Below, piece after piece: positions 1-63,300 of a stretch of DNA of 63,300 nt. Position numbers and translations under genes: made by a program. The notes beneath the pieces are model-generated. The model saw only the letters and a program-made list of their open reading frames with translations. It ran no database searches and was not told the DNA's origin. Positions within the stretch are counted from its first letter, which is position 1; each line of letters starts with the position of its first letter. Source of the DNA: a virus (Duplodnaviria > Caudoviricetes); the IMG/VR virus record IMGVR_UViG_3300032280_000788, positions 1-63,300 of that record; one strand, 5' to 3'.

Positions 1-141
1 GCCGATCCACCTGCCGATCCACCTGCCGATCCACCTGCCGATCCACCTGCCGATCCACCTGCCGATCCACCTGCTGATCCACCTGCTGATCCACCTGCCG
101 ATCCACCTGCTGATCCACCTGCCGATCCTCCTGCCGATCCA
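1..141. repeat. 12-bp tandem repeat GCCGATCCACCT, ~12 copies (left end)
   Basis: Directly visible, with variants GCTGATCCACCT and GCCGATCCTCCT. The same unit closes the window. Confidence 0.98.
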
Positions 142-176
142 ACCGGACGCAGGGTGCGGGGTGCAGGCAATGGGTA

Positions 177-271
177 GCAGGACGCAGGACGCTTTGCAAT
201 TGGATGCGGGATGCAGGATGCTTTGCAATTGGATGCAGGATGCTGGATGCAGGATGCAGGATGCCTTGCAA
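177..271. repeat. Heptamer-based repeat (GCAGGAT/GCAGGAC) with two GCTTTGCAATTGGAT inserts
   Basis: Directly visible low-complexity array next to the terminal 12-mer array. Confidence 0.85.
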
Positions 272-684
272 CGGGGGAGGTGCGACCGACACAAGCCCCG
301 GGGCTCGAGACGCGCAGGACCCCAAGCGGCGAAGCGTCCCGTGCTTCCAGATTCCAGAAGCCAGAGCCCAGAAGTTTCAGTACTTGTAACAATAATACAT
401 AATGCGGAGTCCTAGTGTTTATGCGGGTTCCAGCGCCATGTTCCACGATCCTTGATGCAGGAGAATGTTCCACGGCCAGAATGTAGGCACAATGTACCGA
501 CAATGTACATATAGTACGGGCGGGCACGCGCGCGAGTTGAGGCGGGCGCGCGCGGGCGTACGCGCGTGCGCGAGGCTACTGGTGGGGGGCGCACTTTTTT
601 TTGAGAGTCACATGTGTATATATCCCCCCTTGAGAAAAAATTTTTGCTTTATGGGGGCAAGAAAAATGATAAAGTTCACGAGAT

Positions 685-1284
685 TTGGACACCGAAGCAA
701 AAATTAAGGCGCACAGGCGCGCAGGGTTTGCGCCAGAACTAGGCCGTGTGCTGACACCGCAAGAATGGGAGAAACTTAAGCAATGGCTCATAGACAACCC
801 AGAAATGCGGTTAACGCGTCACGAAATTTATAAGGGCAAGGCTTTTTTCCAGTACACCATTAAGAGCAAAGGCGCTATGTTCTGGGCCAAGAAAGAACGG
901 TTAACCGAGTACAGCAGACGGAGAAAGACTATGACGCCCGCGCTAAGAGTCTTTGAAAAGGCCGCAAGAACTAGCTTCGATTCAAGATTCAAGAGGTGGG
1001 TTAACCGTAACACTTCTGGGGCAAAGAGCCGCGGCATCCCGAACACGCTAATACCAGACGAGCTCAAGGATATGTATGGGGCCCCGTGTTTTTTCTGTGG
1101 CCAGAGCCCAGAAACCGACAAAAGTTGGGGCATTGACCGTCTGCACAACAATATTGGGTACCATTATGACAACTGCGTACCGTGCTGCCGCACATGCAAT
1201 CTAGCGAAAGGCACACTAAGATTTGAAGAGTTTGTACAGCACATCAAGAAGATAGCCGAGAATATTGGCCGAACAACACCATAA
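685..1284 (+). CDS. HNH endonuclease
   Basis: CFFCG...GIDRLHNNIGYHYDNCVPCCRTCNLAK matches the zinc-binding HNH pattern. Confidence 0.85.
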   Translation: MDTEAKIKAHRRAGFAPELGRVLTPQEWEKLKQWLIDNPEMRLTRHEIYKGKAFFQYTIKSKGAMFWAKKERLTEYSRRRKTMTPALRVFEKAARTSFDSRFKRWVNRNTSGAKSRGIPNTLIPDELKDMYGAPCFFCGQSPETDKSWGIDRLHNNIGYHYDNCVPCCRTCNLAKGTLRFEEFVQHIKKIAENIGRTTP

Positions 1285-1289
1285 ACACT

Positions 1290-1586
1290 ATGAATATTCC
1301 AAAAAGCGTTACGATTGGGGGATGCAAGATTAAGATTCAGGTTAAAGACTTGGACGACGTGCACGGGCAGTTTCTGTACGACGAGAAAATAATCGAGCTG
1401 AACTCGAACTTATTAAGAAAACCTAAAGAGCTCAAAGAGACGCTCAGACACGAAATGGTCGAAGCGGCGCTGCTTCTTGCGGGCGTGGGCTGGGGCGAAC
1501 TGTACGACCAAGAACCGGTCGTTCGGGCCCTTGATAATATTTTCTGGCCCGCTTGGAGCAAAATCGAAAAGCGTTTGGCGATCTAA
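1290..1586 (+). CDS. Small metallopeptidase-like (zincin/ImmA-like) phage protein
   Basis: HGQF...IELN...TLRHEMVEA is an HExxH-like motif with the second His replaced by Glu. Confidence 0.55.
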   Translation: MNIPKSVTIGGCKIKIQVKDLDDVHGQFLYDEKIIELNSNLLRKPKELKETLRHEMVEAALLLAGVGWGELYDQEPVVRALDNIFWPAWSKIEKRLAI

Positions 1587-1634
1587 TTTTGGGGTCAACT
1601 GACCCAAAATCCGGTAGCGGCTGGCCTTTAGAAA

Positions 1635-1802
1635 AAACTATCCTACACGTTCCCTGCAAGGTTGAAAAGTATTTCAAAACGCGAAGGGGGTAATGTGTAG
1701 GATAGTTTTTTTACCCATTTTAACCCTTAAAACTATCCTACACATTACCCCCAAGGCAGTTTTAGTAAAAGAATATATATAGGGGTATGTGTAGGATAGT
1801 TT
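1635..1802. repeat. Four alternating-orientation copies of AAACTATCCTACAC, including a perfect 24-bp inverted repeat (1686-1709 / 1729-1752)
   Basis: Copies at 1635(+), ~1696(-), ~1730(+) and ~1789(-) in an AT-rich non-coding gap. Confidence 0.9.
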
Positions 1803-1844
1803 CTGGTTGACAGCCGTTCAAGACCCGTGTAAGCCGTTTCGCGT

Positions 1845-2303
1845 ATGGAAAAACATGAGCTGTCCAACTTCCCGCTATACTGGTTCGCGTCTGACGGAAC
1901 CCCGACCCGCAAAGAGCCGTCGCGCAGGGGACCCTCGGCCGGGTCTTACGCTTGCCCCGAGTACGCCGATAAGAAAGGCCGCGCGCACTACAAACTGAAA
2001 ACTGCATCTGGAATCCAGACCACAGTATACAAGCACAGTCTCGCTGAGGCCGTGCGCTCGCAACCGTTGGGAGAGTTCCTGTATCCTGTGCCCGGATTCC
2101 GTAGCTACTCCATTGACTCGTGCGGCACACCGTACCATATTTCTACGTGCGGCATTGTCCGTCAGCTAAACGCTGACATAGGAGCGCGCCGCGAGCGTTT
2201 TGTCTTGTACGATTGCTGGGGCCGACGCCGTGCTCTTAGCCGCTACGCGCTTCTTAGGTTCGTGGGGCGCGATTCTGGGTTCAAGAAACAACACAACTTT
2301 TAG
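1845..2303 (+). CDS. Hypothetical protein with NUMOD4-like segments
   Basis: PVPGFRSYSIDSCG and LSNFPLYWFASDG resemble NUMOD4 starts. Confidence 0.45.
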   Translation: MEKHELSNFPLYWFASDGTPTRKEPSRRGPSAGSYACPEYADKKGRAHYKLKTASGIQTTVYKHSLAEAVRSQPLGEFLYPVPGFRSYSIDSCGTPYHISTCGIVRQLNADIGARRERFVLYDCWGRRRALSRYALLRFVGRDSGFKKQHNF

Positions 2304-2304
2304 C

Positions 2305-2334
2305 TTGACATTGCCTAGCGAAACAGTTTATTTT
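2305..2334 (+). promoter_or_regulatory. Sigma70-like promoter
   Basis: TTGACA-N18-TATTTT just before the portal start. Confidence 0.5.
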
Positions 2335-2341
2335 TCGACCC

Positions 2342-4567
2342 GTGCCATTTCAAAAAAGCAACACGCAGTTCCAGACCGGACTTACCGAGCTCGAGCTGCT
2401 CAACCTAGACGAGCAAGGAAAGCCGCCGGTAGGTAGCAGGCTTACCGACGTAAACGCTGCTCAGGGAATCTTCGCGGCATTGTCGCGCGCGGACGAGAAG
2501 TCCAATATTAACCGCAGCCGCATTCAGGCTATGTTCGACGGCGCGCCGCCTTATGATCCGGCAATCCTGCGCAGCACCAACCAAGCGAGCCGGTGCAACC
2601 TTAATTTTGGTGAGGCTGGTCGGTTCTTGGACTTAGCAAGCAGCGGCTACGTTGACCTTATTGACAGCGTCGAGAACCTCGTTCAGGTCGAGACAACGGT
2701 CGGCGAGCCCGGCGCTCGCATGCGAAACGACACCGTGATCGCCGAAGAGGTCACCCGCGCGCTGCGCAACTGGCCGGACTTTTACAGCGCCTACCTGCGT
2801 CTTACCAACCAGTTCCTTATGCACGGGGTCGGTGTAACTTATTTCGAGGACGAGCGCGATTTCCGTTTCCGCACGTGCGGCCTTTCGGACTTTCTTATGC
2901 CGCGCCAGACACAGGCGAGCGAGCACAGCATTGAGGTGTCCGCCGCGCGCCGCTCTTACTTGGTCCACGAGCTCTACCAGTTTATCCAAGACCAAGAGGC
3001 CGCGGCTCGCCGCGGCTGGGACGTCGCTGAGGTCCAGCGCGTCATTACCACCGCGAGCACCCAGAACATGCCGCGCCAGTTTACGGACTGGGAAGACATC
3101 CAGCGCGAGCTCAAGAACAACGACCTCTACACCGGTATCCGCTCAAACGTGGTCAACGTCGTTAACATGTGGGTCCGCGAGTTCGACGGAACCGTTAGCC
3201 ACTTTATGTTTGCTGAGAATAGCCCCAAGGCTTTTCTTATGCAGCGCACGAGCCGTTTCCAGAACCCAGAGCAGGCGTTTCTTTTGTTCACTTATGGCGT
3301 AGGCACTAATGGTACGTACCACAGCATTCGCGGGCTTGGGCACCGAATCTATAACCACATCCAAACCAGCAACAGACTTCAGTGCCAGCTGGTAGACAGC
3401 AGCATGCTTAGCTCAAGCATTATGCTGAGCCCCGAAACGCCACGGGCCCTTAACGATCTTAGCCTGACCTTTTATGGTCCGTACTCGGTTTTGCCCCCGA
3501 ACTTTAAGGTCATCGAGAAGGGAATCCCGAACACCGCAACCACGGTCGGCCCGGCCTTGGAGAACCTAAGCAAACAGCTCAACGATAACCTTGACTTCTA
3601 CAGTAACCGCGGCGCCCTGAACGGCGGCCCTTACCGCAACAAAACCCAGATCCAAGCCGAGCTCGAGCAGGCAACACGGCTCACTAGCAGCCAGCTTAAT
3701 CAGTTCTACTCGAGCTGGCGCAGGCTCATGCGCGAGTGTGTTCGCCGCTTGGTGAACGGACCCAAAAGCGACTTTGCTGTGCGCGATTTTTACAGGCGAA
3801 CAGCCGCCCGGGGCGTCCCCGCGGAGGTCATTCGCAGCCTTGACTTTGAAAAGACCGTGGCTACCCGCGCGGTCGGGAGCGGCAACGCAACGAACAGAAG
3901 CGCGGCACTTATGGATCTTGAACAGCTTTTGCCTTTGCTAGACGAGGTCGGCAAGCGCAACGTTGTTTACGACAGAATCGCAGCCCGAGTAGGATATGAA
4001 AACGCAACAAGATACGTACAGAACCCAGAAGAACCCCGCCCGCCCCAAGACGCCAAGGTCGCGGAGCTCGAAAACAGTGTACTGCAGAGCGGCAGTCCCG
4101 TGTCAGTCCAGCCCGGAGAGCTTCACGAAACGCACCTTAACATTCATTTGCAAAAGCTGGTCGAGCTCACTGGAGCTGTTGACGCGGGCCAAGCAGACCT
4201 TGTTCAAACGCTACCCGCTCTGCAAGCTTACACAGACCACTGCGCGGGCCACCTTGAGCAGCTCGCCCAAAACCCCTCGGCAACGGTCGTCGTCAACCAA
4301 GCCCAGCAAGTCCTCCAGCAGGCCGGACAAAAAATCCTCAACGCCACCCGCGCGGCCCAAAAAGAACAGCGCGACGCCCAGCAAGGTCCGGCCCAAGAGG
4401 GACAAGGCCCAAGCCAGACCGAACTAAAAGTAATGGAACAACAAATGAAGCTTGACTTTTTGCGCCAGAAAGGCGAATTGGATTTGCAAATGCGAGCCGC
4501 AAAGGCCAGCCAAGAGCAAGCTCTGGCTGACGCCAAAATGGCAGCGCAGATTTCAAACCAGAAGTAA
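2342..4567 (+). CDS. Portal protein
   Basis: 741 aa, first gene of the head module, helical with a Q-rich coiled-coil C-terminus as in P22-like portals; lies upstream of scaffold and capsid genes. Confidence 0.75.
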   Translation: MPFQKSNTQFQTGLTELELLNLDEQGKPPVGSRLTDVNAAQGIFAALSRADEKSNINRSRIQAMFDGAPPYDPAILRSTNQASRCNLNFGEAGRFLDLASSGYVDLIDSVENLVQVETTVGEPGARMRNDTVIAEEVTRALRNWPDFYSAYLRLTNQFLMHGVGVTYFEDERDFRFRTCGLSDFLMPRQTQASEHSIEVSAARRSYLVHELYQFIQDQEAAARRGWDVAEVQRVITTASTQNMPRQFTDWEDIQRELKNNDLYTGIRSNVVNVVNMWVREFDGTVSHFMFAENSPKAFLMQRTSRFQNPEQAFLLFTYGVGTNGTYHSIRGLGHRIYNHIQTSNRLQCQLVDSSMLSSSIMLSPETPRALNDLSLTFYGPYSVLPPNFKVIEKGIPNTATTVGPALENLSKQLNDNLDFYSNRGALNGGPYRNKTQIQAELEQATRLTSSQLNQFYSSWRRLMRECVRRLVNGPKSDFAVRDFYRRTAARGVPAEVIRSLDFEKTVATRAVGSGNATNRSAALMDLEQLLPLLDEVGKRNVVYDRIAARVGYENATRYVQNPEEPRPPQDAKVAELENSVLQSGSPVSVQPGELHETHLNIHLQKLVELTGAVDAGQADLVQTLPALQAYTDHCAGHLEQLAQNPSATVVVNQAQQVLQQAGQKILNATRAAQKEQRDAQQGPAQEGQGPSQTELKVMEQQMKLDFLRQKGELDLQMRAAKASQEQALADAKMAAQISNQK

Positions 4568-4578
4568 AATAAAAAAGT

Positions 4579-4914
4579 ATGCCAGCGAAGAAAGTAAGCG
4601 CCGCGCCTAAAAAGCGGAGCGCGCCAAAGCCAATAGCGTTGCCGGTCACTCTTGAAAGATGGTACGCGGACCACGCCAATGTAGAGCAGCTACGTCAAGT
4701 ACTTGACAATCCTCAGTTCCGTATTGCTTGCGCTATCCTGCGCCAGCAGACCAAACCCACCGGATCAAATCTTGTGGCCGGGGACAACGCATTGGCTATT
4801 CGTCACGCGTATATTTCAGGCTTTTATGATTTTGAGGACCACCTGCAACAACTAACAGTTTTGCCAGCGGACCGAATTGAAATTCCCGAATGGGACTACG
4901 TTACACCACAATGA
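4579..4914 (+). CDS. Hypothetical protein between portal and scaffold
   Basis: 111-aa ORF whose stop overlaps the next start (ATGA). Confidence 0.7.
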   Translation: MPAKKVSAAPKKRSAPKPIALPVTLERWYADHANVEQLRQVLDNPQFRIACAILRQQTKPTGSNLVAGDNALAIRHAYISGFYDFEDHLQQLTVLPADRIEIPEWDYVTPQ

Positions 4915-6074
4915 GCGAACAAACAGCAACACCAGCAGCAGAGTCTCCAGCAGCGCCTACGGGGGACTTCTTTAGCGCAATCGAGCAGGCGTTTAATGCC
5001 GCGGAAACACCCGCTTCTGCAGAACCCGCACCGGCACCGGCACCGGAGACTCCTGTTTCCAGTAGCCAGAACACAGAACCCGTTACCGCGGACTCTGTGC
5101 CAGCGGTCGAGGACGGCACCAAAGCGGACAGCCCTTCTCTTCCTATTGATGAGAACGCGGATACTTCGGTATCCGAGTATAACGAAGACGGGCTAGTCGG
5201 CAAGTCCGGGCGACGCTTTAAGCAGCTCAAGTCCGAGCTAAAGAACGCCAACACCGAACTGCAGACTCTTAAGCAAACTCTTCAGGAGCGCGAGTCTCGT
5301 CTGCAAGAGCTGTCCGCTTCCAACGAGAACACCGAGCAGTTTCAGCAGCGCTTGGCCGAGTACGAGCAGGCCCTTGCGATCACCAAGCTCGAGGCCACCT
5401 CGGCTTACCAAGAACAAATTCAGGCTCCTATGGTCCAGCTTGTCGGGGCCGCAGAACTGATCGCAAAGCGTTATGAAATTGATAGCGATGAGCTCATTGA
5501 CGTGCTCTCGTATTCTGACAGAGACAAACAAGACGAGGCCTTGGACAACCTGCTGCAGGGGGTCAAGGAGCGCGACAAGCTCGCCATTTACGCTCTCGCC
5601 GAACAGGTCCCGCTCATTGTAGCGCGCAAGCAAGAGTTGTCCGACAACGCAGCCGCGGCGCTCGCCGAGCTCGAGCATCTTGACCAGCAAAAGCACCAAG
5701 AGCAGCTCGCTTCGCGACTGCAGGTTCGCAGAGAGGCCGCAGAACAAGTTCAAAGCAAGCTCGCCAGTAAGGTCCCGTTCCTGAAATCAATTGAGGGTCT
5801 TGACTTCGACAATATTGCCAAGCGCGCCGGAGAAGTAGACTTTGACGTGCTAGACACGCACAACAAGGTGTACAGCAAAATGGCCGGGGATATATTCCCG
5901 AAACTGGCTGTTGAATTCGCAAGCCTTCGTAACGAGCTCGAGGAAGCGCTCGACGAGCTCGAGGCGTTGAAGAAAGCCGAGCCCAAGGTTGGTGGCGGTT
6001 CTTCAAACGCAAACACGACAACCAAGTCGGCTGGCAACTTCCTTGATGCCATTAACGCGGCTCTTGGCGGTTAA
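4911..6074 (+). CDS. Scaffolding protein
   Basis: Acidic, Pro/Ala-rich N-terminus and long coiled coil directly upstream of the capsid gene; start taken at ATG 4911. Confidence 0.7.
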   Translation: MSEQTATPAAESPAAPTGDFFSAIEQAFNAAETPASAEPAPAPAPETPVSSSQNTEPVTADSVPAVEDGTKADSPSLPIDENADTSVSEYNEDGLVGKSGRRFKQLKSELKNANTELQTLKQTLQERESRLQELSASNENTEQFQQRLAEYEQALAITKLEATSAYQEQIQAPMVQLVGAAELIAKRYEIDSDELIDVLSYSDRDKQDEALDNLLQGVKERDKLAIYALAEQVPLIVARKQELSDNAAAALAELEHLDQQKHQEQLASRLQVRREAAEQVQSKLASKVPFLKSIEGLDFDNIAKRAGEVDFDVLDTHNKVYSKMAGDIFPKLAVEFASLRNELEEALDELEALKKAEPKVGGGSSNANTTTKSAGNFLDAINAALGG

Positions 6075-6102
6075 AATTTTTGTTGGTAGTGTTCATTGCA
6101 AC

Positions 6103-6140
6103 CTAGGGCTGTAAATTAATTTTTACGGCCCTAAGTTTTT
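6103..6140 (+). terminator. Intrinsic terminator-like hairpin
   Basis: TAGGGCTGTAAA...TTTACGGCCCTA followed by a T-run. Confidence 0.55.
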
Positions 6141-6143
6141 GTA

Positions 6144-6173
6144 TTGACACTGAGTATGTTTTGCGCATATATT
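6144..6173 (+). promoter_or_regulatory. Sigma70-like promoter of the capsid gene
   Basis: TTGACA-N18-TATATT. Confidence 0.6.
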
Positions 6174-6315
6174 ATTCGTGAACATTGAGTACCGCTCAAC
6201 CAAGCAACCTAATCGACCTGCCAGTAGGTCTAAAATACTGCGCTAATACAGGGTTTTTTGGTGAAAAGAGTCGTTCTTAAATGTGTCTGAACTCAACCTC
6301 TAAACTACTACTTTT

Positions 6316-7605
6316 ATGGCATTTACAAACGTTGGTACCCTGACCCAAGGTGGTTCCGGTACCGCAGTCATCAACACTATCCTCACCGAGGAAGCAAACC
6401 GCATTGGTTCCGATATCCATTCCGAAACACTGCACACGAGCCCGTGGATCGACCTCATTAAGAAGTCGGCGTTCCCTAGCGACATGGGTTATCAGCTGAA
6501 CACGATCATCTATGATCGTGCCCTCCCCGTCCGCGACGTTGACTCCGACGGCTCGACCGGCGACGAAGCTGCTACCGCAGTTGGTCTCGGTTCGTGGACC
6601 GCTCTCGGTACCGCTGAGTCTGGTCCCCGCACTGGTTTCCTTGGCTCGCCTGCGGTCAAAGACGTCCTCGGTCCTCAAACCGGTAAGGGCTTCGTTGACT
6701 TCACTCGTCAGCTCAAGAGCTACTCGCTTCAGCGCGCTATCATCGAGTCTCCTCGCATCAATATCGAAGATCTTCGCTTCGCGGCTCACCGCCAAGAGCA
6801 GCTTCGTGCGATCATGGATCTCCTGAAGCAATCGACCCGGTTTAGCTGGGAAGAGCGTTACCGCGACGAGTACGACCGCCTCTGCGGCTTCTACATCAAC
6901 TGCGCTGCCACCGGCACCAGTACTGGTGTGGCTAAGTCTGTTGCCACGACCGCGCTTACCGGTCTGACCGCAACTGCTGCTAATATTAGCAACAAGGTCC
7001 TCGACGGCGTGTACTTCAAGCTCGTTCGCGCTGGCGCTGGCGTCAAAGCCTACGGCCGCGAAAACGGTCGCCCCGTGTTCGGCCTCGTGCTCAGCTCGGA
7101 AGCCTCCTACGCGCTCCAAACCGAAGCTGGTTTCCGTGACGACGTGCGCTACAACAGCGCCAAGGTTTCGGATCTCATTGCTCCGCTTGGTGTCGAGAAA
7201 GCGTTCCGCGGCTTCTACCACTTGGTTGACGACCTTGCTCCGCGCTACACATTTGGTGGTGGCGCGTACAGCCGCGTTAATCCGTACACCCTTAACACCA
7301 CAACCGGTGTTATTGAACCCAACAGCACCTACGACTCCGCTTCTTTCGAGGCCGCGTACGTGCTGCACGAAGAGGTTATGGAAGCGTTGATCCCCGAACC
7401 AATTAGCGGTGTTGCTGGTCTCCAGTTCAACCCCGTTAACTACAAGGGTGACTTCCGCTGGACCAATATCCCGAACGAAACCACAAACCCAGACGGTACA
7501 ATTGGTTTCTTCCGCGGAATCCTTGCTGCTGCCTCGAAGCCGATCAAGACCAACTTCGGTCACGTGATCATCTTCAAACGCGACAGCACGACTCCTGCTG
7601 CCTAA
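6316..7605 (+). CDS. Major capsid protein
   Basis: 429 aa after the scaffold, strongly biased codon usage, own promoter and a downstream hairpin. Confidence 0.8.
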   Translation: MAFTNVGTLTQGGSGTAVINTILTEEANRIGSDIHSETLHTSPWIDLIKKSAFPSDMGYQLNTIIYDRALPVRDVDSDGSTGDEAATAVGLGSWTALGTAESGPRTGFLGSPAVKDVLGPQTGKGFVDFTRQLKSYSLQRAIIESPRINIEDLRFAAHRQEQLRAIMDLLKQSTRFSWEERYRDEYDRLCGFYINCAATGTSTGVAKSVATTALTGLTATAANISNKVLDGVYFKLVRAGAGVKAYGRENGRPVFGLVLSSEASYALQTEAGFRDDVRYNSAKVSDLIAPLGVEKAFRGFYHLVDDLAPRYTFGGGAYSRVNPYTLNTTTGVIEPNSTYDSASFEAAYVLHEEVMEALIPEPISGVAGLQFNPVNYKGDFRWTNIPNETTNPDGTIGFFRGILAAASKPIKTNFGHVIIFKRDSTTPAA

Positions 7606-7611
7606 TTAACC

Positions 7612-7657
7612 TGCTAGGGGTCACTGAGTAATCGGTGGCCCCTAGCACTTCCTCTTT
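7612..7657 (+). terminator. Hairpin/terminator after the capsid gene
   Basis: TGCTAGGGGTCACTGA-GTAA-TCGGTGGCCCCTAGCA followed by a pyrimidine run. Confidence 0.65.
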
Positions 7658-7663
7658 AATACC

Positions 7664-8092
7664 ATGCCTACTCTTGACGATCTCCCAACTCTTGCTACTC
7701 TCTCACCAACTGGTGATGACTTGCTTCCAATCTACGATCTTACGGCCCACGGCTCATCAAAGGTTCGTAAGGTTTCGCTGAACCAGATTAATGGTCTTAG
7801 CGCTTCGGATGTTGTTCTTGCTGCTGGCGATGCTGCCGTAGTTGCTACCCGACTTACTATCTTCTCAGGTCGGACTGCTGCAACTGCTGCAACCATTCCT
7901 GCTGCTTCTGGCGTTCTTCGTGACATCATTATCCAAAACGCTAACACGTCGGCTGGTGCTGTGACCGTCACTAGCCCGTCCACGAACATCTACACATCTG
8001 CGTCTGCTTCCGCATCCGCCACGAGTGTTATTGCTGTTGCCACTGTCGCTCGCTACCTTAGCGACGGAACCAACTGGTATCGCACCCACTAA
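7664..8092 (+). CDS. Putative capsid decoration/head fibre protein
   Basis: Ala/Thr-rich beta-type protein ending YLSDGTNWY, immediately after the capsid gene. Confidence 0.55.
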   Translation: MPTLDDLPTLATLSPTGDDLLPIYDLTAHGSSKVRKVSLNQINGLSASDVVLAAGDAAVVATRLTIFSGRTAATAATIPAASGVLRDIIIQNANTSAGAVTVTSPSTNIYTSASASASATSVIAVATVARYLSDGTNWYRTH

Positions 8093-8148
8093 ACCCAACC
8101 TGCATCCTGCAGCCTTAACCCTGCAGGATGCTACCCTTTCCTAACACC

Positions 8149-8415
8149 ATGCCTATGTACTTGCCAATCCCAGAAGGTCTTGAGATTCCAGAAACTGGAA
8201 CCTTCGATCTAGTAACCACGTTCGAGAACCGCGAAGGTCAACTTTATCCTATTGCCGTTGACGGAATTCCGTTCCCTGAAACTGAAACTGAAACTGAAGC
8301 AGAACCAGAAGCCGAGGCCGAAACAACAGCCGAAGTTGAAGGCGCTCAGGCACCAGACTCATTCATGACCGCTATTGAAAACGCCATGAACAAAAAACAA
8401 CAACAACCTAAATAA
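8149..8415 (+). CDS. Acidic hypothetical protein
   Basis: ORF with an ETETETEAEPEAEAE tract; the start codon is uncertain. Confidence 0.6.
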   Translation: MPMYLPIPEGLEIPETGTFDLVTTFENREGQLYPIAVDGIPFPETETETEAEPEAEAETTAEVEGAQAPDSFMTAIENAMNKKQQQPK

Positions 8416-8419
8416 CACT

Positions 8420-8572
8420 ATGAAAACTACTGCACTCGGTATCCTGACTATTGTTGCCACGCTCGCTAATGTCGGCGTGCAAGTTCTTAAAGGTGGCGCA
8501 CCCGATTTTATGGCTGCTTTTGCCGCTGTAACCGCCGGAATCGGTCTCATTAAAGCTCGCGACGACAAGTAA
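8420..8572 (+). CDS. Small two-TM membrane protein, holin candidate (50 aa; not in the ORF track)
   Basis: MKTTALGILTIVATLANVGVQVLKGGAPDFMAAFAAVTAGIGLIKARDDK, upstream of the lysins. Confidence 0.65.
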   Translation: MKTTALGILTIVATLANVGVQVLKGGAPDFMAAFAAVTAGIGLIKARDDK

Positions 8573-8748
8573 TGACCACAGACCAAGGCAAGGACTTTCT
8601 ACACGGTGTAGCCGGTACGGTAGCCCCTGCTCTTGGGGTTGTCACTTCGTTTCAGGAGCATCTGGAATGGGGCTTACGCATGACTTCACTGACAATCGGT
8701 ATCGTTGTGGGGTTGCTTTCCCTATTCCGACTGCTTAAGAAACTCTAA
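8572..8748 (+). CDS. Small membrane protein, holin/antiholin candidate (58 aa; not in the ORF track)
   Basis: MTTDQGK...TSLTIGIVVGLLSLFRLLKKL; TAATG overlap with the previous gene. Confidence 0.65.
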   Translation: MTTDQGKDFLHGVAGTVAPALGVVTSFQEHLEWGLRMTSLTIGIVVGLLSLFRLLKKL

Positions 8749-8791
8749 ATAGGTCAAGCCCTACTCGACCTACAGCACATAACTTAAACAT

Positions 8792-9346
8792 ATGAGCGTC
8801 ATCGGAATCTGTATTGGCCACAGCAGAAGCGGTGACAACGGCGCTGTTAATACGAACGGCGTCAGTGAGTACACTTTTAATAGTGATGTTGGCCGACTTA
8901 CCGCTGACCTGTTGCGTAAAGAAGGCCATACGGTACACGTTATTGATGAGTACAGCGGCGGTTCCTACTCCAGTGCTATCTGCTGGGTCTCTAATTATAT
9001 GGCGAAGCTCGGCGTAAATGTAGCTGTTGAGCTGCACTTTAACTCCGCCGGACCGTTCGCTCAAGGCCATGAGTGGCTACACTGGTTCCGCAGCACAAAG
9101 GGGCAGCGTCTGGCATCCTGTTTCAATCACGCCTTTAAGGAATCCTTTCCGAACGCTAAGGTTCGCGGCGTAAAGTCCACTAATAGAGAGGACAGGGGCA
9201 GCTTGTTCCTGCGCATTACTCGTTGTCCGGCGGTTATTCTTGAGCCTTTCTTCGGGTCCAATAAGTCCGAAACGGATTTTTATACGTCCAACCAAACCAA
9301 ACTGGCGGAGTGTTACGCCAAAGCCCTAACCGATTATTTAAGCTAA
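8792..9346 (+). CDS. N-acetylmuramoyl-L-alanine amidase (Amidase_3) endolysin
   Basis: IGHS...GAV...SE, ELHFNS and PAVILEPFF zinc-binding/catalytic motifs. Confidence 0.9.
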   Translation: MSVIGICIGHSRSGDNGAVNTNGVSEYTFNSDVGRLTADLLRKEGHTVHVIDEYSGGSYSSAICWVSNYMAKLGVNVAVELHFNSAGPFAQGHEWLHWFRSTKGQRLASCFNHAFKESFPNAKVRGVKSTNREDRGSLFLRITRCPAVILEPFFGSNKSETDFYTSNQTKLAECYAKALTDYLS

Positions 9347-9921
9347 TGGCCGAGAACAAAAGACTAGCCTCAGACGCCTTTGCTGTAATTACCCGGCACG
9401 AAGGATTTAAGCCAGAGCCATACCCGGACACCAATAAAAAATGGACTATTGGAATCGGTACGCTTATTGGTGACGGCTCCGATAAGGCTCTTAAGTCTAG
9501 TCCCTATTATGGCAAAAAGATTAATCAAGTTACCGCGGAGAAACTTGCTACCAAGGCAATGAACGAGAAGATTAATTTGGTAAACCGTCTTTTTGGGCCT
9601 GAGAAGTTTAATTCATTTTCTCCTGAGCTTCAGGCGCAGCTTGTTAGCGGGGCCTATCGCGGCGACATCACCCAGTCCCCCAAGGCCATGAAGCTACTTA
9701 AGCAGGGGGATTTTACCTCGGCGGCCAAAGAATACCTTGACTTTGACGAGTATAAGAACGCAGACAAGAACAACGCAGGCGGAATCCGCAAGCGCATGGA
9801 CGAGGCCGCCGCTGTAATTGCCGCTGAGGCTAAGAAAACACCAGCCAAGCCGCTTAGCTTTGCCGACGTAGTTGATAAGCGGTTCCTAAACGAAGTGAAA
9901 ATAATGTCCGGGCCGCCTTAA
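9346..9921 (+). CDS. Lysozyme-family (GH24-like) muramidase
   Basis: HEGFKPEPYPDTNKKWTIGIG carries the E-x8-D-x5-T triad; start at ATG 9346 overlaps the amidase stop. Confidence 0.8.
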   Translation: MAENKRLASDAFAVITRHEGFKPEPYPDTNKKWTIGIGTLIGDGSDKALKSSPYYGKKINQVTAEKLATKAMNEKINLVNRLFGPEKFNSFSPELQAQLVSGAYRGDITQSPKAMKLLKQGDFTSAAKEYLDFDEYKNADKNNAGGIRKRMDEAAAVIAAEAKKTPAKPLSFADVVDKRFLNEVKIMSGPP

Positions 9922-9924
9922 AGC

Positions 9925-9953
9925 TTGACATAGAGCTGGCGAATAACTATATT
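9925..9953 (+). promoter_or_regulatory. Sigma70-like promoter
   Basis: TTGACA-N17-TATATT, 8 nt before ATG 9962. Confidence 0.65.
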
Positions 9954-9961
9954 TGCCTACG

Positions 9962-10294
9962 ATGTCGGCAGCAAACTACGATCTCTCCATCTCTTGCGGC
10001 GAGGACTTCAACTTCACGTTGCGAGTCCTTGATGCTTTCGACGATCCCATCAATTTTAATGGATCTACCTACATTGCGGAGATCCGCGAGGAACACAAAA
10101 AGCCACTTATTGCAGCATTTGCAGTAACACCTTTGGGCGACGGTACACTCAAGTTTGCCTTAACGGATACCCAAACAAAGCTCATCAGCCCCACTCGAAA
10201 GTACAAGTGGGACTTCTTTTGGACCCAATCCGGTGTTACGACAAAACTGCTTTACGGTAGCGTAACTGCCATATCCAACATCAGCAACGTGTAA
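9962..10294 (+). CDS. Fibre-adaptor (BppU-N-like) protein, paralog of 14023-14400
   Basis: ANYDLSISCGEDFNFTL...AEIR...G.LKFALT...Y.WD...LLYGSVT. Confidence 0.6.
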   Translation: MSAANYDLSISCGEDFNFTLRVLDAFDDPINFNGSTYIAEIREEHKKPLIAAFAVTPLGDGTLKFALTDTQTKLISPTRKYKWDFFWTQSGVTTKLLYGSVTAISNISNV

Positions 10295-11913
10295 TGGCCT
10301 CTAACGAAACATCTAAATACAAGTTGTCCGTCGTTGACGGTACAGAGCTTCAGTTATCGTTGAACGGAGCCACTGGTGCTACTGGACCAGCCAACGTTTT
10401 GACGATTGGCACTGTCACGACTGGAGAAACTGGTGTATCAGCCGCCGCCACTATTACTGGTTCCAGCCCTTCGCAAGTACTGAATCTAACTTTGCCAAAA
10501 GGAAACACTGGCACAGCTGCTACTATCGCTGCGGGCACGACCACGACTGGAGCAGCGGGCAGCTCTGCATCGGTCACAAACGCCGGAACAAGTGGAGCTG
10601 CTGTCTTCAACTTTACTATTCCGCGTGGCGACACTGGAAATACGGGCGCAACCGGTCCGGCTAATACTCTTTCTATCGGCACTGTCGGAACTGGCGCGTC
10701 TCCGTCCGTTACTATTACCGGAACAAGTCCTAATCAGACCCTTAACTTTGTACTCCAAAAAGGTGACAAAGGAAATACTGGAGATACTGGCCCGCAAGGC
10801 CCAACTGGATTGTCTTCTACTGCATTTGAGTATGTGGCCAAAACTACTTCGACCAGCGGCGACCCGCTATCGTCATTCATCACATGGAATCAGGCAACTC
10901 AAGTTAATGCCACTGTTTTAAATGTTAGCCATATAGCAGCTGACGGCGATGACTATGATGTGTTTCTCGCTCTACTTAAACCGAATGACTTTATTATCAT
11001 CCAATCAAGAGCAAACTCTGACAAGTATCAGAAGTTTCTAATAACAGGCACTCCAACTATTGTTACGAATAGTTACGTCCAGATACCCGTAGCTAACGAC
11101 TCGTACGGCACAAGCCCAAAGAACTTCGCGAATAATGACACCCTCCTTTTTATTATTCAAGCTGTTGGCCCAACTGGCCCGACCGGACCATCTAATACAC
11201 TATCCATCGGAACTGTAACTGCCGGAGGAATCGGTGTTGCCTCTGCCACGATTACTGGCACTTCGCCAAACCAGACGCTGAATCTGGTTATGCCCACTGG
11301 CGCAACTGGTGCTACAGGAAATACTGGAGCAGCAGCTACTATTGCTGTAGGCACAACTACAACTGGAGCGGCTGGTAGCTCCGCCTCTGTAACTAACGTC
11401 GGAACAAGCGGGGCAGCTGTTTTTGATTTCACCATTCCACGCGGCGACACTGGAGCTACTGGTCCAGCTAATACACTTACCGTAGCGAGCACTACAACAG
11501 GCAACGCTGGTACAAGCGCGGCGGTAACCATCGCTGGTACTTCCCCTAACCAATCGCTGTCGTTCACCATCCCACGCGGTGATACTGGAGCCGAAGGCCC
11601 AACTGGACCAGAGCCATCACTGACGATTGGCGACAACGCAAACACTTCGATCACGCTTGCCGATGCAGACAACAACACAGTGGTGCGCTGCACCGCTGCT
11701 ACTGCCGTAACGCTCACTGTCCCATCAACGCTGGCCGCTGGCTTTAGCTGCATGGTGATACAATCTGGTGCTGGACAAATTACTGTCACGGCAGGAGCTG
11801 GCACGACGCTCAACTCATTTGGCGCACTCGTTAAAACCGCTGGCCTGCACGCGCCAGCGTCGATCATCCGCGTTGCTGCTGCAACCTATAATCTCTCTGG
11901 CAACCTTGTATGA
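10294..11913 (+). CDS. Collagen-like repeat tail fibre
   Basis: Repeated GxTGPAN-TL(S/T)IGTVT...F.IPRGDTG modules. Confidence 0.75.
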   Translation: MASNETSKYKLSVVDGTELQLSLNGATGATGPANVLTIGTVTTGETGVSAAATITGSSPSQVLNLTLPKGNTGTAATIAAGTTTTGAAGSSASVTNAGTSGAAVFNFTIPRGDTGNTGATGPANTLSIGTVGTGASPSVTITGTSPNQTLNFVLQKGDKGNTGDTGPQGPTGLSSTAFEYVAKTTSTSGDPLSSFITWNQATQVNATVLNVSHIAADGDDYDVFLALLKPNDFIIIQSRANSDKYQKFLITGTPTIVTNSYVQIPVANDSYGTSPKNFANNDTLLFIIQAVGPTGPTGPSNTLSIGTVTAGGIGVASATITGTSPNQTLNLVMPTGATGATGNTGAAATIAVGTTTTGAAGSSASVTNVGTSGAAVFDFTIPRGDTGATGPANTLTVASTTTGNAGTSAAVTIAGTSPNQSLSFTIPRGDTGAEGPTGPEPSLTIGDNANTSITLADADNNTVVRCTAATAVTLTVPSTLAAGFSCMVIQSGAGQITVTAGAGTTLNSFGALVKTAGLHAPASIIRVAAATYNLSGNLV

Positions 11914-13400
11914 TCATCCTGCAACAGACTCGCGGATTGCTTTCGAGCAACGACCAGCTCGCGCTCGACCTGCCATTTGCCGAGACCAAATCGCTCACCG
12001 CTCGGGTCGGCCCAACGCCAGTATTCACTCGCTCAAGTACAGGCACATATTTTGGGCCGCTCGTAGATGTGGCTGATTTAGGTGTTACAGGGTGGTCTAC
12101 AGTTGGAATTACGAATGGACGAGCGGAATGGACGAGCACTACTGCTGAAGTTTCCAGAGATCTTTTTTACACTGGAACACAGTGGAAAATTGAAATTGTA
12201 TATCCAGACGATTTCTACGAATACTTCGCTGCCGAAGGAAGTGAGTGGAGACCCGATCAAGCGAACTGGAGCGAGTCTGGACCATCAGTCACCACCAGTA
12301 GCACTTACGGAATCGTTCGGGTAGCAATCAACGAGCCGCGCTTCTACCATAATACCACTGCCCCAAATGCTTGCCATGGGTTGCTGATCGAGGAGTCTAG
12401 GACGAACACTTGCCGTCAGAGTGAAAACTTCGGAACTACTTGGACGAATGATGTTGGGCTTGTGGCGATTTCTCTTAACCAGACCACAAGCCCATCTGGA
12501 GCAATGGATGCCGACAAAATTTCAGAAAACACAACTGCATCCAATAGAAGAATATCAATTCAAACTCAAAGTTTTGCAAGTGGAACTACATACACATTTT
12601 CTTGCTTCGTTAAGGCAGCAGAAAGAGAGTTTGTTCAATTAAGGTTTGGTTCAGCATTTGGAGGACAATTCCAAAACTTTATTGTTGGTGGTGTTAATGC
12701 TGGTACAATCGGAAGCGGAGTTGGTGCTACCGCAGCAATACAAGCCTATCCGAATGGATGGTATAGGTGTTCGATCACAGCCGTATCCGCAGCGACTGTA
12801 TCAAGTCAAGTTACTATTGGCCCGCAAATCTCGTCAACTGCTGCGGCGTGGAGTCCATATATTGGAACCATTGGCAGTGGAATCTTTGTATGGGGCGCAC
12901 AATTAGAAGTAGGCCCCTCCCTCACATCCTACATCCCAACCACCACAGCGCCCTTGCTTCGCAGTGCGGATGTGTGTAGCATTACTTCATCAACATTGTG
13001 GAATTCGTCAGAGGGAACTCTCTTATCCAAGACGATAATTCCAAATGGTGGTTTTGAGTGTTACCCCGCAAACTGGCTTAATTTCTTTGGCCATAGGAGA
13101 ACAATCTCAAATACTCTTTCTGCCATCACACGAGGAGGAGGAAGTTTTGATATAAATCTTGGAACATTTGTTAGCGGTAGCCTTAGAGTTGCATCTACGC
13201 ATGGTGGAAACTTGGTGTCAGCGGTTGCTAATGGTGGATCTGTCGTTTCAGTGAGTGGCACTTTGGTGCTCAACCCAACTTCGCTCACAATCGGTTCCGC
13301 AGGAGGGGGTGGAACCACCTACATCAACGGGCCAGTCGATTCCATACGCTACTACCGCAAACGCCTCCCCAACGCGAAACTCCAAGCACTCACGGCATGA
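11910..13400 (+). CDS. Spike/fibre protein with carbohydrate-binding/LamG-like domains
   Basis: FTRSSTGTY, GLLIEESRTN, NGWYRCS, WGAQLEVG...TSYIPT motifs typical of phage spike proteins. Confidence 0.7.
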   Translation: MIILQQTRGLLSSNDQLALDLPFAETKSLTARVGPTPVFTRSSTGTYFGPLVDVADLGVTGWSTVGITNGRAEWTSTTAEVSRDLFYTGTQWKIEIVYPDDFYEYFAAEGSEWRPDQANWSESGPSVTTSSTYGIVRVAINEPRFYHNTTAPNACHGLLIEESRTNTCRQSENFGTTWTNDVGLVAISLNQTTSPSGAMDADKISENTTASNRRISIQTQSFASGTTYTFSCFVKAAEREFVQLRFGSAFGGQFQNFIVGGVNAGTIGSGVGATAAIQAYPNGWYRCSITAVSAATVSSQVTIGPQISSTAAAWSPYIGTIGSGIFVWGAQLEVGPSLTSYIPTTTAPLLRSADVCSITSSTLWNSSEGTLLSKTIIPNGGFECYPANWLNFFGHRRTISNTLSAITRGGGSFDINLGTFVSGSLRVASTHGGNLVSAVANGGSVVSVSGTLVLNPTSLTIGSAGGGGTTYINGPVDSIRYYRKRLPNAKLQALTA

Positions 13401-13720
13401 CCGACTACATCCTCAAATTCCCAAGCAAGCAGGTAGCTGAGCAGTTTGGCATCGCCAATGGATTTGCTGTGATTGATGAGTCCGGCGCGGTCGTCTCGAC
13501 GCTAGCCACCCACGAATATGCCTTGCATGAGGTAGGTGAGCACAATGGTTCTGACTTCTGGGTTCTTTTCCGCGATCTGATCGGCATCCCGATCCCCGAA
13601 GGTGGCGAGCAGTTTATTTTCTGGGCATCCAACCAAAGCATCATCAACGACGCTGGCAGCGAGATCTCCATTCCCAGACCAGAGTTTAACCCCGATGTTC
13701 CCAACATCTGGTGGGCTTAA
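13397..13720 (+). CDS. Hypothetical protein (possible fibre chaperone)
   Basis: ATGA overlap with the fibre gene; 107 aa. Confidence 0.6.
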   Translation: MTDYILKFPSKQVAEQFGIANGFAVIDESGAVVSTLATHEYALHEVGEHNGSDFWVLFRDLIGIPIPEGGEQFIFWASNQSIINDAGSEISIPRPEFNPDVPNIWWA

Positions 13721-13723
13721 TCC

Positions 13724-13752
13724 TTGACCCTGAACCCTCTACCCTGTAATAT
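13724..13752 (+). promoter_or_regulatory. Sigma70-like promoter
   Basis: TTGACC-N17-TAATAT, 6 nt before ATG 13759; similar to 22984-23012. Confidence 0.6.
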
Positions 13753-13758
13753 ACACCT

Positions 13759-14013
13759 ATGACTGACACAATCCTCAAACAAAACGCCGGACGCGGCGGT
13801 GCCGTAATTGTGACCGCTACAACCGTTCCTGCTGGTAATTACTGTGCCATGCAGTGGGTTACTTCTGGCACAATTACGACGGCCCTAAACGCTCCGCTTC
13901 TTTCTGGAACTCAAACGTCAATTACATATCCAGCGTTACTTCGCATTGATACCCCCATTACTGGCGGCACTGGCGTAATTACTGGAACAGCTATCTTCTA
14001 CAAAGCTATTTAA
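13759..14013 (+). CDS. Small virion-type protein
   Basis: 84-aa Thr/Gly-rich ORF in the structural module. Confidence 0.6.
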   Translation: MTDTILKQNAGRGGAVIVTATTVPAGNYCAMQWVTSGTITTALNAPLLSGTQTSITYPALLRIDTPITGGTGVITGTAIFYKAI

Positions 14014-14022
14014 GCTGAACCA

Positions 14023-14400
14023 ATGCTCGCCGCCAACTACGACATCACCATTGATCGAGCAGCTGAATACAGCTTCGTTCTGACGATTCAGAACCAGCTG
14101 AAAGTGCCAATTGATTTGGACCCGCCAGCGTCGGCAGCTTTCGACTTCTATGCCGACATCCGCGATGCCAACACTAAGAAAGAAGTGGTCTCGTTTACAG
14201 CAACAATCCTTGACGACGGCAACAACGGTCAAGTAGCCTTTAAACTTACCGAAGCCAACACTCTGTTGCTGAAGCCTTCTGGCAGCTACGAGTACGACAT
14301 CTTCATGCGACGCGGAAGCGTTATGGAACGTTTGCTTTACGGCTCCGTTACGGTTCGAGCCAACATTACCAAAGGAGCACCAGTAGACCCAATCAGTTAA
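14023..14400 (+). CDS. Fibre-adaptor (BppU-N-like) protein
   Basis: ANYDITID...ADIR...YEYD...LLYGSVT; clear paralog of 9962-10294. Confidence 0.6.
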   Translation: MLAANYDITIDRAAEYSFVLTIQNQLKVPIDLDPPASAAFDFYADIRDANTKKEVVSFTATILDDGNNGQVAFKLTEANTLLLKPSGSYEYDIFMRRGSVMERLLYGSVTVRANITKGAPVDPIS

Positions 14401-14404
14401 GACC

Positions 14405-17400
14405 ATGCCCTCAGATACCTACATCTTGACCATTTCCGACGCTGGAGTTTCAGTGCCGTCCACCCACGCCAGCACCCACGTTACCGGCGGTAGCGACGTA
14501 ATCCCAACTGCGACATCGAGCACTAGCGGCCTGATGAGTGCGGCTATTTTCGATCAGCACGTCACCAATACTGCTAAAGTCTCGAACATCACCCATACTG
14601 GCGATGTCACAGATGCTGGTGGTGTATTGACTGTCAATAAGATCAACGGCGTCTCGATGTCTGGTCTAGCTACTGGTATTGTAAAAAACACGACCAGTAC
14701 TGGTGCGCCGTCGATTGCTGTCGCTGCTGATTTCCCTACGCTTAACCAGAACACCACTGGTAACGCGGCTACTGCTACTCTCGCTACAACTGCTACAACC
14801 GCAGTTTCCACTATCGGAATTAATGGTATTTCATTGAAGGAACTAGGCACTGGCATTCTTAAAAACAGCACCAGCACCGGCACACCTTCGATTGCAGTTG
14901 CTATGGATTTTCCAATCCTTAACCAAGACACTACCGGAAATGCAGCCACCGCATCTTTTTCCAATCTTGCTAATTATGCTAATGCGGCGGGGTCTGCCAC
15001 CACAGCATCCACTGCGGAATTCGCTGCAGTAGCTGGTTCTATAGCTGGTGTTGTGGGCTCAGCTACATCATCTGATGTAGCCTTATTAGCTAGATTAGCG
15101 GAAAAGGCTACTAATATTGCTGGCGGAACAAATGGCTCTTTAGTATATCAATCATCTACTAATACGACATCTTTTGTTCCCTCTGGTTCATCTAACCAAT
15201 TTTTAAAGTCGAATGGTACTGGAGCCCCCTCATGGTCCGCTATTAATTTGTCGTCTGCCGAGTCAACTTCAGGCATACTACCACTTTCAAAAGGCGGCAC
15301 CGGAGTTGGTACTTTGACCCCCGGTGTTATAGTCAAAAACGAAGGTTTACTCTCGTCTGTTGTGGCGCCCTTAGGAAATATTGTAGGTACGACAGATACC
15401 CAAATACTGACCAACAAAACAATTACTTCTCCAACAATCAATTCCCCAATTATCTCTGGGGGGACTATATCGTCGCTAACGTCGGCAATCCCAGTCGCTT
15501 CTGGCGGCACTGGTGCCTCTACTCTTACTGGCTACGTGAAAGGAACAGGCACTACAGCAATGACCGCGAGTGCTACAATTCCAGTTGCTGATTTATCTGG
15601 TTCTATTAGTGTTCAGAATGGCGGCACTGGTGCCTCTACTCTTACTGGCTACGTGAAAGGAACAGGCACTACAGCAATGACCGCGAGTGCTACAATTCCA
15701 GTTGCTGATTTATCTGGTTCTATTAGTGTTCAGAATGGTGGCACTGGTGCCTCTACTCTTACTGGCTACGTGAAAGGAACAGGCACTACAACAATGACCG
15801 CGAGTGATACAATTCCAGTTGCTGATATTTCGGGAACACTCCCAGTTACAAAAGGTGGTACTGGGGTAACGCTATCTACAGGAACTGGCACAAATGTACT
15901 TTCAACTTCACCAACTCTTGTTTCTCCGTTATTAGGTGTACCGACATCCGGTACGCTTACAAACTGTACGGGTCTACCATTAACAACGGGCGTTGCTGGA
16001 GTTCTCCCCGTAGATAAAGGAGGTACTGGAAAAGCAACTTTTGATTTTTCGGGACCCCTATATTATGACGATATCACTGGTGAAATTGATATTAACGTAG
16101 CGGCGGGCATCACTCCAATTACAGCAGGAGGCACTGGAGCATCCTCCCTACCTGCTGGTTTTGTTAAGTCCAATGGCTCTGTTTTGTCAACTTCACCATC
16201 CCCTATCAGCGTTGCAGATGGTGGCACTGGTGCAACTACTCTTACTGGCTATGTGAAAGGAACAGGCACTACAACAATGACTGCCGCCACTACAGTTCCA
16301 GTTGCTGATATTTCGGGAACACTCCCAGTTACAAAAGGTGGTACTGGTATTACGACGATTAATGCCTACGGAGCAATGTACGTGAGCAGCTCCGGCGGTG
16401 TACTCACAGGTACGCTACCGATCACAAGTGGGGGCACTGGCATTACGGCGGTTACTAACAACGGAGCAATGTACGTGAGCAGCTCCGGCGGTGTACTCAC
16501 AGGTACGCTACCAGTCGCAAGTGGGGGTACTGGCCTTGCGACGCTTTCTAACAACGGAGCAATGTACGTGAGCAGCTCCGGCGGTGTACTCACAGGTACG
16601 CTACCGATCACAAGTGGGGGCACTGGCATTACGGCGGTTACTAACAACGGAGCAATGTACGTGAGCGGTTCTGGTAGTATGCTTACAGGTACGCTACCAG
16701 TCGCAAGTGGAGGTACTGGTCAGTCAACGTATGCAGACGGCAATACACTTATTGCGGGCAATCAAAATATTGCAATATCTAGCGCTGGCACTTTCACATT
16801 TATTAATCTTACCGGATCTCTTCAGTCTGGTACGAACATGACAAATGGCACCACAAATACTTTCTCGCTCCGTAATTCACTCACCGCAACAAGAAACTTT
16901 AATGTGAGAGCAATTGTTGAACTGGCCGTCGCTCCGATTACTATTACAGGTGTTACATTTGCAACCAACGTGGTTACTGTTACGGTATCTGGCGGACATG
17001 GGGTTCCATCAACGGCGATCAATATGGATGCAATTGTTACTGGGCTTACCTATACAGGTACAAATAACAACGGGAGTGTCTATATAAGTTATATTAATTC
17101 GACACAATTTAGTTTTCCAGTTACTGGGGTTACCGGTGTTGCGTTGGGGGCTACTCCTCAATTTGTGTACGCACAGACTGTCGGTATTCGTCTGGCTTCA
17201 GGATCATCTGGGTCGTTATCCACCATAACAGCAACAGAAACCCGTGGACTATTCATACCTCATGTTGTAATGTCCGATTATGGGGCCAATCTTATGACTG
17301 AGACACTAAGTCTTTCGCTTACTGCAGCACAAGAGGTGGCTGTGTATGTAACCAATTTTACTTCGACTAACTCTATTATTGTGCGTCGTGCTAAGCTTAT

Positions 17401-17419
17401 CGCCGAAACAACACTATAA
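14405..17419 (+). CDS. Long tail fibre with GGTG repeats
   Basis: Many LPVxxGGTG motifs; 117-bp and 93-bp internal tandem repeats. Confidence 0.8.
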   Translation: MPSDTYILTISDAGVSVPSTHASTHVTGGSDVIPTATSSTSGLMSAAIFDQHVTNTAKVSNITHTGDVTDAGGVLTVNKINGVSMSGLATGIVKNTTSTGAPSIAVAADFPTLNQNTTGNAATATLATTATTAVSTIGINGISLKELGTGILKNSTSTGTPSIAVAMDFPILNQDTTGNAATASFSNLANYANAAGSATTASTAEFAAVAGSIAGVVGSATSSDVALLARLAEKATNIAGGTNGSLVYQSSTNTTSFVPSGSSNQFLKSNGTGAPSWSAINLSSAESTSGILPLSKGGTGVGTLTPGVIVKNEGLLSSVVAPLGNIVGTTDTQILTNKTITSPTINSPIISGGTISSLTSAIPVASGGTGASTLTGYVKGTGTTAMTASATIPVADLSGSISVQNGGTGASTLTGYVKGTGTTAMTASATIPVADLSGSISVQNGGTGASTLTGYVKGTGTTTMTASDTIPVADISGTLPVTKGGTGVTLSTGTGTNVLSTSPTLVSPLLGVPTSGTLTNCTGLPLTTGVAGVLPVDKGGTGKATFDFSGPLYYDDITGEIDINVAAGITPITAGGTGASSLPAGFVKSNGSVLSTSPSPISVADGGTGATTLTGYVKGTGTTTMTAATTVPVADISGTLPVTKGGTGITTINAYGAMYVSSSGGVLTGTLPITSGGTGITAVTNNGAMYVSSSGGVLTGTLPVASGGTGLATLSNNGAMYVSSSGGVLTGTLPITSGGTGITAVTNNGAMYVSGSGSMLTGTLPVASGGTGQSTYADGNTLIAGNQNIAISSAGTFTFINLTGSLQSGTNMTNGTTNTFSLRNSLTATRNFNVRAIVELAVAPITITGVTFATNVVTVTVSGGHGVPSTAINMDAIVTGLTYTGTNNNGSVYISYINSTQFSFPVTGVTGVALGATPQFVYAQTVGIRLASGSSGSLSTITATETRGLFIPHVVMSDYGANLMTETLSLSLTAAQEVAVYVTNFTSTNSIIVRRAKLIAETTL

Positions 17420-20400
17420 TGCCAATATCCCAACTACCACAAGCTCCGTACAGGCAAGACCGTAAAGTATTTCCAACGCCAATCGTTGGAGATGTCTTGT
17501 TCAGTGAAATTCGTGATTGTAATCGCGGAAACGCTTTTCCTGAATATGGGACGCCACATCCGAACGCACAACGCTGGCCCGACCACAAGCTGGTTTTTAT
17601 CAAGCCAGTCGATATCGAACGCAACGAGATATTCGAGTTCTTTTATGCAGCAGATCGCGAGAATCAAGATCTCTACAACTTTTCTTTCGGTCTCCAGAGT
17701 GTCGGCACGAATCGCCAGTTTCGCGCCGTACAGCGCGAATATGTAACACTTCGTGAGAATTTTCAGCCGTTGGATATTCCGTTTGGGAACCCAATGCCAG
17801 ATACCCCAGAAGGCAAGTTTGATGGTGTTGAGTACGTCTTCTTTCAAAAACAGCAAAAACGGATAGATCAACAGGAACTCGATTCGCTATACGTCGCTGA
17901 AGCTCATACTTACATAGAGAAGGCTTTTCTTGACGACAAACTCTCTTACGCAACACAGCGTACTGATCCGCTGCCATCGAAGTTCCAGATTCTTGTTCCA
18001 GAACAGGTATTTGAGCAGATTGTTGAAGGCGCTGCTGAAATGCCAGTCCTTACTGGGTCAGATCTTTCGGTCAAAGAAGATCAACTTAATTTAGATTTAA
18101 AGCTAGTTCTTTCAGCCAGAGAAGACCAACTCAATCCGGATGTAAAGCTGGTTCGCACTGTTACGAGAGACCGCAGCCCCCTACCAGTTTCACTCGACCA
18201 AAAAGCTACCACTAACGAGAAGCAACTGGCCACAGTCACCGAAACAGTACAGTCTGGCGACACGATTGAGGAACCGTCTGCTACAGTAGATATCGAAAGT
18301 CAAGCATTGGGCGATGGCACTTATGTTGTCCGTAAGACCGAAGTACCAGAACTGTTCACAGCCAAATCTTATTCGGCGGAAAATCCGGACCTTGTCCCGC
18401 CGAAATTTCGTGCTGCGCTCCCAACTACGACCGAAGAAGCTAGTGAGGTTGGAGTTGCAGCTCCGATAACTTTAGAAAGTGGTGATCTAGCTGCTACTGA
18501 ACAGCAGCAAAATAAGTTCGTCAAACGGAAGAGAAAAACAAAACGGGATCTAACGTCTCTTCCGCAAGCTCTATATCAAAAGACGACTACGAATGAAAAG
18601 CAATTGGCAACAGTTGTTGAGACGCTTCAAGTCGGTGACACATCAGAATCACCGTCAGCGTTGGTTGACATCCAAAGCGAAGCGATGGGTGATGGTACTT
18701 ACGTTGTTCGCAAAGTGTCAGTGCCCGCACTTTTCACAGCTAAGTCTTATTCTGTTGAACGACCCGACGTAACTCCACCAAAGTTTAAGGCTCTTATTCC
18801 TGAAACTACAACACAGCAGAATTCTATTGGTTCTGCGGTCCAGCCAAGGCTTACCGATGGCGTCCTTGCAATTACAGAACAACAAGTTGATCAATTTGTA
18901 AAACGCGTGGTAACAAGCCAACGCACTGCAACCCTCCCGAAAATATTGACTCAAAAAGCTACCACGGATGAAAAATTAGTGGTTAAAATAACTGAAACTC
19001 TCCAAACTAGCGAAGCTGTTGAACCCGCCACCGCTAAAGTTGACATTCAATCAGAAGCATTGGGTGATGGGACTTATATTGTCCGCAAAACGGAAGCCCC
19101 AGAAGTATTCAAGGCTACGGTGTATTCAGAAGAACGCCCCGATAATGTGCCCTTAAAGTTTAGATCAAATCTACCAGTTAGAACTACAGAAGAATCTACT
19201 GAGGGGACTGTTGTTAAACCTGTTCTAAAAATCGGGCAGTTGAGCGTGGAGGAGAAACAACAGAATAAATATGTAAAGCGTGTAAGAACTTCAGAAAGAA
19301 ATATTGCCAACGCACAAGTACTCACACAAAAAGAAACAACTAATCAGAAACAAGTAGCTACTGTATTCGAAAGTTTTAAAGCTGGTGACACTGATGTACA
19401 ACCTTCTGCTACGGTTGACATTCAATCAGAAGCATTGGGTGATGGAACTTATATTGTTCGCGAAACAAGATTGCCGAGTTTATTTAAAGCCGAATCTTAT
19501 TCAGCTCAAAAACCAGATATTATCCCAGATAGATTTAAGACCGAACTGGAGACCGTTACAGAAGAAAAATTTGTAGAAGGAAACGCAGAGCCCGTAAGTC
19601 TAAATAATGGGGAACTTCAACGCACTGAACAACAGATCAACGCATTTGTTTATCGGGAGCAAGTAGTAAGAAGAGATCTTGCTGATAGCGTTGAGCTTGA
19701 TCCCGTAGAGCGTACTTATGTTGAAGGCACTAAAGTAACGGTCAAAGAAAAACTTTCTGCGGATAGCGCTGCTAAAACTGGGCTTCATATAGTTCAATCA
19801 GAAGTAACAAATGTCGGCGACGGCAAATTTATTGTGCAAACCGTTGAGGTAAGCCAGTGGCCTAAATTAACAAGTTCAGAGTGGGATTATGAATTAAATA
19901 CTCAAATTCAAAAAACCGAAGAATTTGTTGCACCGCCAACTGATTTTTCTGACGAAAACGTACAATTTAAAATTGTTAATGAGGACAGATCGTTAAAAAT
20001 AAAAGAAACGGCTCCGGAGGCAGAGTTGGAACAATATCACATGTCGTTCCCAGTTCGTATTGATGTTCAGTTACCTAATGTTCTAAAAAAAGTAGACGTA
20101 AAATGGATTAATGAAAAAGCAGAGGGTGACTATAAAACAGATTGGCAAGGAAGTTCTTCCGGTGATCGTGTAAGTCTAAGCGGGGGTGAGACCAACTCTG
20201 TAGATAGTTCTTGTACCGTGAGGCCTGAACTAGTTATTGATATTGAACAACCGTGGGGGGCCGATTTACCTGCGACAGCACATGTATTTTTTATCAAAGG
20301 TAGAGCTGGACGTATTTTTTCTGAATCAGATATTAGAGGTAAAGTCTCTGAACTAGCTGGTGGATCTGTACAAGCTTGGCCTGTTTTTAAACCCGTATCT

Positions 20401-20856
20401 CATACAGTACTTCTTCACGGTGTCAAGGCCACAATAACTGCAAAAACAACCGCTAATGCCTCATTGACTAGGGATAAGGATAGTCAATCTAATGATCTAA
20501 CTACTGGCGAGGGTGAGTCGTTTGATTACAACCACTCATTTACTGCTGTAACAATACCGCCAACCATCCACCAAGCTATTAATTTTTCTAATTCTGAAGA
20601 CCAAACAGAAAGCGTAACCGCTACATGTCAATCTGGGTGGGTTGGCTATGGTGGTTTTCCTTCGGCTAATGTGCTTTCTTCAGTTACAAGAGACGTAAAA
20701 GGAAAAGTTGAACCAAAATCTTTAGAAAAAACTTCACCAGAAGTAATACCTAGCAATGGTTTTTATATTATAAAAAGTACTGTCGAGCCCTACAAATGGG
20801 GTTACGCAAAATGTATGGTTATTGTGCTAGATGCTTCGGAAATAGGTCACGAATAA
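17419..20856 (+). CDS. Large repeat-containing putative structural protein (~125-aa repeats)
   Basis: QKxTTNEKQ...VDIQSEALGDGTY..RK recurs at about 18199, 18577, 18952 and 19327. Confidence 0.7.
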   Translation: MPISQLPQAPYRQDRKVFPTPIVGDVLFSEIRDCNRGNAFPEYGTPHPNAQRWPDHKLVFIKPVDIERNEIFEFFYAADRENQDLYNFSFGLQSVGTNRQFRAVQREYVTLRENFQPLDIPFGNPMPDTPEGKFDGVEYVFFQKQQKRIDQQELDSLYVAEAHTYIEKAFLDDKLSYATQRTDPLPSKFQILVPEQVFEQIVEGAAEMPVLTGSDLSVKEDQLNLDLKLVLSAREDQLNPDVKLVRTVTRDRSPLPVSLDQKATTNEKQLATVTETVQSGDTIEEPSATVDIESQALGDGTYVVRKTEVPELFTAKSYSAENPDLVPPKFRAALPTTTEEASEVGVAAPITLESGDLAATEQQQNKFVKRKRKTKRDLTSLPQALYQKTTTNEKQLATVVETLQVGDTSESPSALVDIQSEAMGDGTYVVRKVSVPALFTAKSYSVERPDVTPPKFKALIPETTTQQNSIGSAVQPRLTDGVLAITEQQVDQFVKRVVTSQRTATLPKILTQKATTDEKLVVKITETLQTSEAVEPATAKVDIQSEALGDGTYIVRKTEAPEVFKATVYSEERPDNVPLKFRSNLPVRTTEESTEGTVVKPVLKIGQLSVEEKQQNKYVKRVRTSERNIANAQVLTQKETTNQKQVATVFESFKAGDTDVQPSATVDIQSEALGDGTYIVRETRLPSLFKAESYSAQKPDIIPDRFKTELETVTEEKFVEGNAEPVSLNNGELQRTEQQINAFVYREQVVRRDLADSVELDPVERTYVEGTKVTVKEKLSADSAAKTGLHIVQSEVTNVGDGKFIVQTVEVSQWPKLTSSEWDYELNTQIQKTEEFVAPPTDFSDENVQFKIVNEDRSLKIKETAPEAELEQYHMSFPVRIDVQLPNVLKKVDVKWINEKAEGDYKTDWQGSSSGDRVSLSGGETNSVDSSCTVRPELVIDIEQPWGADLPATAHVFFIKGRAGRIFSESDIRGKVSELAGGSVQAWPVFKPVSHTVLLHGVKATITAKTTANASLTRDKDSQSNDLTTGEGESFDYNHSFTAVTIPPTIHQAINFSNSEDQTESVTATCQSGWVGYGGFPSANVLSSVTRDVKGKVEPKSLEKTSPEVIPSNGFYIIKSTVEPYKWGYAKCMVIVLDASEIGHE

Positions 20857-20877
20857 CTTATAAATTATTAATTAATA

Positions 20878-21102
20878 TTGTTGATGAATATTACCCAAGA
20901 TATGCGGGAAGATATTGAAGAAGATATGAACGAGTTTATGGAAAAATCACTAAACGATTTTTACTCCCTAAAAAAAACTCCTAATCTTACGCCGAGTGAT
21001 TTAGCAGATGTAATAGAAATTCGTAAAACAGAAGACCCATTACGACCAAGAAAGCTTGCAAAACCGCCGAAACCAATACGTATCTATGGCCCATGTAGAT
21101 AA
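20878..21102 (+). CDS. Hypothetical protein
   Basis: Short ORF in an AT-rich block; the start codon is uncertain. Confidence 0.45.
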   Translation: MLMNITQDMREDIEEDMNEFMEKSLNDFYSLKKTPNLTPSDLADVIEIRKTEDPLRPRKLAKPPKPIRIYGPCR

Positions 21103-21114
21103 AAGAATTAAAAA

Positions 21115-22506
21115 ATGAATGGTAATATTGATAAGCTCAAACGATCTCCTAGGGTAGATAATCAATTATTTCTTACCTCAAATAATTTTTATGGGGATAT
21201 TGATAAATTTGTAAAAAAATCTTTAGGGCAATTGTTAATACCAAAAAAATCTGAGCATATAGTCACGACTAAAACGCCCGCTACGGTATCACGCACTATA
21301 AAGCAAGACCCCTACCAGCCACGCATCGTTGAAGAAATAGTTGGAGTTAGGAAAATTAAAAAAATATTTAATCCCTGTATTGTCCCAATTCTTTTCCAAG
21401 TGAGAAAGGGATCTGGTTCTGCTTTTATCTCCAATAATAACCTCCATACAGGTACAAGTGGTCAAATACTTTACGCCAGCGCCACACTTGAATATAATGA
21501 TTCAGTATTTAAAGCAGCTGACTGTACCGTAAAAAGGCAGGGTAGTGGATCACATACTGCCAGAAAATATACTAGAAAGACCGGAAATCATATTATTACG
21601 GGTTTTGATGGTTTACCCTCCTCGACGTTTACTAAAACTTGCGATGATGCGGGATGTGAGGAATATGATTATGACTTTTGCCCGCAAGGACCAACTACGA
21701 CAGGTAAGTTGGATGTACTTAATATTGAGGGTAGAATTTCGTATTGTAATAGTGGGGACACCCAGACTGGTATTGGATCTTGTGTCAGCGGGGCTCAATG
21801 CAAAATTATTGAAAACTTGCAGTGTAGCGAAACTTCAAGAACATGGGTCATAAAACGGCTTGGTGAGCTTAACAATTTCGAGTATGAAACGTATACGGAA
21901 AAAATAAATTTATCAAATGGATATACTAGGGAAGATCCCGAGTCATGGGCACGCGCAAACTATAAATCTAGCACTATTGATTATCGGTCAAAATTTCCTT
22001 TTGACTTTGTGTCAGAAGTGAATTCTTTGGCCTATTCGACGACTAGTGCTTTTAATTCATTCGGCGGATTCACTAGTGACTCAGTGCTTCTATCCTCGTC
22101 GGTTACTATTGAGGGGGCTTCATCTTATAGATTAATTGTACCAGCTGTACGATCTGGTGAAGATACTTTTGCGCCGTCCCCTACTGGTTATTTGAAAGTT
22201 TGGTTAGAAAGAATTTTATATATAAGATTTTTTGACAGCACAGGTCCAGTATATGAGTATATTAGCGAAAAATTTACTAAAGTAATTAAAGACACAAAAC
22301 CAAAAAGTACAGTACTTTTAGGACCAGACTGGGATCCAGATTCTGGCCTCGGCGCATATTATCCATCAGATGATATACCACTTCGAGATCATTTAAACGG
22401 ACCCCTAGTTACCCCCAGCGTACAATTCGAGAAAGCCGTGTGGATTAATGTAATAGGATATACTACTGACGAGTATTATGAAGGAGACGATCCGCCACAG
22501 CAATAA
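21115..22506 (+). CDS. Hypothetical protein with a Cys-rich centre
   Basis: 463-aa AT-rich ORF. Confidence 0.7.
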   Translation: MNGNIDKLKRSPRVDNQLFLTSNNFYGDIDKFVKKSLGQLLIPKKSEHIVTTKTPATVSRTIKQDPYQPRIVEEIVGVRKIKKIFNPCIVPILFQVRKGSGSAFISNNNLHTGTSGQILYASATLEYNDSVFKAADCTVKRQGSGSHTARKYTRKTGNHIITGFDGLPSSTFTKTCDDAGCEEYDYDFCPQGPTTTGKLDVLNIEGRISYCNSGDTQTGIGSCVSGAQCKIIENLQCSETSRTWVIKRLGELNNFEYETYTEKINLSNGYTREDPESWARANYKSSTIDYRSKFPFDFVSEVNSLAYSTTSAFNSFGGFTSDSVLLSSSVTIEGASSYRLIVPAVRSGEDTFAPSPTGYLKVWLERILYIRFFDSTGPVYEYISEKFTKVIKDTKPKSTVLLGPDWDPDSGLGAYYPSDDIPLRDHLNGPLVTPSVQFEKAVWINVIGYTTDEYYEGDDPPQQ

Positions 22507-22537
22507 TTAACTGCATACATGATCTACAAAAACCATA

Positions 22538-22567
22538 AAACTAAACTAAACTAAACTAAACTAAACT
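22538..22567. repeat. (AAACT)6 microsatellite
   Basis: Six perfect copies ending 4 nt before ATG 22572. Confidence 0.95.
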
Positions 22568-22571
22568 TATA

Positions 22572-22976
22572 ATGGACAATACAGAGAACACAATACCACC
22601 AAAAGTGCGAAAAATAATGGACTATATCGCTGCGTCCAAAGAACAACATAAATTATATCATAATGAAGCATTTGGCCTTCAAGACCCAACTACCGACAAT
22701 CAACCTGATAAAACACAAGACTTAGATTTGAGTATTAAACCACCAGCTTTTACAGAGATGATTAGGTCGGCTAGTTCATCAGTATTTAACTTTGCACAAA
22801 GTGGTTTCTCAGTGGTGAATGCGGAGACTCTTTCTGCACGAGAATCCTTATGTAAAAGCTGTGAGTTCTGGGATTCAGAAGCTATTAACGGCACTGGTCG
22901 CTGTAAAATATGCGGGTGCGCAACATGGGTAAAGCTTAGGATGGCCTCGGAAGAATGTCCAATCGGCAAGTGGTAG
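22572..22976 (+). CDS. Cys-rich zinc-binding protein (DUF6171-like C-terminus)
   Basis: R...CKSC...RCKICGC...K...CPIGKW. Confidence 0.7.
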   Translation: MDNTENTIPPKVRKIMDYIAASKEQHKLYHNEAFGLQDPTTDNQPDKTQDLDLSIKPPAFTEMIRSASSSVFNFAQSGFSVVNAETLSARESLCKSCEFWDSEAINGTGRCKICGCATWVKLRMASEECPIGKW

Positions 22977-22983
22977 TCTGTTC

Positions 22984-23012
22984 TTGACCCCCAACCCTTT
23001 TTCCTGTAAATT
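22984..23012 (+). promoter_or_regulatory. Sigma70-like promoter
   Basis: TTGACC-N17-TAAATT. Confidence 0.55.
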
Positions 23013-23022
23013 CTGACCTGTT

Positions 23023-23151
23023 ATGAAGACCAAGACTAAAAAGCAAGTGGCCTACCTGCTTAGTAAAGTTAGCCCCCTCAGCGACAAACAAGAAGGCAAG
23101 CTGAAGCGTGAGCTTCACAGCGGTGAAGTCAAAATCAAACCCAAAAAGTAA
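23023..23151 (+). CDS. Small basic protein (42 aa; not in the ORF track)
   Basis: MKTKTKKQVAYLLSKVSPLSDKQEGKLKRELHSGEVKIKPKK; TAATG overlap with the next gene. Confidence 0.6.
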   Translation: MKTKTKKQVAYLLSKVSPLSDKQEGKLKRELHSGEVKIKPKK

Positions 23152-24074
23152 TGCACGCAACCACACTAGGATATCTAAACCAGCAGCTTAGTAGCTACAT
23201 AGCCCCGGGCCAAAGTTTCGCGCCGAGCCTTAACCAAGCGCTGGAAACCATTTACGGAATGGGCGCTTGGCGGGACCTTACAATTCAGGGTACCTTTAGT
23301 TGTGGCAACGGGTACTTTAGTTTACCAGACTTGGGCGAGAGTGTGTTGTACGCCGCTGTTGACAATCAGTCTGTGCGCGTGCGCAGCTTGTGGCACGACT
23401 ATCGTGTTAATGGATTTTCCGAAGACAACCTTATTAATTTTGGTATTGTCGATGACGGATTTAGACCAGTTCAGGTTGACTTGCCTTCTAGCGGAGTTGA
23501 CGTGTTGTTTGCGGTTCCGTCCGCAGAAGCTATTGGGAACGTGAGTCTGAACGAAAATAATGGCGAACAAATTAAAATAATTGGGTACGGCTCTAACAAC
23601 TATGTTCTCGCAGAGCAACTTGGAGCGACCTTTGACTTCCCAGAAATTGTTACCGGAATTCACGAGCTCCAGTATAGCGGGCTAGTTAACCGCTACGACA
23701 TTCGTTTAACTGCCAACGACCCAGCCACCACAATTGCGACCGTGGGTCCCGGCGACGCTGTTGCACGTTTTAGACGATACCGCGTCCCACAAGCAAAGGC
23801 CGGAAGCTTCGCCCACGTACTTTGTAAGCGAAGGTTTATTCCCGTTCAAAATGATTCCGATTCAGTATACATTAACAATATCCCGGCGCTAAAACATGCA
23901 TTGCTCGGAGTATTGGCTGAGGACAACGCAGACCTTGAGCGCGCTGAGATTCACTGGGCCAAGTGCCGCCAGATCTTGGATGAGCAGCTCGACCAGTACC
24001 GAGGACCTGCCCGCCCCAGTCTAGATCTTCAGCTAGCCGGGGACGGTATTAATAGCATTAGTAATTTTTACTAA
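23151..24074 (+). CDS. Putative head-tail adaptor/tail protein
   Basis: 307 aa with helical N- and C-termini around a beta core, an adaptor-like layout (inference). Confidence 0.5.
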   Translation: MHATTLGYLNQQLSSYIAPGQSFAPSLNQALETIYGMGAWRDLTIQGTFSCGNGYFSLPDLGESVLYAAVDNQSVRVRSLWHDYRVNGFSEDNLINFGIVDDGFRPVQVDLPSSGVDVLFAVPSAEAIGNVSLNENNGEQIKIIGYGSNNYVLAEQLGATFDFPEIVTGIHELQYSGLVNRYDIRLTANDPATTIATVGPGDAVARFRRYRVPQAKAGSFAHVLCKRRFIPVQNDSDSVYINNIPALKHALLGVLAEDNADLERAEIHWAKCRQILDEQLDQYRGPARPSLDLQLAGDGINSISNFY

Positions 24075-24085
24075 ACAGTAAAGCG

Positions 24086-24787
24086 ATGCCAGAGTCATTT
24101 CAACAGGCAGTAGAGTCTAGGTTTGCAGCCTTACCATCCGCTGCGGTTATCGCCGGGATTGAACAGGCTAGAAGAAAGTTACAAATTGGGACGGTGCCGG
24201 GGGCCTCTAAGGCTTTAGCTAACGTAAAACCTTTGGTCAAGGGGGCTCGAATAATAGACGGGGCTGTTCAACTTGGAAAAACTGCGTACCTAGTTGGTAA
24301 AGAAGGAGCTAGAGAAGGCCATGCAGAAGCTGGCGAGGCTTTGACAAAAAAGTCATTACCCCGCCAAGTTGTAGAGACTATACTAAATACAGCGGGCTCG
24401 ATGTCAAAGTACGGCGCGTATAAGGAAAAGTTAGATAAAAAAGCCTTTGAAGAATCCCTTAAGAAAGAACCTACGGCAAACTGGGTTGCCGAGCAAAATT
24501 ATGGTAAAAGACCTGACGGAACTGATAAAGGCCCCGGCTACCTCGGAGCTTTAAAGCTGCCCGACGGCAGCGTCGCTACGGAGTACACCACCCAAAGCGA
24601 CGCGGTAAAGGTCAAAGGAAAACGGATTGACTTCCCGACTCTGGTCCCTACCCTTAGTAAAGAAGAAGTCTCTGCGCTGCAAAACGATATTATTCCGAAC
24701 AAGAAAGATATTCCTGAGCCTGTTATGCGCAAGGCTATTGATCACGCTAACGCGCGGCTGCAAAAAGGTCTTAGCGTTTTTAAATAA
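24086..24787 (+). CDS. Hypothetical protein
   Basis: 233 aa; C-terminal YGKRPDGTDKGPGYLG...PTLVPTL domain. Confidence 0.7.
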   Translation: MPESFQQAVESRFAALPSAAVIAGIEQARRKLQIGTVPGASKALANVKPLVKGARIIDGAVQLGKTAYLVGKEGAREGHAEAGEALTKKSLPRQVVETILNTAGSMSKYGAYKEKLDKKAFEESLKKEPTANWVAEQNYGKRPDGTDKGPGYLGALKLPDGSVATEYTTQSDAVKVKGKRIDFPTLVPTLSKEEVSALQNDIIPNKKDIPEPVMRKAIDHANARLQKGLSVFK

Positions 24788-24791
24788 TACT

Positions 24792-25019
24792 CTAGTAATT
24801 TTTACTAATGTAGTATTGGACCGCGGCCCAGAGCTCGTACTGGATCTCAATTGGTCCAAACTCATCGTTGCGGAATCTGCTGTAGATAATTTCAGCGCAG
24901 TCCCGGCACCACTTTATTAGCGTCTCCTCGTCATTTACTGGCAACTCGTCAATGCCCATAGGTCCAGATCCAAACCAATGAAGTCTGGGCCGTCGCAAAT
25001 CGGCGTTGCGGCGACCCAT
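24792..25019 (-). CDS. Hypothetical protein
   Basis: 75-aa ORF ending the - strand operon. Confidence 0.5.
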   Translation of the reverse strand: MGRRNADLRRPRLHWFGSGPMGIDELPVNDEETLIKWCRDCAEIIYSRFRNDEFGPIEIQYELWAAVQYYISKNY

Positions 25020-25050
25020 AATTCTCCATACTCGCTTTGCAGAGCAAACT

Positions 25051-27189
25051 TTAGTTGTCCTTGCTCTGTGTCGATATAGTCCATATTCTACCGCTTCCTG
25101 TGCTGACGCTAGTTATGCTGCGCAGCGTTGGGTTGGCCTTTGAGTACTCTTCCGCGCTGCTCAGATCCCGCTGCAAACGCATTGGGTCCTTAAGTAGCGG
25201 GAACGTCCTAAGCTCTTCGACCTTGTTCATTTCAACGAGAAGCTCGGTAGTGGTGCCGGTCCATTGCTCAACTTTTGGATTCGATTCCTTAAAGTACTTA
25301 AGGAAGATGTCCAGTAGTTCTGTTGAGCCCTGACGCGTACTGCTGTCCCTTGCGCTATTCTCAATTAGCGGGTGGAAATAACTACGTACGCCATAACGTG
25401 CGTTACCTAAAACTCCTAAGCCCGGCTCGTAGTCTAGCAACCACTTGGCAAAATGCGGTAGCTCTTTGCGGATTAGGGCCTCTTGTTTGTCGTTAGCAAG
25501 GAACTCGTGCCTTGCGTTGTCGCTAATCCTAAACGCCATTAGCTTGTCCCTGTTGCTGCTCTCCAAGTTGGGGATCATGCTTAGACTGTTAGGGTCCTCG
25601 TTTAGGGTAATAATAATACGGCCGAACCATGGAATGCTAACGCGGTCCGCATACTTGGCCTCGACCGCAACCCGTGGGTTCGCCACGAGCCTTTTCAACA
25701 TTTCCACAAACTTACGGTGGTCCGCAAAGTTTGTCGCGCTAACGGTATCGTCCACGGCCCAGACAGGAGCCTCGCTTAGGCTCTTGTTGAAGTTGGTCTT
25801 GGCGCTAAGGAACTCACTGGCGTCTTCTGCTCCACCCATAAGCTCGCCCATTATGAACTGGCTAAGCAGGGTCTTGCCGCGTCCCGCCACGCCTACAATG
25901 ATCACTGCGTGGCCACTAAGCTGCTGCTTGTAGTGGCTGGCCTTGTACGCGCGGCTAAGCCATGCGTACCAGAAGTCCAAAGGCATTGCGCCAATCTCGT
26001 CCGCAACAGGATCAAATAGTCGGCTAAAGAAGTCATACAGCCACGGCCAGTGGATTGGATCTCCAGAATCTGCAGGCGTAATGGCTTTGCAGCGGCTGGT
26101 GTTCACGTAACGGCGACCATCGTTATCCGCAACTATTTTGTCGGACCGGAACACAAAAGGCCCCGCCCCGTCCACACGATTGTTTGTAATAATGTAGTGC
26201 AGCGCACTTTCTACGTCGGAAACTTTTTGCCCCTTTTTCTTGTCGTAGCTGAACCCCGCCATTTTTAAGTGCAAAATAACATTGTCCCGAATATTGCGGA
26301 CCGGGCCCTGCGGACCAAAGATCCAGAAGTCTCTTCCGTCGTACCAGATATCGCTTACCCCGTCCACAAGACGACGGGTCTCGTACTGCTGGATAAACTC
26401 ATTACCGAGGATTTCTCTCCAGCTAATGAACGGCGCGCCAGCACGGTCGCTGTAGCACAGCATGCCTTCCTGCTTCACCACCGCACCGTCACGGTCAATG
26501 CCATCCTGAATCCAGAATAGTGGACCCCGAGCCCCTTCTACAAAATCACCTTTCCAGCGGTTCGGGAATCTCTTTTCAATTTCCAAGGCTACAGATTCAA
26601 GAGGCACGTTAACGTCGGTTACGGTTGTTTTCCCGAGGCCCGTTTTGAATACCGCGGTTAGGACATCGTCGGCGCTAATTCCCCCACCAAGCGGGGTCCA
26701 CTTGGTCCCAATATCGAAGTACTGGGACGGATTAACGCTGGTCTTGTCGTACCCAGCGTGTAGCTTGGTGCCTTGCACTAGCTTGGCCAAGTGCTCGAGT
26801 ACCCCTCCTGCTGTAAACTCGTTAACAATAGCTGGCGTAGCGAGCTCCCACACCAGCCGCAAGTAGCCGCTGTACGTAACCACAGCCCATGTTGGTTTGG
26901 GGGTTCCCTTACACCTTTTCTCAAGGTCCGCCTCAAGCGTGCCCCAGCTTACCGGAGCATCATAGTCTAAAACTAAGGCATGAATTTTACAGGCTGGGTT
27001 GTCTGCGTTAATGCGTTCTGCAGGATTTAAGCCCTCAACTCCGCTAATAAATGCGTGCTTGGTGTTTGCGTCACCACACCACATGCGGAACGCGCTTTTG
27101 CTAGAGAACGCCGGATAGATTGGCGTGTAAGTTTTTGGGTCAATTTGGAAGGCCGTGGTTGACCGTAGGTTACTAATTGCGAAATACAT
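25051..27189 (-). CDS. Primase-helicase (DUF5906/SF3-type NTPase C-terminus)
   Basis: N-terminal VLDYD primase-like motif; Walker A GVAGRGKT, Walker B WAVDD, IITLN sensor; adjacent to the polymerase. Confidence 0.75.
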   Translation of the reverse strand: MYFAISNLRSTTAFQIDPKTYTPIYPAFSSKSAFRMWCGDANTKHAFISGVEGLNPAERINADNPACKIHALVLDYDAPVSWGTLEADLEKRCKGTPKPTWAVVTYSGYLRLVWELATPAIVNEFTAGGVLEHLAKLVQGTKLHAGYDKTSVNPSQYFDIGTKWTPLGGGISADDVLTAVFKTGLGKTTVTDVNVPLESVALEIEKRFPNRWKGDFVEGARGPLFWIQDGIDRDGAVVKQEGMLCYSDRAGAPFISWREILGNEFIQQYETRRLVDGVSDIWYDGRDFWIFGPQGPVRNIRDNVILHLKMAGFSYDKKKGQKVSDVESALHYIITNNRVDGAGPFVFRSDKIVADNDGRRYVNTSRCKAITPADSGDPIHWPWLYDFFSRLFDPVADEIGAMPLDFWYAWLSRAYKASHYKQQLSGHAVIIVGVAGRGKTLLSQFIMGELMGGAEDASEFLSAKTNFNKSLSEAPVWAVDDTVSATNFADHRKFVEMLKRLVANPRVAVEAKYADRVSIPWFGRIIITLNEDPNSLSMIPNLESSNRDKLMAFRISDNARHEFLANDKQEALIRKELPHFAKWLLDYEPGLGVLGNARYGVRSYFHPLIENSARDSSTRQGSTELLDIFLKYFKESNPKVEQWTGTTTELLVEMNKVEELRTFPLLKDPMRLQRDLSSAEEYSKANPTLRSITSVSTGSGRIWTISTQSKDN

Positions 27190-27191
27190 AT

Positions 27192-28934
27192 TTATTTTGT
27201 GTAAATTTTTGTAATTGATCCCTCAGCGCTCAAAGGAATATCTGGAATCCATGGTGGGGGTGTGCTCATAATCTCGGTAACATGCTGAAGTGTTCGTTCA
27301 GCATCGGCGTCTGCACACTCAATAATTACTTCGTCGTGGACGTGCAAGATTATTTTGTGGCCAGCGTTCTCAATATTCATGAGCTGGTAGCAAAAAATAT
27401 CTCTGGCCAAGCTCTGGCTGCAGTTTTCTGTAATCATGCCGTGCCACGGGCGCACAGCCATTGGCTTACCATTGCGGACTAGTGTGCACGTTACGGACTC
27501 TGTTCCTTGGGTTACGTTGCGGTATGTAATTGAGTTGCCGCTAGGCAAGTCGATTTTATACTCGTTGCTGGTCGCGGCTAACTTGAGTTGTCGTTTGTAG
27601 GTTCTCCAAAGTTCTACAACTTTTTTCATTTTTGTTTGGTATAGGTTTACGCTTTTGTTGGCCTCTTTTTCTGAGCACTTCATAATCATTGCGTACTTTT
27701 TAGCGCTTGCTCCGTATCCGCAACCCAACACCATTCCTTTAACGGTCTGTCTTAGCTCCTTATTATTCTCACGCAGGGAACCCTTTGATTCGTCCCACAA
27801 CCCGAAACGAATTGCAAACGCCCCGTAAATGTCGTCGCTTTTACGAATCTCTTCTAGCGTCTCGTGGTCTTGAGCGAGCCAGCAAAGTGTGCGAACTTCA
27901 ATCTGACTAAGGTCCACGACAACCAAGGTGGTTCCCGGAGCCGCCTCGATTTGACTTCTTAGGTCCACACCAAACATCTCACCTCGCGGTAAGTTCTGAA
28001 GATTTAAGTTTCCACCGCTTCCGCTAAATCTTTTTGTGTGAGCCCCGCAATACATTAGACCACCATAGTAGCGGCCCAGACTTGTTCCGCGTTCAAAACT
28101 TTCGACCTTTTTCAATAGCGAATTAATGCGCCTCCAGTTCCGCACAGCGTATACCCAAGGAAATTTATCTGCGTGCTCGTCCATCCATTTCTCGCAGTCC
28201 TCGTCACCCATTGCCCAGCTTAGGGGCGGCGTAATCCCCGCGCTGCGGCAAGCCTTGTTTGCTTCTTTGCGGCTTAGCAGCGCGCCGGTATCTTTCCAAG
28301 GGATATTTTGTTCTGCGTCCCACAACACAACCCTTAGTTTCGCGGCGTTCGCTGCTATTTTTTCCTCGTTTACTGGGATGCCGCGCCAGCAAATAACGCG
28401 AGTGTGGCGGCTATATGCACGCTCAAACTCCGGCCAAGTTTCCTGCATAGCGTCCCATAATTTAAGACACCAACGGCTATCTTCCAACGCGTACTCGGTA
28501 ACTTCTTTTTTGAATTCTGGGTCCATGGAGTGCCAGTCTAGGCCCTTCATGTTATCGCGGGTACCCTTACTTATGTCGTGACCAAAAGTGTATTTAACGG
28601 CTTCCTTTAGGCTCCGCGGTCTGCCACAATAAGCCGCCATGTCCGCTGTGCAATGCCACTCCTTGTAGGCCACTAACGGCCACCAATTCTGGTTGACACC
28701 GTATATGTAAAGAGACTCATCGAAAAAGGCGTTATGGCTTAGGACACGCTGATCTTCTAACAGCGTCCAATCAAAATCTTTAGGGTGGCCACAGAACTCG
28801 TAACCGGTATCACTTACAACCGATACCATATAAGCGTCAAACTTAGGATGGGAGAAATACCCACGAGGCCCGTATACCCTAACAGAGCACTCTTTGTCAT
28901 AGTATGTTTCAAAATCTACTGCGTACGTTTTCAT
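27192..28934 (-). CDS. polA: DNA polymerase family A with 3'-5' exonuclease
   Basis: DFET (ExoI), HNAFFD (ExoII), YALED (ExoIII); DLSQIEVR (motif A), RQTVKGMVLGCGYG (B), VHDE (C). Confidence 0.95.
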   Translation of the reverse strand: MKTYAVDFETYYDKECSVRVYGPRGYFSHPKFDAYMVSVVSDTGYEFCGHPKDFDWTLLEDQRVLSHNAFFDESLYIYGVNQNWWPLVAYKEWHCTADMAAYCGRPRSLKEAVKYTFGHDISKGTRDNMKGLDWHSMDPEFKKEVTEYALEDSRWCLKLWDAMQETWPEFERAYSRHTRVICWRGIPVNEEKIAANAAKLRVVLWDAEQNIPWKDTGALLSRKEANKACRSAGITPPLSWAMGDEDCEKWMDEHADKFPWVYAVRNWRRINSLLKKVESFERGTSLGRYYGGLMYCGAHTKRFSGSGGNLNLQNLPRGEMFGVDLRSQIEAAPGTTLVVVDLSQIEVRTLCWLAQDHETLEEIRKSDDIYGAFAIRFGLWDESKGSLRENNKELRQTVKGMVLGCGYGASAKKYAMIMKCSEKEANKSVNLYQTKMKKVVELWRTYKRQLKLAATSNEYKIDLPSGNSITYRNVTQGTESVTCTLVRNGKPMAVRPWHGMITENCSQSLARDIFCYQLMNIENAGHKIILHVHDEVIIECADADAERTLQHVTEIMSTPPPWIPDIPLSAEGSITKIYTK

Positions 28935-28950
28935 ATTAGATCAAAAATTA

Positions 28951-28983
28951 GGCCGCGCGCGTAAATCTATACGCACGCGGCCG
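28951..28983 (-). terminator. GC-rich hairpin/terminator upstream of the polymerase gene
   Basis: GGCCGCGTGCGTA-TAGATT-TACGCGCGCGGCC then TAATTTTT on the - strand. Confidence 0.55.
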
Positions 28984-28998
28984 TTAATTATTTAGGGT

Positions 28999-29220
28999 TT
29001 ATTCTTCAAGCTCGAACTCGAGTTGATCGGCGGGTGCTGGGTTTGAGCGCAGGCGATCCATTTCGTTTTCGATTGCTTGACGAACTGTCTTAAGACCTTC
29101 CAGTTGAACCGCCAACTTAGTGAGGTTGCCCTCGAGCTCCTCAATAACAGCCTTAACGCTGTTACTTTCGCGGCTAAGATGCGTAAGCGGTTTTTCCAGT
29201 ACGACTAGTTTAGGGTTCAT
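28999..29220 (-). CDS. Coiled-coil hypothetical protein
   Basis: 73 aa with a heptad pattern; coupled to the upstream gene. Confidence 0.65.
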   Translation of the reverse strand: MNPKLVVLEKPLTHLSRESNSVKAVIEELEGNLTKLAVQLEGLKTVRQAIENEMDRLRSNPAPADQLEFELEE

Positions 29221-29903
29221 TAGGCGTTACCTCCTGCTACAAGTCGATTAATAAAGGCCACAACAGCGTCCGAGGACTTGTTAATGCTACGTCCAAGGAC
29301 CGGCACGTACCAACTGTACTTGCCGCGCTCAAGAAGCATAGCGCTAAGGTTCCAAACTTGCTCGTGCAGTTTCACGTCGGGGTTGCCAACGTGGAAGCTG
29401 TTAACAATTTTGAACGTGTGGTCGTACGCAAAACTCTGCACCGTAAGGCGAGCGAGTTGGTATGGTGTGTCGTTAAGAAGGAACGGAAACAACTCGGAAG
29501 CTTCTTCCTCGTCCAGTCCGTTAATCTCTTCAATGTGCGGGATTAGCACCGTAATATCTGCGCGCGGCACAATCTCACGGTCGGTCTCGCGCCTAAGTTC
29601 TTCCAGCTGCTCAAGAGAATATGCAACACGTGGTTGAATATCTCCATCATAAGGAACCTTTTCGGTCCAGCTTTTATGAATTGAAACAACGTTCACGGGA
29701 ATTTTTTTGCCCGCCGGAACAACTGTAACGCGTCGGTCCATAACCAAATCGCCGGGGTTACCCTCGATTTCGCTCATTTTATGGATACAATTAAGACGAG
29801 GAATATGGAAGTCCTCGGCATTGAAGCCTGCATTAAAGCTAGGCGCTGTAATCACATTTGCTGCCGGAGCAGCCACTACTGTTTCTGTATTTGGTACACT
29901 CAT
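29220..29903 (-). CDS. Putative single-stranded DNA-binding protein
   Basis: D..IPRL...GD...KYSWYVP, positioned between nuclease and polymerase (inference). Confidence 0.45.
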   Translation of the reverse strand: MSVPNTETVVAAPAANVITAPSFNAGFNAEDFHIPRLNCIHKMSEIEGNPGDLVMDRRVTVVPAGKKIPVNVVSIHKSWTEKVPYDGDIQPRVAYSLEQLEELRRETDREIVPRADITVLIPHIEEINGLDEEEASELFPFLLNDTPYQLARLTVQSFAYDHTFKIVNSFHVGNPDVKLHEQVWNLSAMLLERGKYSWYVPVLGRSINKSSDAVVAFINRLVAGGNA

Positions 29904-29973
29904 AACTCTGTTTTCTTTTTTACAGCTATTGTTATTTTACTGGCTACAATTGCTGCGGTACTTGCCTTCAGTT

Positions 29974-31116
29974 TTATTCTTGGGTCAGGGTGAACCTTTC
30001 GGCGCCCTTATCCAAAATTCTTTCGGCCTGCATGCCGTCTTCAAATTCGCGAGCCCACGCGGTCTTTTTACCCTTAGGGGCTTTACTTGCGTAATGGTCT
30101 CTAATTTTGGCCAGTGGCACATCGCTGAGTTGAATAATGTCGAAAGCGGTCAGGCCGCGCTCAGAGGCATAACTGAGGAATCCAGCTTTGTCCACAATAA
30201 TCTTTCGGGAACCTAAACTTTTTAGGCGCAGGCCCGGCAACTCGTGGCCCTGCTTGGCCATTTCAACGGCACGGTATCGAATCCCTTCTGCCCACTTTTC
30301 TACAATTGTAGCAACAACGTACATGCGCGCCAGTACTTCTGGGTCCTCAATATCCTTGCCTGAGATGTTTCCGCTGGGAAGCTGTTCGGGACTATAACGC
30401 TTAACGACCTCCTGTGCGGTGTGACCCAAGGCGGGGCATCTGTCCTTGTGTAGGCAGTACTGGCAGCTGTTGCTAATGCTAAGCTGGCCCCAATCTGGGA
30501 CCCCGCCAAAGGACCACTGCGGTCGGGTACGCGTGGCCTGTTGAATTGCAGCGCTTAGCTTGTCAATGTACTCCGCGAGCTTCTCGCGGGTGTACTCGCC
30601 AACCAAAAGTTCGTTTCGCTGCGGCATGCTAAAGCTTGCAAATATGGAGTTTACTTCTGGGAACATTTGAAATACGCCAACGGCGTACGCAGTGCTCTGC
30701 CAATTTTCGGGCGGGGCGTCTACTTTTCCAATGCCTGTTTTGTGGTCATGGAGCACCGCGCAGTTACCGGCCACCGCGACAATGTCCGCGGTACCAAATG
30801 TTTCGCAGCCGTTAAGCTGCATTTCCAGACGAATTTCTTGGTGAATAACTGGCTCGATTTTTGTGCGTGTGCGCAGAAATTCAATTGCGCCGTCCATGTC
30901 CTCGAGAAGCTTCTCATAGATTTCAACTTCTTTCTCGTCATGCAGGGCGCTTGGGTTTCGGATTTCAACGGCTTCGTGGATACGTGTGCCCATTTCTGCG
31001 GCCGAGTTTGTGCCGCCCCTACTCTCCCAGCCGGGGCAGTTGTTAATGTGCTTTAGGCTGCTCGGTCCAAACTCTGCGTGAGGACGTGCGCTGTGGTCTA
31101 CGTTTTTATTTTCCAT
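29974..31116 (-). CDS. DUF2800-type PD-(D/E)XK (Cas4-like) exonuclease
   Basis: HAEFGPSS...CPG, AEMGTRIHE, FGTAD...DHKTG, CQYC....RCP. Confidence 0.85.
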   Translation of the reverse strand: MENKNVDHSARPHAEFGPSSLKHINNCPGWESRGGTNSAAEMGTRIHEAVEIRNPSALHDEKEVEIYEKLLEDMDGAIEFLRTRTKIEPVIHQEIRLEMQLNGCETFGTADIVAVAGNCAVLHDHKTGIGKVDAPPENWQSTAYAVGVFQMFPEVNSIFASFSMPQRNELLVGEYTREKLAEYIDKLSAAIQQATRTRPQWSFGGVPDWGQLSISNSCQYCLHKDRCPALGHTAQEVVKRYSPEQLPSGNISGKDIEDPEVLARMYVVATIVEKWAEGIRYRAVEMAKQGHELPGLRLKSLGSRKIIVDKAGFLSYASERGLTAFDIIQLSDVPLAKIRDHYASKAPKGKKTAWAREFEDGMQAERILDKGAERFTLTQE

Positions 31117-31324
31117 ATGGATTAATGTGTGTTTGAGTAATCTGTTCGGCGTCGGCCAGTAAGTGTTCTTTAACTGAGTTTAAGGATTTTAGCAATCCTT
31201 TTATTTGAACACTTTGTTTTGAGTCTGGCCCGCTGTACTTAACGCATAATTTATGCATCTGCCTTAGTGCTGCTTTTGATGTGCTTAGAAAAATTGCTAA
31301 TTGTTTGTGCGTCGTTAGGTCCAT
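31106..31324 (-). CDS. Hypothetical protein
   Basis: 72-aa ORF within the operon. Confidence 0.55.
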   Translation of the reverse strand: MDLTTHKQLAIFLSTSKAALRQMHKLCVKYSGPDSKQSVQIKGLLKSLNSVKEHLLADAEQITQTHINPYGK

Positions 31325-31339
31325 GGTAAGGGATAATTC

Positions 31340-32680
31340 TTACACTAAATCAAGATTTTCGTCAAGTCGCGTGTATTCAATACCGTGCAGTGTTTGGAGG
31401 TTCTCACACTTTTTGTTAATAATGTTGACTACGTTTTCTTCGACGGTTCCCGCCGCAACGACAACAAGCTGCAGCGAATCTGATTTAGCGCCGTTGCGGT
31501 GTGTGCGACCGAGCACCTGCAAGTGACTCTTAGCGTTAAAGGTAGGACTTATTAGTGACACACGCTGCCTTTTTCCGCTTACGTCATGGAGGCTGAGTCC
31601 AGTCCCACCAGCCTCAATGTTAATAACCAGAACTTGGTCAGTGTCGTTTTGGAAGTTGTCAATAAATTCTTGGCGTTTGGTGCTTAATTGACCGCCCTGT
31701 ACCACGTTACATTTAAGTTCTTGGGCTAACTTTTCCGCGGTCTCTCTGAAGTTAACAAATAAAATTACCGCCATATTCTGGTCAATATAGTCTTGTGCAA
31801 GCTGGACTAAATTCGCCACCTTATTAAGTTCCGCTTCCTGCCGAGCACGGAGCAACCGCACAATAAACGGCTCGCTTTCTTGTTCTTGGTCCTCGTCAAT
31901 TGTCGAATCAATAATGTAGCTCGTTAGTGCTTCCTCACTAATCTTGTATCTTGAATAAACATCCTTGGTGCAAGATACAGGAAACATGTGTACATGATTC
32001 TGTTTAAAACTATCGGGAAAATCTTTTACAGAAAGACGATACGCTATTCCACTGGGCCCGTAAAGTTGCTCTTTGAGTTCCTTTAGTTTTTCTTTATCGC
32101 GCAAGTACCAGCTTCCCCAAGTATCTTGGGAGCACCCAACAGAATACATCCACCCTACCCAGCTGCGCAAAGGAGCCTGCGGTGAGTTTAAATTATGCAG
32201 TCCGGTTGCGTAGCCCAGAGCACGCATTTCGGTTGGGTCTTCGCAAGCGGTTGCGCTAAGCAAATGCAGTTTATATTTTTGCTGGGCGGCGCTAATAAGC
32301 AGCTGAGCATTTTGGGAATAAGCCCCCTTGCACTTATGGACCTCGTCAAAAATAATTAGTGTGTCCGGCGGGAGCGCCCAGCGCATTATTTTTTTCCCTA
32401 CCTTTTTCAAGTAAACTGTGTTTCCTGTGCGCAGCGACTCGTAATTTAGGACAAACAAAGGTTCAATTCCATGTTCTGCAAGTTCACGCTTCCAGCTAAT
32501 TATAACAGATTTTGGGCAGACCACCGCCACCGGATAGCCAAGCGCAATTGCGAGGCTAACGCTAACCACAGTTTTGCCGGTCCCAACCATGCTTGTGTCT
32601 AGAGTATTTAAACCTCTATTACGGTGAACGCTTATAAAAAAATCTCTAGCTTTTTGCTGCGCTGGAAACAATGTTTTCAT
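31340..32680 (-). CDS. Superfamily 2 (SNF2/DEAD-like) helicase
   Basis: GTGKT, DEVH, SAT, GGTGLSL and QVLGRTHR motifs. Confidence 0.92.
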   Translation of the reverse strand: MKTLFPAQQKARDFFISVHRNRGLNTLDTSMVGTGKTVVSVSLAIALGYPVAVVCPKSVIISWKRELAEHGIEPLFVLNYESLRTGNTVYLKKVGKKIMRWALPPDTLIIFDEVHKCKGAYSQNAQLLISAAQQKYKLHLLSATACEDPTEMRALGYATGLHNLNSPQAPLRSWVGWMYSVGCSQDTWGSWYLRDKEKLKELKEQLYGPSGIAYRLSVKDFPDSFKQNHVHMFPVSCTKDVYSRYKISEEALTSYIIDSTIDEDQEQESEPFIVRLLRARQEAELNKVANLVQLAQDYIDQNMAVILFVNFRETAEKLAQELKCNVVQGGQLSTKRQEFIDNFQNDTDQVLVINIEAGGTGLSLHDVSGKRQRVSLISPTFNAKSHLQVLGRTHRNGAKSDSLQLVVVAAGTVEENVVNIINKKCENLQTLHGIEYTRLDENLDLV

Positions 32681-32958
32681 GATTCAGTATATACAATATA
32701 ATCAAAATATTCAAAACCGTTGCCGTCTACAAAGTACGGTTCGTATTTTATTTTAGTAATTTTTTCGTTAGTGTTTAGAAGAAAATTACCAACAATTAAA
32801 CACGGTCCGCCCGGAGGGTCCACCATGGTGTAACCGTCTGGGCCCCCAGCGAAGCTCCACGCCAGCCCGTCACTATCTACCCGCCAAATCCATTTATTAG
32901 GATTTAGCTTTACGAGTGTTACGTCGTTTCCGTAGCGGTTCTTGGATACTATTTTCAT
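32677..32958 (-). CDS. Hypothetical protein
   Basis: KNRYG...VDPPGGP motif; ATGA overlap with the helicase. Confidence 0.7.
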   Translation of the reverse strand: MKIVSKNRYGNDVTLVKLNPNKWIWRVDSDGLAWSFAGGPDGYTMVDPPGGPCLIVGNFLLNTNEKITKIKYEPYFVDGNGFEYFDYIVYTES

Positions 32959-33433
32959 TTGCGTATTTACCGATTAATGCTGCGTCTATAATGCCGTCGT
33001 GTGGTACTTTGCTTTTACCGACACACCAATCTTGAGTCGGCCAAAGCAGACGTGCTTTAGCCAATGCATAGTCTTTTGTCAAGCCTTTGGGCACTTTACT
33101 TCCTAACATATTTTTGTGCCACTCTGGAACCTGCACGCGCACATAAGGTATGTCCGCCGCGCTACACATTCCAATTAGTTTACCAAAGCTTATAGACATG
33201 CTCCTCATGCTCTGCAAAGTTGCCGCGTAGTAAAGTGGTTCCTCTATGGCTACCAGTGGGTCTTTCCAAACCTTTAACCATTTAAGAAGAGATTCAGGAT
33301 CTATTTCTCGGAGTCCTGCAAACTTAGTGTTCGGCATGCGTAGTACGTCTAGTATACGTCCGGTCGCCGCGTCCATTGCGCAGCAGCCTCCGTCTAGCCC
33401 GTTATCTATGCCGATTATATTTTTATGGGACAC
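32897..33433 (-). CDS. ruvC: RuvC-like Holliday junction resolvase
   Basis: IIGIDNG, AIEE, FGKLIG, P.W.K and HDGIIDAALI motifs. Confidence 0.85.
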   Translation of the reverse strand: MSHKNIIGIDNGLDGGCCAMDAATGRILDVLRMPNTKFAGLREIDPESLLKWLKVWKDPLVAIEEPLYYAATLQSMRSMSISFGKLIGMCSAADIPYVRVQVPEWHKNMLGSKVPKGLTKDYALAKARLLWPTQDWCVGKSKVPHDGIIDAALIGKYANENSIQEPLRKRRNTRKAKS

Positions 33434-33439
33434 CCATAC

Positions 33440-33469
33440 AACTTACTGTAAATAAGTTGCAAATGTCAA
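33440..33469 (-). promoter_or_regulatory. Sigma70-like promoter
   Basis: TTGACA-N18-TAAGTT on the - strand, 6 nt before GTG 33433. Confidence 0.5.
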
Positions 33470-33678
33470 GTCTGGTTAACAAGTTTTCGCGGGCGTACAA
33501 CAACCGGTTGTACCGTACTACGCTTTATTTTTACCCCGGTTAGCCTAGCCGCTAACGCTTGCGCGTGTTCGGGGGTCGGTGCAATTATGGCGTAATCTCT
33601 GAAATTAGGGTCTGTAAACGCTACGGCGTGCCAATGAAGTTTTCCTGTTTTGTTTATTGGTTCTAAATTATTTTTCAT
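33466..33678 (-). CDS. Hypothetical protein
   Basis: 70-aa ORF in a tightly packed operon. Confidence 0.55.
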   Translation of the reverse strand: MKNNLEPINKTGKLHWHAVAFTDPNFRDYAIIAPTPEHAQALAARLTGVKIKRSTVQPVVVRPRKLVNQT

Positions 33679-33850
33679 TATTTATTGAATCGACTAGCTC
33701 ATTAATCGCAATTTCAAGCAGGTCCAGTTCTACTGTTAATTGTTTTGTTGACCCCAACTTTTCCTTTTTAGCTCTTCTAAAGTAGGCCTCTTTAAGAGCG
33801 GTCAGGATCAGTTTCTGTATTATTTGTTTCTCTATCTGTTCTGTTTTCAT
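33668..33850 (-). CDS. Hypothetical protein
   Basis: 60-aa ORF. Confidence 0.55.
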   Translation of the reverse strand: MKTEQIEKQIIQKLILTALKEAYFRRAKKEKLGSTKQLTVELDLLEIAINELVDSINNEK

Positions 33851-33971
33851 GTGATTGTTCTAAAGCTATTTGTCTCCACCTCTCAGCCTCTGCTTTCCAT
33901 AACGCTGCTTCTTTAAGGGCTGCGTTTTTGTCGGCAATAATCGTTGAGATGGCGTCGTCTACAGCACTCAT
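33792..33971 (-). CDS. Hypothetical protein (59 aa; not in the ORF track)
   Basis: MSAVDDAISTIIADKNAALKEAALWKAEAERWRQ...; ATGA overlap with the upstream gene. Confidence 0.55.
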   Translation of the reverse strand: MSAVDDAISTIIADKNAALKEAALWKAEAERWRQIALEQSHENRTDRETNNTETDPDRS

Positions 33972-34180
33972 GGTCGATTTTTAATTTTACGTTTAATGAT
34001 GTCGAAGAGGGACATGTGTGCGATAATTGAATCGAAATGTCGAAGACTTTTTTCGCACGACGGACAGACGGGTTCTTTCAGCCGTTCATCTGGCGCGTTG
34101 TTACGGCGTCCTTTACAGCCGCACATCTTGCAGGTGTAGCGACGTGACGGCAGCTTAGTAGAACTCTGGTGGTTTGACAT
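33968..34180 (-). CDS. Zinc-finger protein
   Basis: CKMCGC...CPSC; start taken at ATG 34180. Confidence 0.55.
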   Translation of the reverse strand: MSNHQSSTKLPSRRYTCKMCGCKGRRNNAPDERLKEPVCPSCEKSLRHFDSIIAHMSLFDIIKRKIKNRP

Positions 34181-34400
34181 GTCTGAAGGGGTTTCCGCTT
34201 TTGGGTGGGTGTACTCCGTCCATCCAGAACGTCTGCGCTTGCGTTGTTCTGGCAAAACCCACACACATCAGGATCTCGAAATACGCTGACGGGTATTGTT
34301 CGGCCAGACGCATGGCTTCTGCCTGTGCGGCTTCAAGTGTGGCGTGGCGTACTTTAGGTGCGTTATTATTGTATCGGTATACGTAGTAGTATGGTTTCAT
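34155..34400 (-). CDS. Hypothetical protein
   Basis: PKVRHATLEAAQAEAMRLA...P...FEIL, a pattern common in small phage proteins. Confidence 0.7.
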   Translation of the reverse strand: MKPYYYVYRYNNNAPKVRHATLEAAQAEAMRLAEQYPSAYFEILMCVGFARTTQAQTFWMDGVHPPKSGNPFRHVKPPEFY

Positions 34401-34418
34401 AGATTTATTTGTTGGAAG

Positions 34419-34544
34419 CCCACATCAGTCCGACATTGGCTAGTGCATAAGCGCACCAGACTAATGCCCACGGATAGTTGCCGCTTACAGCGTGGGACAC
34501 GCCGACTACTGCGTACAGAACGGTAACTACGCCGATGATGTGGG
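34419..34544 (-). ncRNA. Candidate multi-branched structured RNA (class unknown)
   Basis: Closing stem CCCACAUCA/UGAUGUGGG encloses three hairpins; G-U pairs favour the - strand; it fills the intergenic gap. Confidence 0.55.
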
Positions 34545-34556
34545 ATTCGTCAATCA

Positions 34557-34811
34557 TTAGTTATAGTTTTCTTCACGAAACATTTTGTTGAGTTTCCGAA
34601 CGGCGTTGCCTGAATGAATGATGTTGAGGTCGTTGTAAAGCTCAATAAGCAGTCCTCTGTATTCGTCGCGCTCGCGTTCCAGCTTTTGGCATAAAAAAAC
34701 AATTGGATTTTCATATGTAATTTTGTTGGCATTAACCCAAACATCCTCCTGTAAGAATTTAAGATGCTTGTTTGCCTTTACACACTTGTCGGTTTCTGGT
34801 GTGTCACTCAT
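34557..34811 (-). CDS. Hypothetical protein, MSDTPETD...KLERERD family
   Basis: Paralogous to the second half of 34808-35275. Confidence 0.7.
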   Translation of the reverse strand: MSDTPETDKCVKANKHLKFLQEDVWVNANKITYENPIVFLCQKLERERDEYRGLLIELYNDLNIIHSGNAVRKLNKMFREENYN

Positions 34812-35275
34812 GGCTTCGGGGGTAGGGATTGGAGGACTGCCCTGAATGATTCAAAATCGTTTTCATCTAGCCATTCAGCGTGATCCCACGCATCGACAAC
34901 TTTGTCCAAAGCCTCCGCCAGCCTGTCGCGTTGCTCGCGCGACTGATAGACCATACGTTCGAGCATAAGAGTACCTTTGTGATTGGCTTTAATCTGCTCC
35001 GCCAGCCTGTCGCGTTCACGTTCAAGTTTTCTGGCGAAGGCTGAGAGAACAATGGAACCATCTTCGTGTTGGTATCCACCAACGTCGTAGGCTTGTGCGT
35101 CTGTTTCTGGTGTGTCACTCATTGTTTGGTCGGGTTGGTCGGGTTGGTTATCATCAACGTCTTCGCCGCAATCACGACAATAATAACCCATCGGTACAGA
35201 GCGCGAAAAGAACGGCTCATTGTTGCTTCCGCAATGTGGGCAATAGACGTGATTTGTTTTTGGTGTCTTACTCAT
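34808..35275 (-). CDS. Zinc ribbon fused to an MSDTPETD...KLERERD domain
   Basis: CPHCG...CRDCG followed by an internal MSDTPETD; start at ATG 35275 (ATGA overlap). Confidence 0.65.
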   Translation of the reverse strand: MSKTPKTNHVYCPHCGSNNEPFFSRSVPMGYYCRDCGEDVDDNQPDQPDQTMSDTPETDAQAYDVGGYQHEDGSIVLSAFARKLERERDRLAEQIKANHKGTLMLERMVYQSREQRDRLAEALDKVVDAWDHAEWLDENDFESFRAVLQSLPPKP

Positions 35276-35520
35276 TGTTTCAATTTCTCGATTTCTTGAA
35301 TCAACTTGCCCACAGCCTTCGCGATGTGGGGCCACTCATCGAGGTCAAAGTGGAGATTTTTTTCATCGCCCTCATCTGGAAGTTGCCTTATTTCAATAAA
35401 CGGTCCAGCGGCTTCGTCCACGATGCTGATCTCTGTGGCTTGCTCGCTAAAGATCGGATGGCCTTTCGGCAGTACTGTTATTCTTGATGTTATTGTGTTC
35501 ATGTTCCTGATCGGTGTCAT
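35272..35520 (-). CDS. Hypothetical protein
   Basis: IFSEQAT.ISIVDEAAGPF motif; 82 aa. Confidence 0.7.
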   Translation of the reverse strand: MTPIRNMNTITSRITVLPKGHPIFSEQATEISIVDEAAGPFIEIRQLPDEGDEKNLHFDLDEWPHIAKAVGKLIQEIEKLKQ

Positions 35521-35655
35521 TTAGTGTTTAGTTGTGTCTATTTCCTGTTTAGCTCCCGTGCGGGAATGCAGCCTTTTTGCTCAGAGTGCGCGGCTCGATC
35601 CACTGACCGCTACTGCCAAAACTGTCGTGTTTCTCCCAACCGGTACGGGAAATTG

Positions 35656-35730
35656 TGGAGCCCCTTGACGGAGTCGAACCATCATATCAAAATTACAAAT
35701 TTCGTGTAATAACCGTTATACTAAAGGGGC
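35656..35730 (-). tRNA. tRNA-Thr(UGU)
   Basis: Acceptor GCCCCTT/AAGGGGC + T + CCA; anticodon arm CGAAA-TTTGTAA-TTTTG; T-arm GATGG-TTCGACT-CCGTC. Confidence 0.9.
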
Positions 35731-35751
35731 GGAGATTGGTTGCTAAGATTG

Positions 35752-36063
35752 TTATTCCGTTATTCTTCGGCATTGCTTGTGGTCAGTTTCGTAATGAAAA
35801 ATTGAATGGCAGTTTGCACATAAAACTCTACATTTTTTAATTTCGGTTAAGATATCTTCTCGATTGCTATTCATGTTTACCATACGGCTGACACCATTCT
35901 TTTTCTCGTCTTTGTTTTTATGGTGAAATTGAATAACGGCAGGGTGAGAAGCACCGCACTCTTCACAAGAAAGTTTAGACTTAAAGTCCCAAAACCACTC
36001 TTTTGTTAATCGTTTCCAGTTTCGGTGGAATGCTTGTTGCTTTTCTTTGTCCGCGTATGGCAT
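35752..36063 (-). CDS. HNH endonuclease
   Basis: CEECG...FHH...EIKKCRVLCANCH. Confidence 0.85.
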   Translation of the reverse strand: MPYADKEKQQAFHRNWKRLTKEWFWDFKSKLSCEECGASHPAVIQFHHKNKDEKKNGVSRMVNMNSNREDILTEIKKCRVLCANCHSIFHYETDHKQCRRITE

Positions 36064-36075
36064 TTATTTTTGTTG

Positions 36076-36273
36076 TTAGATGCAGTTGTCCTCAAGGAAC
36101 TCACGATTGAACATGGACTCAGTGATGTTTGGATGCCATGTCATGTAGGTCATGACTGTCCGGAACACTGTGACAAGTTCCTCTAGCGGGACATCACGCG
36201 GAAACGTGAACTCCATCTTGCTTCCTTCATGTGGGATCTCCACGCTGATCTTCATTCGTCGGTCGTTATTCAT
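36076..36273 (-). CDS. Hypothetical protein
   Basis: 65 aa; ATGA overlap. Confidence 0.65.
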   Translation of the reverse strand: MNNDRRMKISVEIPHEGSKMEFTFPRDVPLEELVTVFRTVMTYMTWHPNITESMFNREFLEDNCI

Positions 36274-37010
36274 GGTTGTGGATCTGGATATTTGAGGTCG
36301 CAGTCTTCACAGATGTACCCGTAAAGCCAATGATAAATTTTACGGCGACCACATTTGCATTCGTCGTCGATTTGAGATTCTGGTATAAGATCACAATTTG
36401 TGATGAAGATGCGGTATTCTGGTACAGTGTTTTCTTCAAGGTCGCAATCTGCGACCTTACGGCGGTACAAATCAATGGATTCCACTTCTATTCCCATAGC
36501 CTTTACTATGCTCGTTTCTTTCCATTCGCCAACTTGTTCATCAAAGAACTCGTCGCCTTCTTGAATGAACTCTCCTTCTTTAAGGACGCGGTATTCTGGT
36601 ACGGTGTCTTCGTCAAGCGGACCCCAAAAGTCTTCGTACGACGCGCCTACTTTCGGAGAACCTTCCTCAGTTTCGTCGTTAGTGGGTCGCTTGTTCCTGT
36701 CATCCTGTAGCTTGCCACATACCTCTGCATCCATAAGGATGTTCGCGCTACAGGCAATATGTGCCAGATGCGTGATACCGGATTCAGGGTCCAGTGATTC
36801 GCCGTCCCGCCATGCGTTCAAGTGGCGCAGGATTGCGTTGACATAAGTGCTGGCACATACGCCAGCCTCGCGCCAGTTCCACGGACCGTACTTGTCTGCG
36901 CCCAACTTGTGGACCCATGAGGTTTGTTCCATTGCATACGGAGGGACTAATCCCAATGGGGCTTTCAGGGAGCCCGCTTGCCCTTTGGGGTCATTGTATT
37001 GTGTTTGCAT
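36270..37010 (-). CDS. dATP/dGTP diphosphohydrolase domain protein (DUF5664-like) with a composite C-terminus
   Basis: K.PL.LVP...GADKYGPWNW...AILRHL.AW..GE..DPESG..HLAH. Confidence 0.85.
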   Translation of the reverse strand: MQTQYNDPKGQAGSLKAPLGLVPPYAMEQTSWVHKLGADKYGPWNWREAGVCASTYVNAILRHLNAWRDGESLDPESGITHLAHIACSANILMDAEVCGKLQDDRNKRPTNDETEEGSPKVGASYEDFWGPLDEDTVPEYRVLKEGEFIQEGDEFFDEQVGEWKETSIVKAMGIEVESIDLYRRKVADCDLEENTVPEYRIFITNCDLIPESQIDDECKCGRRKIYHWLYGYICEDCDLKYPDPQP

Positions 37011-37016
37011 TGAATT

Positions 37017-37241
37017 TTAGTTAGTGAACACTAAAGAATTAAACTGTAAAGACCACAAGTTATCGCCTTCGTGGGTAGCCCGCAAAACCAACTCGCCTGT
37101 ATCTGGGTGTGTTATCATTTGAGTTACGCGTTTATTTTTAATTGGTGCTGTCGGCTTCACGCCAATGGATTCCATTAGACTAACGAAGTCTTCGTTGGTG
37201 GCTAGCCTAGTCTGACAGTTGTTTATTGTTTTGGTCTTCAT
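37017..37241 (-). CDS. Hypothetical protein
   Basis: 74-aa ORF between 30-bp direct repeats. Confidence 0.6.
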   Translation of the reverse strand: MKTKTINNCQTRLATNEDFVSLMESIGVKPTAPIKNKRVTQMITHPDTGELVLRATHEGDNLWSLQFNSLVFTN

Positions 37242-37290
37242 ATTTTAGTCGTTCTATTTTTTGTTTGTATTCTGCTGCCCTTTGGGGTCG

Positions 37291-37629
37291 TTATACATTC
37301 GGTTGGTTTTCTGTTTTAAGATACACAATGCCATCAATAAGTTCATATTGGGGGAGAGCATTTAGAGGTAAGCACGCTTTGGTTATGCAATAGGAGATGG
37401 AGTCTTTAAAAACAGCGCACGCCTGAAGTATCCCCCCACTATCACCCTCAGAGAAGTCCGGAGATTCTATGGCAATAGCCTTACCGTTACAGTAGATAGC
37501 GCAGTGATAAAAGAATCTTGTATAGTCGAAGTCAGTAGGCTCTCCAACGCACTTGCTGCCGGAAAACGGTGAGCGTTTGCTTATGGTAAGAGTAAATTTT
37601 GCTGGTAGTTCAAATTGTGGATCGCTCAT
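37291..37629 (-). CDS. Hypothetical protein
   Basis: 112-aa ORF between 30-bp direct repeats. Confidence 0.6.
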   Translation of the reverse strand: MSDPQFELPAKFTLTISKRSPFSGSKCVGEPTDFDYTRFFYHCAIYCNGKAIAIESPDFSEGDSGGILQACAVFKDSISYCITKACLPLNALPQYELIDGIVYLKTENQPNV

Positions 37630-37647
37630 AAAACTTTTCCTTTGGGG

Positions 37648-37866
37648 TCATTGTATTGTGTTTGCATTTAGTGTGTCTATTTTCCGATAGTATTCTGCTG
37701 CCCTGTCAAATTTTCCTTCTTCGATTGCTGTGTTGTGCATCTTCAGCAGTTCTGCAAAAGTAAATTCCCTCTGCTTGCGAAAGATTTCATCAAAGTGATT
37801 GCGATATGCTTCGCCATCTACGTGGCGCGGCAAATCACCTTTTCCTGCTCCAGATCCAAAACTCAT
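37648..37866 (-). CDS. Hypothetical protein (GAGKGD.PR...Y...FD.IF family)
   Basis: 72 aa with a recognisable small-phage-protein N-terminus. Confidence 0.7.
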   Translation of the reverse strand: MSFGSGAGKGDLPRHVDGEAYRNHFDEIFRKQREFTFAELLKMHNTAIEEGKFDRAAEYYRKIDTLNANTIQ

Positions 37867-37926
37867 AACGGGGATGGATTTAACCGATTAGCAAAAACTT
37901 TGCAAGAAAAAAAAATTGGACCCCGT

Positions 37927-38223
37927 TTACCACAGGTGTTTGCACGCCCAGTACCGCGCGGTGGTCTTGTCTTTGGCGGTCTGGCAACTATGACGCGCCC
38001 TGAAATTTGAGCGTCGTTTGGGGTCCTTGTGCTGGGTAAAGTCCTCGTACCCCCGCGCGCCGAACGAGACTTTTCTGACCTTATCGCCCTGCTTTCCGAG
38101 CACTACAAACTTTTTCTCGGAGTCCTTGGGCGCGCGCTTTGGCTTATTAAAGCCAGCGAACAATTCGCCGCGGAACTGGATCTTCCCAGACGGCAGTCTT
38201 TTAAAGTGTTTCGGTGCGGACAT
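37927..38223 (-). CDS. Basic protein, DUF5754-like
   Basis: KKFVV...VSFGARGYEDFTQHKD.KRR.NFRARH...TARYWA...LW; start taken at ATG 38223. Confidence 0.7.
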   Translation of the reverse strand: MSAPKHFKRLPSGKIQFRGELFAGFNKPKRAPKDSEKKFVVLGKQGDKVRKVSFGARGYEDFTQHKDPKRRSNFRARHSCQTAKDKTTARYWACKHLW

Positions 38224-38233
38224 GACAACAATA

Positions 38234-38827
38234 TTACTCCGCGTTGTGGGCCTCATCAAGTAACTCTGCTTCTACCGTAACCTGCTCAGCCTTAGCGCCT
38301 TTTGTAAGTACGTTCAGGTTAATTGCTAGGCCGCCGCTGGCCGCGCCCTTTGCGTTCAGGCCCATGTTGGTCCGCAGAATTTCGTTAAGGGTGGCGAGGT
38401 CCCTCATGTTTTTAACGGCCGGGGGCATTGCTGCTGTGGTCTTAAGGATGTTAAGGCCTAGCGCCACTATAATGGCCTGATACCGGTCCGCGGTATCGCC
38501 CGGCCTTTGGAGCGCCGTTTCAATTGCGGCCATGACCTGCTCGGCGTTCATTAGCCTTTCGGTCGGCGTAAGCACTTCTTCAACGGTTGGGGGCGGCGCT
38601 GCTAATTGAGTCTCCGGTTCGGCTTGGCCCAAGGCCCCGCCGTGGGTTACCCCGTTTTGCTTTACCCATCTGCGAATTGTGGTGGCGTCCACCCCAATGG
38701 CTCTGGCTATGTCCGGCACCGCGTGCCCTTGTGCGTATAGGGTCAAGGCTTTCTGGCGTACAATAGGCGGCTGCACTCGTCCCTTGCTGGGGTTGCTGCT
38801 GAGCTGGGGCTCTTCTTTGGCTTTCAT
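38234..38827 (-). CDS. HTH protein, putative terminase small subunit
   Basis: ALTLYAQG..VPDIARAIGVDATTIRRW helix-turn-helix, helical core and INLNVL beta tail; near terL. Confidence 0.6.
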   Translation of the reverse strand: MKAKEEPQLSSNPSKGRVQPPIVRQKALTLYAQGHAVPDIARAIGVDATTIRRWVKQNGVTHGGALGQAEPETQLAAPPPTVEEVLTPTERLMNAEQVMAAIETALQRPGDTADRYQAIIVALGLNILKTTAAMPPAVKNMRDLATLNEILRTNMGLNAKGAASGGLAINLNVLTKGAKAEQVTVEAELLDEAHNAE

Positions 38828-38836
38828 ATAATGTCT

Positions 38837-39061
38837 TTAAACGAGCGGATCGTATTCTTCAAACACATAGGCGTACGCGTAATCTTCTAGGTATGGGGGG
38901 ATATTAAGACGCGTAAGTAAACGATCAAATAGTACTTCTGCCCTATTTGGAAATTCAATAGCAAGTTCACGAAGCTCGTCGTATTCGCTTTGGTTCGCTA
39001 CAAGATGTTCAATAAATAGTGTTTCCACAACATTAATATTACAAACATAAATTACTTGCAT
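38837..39061 (-). CDS. Hypothetical protein
   Basis: Acidic ORF between the putative terS and terL; the start codon is uncertain. Confidence 0.4.
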   Translation of the reverse strand: MQVIYVCNINVVETLFIEHLVANQSEYDELRELAIEFPNRAEVLFDRLLTRLNIPPYLEDYAYAYVFEEYDPLV

Positions 39062-39092
39062 TTGCAAGAAATATTTGGTTTGTTCTTTGGTG

Positions 39093-40871
39093 ATGGCTAA
39101 GACCCACAAATACGACGCACTACTTTTGCCTGACGGAAGTTGGGACGTTGCTGGTATTGCGGCCCCCTCATGTAATGAACTTAGCGCGTTATTGTTTGCT
39201 TTTGCCGAGCACACAGTGCCCGCGGCTAGAGAACATATTTTCTGGTGTATTGCGGATATACTCTGGAACGGCCCTGAGCGGCCGCAGCCGTTGTTCGCGC
39301 GGCACCCGTGGGCCGAACAAATGATCCACGCAGCGAGCCGGGAAAAGTATTTGGCTATTGGTGGTGCCGCTTCTAGTGGTAAGTCTTATACAATGGCTGG
39401 CTGGGCTATTGTTAACTGGCTTGCCGCGCCAGACAGAACCTTGGTTCTTGTAACCAGTACCACTCTGCGAGAAGCGCGCAAGCGGATCTGGGGCGCGGTT
39501 ATTACTTTGCTGACCGCGGTTCCGGGACTGCCAATCAAGATTCGGGATTCAATTGGAAGCGCCAACTATATTGACGCTAACGGTGTTATTTATGACCGCG
39601 CAGGGCTAAGCCTTATTGCCGCCGAAAAGAGCAGAACACGCGAAGCGACCGGCAAACTAATCGGTATTAAACAAGAGCGTGTTATGCTGGTAGCGGACGA
39701 GCTTAGCGAGCTTAGCCATAGTATTATCCAGACCAGCTTAAGTAACCTTAGCAGCAACCCCAATCTTAGGGTTGTCGCTATGAGCAACCCGTGCAGTCGT
39801 TTCGATGCGTTCGGAGATTGGTCGGAGCCCAGCAAAGGCTGGGACTCTGTGGTATCTGAAATCGAGTACAGCTGGAGAACAAAATACAATGGGCTGTACC
39901 TACGGTTCGACGCCGAGCAAAGCCCTAACATTCTTGCTGGTGAAGATATCTATCCTTGGCTACCAACCCAGCAGCGCATGGATGAGGCCAAGGCAAACTT
40001 GGGCGAAAACAGCCGCGGTTTCATGCGCATGTACCGCGCTATATTCTTCGATAGCGATGAGGCCGAGGGCGTTTACGGGGAGAGCGAGCTAACGCGCGGC
40101 GGAGCCCTGCAGAGAACCACCTTGCGTGACTCTATTAAACTTGCGGCGCTGGACCCCGCGTTTACCAACGGCGGTGACCGAACCATGCTCCGGTTCGGTG
40201 AGCTGGGCTACGATGAGCGAGGCCAGTATGTTCTTCAGTTCACGGACTCCATGCTGCTCTTCGAGGACGAAACAAATAAATCAATTCCGCGGACGCACCA
40301 GATTGTTAAGCAGCTCAAAAGTGTTTGCCAGCAGCGAAACATTTTACCAGAAAATGTGGCTATTGATGCTACCGGCGCGGGCGCTCCGTTTTGCGACGTG
40401 GTGGCCAGCGAGTGGAGCCCTGAGATTCTAAGGGTGGTATTTGCGGGCAAGGCCACAGACCGCCGGGTCAGCATGAGCAACGCCACCAGCTGCTATGACC
40501 TGTACGCAAACCGCGTTACCGAGATCTGGTTTGCGGGCAAGGAACTAGTTCGTTGTGGCCAGCTTAAGGGGGTGGACGCTGAGCTCGCCAAGGAAATGAC
40601 CGCGAGGCAGTACGAGACAATTAAGGGCGGCGAAGGTTTAAGAATGCGGATAGAGGGCAAACCGGATTTCCGTAAGCGGACCGGATATTCTCCTGACAAC
40701 GCGGACGCCGCATTTTTGCTTGTTGATCTGGCGCGCAACAGGCACGGCCTTATTGCGCTGGAGTTAGCCTTAAACCCGCAAGATGGGCAGCCAGTTCAGC
40801 GGCAGATAAACTTTAAGGACTTGCAGGTTGAAGCGCGCACCGCGCACAGTATGCTCTTAGAGTTTACCTAG
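39093..40871 (+). CDS. terL: Terminase large subunit
   Basis: Walker A GAASSGKS, Walker B LVADE, SNP coupling motif; nuclease ALDPA...GGD, IDATG, SPDNADA. Confidence 0.9.
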   Translation: MAKTHKYDALLLPDGSWDVAGIAAPSCNELSALLFAFAEHTVPAAREHIFWCIADILWNGPERPQPLFARHPWAEQMIHAASREKYLAIGGAASSGKSYTMAGWAIVNWLAAPDRTLVLVTSTTLREARKRIWGAVITLLTAVPGLPIKIRDSIGSANYIDANGVIYDRAGLSLIAAEKSRTREATGKLIGIKQERVMLVADELSELSHSIIQTSLSNLSSNPNLRVVAMSNPCSRFDAFGDWSEPSKGWDSVVSEIEYSWRTKYNGLYLRFDAEQSPNILAGEDIYPWLPTQQRMDEAKANLGENSRGFMRMYRAIFFDSDEAEGVYGESELTRGGALQRTTLRDSIKLAALDPAFTNGGDRTMLRFGELGYDERGQYVLQFTDSMLLFEDETNKSIPRTHQIVKQLKSVCQQRNILPENVAIDATGAGAPFCDVVASEWSPEILRVVFAGKATDRRVSMSNATSCYDLYANRVTEIWFAGKELVRCGQLKGVDAELAKEMTARQYETIKGGEGLRMRIEGKPDFRKRTGYSPDNADAAFLLVDLARNRHGLIALELALNPQDGQPVQRQINFKDLQVEARTAHSMLLEFT

Positions 40872-40883
40872 TTTATTTTTTTC

Positions 40884-40912
40884 TTGCCTATTTTTAAATA
40901 GTCTAGTACATT
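40884..40912 (+). promoter_or_regulatory. Sigma70-like promoter
   Basis: TTGCCT-N17-TACATT, 7 nt before ATG 40920. Confidence 0.5.
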
Positions 40913-40919
40913 TCGCATT

Positions 40920-41375
40920 ATGTCTTTATTCAGATCAGCCCGGCCAATTGCCCCCGAAAGCGCAAGACTGTTTCGAGAAGCTAGGAGCGCAAAGCGTAAG
41001 GGGTTTGATAAAGTAGCCGAAGAATTGGCCGCGCAAGGCTTTGCGCAAAAAAGCACGGAACCTTCTATTTGGAAAAGCGGCGAACGGCAAGAAATGGCGG
41101 ACCTTAAGCAATCGCTCGCGAATACGGAAATCCAAAAGGCCCAAGAAAACGATAAGCAGCAACTTGCTGGCCGAATAATGTTTGCTGACGAGCTTAAAAA
41201 GAAAGCCGCCCAAGGCGACCAAGATACTTGGGACTACGCAAAACAGGAGAGCTCTAAATACGGAGTTACACCAAGCGCTCTGTCTAGTTTCTTTCAGCGC
41301 AATAAAATGGCGTATAACCCCTCAAAAGCTATTGATCTGCAGGGCGGACGGACAGAAATCAAAAAACAATCTTAA
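40920..41375 (+). CDS. Hypothetical (putative internal virion) protein
   Basis: Helical, Cys-free, upstream of the giant protein. Confidence 0.6.
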   Translation: MSLFRSARPIAPESARLFREARSAKRKGFDKVAEELAAQGFAQKSTEPSIWKSGERQEMADLKQSLANTEIQKAQENDKQQLAGRIMFADELKKKAAQGDQDTWDYAKQESSKYGVTPSALSSFFQRNKMAYNPSKAIDLQGGRTEIKKQS

Positions 41376-41378
41376 GTT

Positions 41379-42167
41379 ATGGCTAAAGAAACACCAGAGG
41401 AAAAAAGGAAGCGCGATGCCGCCGAGGCGGTTAGGAAACAAGTGTTGCCAACCCCCGCGGAAGTAAAAAGTAAACTGCCAAACGCAACTGTAGGCGAGCA
41501 AACAAGAGGAGCTGGCGGAGTGCGGCTTGACCAGCAAACAGCTCCTGCTGGTAAAGAACTAATCGGGATGCGTTCAGGGGTACCCATTTATGCTGACGCT
41601 AATGATGTTTATGGCAGCACCGCTCCAGCCAGTCCTGCAGCTGCTTCAATGGCCACGGCACCAACGGCTACCCCCGCGCAACAAGCCCCAGCCAGCCCCG
41701 TAGTTGCTCCAATGGCCGCAGCATCAACGGCTCCAGCCGCACCGAGCCCGAGCGTACAACAAATGCGGGACACGTACCAGACCGGCCCAACAGCTACGGC
41801 TACTCGCGCGCAACAAGCGCCAGCACAGCAGCCCACGACCGGGGCTACTGGCAGGTTCTTCAGTAAAGAATACGCGCAACAATTTAAAGCCGCGCAGGCA
41901 GCCGCAAACCAACGGGCCATTGATCGTATTGGCGCGCCGCGTCAAGATCTCGCCACCAGCACCACCAAAACAAGCAACGACGCGGCGTCCGCACTTAGAA
42001 ACGCAGCGGCGCAGCCAACTGTGGCTTCGGCCGAACAAGTTCGTGCGGCGGGGTTCGGACCAGAAAGAACCAAGCGGTTGTTGCTCGGGTTCGATCAAGG
42101 CAAAATCGTAGACGTTACTCCAGATTATCTTAAGCGTCTTACAGATAGAAGCATCAGGAACTACTAA
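41379..42167 (+). CDS. Ala/Pro-rich putative internal virion protein
   Basis: 262 aa, low complexity; TAATG-coupled to the next gene. Confidence 0.6.
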   Translation: MAKETPEEKRKRDAAEAVRKQVLPTPAEVKSKLPNATVGEQTRGAGGVRLDQQTAPAGKELIGMRSGVPIYADANDVYGSTAPASPAAASMATAPTATPAQQAPASPVVAPMAAASTAPAAPSPSVQQMRDTYQTGPTATATRAQQAPAQQPTTGATGRFFSKEYAQQFKAAQAAANQRAIDRIGAPRQDLATSTTKTSNDAASALRNAAAQPTVASAEQVRAAGFGPERTKRLLLGFDQGKIVDVTPDYLKRLTDRSIRNY

Positions 42168-43141
42168 TGGCTGAAAAAGATATGCCTTCTTTTGCGGTGG
42201 ACGCGGACATTACTCCGTTACAGGGCCGTTACTTTCAGAACGTGCAGAGCCGCATTTCTGACCCCCGTTTGCGCGCCCAAGCGTACGGGCTTATTAAACA
42301 AACGTTTGGGGGTATCCAACAGGCGCGCGATATACAGCGGACCCGACAGCAGGAAGAAGAAGACCGCGCGCTGAACATGGACGTGCGCCGCGCCCAGCTT
42401 GAGCAAGGTAAACTCGAGCTTAGTCTGGCCCGCGAAAAGTTCAGGAGACAACAAGAGTTGGCGGCGACTGGGGCTAATGTTTATGCTGAACTTGATCGTT
42501 TTGCAAAAGATCCCAAACTTACACCAGACGAGAAGGCTAAGGGGATTTATGGTGTTGCGGCACGAAATCCTGATTTGTTTACAGACAACCCGGTCGTAAA
42601 AAATAGACTTGAATATTCATTGGGTGAGGCTGGCCTAGGTAAAGGCAAAGCGCCTACCGCAACGACCCGCGCAAATGAAGCCGTAAGACTAATTAGTAGC
42701 GGCGCAAGTGTGCAGGCTCTTATAGAGGCGGGCATTGACCCGAACAGTCAAATTGTTAAAGATTTGTTTAAGCAGAGGGAAGAAGAGAAAATTGCTAAGA
42801 TGGGAACTCTTGCGAAAGACGCTATTAAACCGTATGAAATGGCCATTGATGTGCTCAAAACTGGCGATAGTAAAATTGATTGGCCCGAAGTTGACGAAGG
42901 TTTGCGCGCCTTGGATGAGCTAAATCTAGTGGACGAGCAAACCAAAAAAGAACTAGAAGAAGTTGGAGTGGGTACATTTAACCCAGAAGCTTCAAAGTAT
43001 AAGGCTAAATCTTCCGAAGAAGCTGCTGCGGCTAGGAAAAAGACTTGGAGTATTATTCAAAAAACAGTTCGTAAGGCCGGTAAACCCGGCGCAGCCCCGC
43101 GGGCCCCGGCCCCTAGCGGGTTTGACCCGGGCGGAATTTAA
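42167..43141 (+). CDS. Putative internal virion (ejection) protein
   Basis: 324-aa helical/coiled-coil protein directly before the giant gene, as in podovirus ejectosome clusters. Confidence 0.55.
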   Translation: MAEKDMPSFAVDADITPLQGRYFQNVQSRISDPRLRAQAYGLIKQTFGGIQQARDIQRTRQQEEEDRALNMDVRRAQLEQGKLELSLAREKFRRQQELAATGANVYAELDRFAKDPKLTPDEKAKGIYGVAARNPDLFTDNPVVKNRLEYSLGEAGLGKGKAPTATTRANEAVRLISSGASVQALIEAGIDPNSQIVKDLFKQREEEKIAKMGTLAKDAIKPYEMAIDVLKTGDSKIDWPEVDEGLRALDELNLVDEQTKKELEEVGVGTFNPEASKYKAKSSEEAAAARKKTWSIIQKTVRKAGKPGAAPRAPAPSGFDPGGI

Positions 43142-43143
43142 GC

Positions 43144-43173
43144 TTGACGTTCTGGGCAAACGCGTAGTAATGT
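43144..43173 (+). promoter_or_regulatory. Sigma70-like promoter
   Basis: TTGACG-N18-TAATGT. Confidence 0.45.
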
Positions 43174-43186
43174 CTAAATCTACGCT

Positions 43187-46100
43187 ATGCCGCAGATTAC
43201 TAAAGACCCTCTGGGAAACGATGTCGAACTTTTGAACCTGACCGAGTGGTCAGATAAAAATCAAAAGGAACTTAACGAAGACACGCTTAACCAGTATGCT
43301 GGGTACGCAACCGGACAATTCTTAAGGACCGGACAGAAGCCAGAAGACTTTCAAGATAAACTTTATAGTCGTCTTTTTCAGAAGGGCCAGCAGGCCGGAG
43401 TCTTTCAACCGCAGGACGAAGCACAAACAACTCAGTTGTTTGAGAGCTTTGCCAACAAGCCATTAACAGACGACGCGGCCGACCTTGACTTGGTAAGCAA
43501 AAGCTTGCTGAACACAGAGCCTGAAAAAGCGGCTCGTGTTGCTGATGTTTACCAACGAGTTAAGTCCGGCCAACCAGATCCTAATCTGGAGCTAGACTTG
43601 GAAGACGTCAGAAAAAATATCGCTACACCAGACGTAATCCAACAAGCCCGTATTGGTTATGCCAAAGAGCGTGGGCTCGGCTTTATTGACTATCCAACTG
43701 GTGAGCCCGGCAAACGGGACGTTTGGATTAATACCCAAGCGACCCCAGACCGCAAGGCCGTATATGATACTTTGGATCTGGCACAGGGTATTGTTGACCC
43801 ACGTTCAGCAGCGCTGGCCGAGGAATGGATTAAAACAGATCCGGGCCGCAAGGTAAACCGAGCCGAGCAGCGTATTAATTCGGAAATCCAAAGCCTTCTG
43901 CAAGAGCGTTTAAGTCAGTCTGATCCAGACTCTGCGTTTCAGCAAAACATGGCAAGCGCTATTGAATACGCAACCCAGAGCACAGAAGAATTTGGTACTA
44001 GCGTTGGCGCAATTACAAAGGCTTCGACCGATAGGCTTGCGGAGACTAAACAAGTTATAGTGACTCCCGCGGCTCCAGTTTACGCAGTGAAAAGAGTAGC
44101 GAGTAATCGAGTAGCTGACGCGGCTATTCGTTCTGCGTACCGCAACCTTAAACAAACAGATCCGAATAACTCTCTTGTTACAGAATTTAGCGAAGATCAA
44201 TTTACTAATGCTGCGCAAGATTATGTCTTGCAGAGGATTAATACTCCGACCAACCAAGACGACCCGACAAAAAACTTTGTCACGCTTACGGACGGGACTC
44301 GCGCGCCGTTGGCTAGCGCGGCGACTTTGCCGAAGGAAAAGTTTAACCAAGCTATGGACGCGCTTGGTCTCGACAAACAAGAAAGAGCCGCTGCCTCAGT
44401 TATCCGTACTGGTTGGATTTCCGCAAATATTAAAGAAATTACGGATGCGCTATATGACTTTGAGTCTGACGAGTATGTTAATTTCTACGAGAAAAATAAA
44501 GACACCTATAAAAATGATGTTGAGCTGACAGAAGCATACTTGGACCAGATGAAACCGGACGCGCTGAAGACATTCACCGCAAAGACAAAAGGTGTTGGTC
44601 GGTCCATACCAATGGCGTGGGGTGACCTTTTGTTTGGTGCAGGTGCGGGAGCTTCTATTCTAGTTAACTCAGACGCGGGCGAAGAATTTTTCACTGGTTT
44701 GCTAACGCAGAACGCGGAGCAAGAGCAGCGTCGTGGTACATATACTAAACTTTACGGAAGCGAAATGGGGCTTGGCTACACCTTGGCTACCCAAGCTGCT
44801 CCGTTGCTAGCAGATATTGCTATTTCAAGAGGTGCCGCAACCTTAGTTAAGGGTGGAACTAAGGTCGCCGCAAGTGCAAACATTTTGGCTAGGTCTGCAC
44901 CAGTAATAGGTTCTACCGTCCGCAGCGCGGAAGATCTAATGTCTAAGACCGCAAAAACATTTATTGGTAATGCGATTAAACCAGAAACTAAAGGTTTTGT
45001 TAGTAATTATCTAAAAGGCTTCGCAGTTGGGGGCGCAGAAAAAAGTCCAGCGCAAATTCTGCGTGCGGTTCGCCGCGATATTGAAGAAAAGTTTGTAGCA
45101 GGTACCGCAAGAGCTACACAAATTGGAACTGGGTTTGCTCGAAGCGCGCAAGGGGCATACGTCAACACGTCAATGGGTATGCGTCAGGAAACAAATCCAG
45201 ACGGTACGCCAAAGTATACAGAAGAGCAGATTAAAGAAGCAGCTATAACAAATGCTCTGTACAGCGGCGGTATTACTGCTTTGGTAGAGTTTGGGTTTGG
45301 TAGAGTATTTGGTGAAGGTGCTGACGTCACAGCAATTGGAACTGCAAATCTTCGTCAAATTAAAAGCTATAGCAATCGCCTAACCAATGCGTTGGAACGC
45401 GGAGGTTTTGGTGGCCAAGAACTGTTTGATACCGTTAAACAGGTAAGCCAAGAAATCGTTAATAAAGGTTGGGGCGACGCGGTAAAACAAATCCCAGCGG
45501 AAGGATTAGAAGAATTTACTGAAGAGTTCACCCAGAACGTTGTTCAAAACCTTTTGAGCGACGAGCAGATTAATTTTAAGCAGGCGTTCACGCAAGGATT
45601 GCAGGCTGCTGTTGTTGGTGGTGTATATGGTGGTGCGTTTGGTACAACCAATAAGATTGGTCTGAGACAAGCAGACATTGCGCGTGACACATTTGCGGGT
45701 ACCGCGCAGGCTATTGAGCGAGACCTAATGGACCGCACGGTGGTCAAGCTGCAAGAGTCCGGCGGCAGCCCGCAAACAATCGCGGCGCTTCAGGACCGCA
45801 TGCGCGTGGCACAACGGCGCGGACAAGCGATCAGCGAAAATATTCCGGTGCGCGCGGCCAAGCGAGAAATTATCGACAGGCTTGACGCGACTAGCGAGGA
45901 GCCATTTGAAATTCCTACAGCCCCCGCTGAACCACCTGCTGCTAAAGCTCCGGTGACTATAACAAGAAAGGCTAAAAAGAAGGCCGAAGAGTTGGCAGTT
46001 AGCGAGGAAGAGCTTAGTTTGATTCAGCCAAGCGGTACCGATAAACAAGGAGCTCCACAAATTACACCGAACGATGTGCTTGCTTTTGTTAATCGGCGCA

Positions 46101-49100
46101 CCGAACAAATGGGTCTGGACCTTAATAGCCTCTTGCCGGGCCCGAATATAACTGCCCCCGAGGGCGGCTTCCAACTTGTCGGGGACGAACAAGCGGACAA
46201 CCCAGAAAACCGTACGTTCAATGATCTTAGCAATAGAGTTGTCGTAATCGACGGACTGCGCGGAAGGCTGCGCATTGAAGACGAAGGAGTTATTCTTGAC
46301 CCCGAGGACGGCTCGACACCTTTTGAGGTAACGCCTAACAAGGACCTTCCAGTCAAGGACTTTGAAGGCTTTAACACTTTGCTCCAAGAAGGGGCCGTGG
46401 TTAGCCCGCGTCGCCAAGCTCGTGAAGTATCCGAGGTTACTGATGGCGGTCAAATTGTTTATGGCGATACAACTTACGATCTGCCTGAGCAGCCGCTAAT
46501 TGCGAACGTTAAAAAAGACGACACCGGCGCTGTTGAGTCAATGCACATGCGTGTGTTTAATAGCAAAGGTTTGGCCACGTGGGTCTATGTTGCGGGTGAT
46601 AACGTACCAAAAGTGGAAACGGCCTACCGTACGCGCGGCCCAGAAGCTGTTACCAATCTTGCAAGCGCCGTAGAAAACGCGGGGCGCGAAAATACACGTC
46701 GTAATATTGCAGCGCAAACCGCTAAGACCAAGCAAAGCAAGCAACGCCGCAAAGACAAAAGAGCAAAGAACAACGCGCCTCTGGTAACAGACCGCGGGCA
46801 ACGTGCGGCTGAGTCTGCCCCGGACTATCGGGTTGCTAATATTAACAAGCCTAATGCCCCGCAACAACTCGTTGATGAGATCCGCGCAGTAGCTCTTCAG
46901 CTGGGGATTGACCCAGAAGTATTTACAGACGACGCGGAACTGTTTGCTATGGTCGCCCCAGACTTGGCGGCTGGTATGGACCTTGAAACGTTCACGCCGC
47001 AACAAAAGAAACAAGCGATTGATAATCTTCTCCGCAATGGAAACAACCCGGAAACACTTTTGGAGTATCTTGTTAGTGACGAGCTTTTGCCGCCGGTAAA
47101 GCGCGTGGAGCGGGACTCCAATCTTGCAGCGCTTCGTGCGCGCAACAGTAACCAAATTAGAAAGCACGGCATTAAACCCGGAGCAGACATTAAAACGGTT
47201 CTTGAAAGCGCGGCCCGTTCTGCTACCAGCAAGGTTCACAGACAAACGGCCAAAGAACTTCTTATGCTTGGCGCGGACAGTGTGCCTGTTTCGATCTCAT
47301 ATCTTCCGAATAACATGGGCATGGCCGGGGCGTACCTGCCGCAAAGCAACGCGGTAGTTATTAACTTGGCCAGCGATAACGGCGGCGGGGCACTAGACGC
47401 TTTGCTTCACGAGCTCGGGCACGCGGTTACTGACCGCGTTGTAACGGCCCCTAGAAACGATTTCGAGCAGCAGATTCGCGATAGGCTTATGTCCTTGCGC
47501 GCCGAGTACGCGGAACGCGCTAACGCAAAGTACGGCAACAATATGCCGCCCGACCTGCGGTATGCCTTGGAGGGCAGGCAGCGCGAATCTGAGCCCTTTA
47601 GCGAGCTAGAGGGTGCGCGCGAACTGGTCGCGCACTTCTATGGTTCGGCTAGGTTCCGGGAGCAACTAGTTGAGCTTAGCCCCAAGGGTGAGCGAAACTT
47701 TGTTCAGAAATTTATTGATCTTATTGCAAGCCTGTTTAGCGGGCAGCCGGTAGCCAGCAAGCAGTACAAAGAGCTGGCCGAACTTATTGCGGACCTTTCA
47801 AAGGCTAACCAAACAATTGGTGCCAACCCGTACGGCAGAACCGTTGGCCGTGTGGCCGCCAGCCGTGCGGGCGTTAACCACGAGAACAGGGTCGGCCCAC
47901 TGTTTGGCGTGCCAAACCCGCACTCGCGTGACGACCTTGAGTGGATTCTGCACCAAGTGCAAACGCTGCGGTATTCGGATCTTAGTAGCGAAGAGATTAA
48001 CGATATTATTGTTAACCAGAGGTTCGGTATGTTTACCGGGGAAAACCCCAACGACACACAGTTCCCTGAAAAAGAAAACAAAGAGTTCAACAAGAAGGCT
48101 ACCCAATGGCTGCAGGACCACGGGTACCAAGTAATTCCAATTGTTGGCAAGTATAACCGCGGCGAGAATAGCTTCCTTGTTCCCGGACTCACGGACCAAG
48201 ACGCGGTTGACGCGGCCAACGAGCTTGTGCAGGACTCCGTTGTAACCAACACAGGAATGTACTTTAAGGGTGGCATGTACCACCCACGCGTTGGCGAGTC
48301 TATTAACCAACCAATCGGGGCCGACGATGACTTCTTTAGCACGCTGCTTGACACCAACGGCGACGTAACAACAATCCGCGTTGACTATGACTTTGGCACG
48401 AGTCTGGATTCTGGAATCAAGTACAGCAAGGGCGACCAACAAGCCGCACCAGTTACAAAGATCGCAAGAAGCTTGGCCGCGCAAGGCGAGTTCCAAGTTG
48501 TCGAGGACCGAGAAATTAACAAGCCCATGCAGTTCGTTGACGGACGCCTTGCTGTTAACCCAGCTCTGGCCGAGGCCCGCTACGAAGCCTACGATGCCGA
48601 GGATACTTTGGACCTGCAAGAGCTCGACACTAGACTTGCTGTTGCTATTGGCTTGGCGAACGGATCAAACGGCCCGGACATTCAGCTTAGCTTTGAAGAG
48701 GTTGGGCTTAGCCCGGACTCAGTTATTGAGCAGGCCGCCTACAATACCCTGACCAACTCCGATCTGCAGGACTTGCTTAAGGTTAAAGAGCAGGCCAAAC
48801 AGTTCGTCGCGTCCGCGTACTACCACATTGCGCTGCGAAATAACGGCGATAACGAAAGGCTGGCCACCGCGCAAAACCGAGTGGCGGATCTTTACCGCTA
48901 CCTTCTGCGCGACGGCGCAGGGCTTCCAGACGCCCCAGAAAAATTCAACGCGCTGGATATCAGTCCGGTAACCATGCAGCTCGCAAGCCGCGCCGCTAGC
49001 CCGGCACCAATTATTCGCTACAGCCGAGCCGCTGTTAATATTGATCCAGTACAGGTTCGCGCGCAAACCAAGGCTGGCAAGGCTGTGGGCACGCGCAACC

Positions 49101-52100
49101 CAACATCCGCTAAGGCCACCGAGGACGGTGCTGACCCGAGCAACTTGGTGGATCTGGCGTCACTGAAGCGCAACCCGCAAGCGTACCGCAAGAACGCGCT
49201 GCTTCTGCTCGAGTACCCAATCGTTGCTCGCGAGTTCCCGGAGCTCGCCAAAGAATACGCAGAAATTCGTGGTGCTGTTCTTAAAGAGCAGGACAAAGCA
49301 AAAGCAAACGGCATCAAGATTACAGGCGCAAAAGATGCAGCGAAGAAAACACTCGCTAATTATCTTGGTGTTACCAAAGCAAAGGTGTCCGGCAAAATGC
49401 TGGAAGACGCAATTGAAAATCCTGAGTCCACATTTATTACCAAGGAGCAACCCGGAACTATTGCTGGGAACAAAGAAGCAAGGGCGCGCAATAAAGCCTT
49501 GGCCGAGTTCAATAAGAACCTAGACCAGATTAAAAAGTACGAGGCGGAAGGCGCTGTTCTTGGAACAAACAGCAGCAAGGCGCTCAAGACGTACACCGAT
49601 ACGCTTGACAAGATTGCCAAGGACCCGGAACACCCAATCGCTAAGCAAGCAGACGAGATTTACAACACACTAATTGAGGTTACCAAGAGCAACCTGCGCA
49701 TGCTAATGGATGTTTTCCCAAGCGATATCCGCGACATCGCCAACCTTTGGTACGATGGCGCAAACATTATTGCGCAGCAGTTCGCCGGGGACAACTACTC
49801 CCTTGAGCAGAGCGCAGCTGTGCTTGCCGTGTTCAGTCCACAAAAGGATTGGTTCATGAACGTCGAGCTGGGCAAGCGGACAATGGAAATCTGGACCGCG
49901 GACCAAGAGTACGAGTGGGACGAAGCAATGAGCGCGCGCTGGCTTATGCGCGGCGGTGAGCCAGAGCTTAAGGAGAACAAGGACGGGACCATTGGTTATG
50001 CCAAGGGCATTAAACCGGACCTTGACGAAAACGGCGAGCACCGCACAGCCGAGAACGGCATGCTGTTGTTCCACGGCTGGGGCAGCGAAAAAGTAAAAGC
50101 AAAAAGGCAGCAAGCGTTTGAACGGCTTCAGTCCTTAAAAGGTAAAAAGCTCAAGGATCTTAGTACGGAGCAACAGGCTTGGTTTGTACGCATGCGTGCT
50201 GAAACCAAGTATGCCACTAGCTTCCCAATCGTTAGCCCGGACGGACGCTTTGGTACGCCTAGCTCAAGCACCAATAAAAAGGGCGTTACCAAAGAAATCA
50301 AGCTGGCGTGGGGGACCTACGGCAGCATTGGCAAGGCTATTAGAATCCTTACCGCGCCGCCCAAAACCCAAATGAAAGTTATTAGCGACGAGCTTGGCGA
50401 CCAGCACAAGGTTCGTAGCTTCTACAATAACATTGTGGACCCGCAGAACGCAGACGGCCACGTGACCATGGACACCCATGCTATTGCGGCGCTGTTCTGG
50501 CAAGCGTTCAGCGGCAACAGCCGCGAGGTCGGCCAGAACTTTGGAACCGCGAACACCGCCACCGACAGCCTTACCGGCGTTGGTGGTCTTTACCCAGCAT
50601 TCGCAGAAGCGTACAGAGCGGTCGCCGCTGAGTACGGAATGCTCCCGCGCCAAGTGCAAAGCATTACTTGGGAAGCCGTGCGTATGTTGTTCACGGCCAG
50701 ATGGAAGAGTAAGCCTGAAAACGTTAATGGTGTGCGCGCCGTATGGGTCCGGTACCAGAACAACGAGATTACGTTGGAGCAAGCGCAGACCGCAGTGTTT
50801 GCAATGGCGACCAACGGCAAGGACTTGGCAACCGCCGTGGCCAATAGCAACGACGAAGAGCTTGGTCTTGGTTTCCCAAGCTGGGCCGACGTTACTGAAG
50901 GCCCGGCCCCGGCCGGGGTCGGCATTGCCCGCAGCCGTGCACTTACCCAAGATGACGAGGCTATGTTCGCGAACAGCGAACGACGCAACACATGGTCCAA
51001 AGCAGCCAAAGAGTTCTTGGGCGCGCGAGTTCATCCGTCAGAGATCCCAGTGATTCAAGGAAGATATATGCGAATTTCGGATATGCCGAAAGCTTTGCAA
51101 GATCTTGCTACAGTCGCAGAAGTTTCTAAGAAACTTCAAAGAGAAACTGATATGGCCGGTAATGACATCTTGGATATTGTTACCTCACCGGTTGAAACCG
51201 ATACGGCTTGGTACGATCTTGACGCGGCTTTCAGAAACAAGCTTAGAACTGAGTTTGATCTGCGGACTCAAGCTCTTGACCGCATTAAGAAACAAACCAA
51301 GGGCTTGTATACAGATTCGGAAATCATTACGTACGCAATGAACTTGCCTACGGTAACTGATATTGAATTTGAAGATACAAGAATTGGGATCCGCTTGGGT
51401 GTTAATCTTAGTATTGCCCGCAGCCGTGCAGCGCAACTGGACACTGACTACCTCGCGGCAGTGGAGAAGGGTGACACCGAGGCCGCGCAGCGGATGGTGG
51501 ATGAGGCGTTACTGGACACCGACATCATACCTACAAATCTGAAGAGAGCATTCAAATCATTCTGGAATGCAGAAGGTAAAATCAATGAAGCATGGAACAA
51601 CCCAGCTCAAAACGCGGCAAAGACCCGAGCCGCAGCAAAACTCACAAATCAATTAGATGTTCAGTTTGAAAACGACATGGAAGCGTCTACGCGCTTCTGG
51701 AGGAATATCAATGAGTTGAGACGACCCGTAACCTACGACGCAGAGCGCAACGTGATCCCGTTGAGCAAGCGGTTTGATCTTACCAAACAAGACATTCGCC
51801 ACAGCAAGGCCACAGTTGCAACTGGCCAGCCGTACTCCACAACAGCATTCCACGGCGGCACATACAAGCAGGGTGTGGGTGCGCTGCGTCCGAGCAAGGA
51901 AGGCGCTCTAGGATCTGGTTACTACGTCACGCCAAGCGTTGACTCAGCGAAGAAGTATGCGCGCGAGGGTAGCCTCGGAGCAGGCGTTACCGGCGGTAGC
52001 GTTTCGGTGTTCGATGTTAGCCTACAGAATCCATTGGTGTTTGAGTATAGCCAAGCGTATCCAGCCAATATATTCCAAGCTCTTGGTGTGGACCCAGACA

Positions 52101-55100
52101 AGGCCGAAGCAAAGGCCGAGAAGATCCTAGAAGAGAAAGGCTATATAGGTAAGCAGTTCCAGACCATGGGTCAGAAGCTCGGCTACGACGGAATCATTAT
52201 TGTGAACAACAATGGAGACGTGCTCGAGTTGGTCGCGTGGAGTCCGACATCGCTTAAGGATGGTTTCACAGACGCAAACATCGCACTTAGTCGCGCCGCG
52301 GTTAACGCTGGTGATGTAAAGTGGGATGTCGAAGGCATTGGGTCAACACCCACCCAAGCAGACATTAGTTATTTTGGTTTTGAGGTGCCGATGTTGCCGT
52401 CTGATTTTAGAAAGATGGTACCTAAAGGTGTTTCTGGCTCAGATACTAAAGAGTTTATTAAAAAGAAAATACAAGAGGGAGAAGCTATTGCGCCACCCTT
52501 CTTACGTGCGACATGGGACAAAGAACGTAAAGTATGGGTTGTTAATCCAGAAGAACACGAAGGTAGAAGCCGCACTGATGCTGCCGCTGAAATTGACCCC
52601 AGCGCACCAATGCCCGTGTCGATCATACTAAACAAAGGAATGCGAGCAAGAAGTCTTACAGATGAGATGCGTAATGCGCCTTTTGTTCTGGATAGTAATC
52701 TGGATGAAGTTGTATTTACACCAACACAAGCTGTCGCGCTTAGCAAGGCCGGGCTCGACACCGCGCCCAAGGCTTTCCGCGGCCGCATGGTCCAGCTGAC
52801 CCATTGGTCCAAGGCCACCGAGCTTAAGGAGACAGACCCAAGCGAGCACGGTAATGGTGGTGCTGGCAAAGAACTAGAGCGCCGCCGCGAGTACGGAGAC
52901 ATCTACATGCCGCGGACTTATTTCGGATACGACAAGTACCGCCGCGAGACTCAGGTTGGGGTCAACCGCTACAGCATGCTGGTTAACGGCGATACCCTGT
53001 ACGACTTGGACCGTGACCCACTAGACTTGTACCCGGACGCAGACGCCCTGCAGAAGGCTGGCTACGCTAGGTTCGATAACCGCGCTGCACTTACACTGCT
53101 CGAGAAAGCGGTTAAGGATGCAGGATTCAAGGGTTATGTTAGCACGTCTTACCAAGCCGGGGTCCTGTTCAATAAACAGAAGGTAACCAAGGTAAAGGAC
53201 GGCGACACTAGCTTGCCGCTGGCCGCACCAGCCAACATAGCCAAGAGCCCGCGCTACAGCAAGGCTCTGTATGCTATTACGAGCCCGCACGTTGAAAGCG
53301 CGTACGCGGTTAGCTTGGACGACCTGTTCATTAACAACGCCACCGGTGAATGGGACGCGGGTGGACCAGTTAGCCGCTTGTTCCGCGCCAGTGGAAACAT
53401 GGACCCTCGCTTGTTCGAGGCCGCCAAGTACCAAGAGCGTGGGTTGCGCCTTGCCAAGGCGCGGCTCAAGGATCTTACGCAAGCGTTCCAAGCCGCACTT
53501 AAGTCGGAACCAAACGCAGACTTGGACGACGTTAACTTGGCGCTCGGTAGCACAGAGCCAACCGTAGGCGCGGCGCAACGCGACGCTGCAGAAGCGGCCA
53601 AGCGCGCACGCATTGACAAGGCTAACGATGTATTTGATAGGGCCCCGGCAAACAAAGCTTACATGGACGCCGTCAATACGGCGCGTGCGAACTATAAGAC
53701 ACACCGCAGCAAACAAAAGTATACTGCAGAAGTTGAACAGGCTCGCGCTGATAGAAAAAATAGCCCAGAAATTCAGCAAAGGGACGCAGCAATTGCCGCG
53801 GCCGAGGCCCAGTACAGCAAGGATACCCAAGACGCGCGTGCACAAAACCTCGCGCCGGTACGCAAGGCGCAGCAGCAAGCACAGCTTAGGCTGGAGTTGA
53901 ACTCCCCGAAAACTGCAATTGCCATTGCCAATTTCCGCGTGGCCGTGGACAAGCTTAGCTCTGAACTTTCAGACGAGCTGGGCTCCGGTAATTCGCTTCG
54001 TGCAATTATTGACCAAAATCTTGGAGTCTATCTTACTCGCACATACCGCATCCATCAGGACGAAGGCTACGCGCAACGCGTACTGGAGGACAGCGAGTTC
54101 GCGCACCAGCGTGCGCTTGCCCGTAACTTCCTTGAGAAGAAGTGGATTGACAATACATACGAGCAGTGGCGCAAGGACGTTGCGTACGAGCCGTACACAG
54201 ACTCAGAAGTCATGTCGCTTGTGCGAGCTGAAGCGGCCTCCAAAGATGTTGGAACGCGAGAGCTCTACAAGTTTATTGACAAGCACAGCGCGACGCCAAA
54301 AGTATTTGGAAGAGCAACCAGCCGCACTGATCTTACAAGATTCATGCAGAAAGGTGAAGTGCCGCCGGAACTTCGAGTGCTGCTTGGCGAGGTACAGAAC
54401 CCAATTGAAAATGCGCTGCGCACTTACGGAAACCTCGCTCAGTTTCTTGGTACCCAGAGACTGCTCACGCAGTACACCAAGCTTGGCCTCGACAACAACT
54501 GGCTTGTAGCCGCCGAAGATGTGGAGAACGATCCAGTTAAGTACCGCGGGTATGCTCCGCTAGTAAGCACCACAGACACCAACGGCGGCGATCCACTATC
54601 CCAGTACTACGCGCAGCCCGAAGTTGTTTCTGCGTTCCAAACTATGTTCGCTCCGGCACCCGCTCCAGAAGGTAGCGATGCTAAAAAGGTTTGGGACTTT
54701 GTACAGCTTGGTGCTAGCAGAACAATTGGTGCCAGTATGGCGTTCCTTACACTAGGAAGCGCTGGCTTCTTTGTCCGCAACCTTGTGAGTATTCCAATCT
54801 TTGCGTCGGCTAACGGGTTTGTTCCTACGCCTAGCAACATTGTTACAGCGCTTAAAGGTATTAAACAAGTGTACGGCCGCGACATGGACGGACTCGGAGC
54901 CGACATGGTTATGTTGGGAATCTCTGAAGGCAGCATGGTTACACAAACTATGCGCGACTTTATCCGCGGAACAATTGACGACCCTGAGCTGATTACTAAT
55001 CAGATTGAGTCTATGCTCAAAGAGGTCGGCACCCCGGGCAACTTCCTTGCCAAGGCGTGGAAGGGCGCGAAAGTTACAGTCGATGGTCTTGCAACCCTTA

Positions 55101-56437
55101 ACGATCAAATTGATATGCTCTACAAGGCCGCTTACTGGGCGCACGAAGTTGATGTGCAGACCAAAGCTAACAAGTACAGGAGCGTTCCGCTAACACCACA
55201 GCAAATTAAGCAGGAGGCAGCGCGTGTTGTCAGGCTCACCACGCAGGGGCGCGAGCGCGTGGCTCCGATTGCTAAAGAGTTCCAACGCAGCGGGCTTGGC
55301 ATGCTGTTCAATAGCTTCTTCCGCTTCACCGCAGAAATGTTCCGCCTTCCAATCGCGACGATCCAGCTCGGAGTAGACGAAGTGAAGAGCGGAAACCCAG
55401 TGCTCGTGGCGAGGGGCCGTAACAGGCTAATTGGACTTGGCACTACTCTTTCTGTCCTTGGGTACGGTGCTCCGGCCCTGCTGAAAGAAATGTTTGAGGT
55501 CGAAGACGAGGAAGAAGAAGGTGTTCGGGCTGCTCAACCACCTTGGGCACGCGATTCCAACTTGTTCATTACATCAGACCCAGCGGAAGGAACAGTAACA
55601 ACATGGGATCTCACCTACATTAACGGATTTAGTCCGATCACAGACGCCGTCGGCCGCAGCATTCACCATGCAATCAACGGCCGCTGGGAGAAAATACCGG
55701 GGGTCATGGCTTCGTCCTTGGCAAAGAGTTTCCTGAGCCCTCAGATTGCAGTGGAGGCTTTCGCGCAGGCCGGTATGAACAGAGACGACCGCGGCGGTGC
55801 GCTGTGGTTGGAGGACGATTCATGGGGAACCAAAGTTGGCAAGACCCTGAAGCATGTGGCCAATAACGCGTTCAAGCTCCGCACCCCGTTCCAGCTCTGG
55901 AAAGCCTACGAAGCTTACACCAACGGCGGCGTCTACGACAAGGACGCACGCTTCGAGAAGGCCGCTGATCTTGTGATCAATGAGTTCAAGCCGTTCCGTA
56001 TTCATACCAATAAAACAGAACAGATGGCCAGACGCGCGTTCGGTGGTCTTAAACAACAAATGGACGCGGCCAGAGAAACTCTTGGTGAGCTTAAGAGCTA
56101 CGAGCAGCTAGACAAAAAGCGCGTGGACGAAGTTTATGATCGCTATGAAACATCGTTGATCGCGATTAACGAAAGGCTCAACAAGTACGCGGCCGGGTTC
56201 GGGAAGCTGGGAATGAGCTACGCTGAAATGGAAAGCCAAGCCGACGATGTGGGCATTAGCAAGCGTCGCTTCAAGGACGCCGTGCATTATGATCGGGTCG
56301 AAAGGTTTAAGCCTAGCGAAGACGCGTACAAGGACTACTTGCGCGTTGGCGGAGAAGAGAACGGTGCCGCGCGTGTGCAGTACCTTAACGAGGCCGTGTA
56401 CGCTAGGCCGCAGTACTTGAAATTAAACACAAAATAA
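43187..56437 (+). CDS. Giant polyvalent/internal virion protein (4416 aa)
   Basis: Uninterrupted ORF. Zincin HELGH (~47408); ADP-ribosyltransferase-like AFHGG...GSGYYVT...AKKYA...GYDGII...E (~51840-52260); LPD38-like C-terminus. Confidence 0.85.
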   Translation: MPQITKDPLGNDVELLNLTEWSDKNQKELNEDTLNQYAGYATGQFLRTGQKPEDFQDKLYSRLFQKGQQAGVFQPQDEAQTTQLFESFANKPLTDDAADLDLVSKSLLNTEPEKAARVADVYQRVKSGQPDPNLELDLEDVRKNIATPDVIQQARIGYAKERGLGFIDYPTGEPGKRDVWINTQATPDRKAVYDTLDLAQGIVDPRSAALAEEWIKTDPGRKVNRAEQRINSEIQSLLQERLSQSDPDSAFQQNMASAIEYATQSTEEFGTSVGAITKASTDRLAETKQVIVTPAAPVYAVKRVASNRVADAAIRSAYRNLKQTDPNNSLVTEFSEDQFTNAAQDYVLQRINTPTNQDDPTKNFVTLTDGTRAPLASAATLPKEKFNQAMDALGLDKQERAAASVIRTGWISANIKEITDALYDFESDEYVNFYEKNKDTYKNDVELTEAYLDQMKPDALKTFTAKTKGVGRSIPMAWGDLLFGAGAGASILVNSDAGEEFFTGLLTQNAEQEQRRGTYTKLYGSEMGLGYTLATQAAPLLADIAISRGAATLVKGGTKVAASANILARSAPVIGSTVRSAEDLMSKTAKTFIGNAIKPETKGFVSNYLKGFAVGGAEKSPAQILRAVRRDIEEKFVAGTARATQIGTGFARSAQGAYVNTSMGMRQETNPDGTPKYTEEQIKEAAITNALYSGGITALVEFGFGRVFGEGADVTAIGTANLRQIKSYSNRLTNALERGGFGGQELFDTVKQVSQEIVNKGWGDAVKQIPAEGLEEFTEEFTQNVVQNLLSDEQINFKQAFTQGLQAAVVGGVYGGAFGTTNKIGLRQADIARDTFAGTAQAIERDLMDRTVVKLQESGGSPQTIAALQDRMRVAQRRGQAISENIPVRAAKREIIDRLDATSEEPFEIPTAPAEPPAAKAPVTITRKAKKKAEELAVSEEELSLIQPSGTDKQGAPQITPNDVLAFVNRRTEQMGLDLNSLLPGPNITAPEGGFQLVGDEQADNPENRTFNDLSNRVVVIDGLRGRLRIEDEGVILDPEDGSTPFEVTPNKDLPVKDFEGFNTLLQEGAVVSPRRQAREVSEVTDGGQIVYGDTTYDLPEQPLIANVKKDDTGAVESMHMRVFNSKGLATWVYVAGDNVPKVETAYRTRGPEAVTNLASAVENAGRENTRRNIAAQTAKTKQSKQRRKDKRAKNNAPLVTDRGQRAAESAPDYRVANINKPNAPQQLVDEIRAVALQLGIDPEVFTDDAELFAMVAPDLAAGMDLETFTPQQKKQAIDNLLRNGNNPETLLEYLVSDELLPPVKRVERDSNLAALRARNSNQIRKHGIKPGADIKTVLESAARSATSKVHRQTAKELLMLGADSVPVSISYLPNNMGMAGAYLPQSNAVVINLASDNGGGALDALLHELGHAVTDRVVTAPRNDFEQQIRDRLMSLRAEYAERANAKYGNNMPPDLRYALEGRQRESEPFSELEGARELVAHFYGSARFREQLVELSPKGERNFVQKFIDLIASLFSGQPVASKQYKELAELIADLSKANQTIGANPYGRTVGRVAASRAGVNHENRVGPLFGVPNPHSRDDLEWILHQVQTLRYSDLSSEEINDIIVNQRFGMFTGENPNDTQFPEKENKEFNKKATQWLQDHGYQVIPIVGKYNRGENSFLVPGLTDQDAVDAANELVQDSVVTNTGMYFKGGMYHPRVGESINQPIGADDDFFSTLLDTNGDVTTIRVDYDFGTSLDSGIKYSKGDQQAAPVTKIARSLAAQGEFQVVEDREINKPMQFVDGRLAVNPALAEARYEAYDAEDTLDLQELDTRLAVAIGLANGSNGPDIQLSFEEVGLSPDSVIEQAAYNTLTNSDLQDLLKVKEQAKQFVASAYYHIALRNNGDNERLATAQNRVADLYRYLLRDGAGLPDAPEKFNALDISPVTMQLASRAASPAPIIRYSRAAVNIDPVQVRAQTKAGKAVGTRNPTSAKATEDGADPSNLVDLASLKRNPQAYRKNALLLLEYPIVAREFPELAKEYAEIRGAVLKEQDKAKANGIKITGAKDAAKKTLANYLGVTKAKVSGKMLEDAIENPESTFITKEQPGTIAGNKEARARNKALAEFNKNLDQIKKYEAEGAVLGTNSSKALKTYTDTLDKIAKDPEHPIAKQADEIYNTLIEVTKSNLRMLMDVFPSDIRDIANLWYDGANIIAQQFAGDNYSLEQSAAVLAVFSPQKDWFMNVELGKRTMEIWTADQEYEWDEAMSARWLMRGGEPELKENKDGTIGYAKGIKPDLDENGEHRTAENGMLLFHGWGSEKVKAKRQQAFERLQSLKGKKLKDLSTEQQAWFVRMRAETKYATSFPIVSPDGRFGTPSSSTNKKGVTKEIKLAWGTYGSIGKAIRILTAPPKTQMKVISDELGDQHKVRSFYNNIVDPQNADGHVTMDTHAIAALFWQAFSGNSREVGQNFGTANTATDSLTGVGGLYPAFAEAYRAVAAEYGMLPRQVQSITWEAVRMLFTARWKSKPENVNGVRAVWVRYQNNEITLEQAQTAVFAMATNGKDLATAVANSNDEELGLGFPSWADVTEGPAPAGVGIARSRALTQDDEAMFANSERRNTWSKAAKEFLGARVHPSEIPVIQGRYMRISDMPKALQDLATVAEVSKKLQRETDMAGNDILDIVTSPVETDTAWYDLDAAFRNKLRTEFDLRTQALDRIKKQTKGLYTDSEIITYAMNLPTVTDIEFEDTRIGIRLGVNLSIARSRAAQLDTDYLAAVEKGDTEAAQRMVDEALLDTDIIPTNLKRAFKSFWNAEGKINEAWNNPAQNAAKTRAAAKLTNQLDVQFENDMEASTRFWRNINELRRPVTYDAERNVIPLSKRFDLTKQDIRHSKATVATGQPYSTTAFHGGTYKQGVGALRPSKEGALGSGYYVTPSVDSAKKYAREGSLGAGVTGGSVSVFDVSLQNPLVFEYSQAYPANIFQALGVDPDKAEAKAEKILEEKGYIGKQFQTMGQKLGYDGIIIVNNNGDVLELVAWSPTSLKDGFTDANIALSRAAVNAGDVKWDVEGIGSTPTQADISYFGFEVPMLPSDFRKMVPKGVSGSDTKEFIKKKIQEGEAIAPPFLRATWDKERKVWVVNPEEHEGRSRTDAAAEIDPSAPMPVSIILNKGMRARSLTDEMRNAPFVLDSNLDEVVFTPTQAVALSKAGLDTAPKAFRGRMVQLTHWSKATELKETDPSEHGNGGAGKELERRREYGDIYMPRTYFGYDKYRRETQVGVNRYSMLVNGDTLYDLDRDPLDLYPDADALQKAGYARFDNRAALTLLEKAVKDAGFKGYVSTSYQAGVLFNKQKVTKVKDGDTSLPLAAPANIAKSPRYSKALYAITSPHVESAYAVSLDDLFINNATGEWDAGGPVSRLFRASGNMDPRLFEAAKYQERGLRLAKARLKDLTQAFQAALKSEPNADLDDVNLALGSTEPTVGAAQRDAAEAAKRARIDKANDVFDRAPANKAYMDAVNTARANYKTHRSKQKYTAEVEQARADRKNSPEIQQRDAAIAAAEAQYSKDTQDARAQNLAPVRKAQQQAQLRLELNSPKTAIAIANFRVAVDKLSSELSDELGSGNSLRAIIDQNLGVYLTRTYRIHQDEGYAQRVLEDSEFAHQRALARNFLEKKWIDNTYEQWRKDVAYEPYTDSEVMSLVRAEAASKDVGTRELYKFIDKHSATPKVFGRATSRTDLTRFMQKGEVPPELRVLLGEVQNPIENALRTYGNLAQFLGTQRLLTQYTKLGLDNNWLVAAEDVENDPVKYRGYAPLVSTTDTNGGDPLSQYYAQPEVVSAFQTMFAPAPAPEGSDAKKVWDFVQLGASRTIGASMAFLTLGSAGFFVRNLVSIPIFASANGFVPTPSNIVTALKGIKQVYGRDMDGLGADMVMLGISEGSMVTQTMRDFIRGTIDDPELITNQIESMLKEVGTPGNFLAKAWKGAKVTVDGLATLNDQIDMLYKAAYWAHEVDVQTKANKYRSVPLTPQQIKQEAARVVRLTTQGRERVAPIAKEFQRSGLGMLFNSFFRFTAEMFRLPIATIQLGVDEVKSGNPVLVARGRNRLIGLGTTLSVLGYGAPALLKEMFEVEDEEEEGVRAAQPPWARDSNLFITSDPAEGTVTTWDLTYINGFSPITDAVGRSIHHAINGRWEKIPGVMASSLAKSFLSPQIAVEAFAQAGMNRDDRGGALWLEDDSWGTKVGKTLKHVANNAFKLRTPFQLWKAYEAYTNGGVYDKDARFEKAADLVINEFKPFRIHTNKTEQMARRAFGGLKQQMDAARETLGELKSYEQLDKKRVDEVYDRYETSLIAINERLNKYAAGFGKLGMSYAEMESQADDVGISKRRFKDAVHYDRVERFKPSEDAYKDYLRVGGEENGAARVQYLNEAVYARPQYLKLNTK

Positions 56438-56442
56438 AACAA

Positions 56443-56474
56443 AAAAGCCCCGAGCTTAATTGCTCGGGGCTTTT
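56443..56474. terminator. Bidirectional intrinsic terminator
   Basis: AAAAGCCCCGAGC-TTAATT-GCTCGGGGCTTTT between convergent operons. Confidence 0.9.
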
Positions 56475-56477
56475 GGT

Positions 56478-56741
56478 TTAACGGCTTTCAAGTGTGGCCT
56501 GAAGCCATTCGTTCATTTCTGTAGCTAGCTCGGGCATATCAGGATACAGTGACCCGAACAGCTGGTGGATCTTTGATGAAACCTCTGGGTCAACCGCGGC
56601 GCTTGCGCTACGCATTGTTCCAAACTTTGTTTTGTAGAACACATAAAGGAATCCTGAGTCCTTGTGCAACTCTACGCAAACGCGGTCGTGGTTGGCTCGA
56701 TCAAAGAATAAATGACTAACAATACAAGTATCACGAATCAT
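56478..56741 (-). CDS. Hypothetical protein
   Basis: 87 aa; last gene before the terminator. Confidence 0.6.
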   Translation of the reverse strand: MIRDTCIVSHLFFDRANHDRVCVELHKDSGFLYVFYKTKFGTMRSASAAVDPEVSSKIHQLFGSLYPDMPELATEMNEWLQATLESR

Positions 56742-56826
56742 GGCAGTGACATAATGATGTCGTAAATAGTAGCGGTCACCCCGAACAGGGTGGCCGCTAC
56801 TGTTATATACAACAGGTGCATATTTT

Positions 56827-57072
56827 TTATGCTAGTTGTGGCTCTGGTGCAAAAAAGCGTTGCACCACTTGGCGGACAATGCCGCTATGCTTACCGCGGA
56901 CTTGCTCGAGGAAACCAGCGGCTTCTTCGGCGTCGTCCAAGGTCTTACTGCACACCCCGTTGCGGAGGAGGATTCCCCCGTTGCGGAGAACACAATAGGT
57001 TCCGTTGCGGCTATTCTCGTGGTCAGCGCGCTCTTGCGCGTTCAGTCTTGCGATGGTATTAATGTTTTGCAT
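56827..57072 (-). CDS. Hypothetical protein
   Basis: 81-aa ORF with an A/C-rich leader. Confidence 0.65.
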   Translation of the reverse strand: MQNINTIARLNAQERADHENSRNGTYCVLRNGGILLRNGVCSKTLDDAEEAAGFLEQVRGKHSGIVRQVVQRFFAPEPQLA

Positions 57073-57098
57073 AATATTAGTTGTAGTCGTTTTTGGGG

Positions 57099-57257
57099 TT
57101 AGTGGGGGGGAGTTGGTACAGAGTAGTCTTCCGCGACAAGGTTGTCCACAAAAATAAATTCTGGGTCTTGAATATGCAGAAGATCTACGAGGTGGTCAAT
57201 GCTGGGGACCTGCTGGAGGTCCCCTGTTATGGTGGTGGTTAGTGTGTTGCCGATCAT
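57099..57257 (-). CDS. Hypothetical protein (52 aa; not in the ORF track)
   Basis: MIGNTLTTTITGDLQQV...; ATGA overlap. Confidence 0.5.
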   Translation of the reverse strand: MIGNTLTTTITGDLQQVPSIDHLVDLLHIQDPEFIFVDNLVAEDYSVPTPPH

Positions 57258-57490
57258 GGGATTCCTCTGGTGTTGATTTTACCACTCAAGTACGCGAGTT
57301 CCAGCGCTAAATTTAGCGCGTCGGTTTCGTTAATTGTGTGGCAATCTATTCCGTACTTTTCACACAACGGCATATCCAGTGTTTCGGTGTACGCTAGCCA
57401 GTTACGAATGGTCCTAACTTCGGCGGCTCCGTCGGGGCTATGCACGACCCGAACCGCGGGGTTCAGCGTGGACGCATAAATAGTTTTCAC
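57254..57490 (-). CDS. Hypothetical protein
   Basis: 78 aa; GTGA overlap. Confidence 0.6.
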   Translation of the reverse strand: MKTIYASTLNPAVRVVHSPDGAAEVRTIRNWLAYTETLDMPLCEKYGIDCHTINETDALNLALELAYLSGKINTRGIP

Positions 57491-57579
57491 AATGATGCTG
57501 GGGGGCTGGGGTCGTTTGGATCATTGCACATTAAAACTATTACAAGCACGATTAGTATGACAAACAAACTTGTGATCAT
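57487..57579 (-). CDS. Small single-TM peptide (30 aa)
   Basis: MITSLFVILIVLVIVLMCNDPNDPSPPASL; overlaps neighbours at both ends. Confidence 0.55.
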   Translation of the reverse strand: MITSLFVILIVLVIVLMCNDPNDPSPPASL

Positions 57580-57710
57580 GATTTTTTGAATAGTAATAGG
57601 TCTCTTCCAATCACCAAAGGAGTTGGTCTGCTTAAGGTTTTGCGCCCATTTTTTATTAGGTAAATGAAAGCGGCCTCTTGCGCCTTTAGTCTGCGTTCTG
57701 TGTATGTCAT
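57576..57710 (-). CDS. Small basic protein (44 aa; not in the ORF track)
   Basis: MTYTERRLKAQEAAFIYLIKNG...; ATGA overlaps at both ends. Confidence 0.5.
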   Translation of the reverse strand: MTYTERRLKAQEAAFIYLIKNGRKTLSRPTPLVIGRDLLLFKKS

Positions 57711-58282
57711 TTTTTGTAGCGGTTAGGGGTTTTCTTTTTGAACAACTCGAGCAGTTGTGGGACCAGCTCCCACTCCACGGCCAGCACGCAGTGATCGTGC
57801 AGGTCAAGGAACGCGCAGTGCTTAAGGTTATTCTGTTGCAACCAGAACGCCACTTGGTCCGATACCTCCGGCGACGACGCATCGTGGCTCCAAGGGAGCG
57901 TTACGCTCTTCTGGTACCGCGGCAAGGTCACCTTGACTCGGGTTGGGTAGTTATCTGTTGCGGGTAGCGTGCGGCAAACGACCGCGACTAGGTGTGTTAT
58001 GTTGTTATTCACTTTCTTTGTTTCTATTTTTTGTTTAACGTCCCAGACCGCGGGCTCGACTGGTTTCGAGACTCTGGATTCTGGAGACAGGATTTGTGTG
58101 TCGTTCGGCAGTTCGTTGTTGTACGCCTCGAGCGCGCTCGCGTCGCTGGACGCGCGCACCAACTTTCCGGTGGGGAAACACTGGTAGATTGAATTGGTTG
58201 GCTCCCCAGTAACAGGGCACCAACCATCCACATTCGATTTGCCGACAAGGATTGCTGTGGTTGCTTGTATTTTTGCTTTCAT
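57707..58282 (-). CDS. Hypothetical early protein
   Basis: Contains an LPATDNYPTRVK motif; start taken at ATG 58282. Confidence 0.65.
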   Translation of the reverse strand: MKAKIQATTAILVGKSNVDGWCPVTGEPTNSIYQCFPTGKLVRASSDASALEAYNNELPNDTQILSPESRVSKPVEPAVWDVKQKIETKKVNNNITHLVAVVCRTLPATDNYPTRVKVTLPRYQKSVTLPWSHDASSPEVSDQVAFWLQQNNLKHCAFLDLHDHCVLAVEWELVPQLLELFKKKTPNRYKK

Positions 58283-58284
58283 AA

Positions 58285-58926
58285 TTACCAAACATTTAGT
58301 GCTTTGAGCGCCGCGGCGTCGCGATCAAGAAAGGCTGGCCAAGCATGCTCGGCAAGTTTATTCAGCAAGTCTTTGGCGTTGCCGTTGGCGAACAGGACTG
58401 CGGTGGGCTGGACCTTCCACGGGTTGGGCTGTAGTCCGTTCCACGCGGCGTTGGCCAGCGGGTCCACGCTTAAGACTGGCGGCTTGGATAGCAGGCGGCC
58501 AGCGTGCTTGCCGTTCGAGGCCAGCGAGCGCCACACAGCCTCGATCTCGGAGTCGGTAAGCTGTGCGCGTTGGGCAATGGCTTTGACTATTTGACCGATC
58601 TGATCGCGGTCCACGCGAGCGGGTCGTTGCGGGGCGGGCGGGGCTTCCAGCGTTACCGGATCAGGAGCCGCTGGCGCGCTTTGAATGCGGGCTTGGACCC
58701 GTTCGACTCCGAACTGCTGGAGCACCTCGCGCAGGGCTTGCTCGGCCGCGGCCTTGGTCGGGCCCTTGGCGATTACCTGCCCGCAACGGGGGCTCGTAAC
58801 TGCCCAGCCCTTACCCGTTACCGAGCGGTGCAAGACCGCCGTGATTGGGGCGTCCAAAAGTAGGCCCCTGACCTTATAGAATCGGCCTTGTGAATAGGCT
58901 ACTGGTGTTTCTGTTTCTGTGTTCAT
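58285..58926 (-). CDS. Hypothetical early protein
   Basis: 213 aa ending DRDAAALKALNVW. Confidence 0.7.
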   Translation of the reverse strand: MNTETETPVAYSQGRFYKVRGLLLDAPITAVLHRSVTGKGWAVTSPRCGQVIAKGPTKAAAEQALREVLQQFGVERVQARIQSAPAAPDPVTLEAPPAPQRPARVDRDQIGQIVKAIAQRAQLTDSEIEAVWRSLASNGKHAGRLLSKPPVLSVDPLANAAWNGLQPNPWKVQPTAVLFANGNAKDLLNKLAEHAWPAFLDRDAAALKALNVW

Positions 58927-58946
58927 TGTTTTCTATTGGTTTGTGT

Positions 58947-59195
58947 TTAGACCACGAGGTCGATTCCGGCCAAGTGTAGCGATCGGAACTTTTGCTCGCC
59001 GCGGTCATCAATATCCCACGCGCGGACCACCGCGTAGCGCACGCCTTTCTTGCTAAACGCAACGCGGTTGACTTGGTCGATTTTGAATACTCGGACGCCG
59101 GTATTTGTCTGCCGCGAATCGAGCGCGATGTACCGAACAGTGCGGCCTACGAGCTCGCTTATGATTCTTTCAGTGCTTTTTGTTGTTGTTGTCAT
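58947..59195 (-). CDS. Hypothetical early protein (SH3/WYL-like beta fold?)
   Basis: ATG follows the conserved leader of hammerhead A; ends WDIDDRGEQKFRSLHL. Confidence 0.7.
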   Translation of the reverse strand: MTTTTKSTERIISELVGRTVRYIALDSRQTNTGVRVFKIDQVNRVAFSKKGVRYAVVRAWDIDDRGEQKFRSLHLAGIDLVV

Positions 59196-59221
59196 TGTTG
59201 TTGGAGCGGATTGGTTGGCTT

Positions 59222-59283
59222 CCGCGACCGCCCCGCCGAAGCGGTTTGGTTTCGACCCCAAGCCAACGGGTCTCATCAGGCGG
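59222..59283 (-). ncRNA. Type I hammerhead ribozyme A
   Basis: CCGC-CUGAUGA-GACCC/GGGUC-GAAAC-stem III (UUCG)-GUC^GCGG. Confidence 0.9.
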
Positions 59284-59430
59284 TTAACCGCGGTACTCTT
59301 CGTACGCGTCCTTGAGCTTATGCTTTATTAGATCAAACCGAACATCCTCAGTGTCACCAGCGACCAACTCAAGTAGGTCTCTCGCGATAGTGTAGATTTC
59401 CAGTACATTTTCGTCTTTCGTTTTTTCCAT
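59284..59430 (-). CDS. Small acidic protein (48 aa)
   Basis: MEKTKDENVLEIY...EEYRG, between hammerheads B and A. Confidence 0.65.
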   Translation of the reverse strand: MEKTKDENVLEIYTIARDLLELVAGDTEDVRFDLIKHKLKDAYEEYRG

Positions 59431-59455
59431 ATGTTTAGAGCGGATTGGTTGGCTT

Positions 59456-59517
59456 CCGCGACCGCCCCGCCGAAGCGGTTTGGTTTCGGCCGTTGCCACA
59501 CGGCCATCATCAGGCGG
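59456..59517 (-). ncRNA. Type I hammerhead ribozyme B
   Basis: CCGC-CUGAUGA-U-GGCCGU/ACGGCC-GAAAC-stem III-GUC^GCGG. Confidence 0.9.
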
Positions 59518-59809
59518 TTGGGTAACTTATGCCCTCGGGCAAGTCGTCCACAAGTATGATGCGGACTCCGGTGGCCTGCTCGAGCGTCTGGACAAGGCCG
59601 CGGATGCTGGTGCATGTTTCGCGAACATTGACCCAGTGCTCGGCGGTATCGCGGCCCCAGAAGGTGCGCTCGACGACCTCGTCACCATTGCGTATGCGCT
59701 GGTGCGCGAAGTCCCTGTGGTTGCCGCTGTATGGGGACTGCAGGAACAGGTCATAGGTTGGCGTGAAAGCGTCCTCGAGGGACAGCACATGTGATGTTTC
59801 TGTTTTCAT
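59510..59809 (-). CDS. Hypothetical early protein
   Basis: 99 aa; its stop is the UGA of the hammerhead B core. Confidence 0.7.
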   Translation of the reverse strand: MKTETSHVLSLEDAFTPTYDLFLQSPYSGNHRDFAHQRIRNGDEVVERTFWGRDTAEHWVNVRETCTSIRGLVQTLEQATGVRIILVDDLPEGISYPTA

Positions 59810-59812
59810 TGT

Positions 59813-60016
59813 TTAGTAGTGGGTTAAGTGGGTGATGTGGCTCTTGTAGAAGCCGCCTTGGTTGTACCATTGCAGGGTGCACTCGCCGTTGCTGTAGATC
59901 TCGACCAGTCGCCCGAAGCGGACCGGATAGAAGACCCCCTCAACGCGTTCTTTGGGCGGCGGCGGTAGAATCCTATAGGATTCTCCAACGCATAGTTTTA
60001 TAGGGATGTTTGTCAT
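59813..60016 (-). CDS. Hypothetical early protein (67 aa)
   Basis: ATG follows the leader of hammerhead C. Confidence 0.65.
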   Translation of the reverse strand: MTNIPIKLCVGESYRILPPPPKERVEGVFYPVRFGRLVEIYSNGECTLQWYNQGGFYKSHITHLTHY

Positions 60017-60042
60017 TTTTGTTGGTGCGGATTGGTTGGCTT

Positions 60043-60104
60043 CCGCGACCGCCCCGCCGAAGCGGTTTGGTTTCGGCCGTTGCCACACGGCCATCATCAG
60101 GCGG
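60043..60104 (-). ncRNA. Type I hammerhead ribozyme C
   Basis: Identical to copy B over the core and stems. Confidence 0.9.
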
Positions 60105-60107
60105 GGT

Positions 60108-60341
60108 TCAGCGCACCTTGAGGCTGTCAAGGTGCTCGAGCGTCTCTGGGTCGAAGTGCAACACATGGTTGCGGAACTCGGGGCCCAGCTTGTACGCGCC
60201 GTGGTGCGCTTGCTCTTCTTGCTCGGCCGTGAGGCCGGACACTTTCCACCCGGGAGGCAAGCCGCGCGGGTGAACAACGATTCGCGGGCCTTGCCCGCAG
60301 TAGTCTTGTAGCAGGTATGCTTTCATGGTTTCAGGATTCAA
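60108..60341 (-). CDS. Hypothetical early protein
   Basis: 77 aa from TTG 60341; ATG 60326 is an alternative start. Confidence 0.6.
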   Translation of the reverse strand: MNPETMKAYLLQDYCGQGPRIVVHPRGLPPGWKVSGLTAEQEEQAHHGAYKLGPEFRNHVLHFDPETLEHLDSLKVR

Positions 60342-60532
60342 GGTTCAGGGTTCGGATTGGGTGGTAGCTCGTCGTACGGGTCGTGCGGTAGCTCGTCGTA
60401 GTCTGGGTCGTGCGGTAGCTCGTCGTAGTCTGGGTCGTGCGTGTAGCTTGGCTGGCAGGCCGGACAACTGGTTTTGCAGTCCGGCCACCAACGGCTACCG
60501 CACAAGGTGCAGGCGAATGGTGCAGTTTTCAT
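60338..60532 (-). CDS. Zinc-finger protein with three HDP(D)YDELP repeats (64 aa)
   Basis: CTLCG...CPAC followed by 27-bp tandem repeats. Confidence 0.6.
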   Translation of the reverse strand: MKTAPFACTLCGSRWWPDCKTSCPACQPSYTHDPDYDELPHDPDYDELPHDPYDELPPNPNPEP

Positions 60533-60636
60533 CAGTGCAACAGGTGGCGGAGTAGGATTGCGGCCGCGATAAAAGCGGCCCCGCAAAGGGCGGAAATGCA
60601 AACGCCCAGCCAAATTGGTGGTTCAGGTATCTTCAT
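60532..60636 (-). CDS. Small single-TM peptide (34 aa; not in the ORF track)
   Basis: MKIPEPPIWLGVCISALCGAAFIAAAILLRHLLH; start/stop overlaps on both sides. Confidence 0.6.
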   Translation of the reverse strand: MKIPEPPIWLGVCISALCGAAFIAAAILLRHLLH

Positions 60637-60965
60637 TGTTCGGTGGTGGTTGATGGGCAGGCTCGCCCACGCCAGTTGTTGTAGTGCTCGTCGGTGGCCG
60701 CGTCAAGCGCGGGGTGGACTGTGTAGTCCGCCACCAGCTCTGCGGGTTCGTTCCCAAGGACGATGTACGCAGTGACGCGCGAGCCGTCGGTGTGGGCGAG
60801 CCGCACATGGCTTTCGTCGGTGGCGGTTATTTCGGCCACCGCAATCGCGATGGTGGAGGTGCTGACCCAGCCGTCGCCGTTGTTCACGGCGAGGGGCTCG
60901 AGCCCGTGTTTTTCAGCCGTGCGCAGGAAGTCGCGCACGGGGGTTGACCAGTTGTATTTTTTCAT
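60633..60965 (-). CDS. Hypothetical early protein (110 aa)
   Basis: ATG follows the leader of hammerhead D; VLGNEPAELVADY motif. Confidence 0.75.
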   Translation of the reverse strand: MKKYNWSTPVRDFLRTAEKHGLEPLAVNNGDGWVSTSTIAIAVAEITATDESHVRLAHTDGSRVTAYIVLGNEPAELVADYTVHPALDAATDEHYNNWRGRACPSTTTEQ

Positions 60966-60991
60966 TGTTTTTGGAGCGGATTGGTTGGCTT

Positions 60992-61043
60992 CCGCGACCC
61001 CTTGCGGGGTTTCGGCCGTTGCCACACGGCCATCATCAGGCGG
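60992..61043 (-). ncRNA. Type I hammerhead ribozyme D
   Basis: Same core; minimal stem III AC-CCC-GCAA-GGG-GU with a GNRA loop. Confidence 0.92.
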
Positions 61044-61125
61044 GGGGGGTGCGCGCCTCGCGGCCTGCGCCTGCTCTTACTCCTCCTCGGGTTGGGCGCG
61101 TGGCGCGTTCGATTCCTGGGTTCAT
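61036..61125 (-). CDS. 29-aa peptide with an RGGVRAGAGR motif (not in the ORF track)
   Basis: ATGA overlap upstream; its stop is the UGA of hammerhead D. Confidence 0.45.
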   Translation of the reverse strand: MNPGIERATRPTRGGVRAGAGREARTPPA

Positions 61126-61361
61126 GCTGTTGCGAGTTTGCTGAGTTTTGCCACGGCATCACGGATGCCGCCGTAGCCACTGTACGATTTCCCGCCGATT
61201 GGATCGGCACGGTCGATTGCATACCAGTCGCAGACGCTGGTGTATTTGCGGAGTCCGCATCCGGCGCGTTCGCTGATTGTCTTGCGCGTCACTTGGATGT
61301 TGTAGGAGTCCGTGATGTAGACCGCTGTGCCTTTGAAGCTGCTGATTTTGGTTGCTTTCAT
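61122..61361 (-). CDS. Hypothetical early protein (79 aa)
   Basis: ATG follows the leader of hammerhead E. Confidence 0.65.
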   Translation of the reverse strand: MKATKISSFKGTAVYITDSYNIQVTRKTISERAGCGLRKYTSVCDWYAIDRADPIGGKSYSGYGGIRDAVAKLSKLATA

Positions 61362-61387
61362 TGTTGTTGGAGCGGATTGGTTGGCTT

Positions 61388-61454
61388 CCGCGACGACCAG
61401 CACCCCGAAGGGGCTGGTCGTTTCGGCCGTTGCCACACGGCCATCATCAGGCGG
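61388..61454 (-). ncRNA. Type I hammerhead ribozyme E
   Basis: Same core; stem III GACCAGC-CCC-UUCG-GGG-U-GCUGGUC. Confidence 0.92.
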
Positions 61455-61866
61455 CTTGGCGCAGGCGGCGCGCGATGTGGCTCGCGCTGGTGCCTGCTAT
61501 GCTTTCGACCAGTCTGCCGCTGTCGCGGGTGGCGGTCCAATATACACCGGAGCCCTGCCCAGTCGCTCCGGTGAACCGGAAACGCCAGCTAGGAAACAGC
61601 GCGGTGAGAGCCGCGTGCTCTGCCCACTCAACGCTGTGGCCCACGGCAATATTCTCTATCCATGCGTCAGCGGCTCGTTGTGAGCGGCTACAGGCCCAGC
61701 GCAGGCCGCTTTGGTAAGCGTCAGCGTTTATGCTGGGGTGCAGGTACCAAGTGGACCTATGGGCGGCGGAGTGGATGACTAGGCCGCCGCGGCTCTTAAG
61801 AGCGGAGCAGGGTCTGTACGGGTGATTGGTTGGTTCCTTACGATTTTGGAATTGTGTTTGGCTCAT
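61447..61866 (-). CDS. Hypothetical early protein (139 aa)
   Basis: ATG follows the leader of hammerhead F; stop lies in the hammerhead E core. Confidence 0.65.
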   Translation of the reverse strand: MSQTQFQNRKEPTNHPYRPCSALKSRGGLVIHSAAHRSTWYLHPSINADAYQSGLRWACSRSQRAADAWIENIAVGHSVEWAEHAALTALFPSWRFRFTGATGQGSGVYWTATRDSGRLVESIAGTSASHIARRLRQAA

Positions 61867-61892
61867 TATTGTTGGAGCGGATTGGTTGGCTT

Positions 61893-61959
61893 CCGCGACG
61901 ACCAGCACCCCGAAGGGGCTGGCCGTTTCGGCCGTTGCCACACGGCCATCATCAGGCGG
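61893..61959 (-). ncRNA. Type I hammerhead ribozyme F
   Basis: As copy E with an A-U to G-U change in stem III. Confidence 0.92.
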
Positions 61960-62116
61960 CGTTGAATCTGTTAACAATGTTCTGAAGTTCGGCCCTGTAG
62001 TCGTCGCCACATTCGGACCCGAAGGATTCAAGGTCGTCAATGAGTCCACTCGCGAGGGCTAGCAATTCGGCCACGCAATTGGTGGCCACATCAATGGTTG
62101 TGTCAATTTTGTTCAT
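61952..62116 (-). CDS. Small acidic protein (54 aa)
   Basis: ATG follows the leader of hammerhead G; stop lies in the hammerhead F core. Confidence 0.65.
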   Translation of the reverse strand: MNKIDTTIDVATNCVAELLALASGLIDDLESFGSECGDDYRAELQNIVNRFNAA

Positions 62117-62142
62117 TATTGTTGGTGCGGATTGGTTGGCTT

Positions 62143-62208
62143 CCGCGACGACCAGCACCCCGAAGAGGCTGGCCGTTTCGGCCCTTGCTACGGGGCCTCG
62201 TCAGGCGG
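62143..62208 (-). ncRNA. Type I hammerhead ribozyme G
   Basis: CCGC-CUGACGA-GGCCC/GGGCC-GAAAC-stem III-GUC^GCGG. Confidence 0.92.
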
Positions 62209-62620
62209 GTTGTACAGCGGCAAGGAACGCCTCGTCGCTGGCGCCATTGGCTCGGGCGGCATCGAGCGCAACCTTGAGTTCGGCCGCGGCCTGCTCGAAT
62301 GTGACGAACAGGCTGTGCTTGTACTCGTATCCCTGCGGGTTTGGCCCGTCCAAGCGGCCGCGGCTCGAGGCCTTTTCGAGGACCGCGATCGAGTCCTGCT
62401 GAAGCACCACCGCGAGGTGGTGCGCGTGCCATCCGTCGGGGGCAAACCCTACCACAACAAGCGTGGGTTGCGGCTGGCCTTCCCACTCGCTTTCGTGCAG
62501 GATCGAGGCGTGAGCCTCAAAGCCCGTTGCGGCGAGCGCGGCGGCGGCGTCTTTACGGATGATTCTCTCGCCAGTCTTTTCGACCAGCAAGCCGATATTT
62601 AACTCGATTTCCTTTTTCAT
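62201..62620 (-). CDS. First early gene; possible SAM lyase-like protein (139 aa)
   Basis: LNIGL...W.G...PTLVV...LA..L.QDSIAV resembles phage SAM lyases; stop lies in the hammerhead G core. Confidence 0.55.
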   Translation of the reverse strand: MKKEIELNIGLLVEKTGERIIRKDAAAALAATGFEAHASILHESEWEGQPQPTLVVVGFAPDGWHAHHLAVVLQQDSIAVLEKASSRGRLDGPNPQGYEYKHSLFVTFEQAAAELKVALDAARANGASDEAFLAAVQPA

Positions 62621-62625
62621 TTTTT

Positions 62626-62712
62626 TGGTGCCCTCTGCCTTGGCCAGACTTGGGACTGGCACCGCGCGGCTTGCACCATTGCAGGCTTGTTCGCGGTGGT
62701 GGCATTGCACCA
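62626..62712 (-). ncRNA. Type P1 twister ribozyme
   Basis: P1 UGGUG/CACCA; C^AA; P2 UGCC/GGCA; T2 AC/GU; P3 CACCGCG/CGCGGUG; P4 CCAG/CUGG; L4 UCCCAAGU; 3' GAGGG (T1). Confidence 0.88.
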
Positions 62713-63169
62713 TGGCCCGTTACACTGCGGGCCAAAGATCGGGGACTGGGAAAGAACTGGGACCACCGCTTGGAACTCGCCGCCGGACCCCGTGCTGGGG
62801 CGGCGGCCGATCCGCTTTTGTGGGTGACCTTGCGGCCAACGAAAATCAATGTAGGGCAGGATCCGTTTTTGTCACCAACTTTTTTCGGAAAAGTTTGCAG
62901 GGTAGCACAAAACCCCTTGTTTTATAGCTTATTGACCCCGAAAATATTTTTCAAGAAAATGTCAAAAAGATGTTTTGTATACGCTTTTTTGCGAACTACT
63001 AGGAGTTTAGTATTTGAGCGAAATGTCGTTTTGTATACACCGCCAGAGCAAAGCAGGATGGTTGCATTTTGCGCAACTTTCCTGCGCCTAGCAACCAGCA
63101 ACCAGCGCCAAGACTACACTCGCCAAGTGTAGCGTTTCGGGAGCGTGTACCACCAGCCAACCAGCCCGG

Positions 63170-63300
63170 GCCGATCCACCTGCCGATCCACCTGCCGATC
63201 CACCTGCCGATCCACCTGCCGATCCACCTGCCGATCCACCTGCCGATCCACCTGCCGATCCACCTGCCGATCCACCTGCCGATCCACCTGCCGATCCACC
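63170..63300. repeat. 12-bp tandem repeat GCCGATCCACCT, ~11 copies (right end)
   Basis: Perfect copies running to the end of the window. Confidence 0.98.

Follow-up and report, generated by a model that had tools for sequence, protein, structure and literature searches.

A probable type-P1 twister ribozyme in the leader of a phage gene block with seven hammerhead units

The window analysed here, a stretch of 63,300 nucleotides that corresponds to one complete tailed-phage genome of 63,300 bp with terminal repeats, carries on its minus strand (62712-62626) what is very probably a genuine type-P1 twister ribozyme. It lies in the 5' leader of the cistron that opens a block of small orphan genes. 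The sequence reads as an initial annotation, made from the letters alone, had described it, and three lines of evidence speak for the assignment: the match to the Rfam model RF03160 is significant, the changed T2 pair covaries across the family, and pairs are compensated within the phage lineage. Exactly 5 nt (62625-62621) lie between helix P1 and the ATG at 62620-62618, which is the gap given in that annotation. By analogy with the family, this RNA would probably cleave itself at C62707/A62706.

Results

Parts of the twister and match to the covariance model

The element consists of the following parts:

62626-62712, minus strand: type-P1 twister ribozyme; full-length match to RF03160, pairs kept in relatives, predicted cut C62707/A62706
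62712-62708 with 62630-62626, minus strand: helix P1
62707, minus strand: C at position -1
62706-62705, minus strand: AA of the cleavage loop
62704-62701 with 62639-62636, minus strand: helix P2
62700-62699 with 62649-62648, minus strand: pseudoknot T2, AC with GU
62698-62692 with 62666-62660, minus strand: helix P3
62659-62656 with 62647-62644, minus strand: helix P4
62655-62648, minus strand: loop UCCCAAGU
62635-62631, minus strand: GAGGG
62667-62691, minus strand: structured 25-nt insert closing P3, with an internal loop and an apical hairpin of 6 bp whose loop is of the AAUGG type

The initial annotation had named a search with the Rfam twister-P1 model as a check, and the match obtained is significant. 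All 68 model positions (1-68) align at 62711-62627 with 44.5 bits, the E-value being 1.3e-8 in a scan of 601 nt, 2e-7 in 9.3 kb and 1.4e-6 in the 63.3-kb window on both strands. The order of the elements (P1, P2, P3 hairpin, P4 hairpin, 3' strand of P2, 3' strand of P1) places the termini in P1 and leaves P3 closed by a loop, i.e. it is the P1 permutation. The capitals of the Rfam consensus (AA, G-UCCCAAG-, the AA before P2 and GAGGG) are matched, with the exceptions of the C at -1 and one compensated base in T2. The cut site between 62707 and 62706 is predicted by the alignment to this model. The base that the initial annotation proposed to mutate, the G with which GAGGG begins, would by our own count correspond to G45 of the rice twister, which acts as general base (PMC6154101).

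The score lies below the curated gathering cut-off of Rfam (67.2 bits), and the element is absent from the default listing. This shortfall fits the 25-nt insert in P3, as the model takes 26 nt of P3 as an insertion. Since only one of the seven twister matches in other viral records (five records) scores above the cut-off, the latter is strict for phage twisters. The minimum free energy of the element amounts to -38.2 kcal/mol (z = -1.06), and 29 of 200 shuffled sequences fold equally well; the structure of minimum free energy recovers P1 to P4. As the energy is thus unremarkable, the case for the twister rests on the match in sequence and structure together with the comparative data.

Conservation and covariation in related phages

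A nearly identical twister is found in three viral records (L002/L003 and L006), scoring 45 bits in each. Two metagenome loci, L132 and L133, were obtained by a search with the gene 1 protein (65% amino acid identity) and have the same sequence around the element. In the lineage represented by the window, L002, L006 and L132, 124 of 124 cells of the pair table are paired. The comparison with the one diverged branch (L132/L133), on which the covariation in the lineage rests, reveals changes on both sides in 11 of the 31 twister pairs and on one side in none, compared to 0-1 in controls with slid partners. These double changes are distributed over P1 (2), P2 (1), P3 (4), the apical hairpin of P3 (2) and P4 (2). 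RNAalifold finds the same twister helices without being given them and also predicts independently the apical hairpin of the P3 insert, whose pairing is kept through its two changes on both sides in L132. The letters of T1 are complementary (CCC at 62654-62652, GGG at 62633-62631), invariant here and fixed by the search pattern, so that covariation would be invisible at these positions.

The conservation is strongest in the RNA element itself. Compared to L006, 87 of 87 positions are identical in the twister, 131 of 138 in the leader, 220 of 250 in the upstream region and 339 of 420 (81%) in gene 1. A contig from a lake-water metagenome differs at 5 positions in about 184 nt over 62645-62829 versus 30 positions in 224 nt over 62451-62674. 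The indels in relatives fall into the loop of P3 and the linker between P4 and P2, both of which are variable across the family. In L132, the A that follows CCC in the conserved loop CCCAAG is replaced by a C, and, judging from this replacement, the constraint could act on the fold more than on catalysis. On the level of sequence, the comparison demonstrates strong purifying and compensatory selection on the twister architecture in the present phage lineage. A blastn search with 61300-63300 against the GenBank phage collection gave no match to a cultured relative.

Two further candidates were rejected. Nine nucleotides with the letters of P1 and the cleavage site (62713-62705, minus strand) recur without change inside the P3 insert (about 62679-62671) and could have been a second 5' half of the ribozyme; this copy is not conserved, as L002 reads CAG, L006 has one U more and L132 shows other letters. 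An alternative long-range helix in the fold of the single sequence was, by inspection, not conserved in L006.

Comparison with other viral twisters

Pattern scans of a viral contig collection yielded at least 121 pattern matches in at least 119 loci in addition to the window. A filter that demanded four of four P2 pairs and at least three P1 pairs was passed by 46 twisters, 43 of them distinct, among the matches listed. In these 43 twisters among the matches listed, 94.4% of 912 cells are paired compared to 69.6% after shuffling and 31-41% with slid partners, a count in which P2 and the inner three pairs of P1 are paired by the filter and only P3, P4 and T2 are independent. Taken separately, P3 is paired in 96.4% and P4 in 96.5% of cells (43 twisters among the matches listed).

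The positions of T2 were left free by the filter, and they bear out the compensatory change (AC with GU) that had been pointed out in the initial annotation. Of the 43 twisters among the matches listed, 30 have G-C at the variable pair, 12 have A-U and 1 has a mismatch; the second pair is C-G in all 43 of them. Thus, with A-U in 12 of 43 twisters among the matches listed, AC with GU is a recurrent compensated variant of T2. In a deep mutational scan of the rice twister, any single change of the corresponding T2 G killed the activity and the neighbouring T2 pair tolerated any Watson-Crick pair (PMC5113685). The same annotation had set the C at -1 apart from the usual U. U is indeed usual, being present in 39 of the 43 twisters among the matches listed; C occurs in the other 4 and is therefore rare, not unique, and 3 of these 4 come from the present phage lineage. 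The uridine at -1 is termed "less conserved", and a construct with 2-aminopurine at this position was active (PMC5408937).

The relation of twisters to start codons was assessed in the same 43 sequences among the matches listed, which are non-independent. An ATG-started open reading frame (ORF) of at least 60 aa begins within 40 nt in 15 of these 43, compared to 16.8% of random positions. When the first start in frame was used, 7 of the 43 among the matches listed were within 40 nt compared to 9.2%, without clear enrichment; this test is inadequate since the true start of a gene is often a later one in its frame. A permissive count placed 26 of the 43 among the matches listed within 37 nt of a start, at a high chance background. 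The general link of viral twisters to start codons is weak.

Clusters of ribozymes were also seen in other viral records. Within 2.8 kb (2499-5234), L004 carries a twister of 70.5 bits, another of 32.1 bits and a twister-sister whose 39.2 bits exceed the cut-off of its own model (34); in G004, a distance of 1.6 kb separates two twisters, and G003 is also among the records with such clusters.

Leader, candidate promoter and gene 1

The region around the twister comprises these features:

62201-62620, minus strand: gene 1, 139 aa, assigned to no family; ATG 5 nt past P1, UGA stop forming U4-G5-A6 of the core of hammerhead 1
62714-62733, minus strand: covarying hairpin one base 5' of P1 (RNAalifold; two pairs changed on both sides in L132/L133)
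62734-62841, minus strand: conserved structured leader (131 of 138 positions identical in L006) with covarying helices
62848-62875, minus strand: weak candidate for a sigma-70-like promoter, GTGACA, 16 nt, TACATT

The hairpin at 62714-62733 is possibly the optional P0 stem of twisters, whose position we take to be directly 5' of P1. The candidate promoter (62875-62848) would put the start of transcription near 62841, an assignment that is weak: two sigma-70-like sites were seen versus 1.4 expected in shuffled sequences, i.e. chance level. In L006 and L132, the promoter-like hexamers are the same distance apart although the spacer between them has diverged. A transcript that starts near 62841 would release the leader 62734-62841 as a 5' fragment. 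An invariant unpaired stretch is present within the leader (62758-62746, minus strand), and the released fragment might be a separate RNA species.

RNAalifold further predicts a helix of 6 bp between a U-rich stretch (62844-62839) and the AUG-AAA of gene 1 (62620-62615), which encloses the twister; one change on both sides in L006 keeps the pairing. This helix, which would mask the start codon, is a lead only, as 62844-62839 may lie upstream of the real start of transcription. GAGGG was also considered as a Shine-Dalgarno site and rejected: 22 inspected gene starts of the phage are without such a motif upstream, which makes this role of GAGGG unlikely. Searches of Pfam and PHROGs with 10 proteins of the block gave nothing usable with regard to the functions of these small genes.

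Hammerhead units downstream

A repeat of about 100 nt in front of seven later genes turned out to consist of hammerhead units on the minus strand, each with a CUGAYGA core, hairpins for stems II and III with GAAA between them, and GUC as the cleavage triplet:

62127-62208, minus strand: hammerhead 1 (type I), predicted cut 62147/62146, 20-nt 5' hairpin, ATG at 62116
61877-61959, minus strand: hammerhead 2, predicted cut 61897/61896, ATG at 61866
61372-61454, minus strand: hammerhead 3, predicted cut 61392/61391, ATG at 61361
60976-61043, minus strand: hammerhead 4, predicted cut 60996/60995, ATG at 60965
60027-60104, minus strand: hammerhead 5, predicted cut 60047/60046, ATG at 60016
59440-59517, minus strand: hammerhead 6, predicted cut 59460/59459, ATG at 59430
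59206-59283, minus strand: hammerhead 7, predicted cut 59226/59225, ATG at 59195
62203-62201, 61954-61952, 61449-61447 and 59512-59510, minus strand: UGA stop of the upstream gene within the hammerhead core

The units were identified by pattern and fold checks, type I being defined by a CUGANGA core, GAAA, a UH triplet, closed stems II and III and an open stem I. The pattern matches seven times in the window compared to 0.01 matches expected. The Rfam hammerhead models gave no match at E ≤1 in 9.3 kb and none at E ≤10 in a 141-nt scan of one unit. In five of the seven units of the window, an extra U is present between A9 and stem II. Among the 23 distinct units from the window and its relatives, the core is invariant, whereas there are 7 variants of stem II and 14 of stem III; all of the former and all but one of the latter fold as predicted.

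After each predicted cut, 29-30 nt remain as a leader, which begins with a hairpin of 20 nt and continues with a C/A-rich spacer up to the ATG. In four of the seven units of the window, an ORF with an ATG and at least 54 aa ends at a UGA that is U4-G5-A6 of the hammerhead core, so that the coding sequence overlaps stem I and the catalytic core at these hammerheads; the same arrangement is found in most additional units scanned in relatives. The layout as a whole is kept, with a twister followed by 6, 6 and 7 hammerheads in the three viral records and a twister followed by gene 1 and 2 hammerheads in L132/L133.

The invariant tail after the cut (e.g. 62146-62127) can form a hairpin of 5 bp that uses the 3' strand of stem I, possibly as a refolding after cleavage. 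Several stem II variants have a loop II that is complementary to the loop of this tail, AAGCCAA, and the two loops could possibly form a pseudoknot between stems I and II of the kind described in PMC3088659.

Genome context

The terminal repeats are an array of a tandem 12-nt unit at both ends of the record (63170-63300 and 1-130), and a second family of short direct repeats adjoins this array at 150-260. This repeat-rich non-coding region between divergent gene blocks is possibly an origin or a packaging region. The genome encodes a DNA polymerase, a helicase, a primase, a terminase and tail proteins. The product of an ORF of 4,416 aa (43187-56437, plus strand) has matches to DUF7178 and DUF3293 and a sub-threshold match to an ADP-ribosyltransferase domain (ART-PolyVal), and it looks like a giant polyvalent-type phage protein. 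A single tRNA gene (35659-35730, minus strand) is the sole Rfam match above the gathering score in the window.

Discussion

Proposed processing of the transcript

Based on the chemistry of the family, the RNA would cut itself during synthesis between C62707 and A62706. The upstream leader would then depart with a 2',3'-cyclic phosphate, and the mRNA of gene 1 would keep an A with a 5'-OH inside the compact fold with its two predicted pseudoknots, followed by five unpaired A's and the AUG. Given the known polarity of type-P1 twisters, the cut should leave nearly the whole fold on the downstream RNA; as PMC8782182 reports, a twister 3' fragment is able to retain the two pseudoknots, with a 5' end that appears to be buried. 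Since P1 is described as dispensable for cleavage (PMC5408937), the 5-bp P1 may open after the cut, upon which the unpaired stretch before the AUG would grow from 5 to about 10 nt. In line with the initial annotation, we infer that the fold could be protective, that release of P1 could open the initiation region and that the genes may be "early".

Judging from the context, the twister and the seven hammerheads would cut one long transcript into mRNAs of a single or a few genes, whose 5' ends would be defined, structured and insulated from the sequence upstream. Hammerheads and P1 twisters are opposite in polarity, as the body of a hammerhead goes to the upstream product and that of a P1 twister to the downstream product, which fits a twister at the one position where an upstream cistron is absent. 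As to the main benefit of cleavage, we tentatively suggest that it could lie in a 5' end that is defined, protected or insulated, and that the expression of gene 1 would gain from this.

Alternative readings

A twister that cleaves might also act in the negative or in a temporal manner, the product with its 5'-OH being a substrate for decay that limits or times the expression of gene 1. We consider this rather unlikely. It has a parallel in glmS, likewise a self-cleaving RNA in a bacterial 5' UTR that leaves an mRNA with a 5'-OH, where self-cleavage followed by the action of cellular RNases can lower expression (PMC6765202); moreover, the fold lies 5 nt from the AUG in genes without Shine-Dalgarno motif, and a stable fold could therefore hinder initiation. 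glmS, however, needs a metabolite cofactor for the lowering of expression, whereas neither a ligand pocket nor a feedback logic is evident here. In addition, ribozymes in front of at least eight genes resemble general processing and not a gene-specific shut-off, and the 5' end of the twister 3' fragment is reported to be not only buried but also poorly accessible (PMC8782182).

It is improbable that the twister fold serves as a structural or regulatory leader, e.g. in protein binding or translation control, and either does not cleave or cleaves too slowly. The rare C at -1, the altered adenine in the conserved loop of L132 and the score under the Rfam cut-off would agree with such a role, and roles beyond catalysis are suggested by the P3 insert, which is conserved and covaries, as well as by the P0-like hairpin and the structure of the leader. 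On the other hand, all capitals of the Rfam consensus are present save for the compensated T2 pair and the -1 base. The former is of the compensated type found in 12 of the 43 viral twisters among the matches listed, and the latter is the less conserved position at which 2-aminopurine still allowed activity (PMC5408937). Seven hammerheads with intact cores on the same transcript further argue that cleavage is the selected activity.

An extension of the processing scheme, which we regard as a long shot, is an operon fully punctuated by ribozymes in which cleavage licenses translation and the two classes are chosen for their opposite polarity. The cut would turn the helix 62844-62839/62620-62615 together with P1 into a weak duplex of two pieces, which would fall apart and free the start codon. 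As the UGA of the upstream gene lies inside the hammerhead core, the arrival of the ribosome and the folding of the ribozyme would compete, and the translation of one gene would be coupled to the release of the next.

The remaining two readings are refuted. The element could be an N-terminal coding extension of gene 1 from an ATG at 62713 with an incidental likeness to twisters, as the frame is open from there into gene 1 (170-aa ORF, 62201-62713), but a 1-nt indel (L002/L003) and a 2-nt indel (L006) inside the element make the upstream peptide entirely different at an RNA identity of 99-100%, and the substitutions in L132 compensate pairwise. A chance match to the twister consensus, for which the score under the gathering cut-off and the unremarkable folding energy could be adduced, is at odds with the E-value of 1.4e-6 over the whole window and with an element that is conserved and covaries.

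Relation to known systems and significance

The twister predicted here shares with the type-P1 twisters of RF03160 (rice Osa-1-4 and environmental sequences) the helix P1, the N^AA loop, P2, a two-base L2 element for T2, the optional P3, a P4 whose loop G-UCCCAAG-Y-C provides T2 and the complementary letters for T1, the AA before the 3' strand of P2, GAGGG and the termini in P1. It differs from them by the A-U in one T2 pair, the C at -1, the structured and covarying 25-nt insert in P3, the covarying hairpin directly 5' of P1 and the score under the curated cut-off.

A related arrangement is described in PMC3088659 for the haloviruses HF1/HF2, where a hammerhead variant lies 13 nt before the first early ORF and a 5' end was mapped near the cut. 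As at our locus, the virus has dsDNA, and a self-cleaving ribozyme is situated near the start codon, in the leader of the cistron that comes first on a multi-gene transcript. The halovirus ribozyme is of another class, its body stays with the upstream fragment, the host is an archaeon and the 5' end was mapped, whereas our cut is predicted from the sequence. Arrays of hammerheads that flank single genes or short gene blocks in prophages are described in the same paper, and bacterial twisters and hammerheads co-occur near phage genes according to PMC6765202 and PMC5408937. These prophage clusters likewise comprise several ribozymes within a few kb among small phage genes and have been proposed to cut long phage transcripts down to mRNAs of gene length; in contrast to them, the locus described here is part of a complete genome, with the twister first, seven hammerheads 29-30 nt from their ATG and stop codons that are often in the core. 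The systems of eukaryotic viruses with RNA genomes and cap-independent translation also have a small ribozyme just upstream of an ORF and link cleavage to translation, whereas here a DNA phage and bacterial translation are concerned.

Synthetic insulators of the RiboJ type are engineered parts in which a ribozyme and a short hairpin precede the translation start and provide a 5' end independent of context. By analogy, these insulators appear to have a natural counterpart in the seven hammerhead units, each with its hairpin of 20 nt.

A search by title and abstract, in a literature lacking most subscription journals, found no described phage operon of this kind. The co-occurrence of twisters and hammerheads, the hammerhead arrays of prophages and the leader hammerhead of HF1/HF2 are already in print, and the locus is clear, not unprecedented. 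Specific to the lineage are the compensated T2 pair, the C at -1, the structured insert in P3 and the hairpin that precedes P1. The layout of the operon is unusually explicit.

The Rfam gathering cut-off for twisters and the Rfam hammerhead models miss phage ribozymes that look real. The biological role of bacterial and phage twisters and hammerheads is termed elusive in PMC6765202 and PMC5408937. With a complete genome and a layout that is conserved in relatives showing compensatory changes, the locus is an unusually clean natural case, and it offers mutable constructs with which one can ask if self-cleavage sets the 5' ends, the stability or the translation of mRNAs without Shine-Dalgarno motifs.
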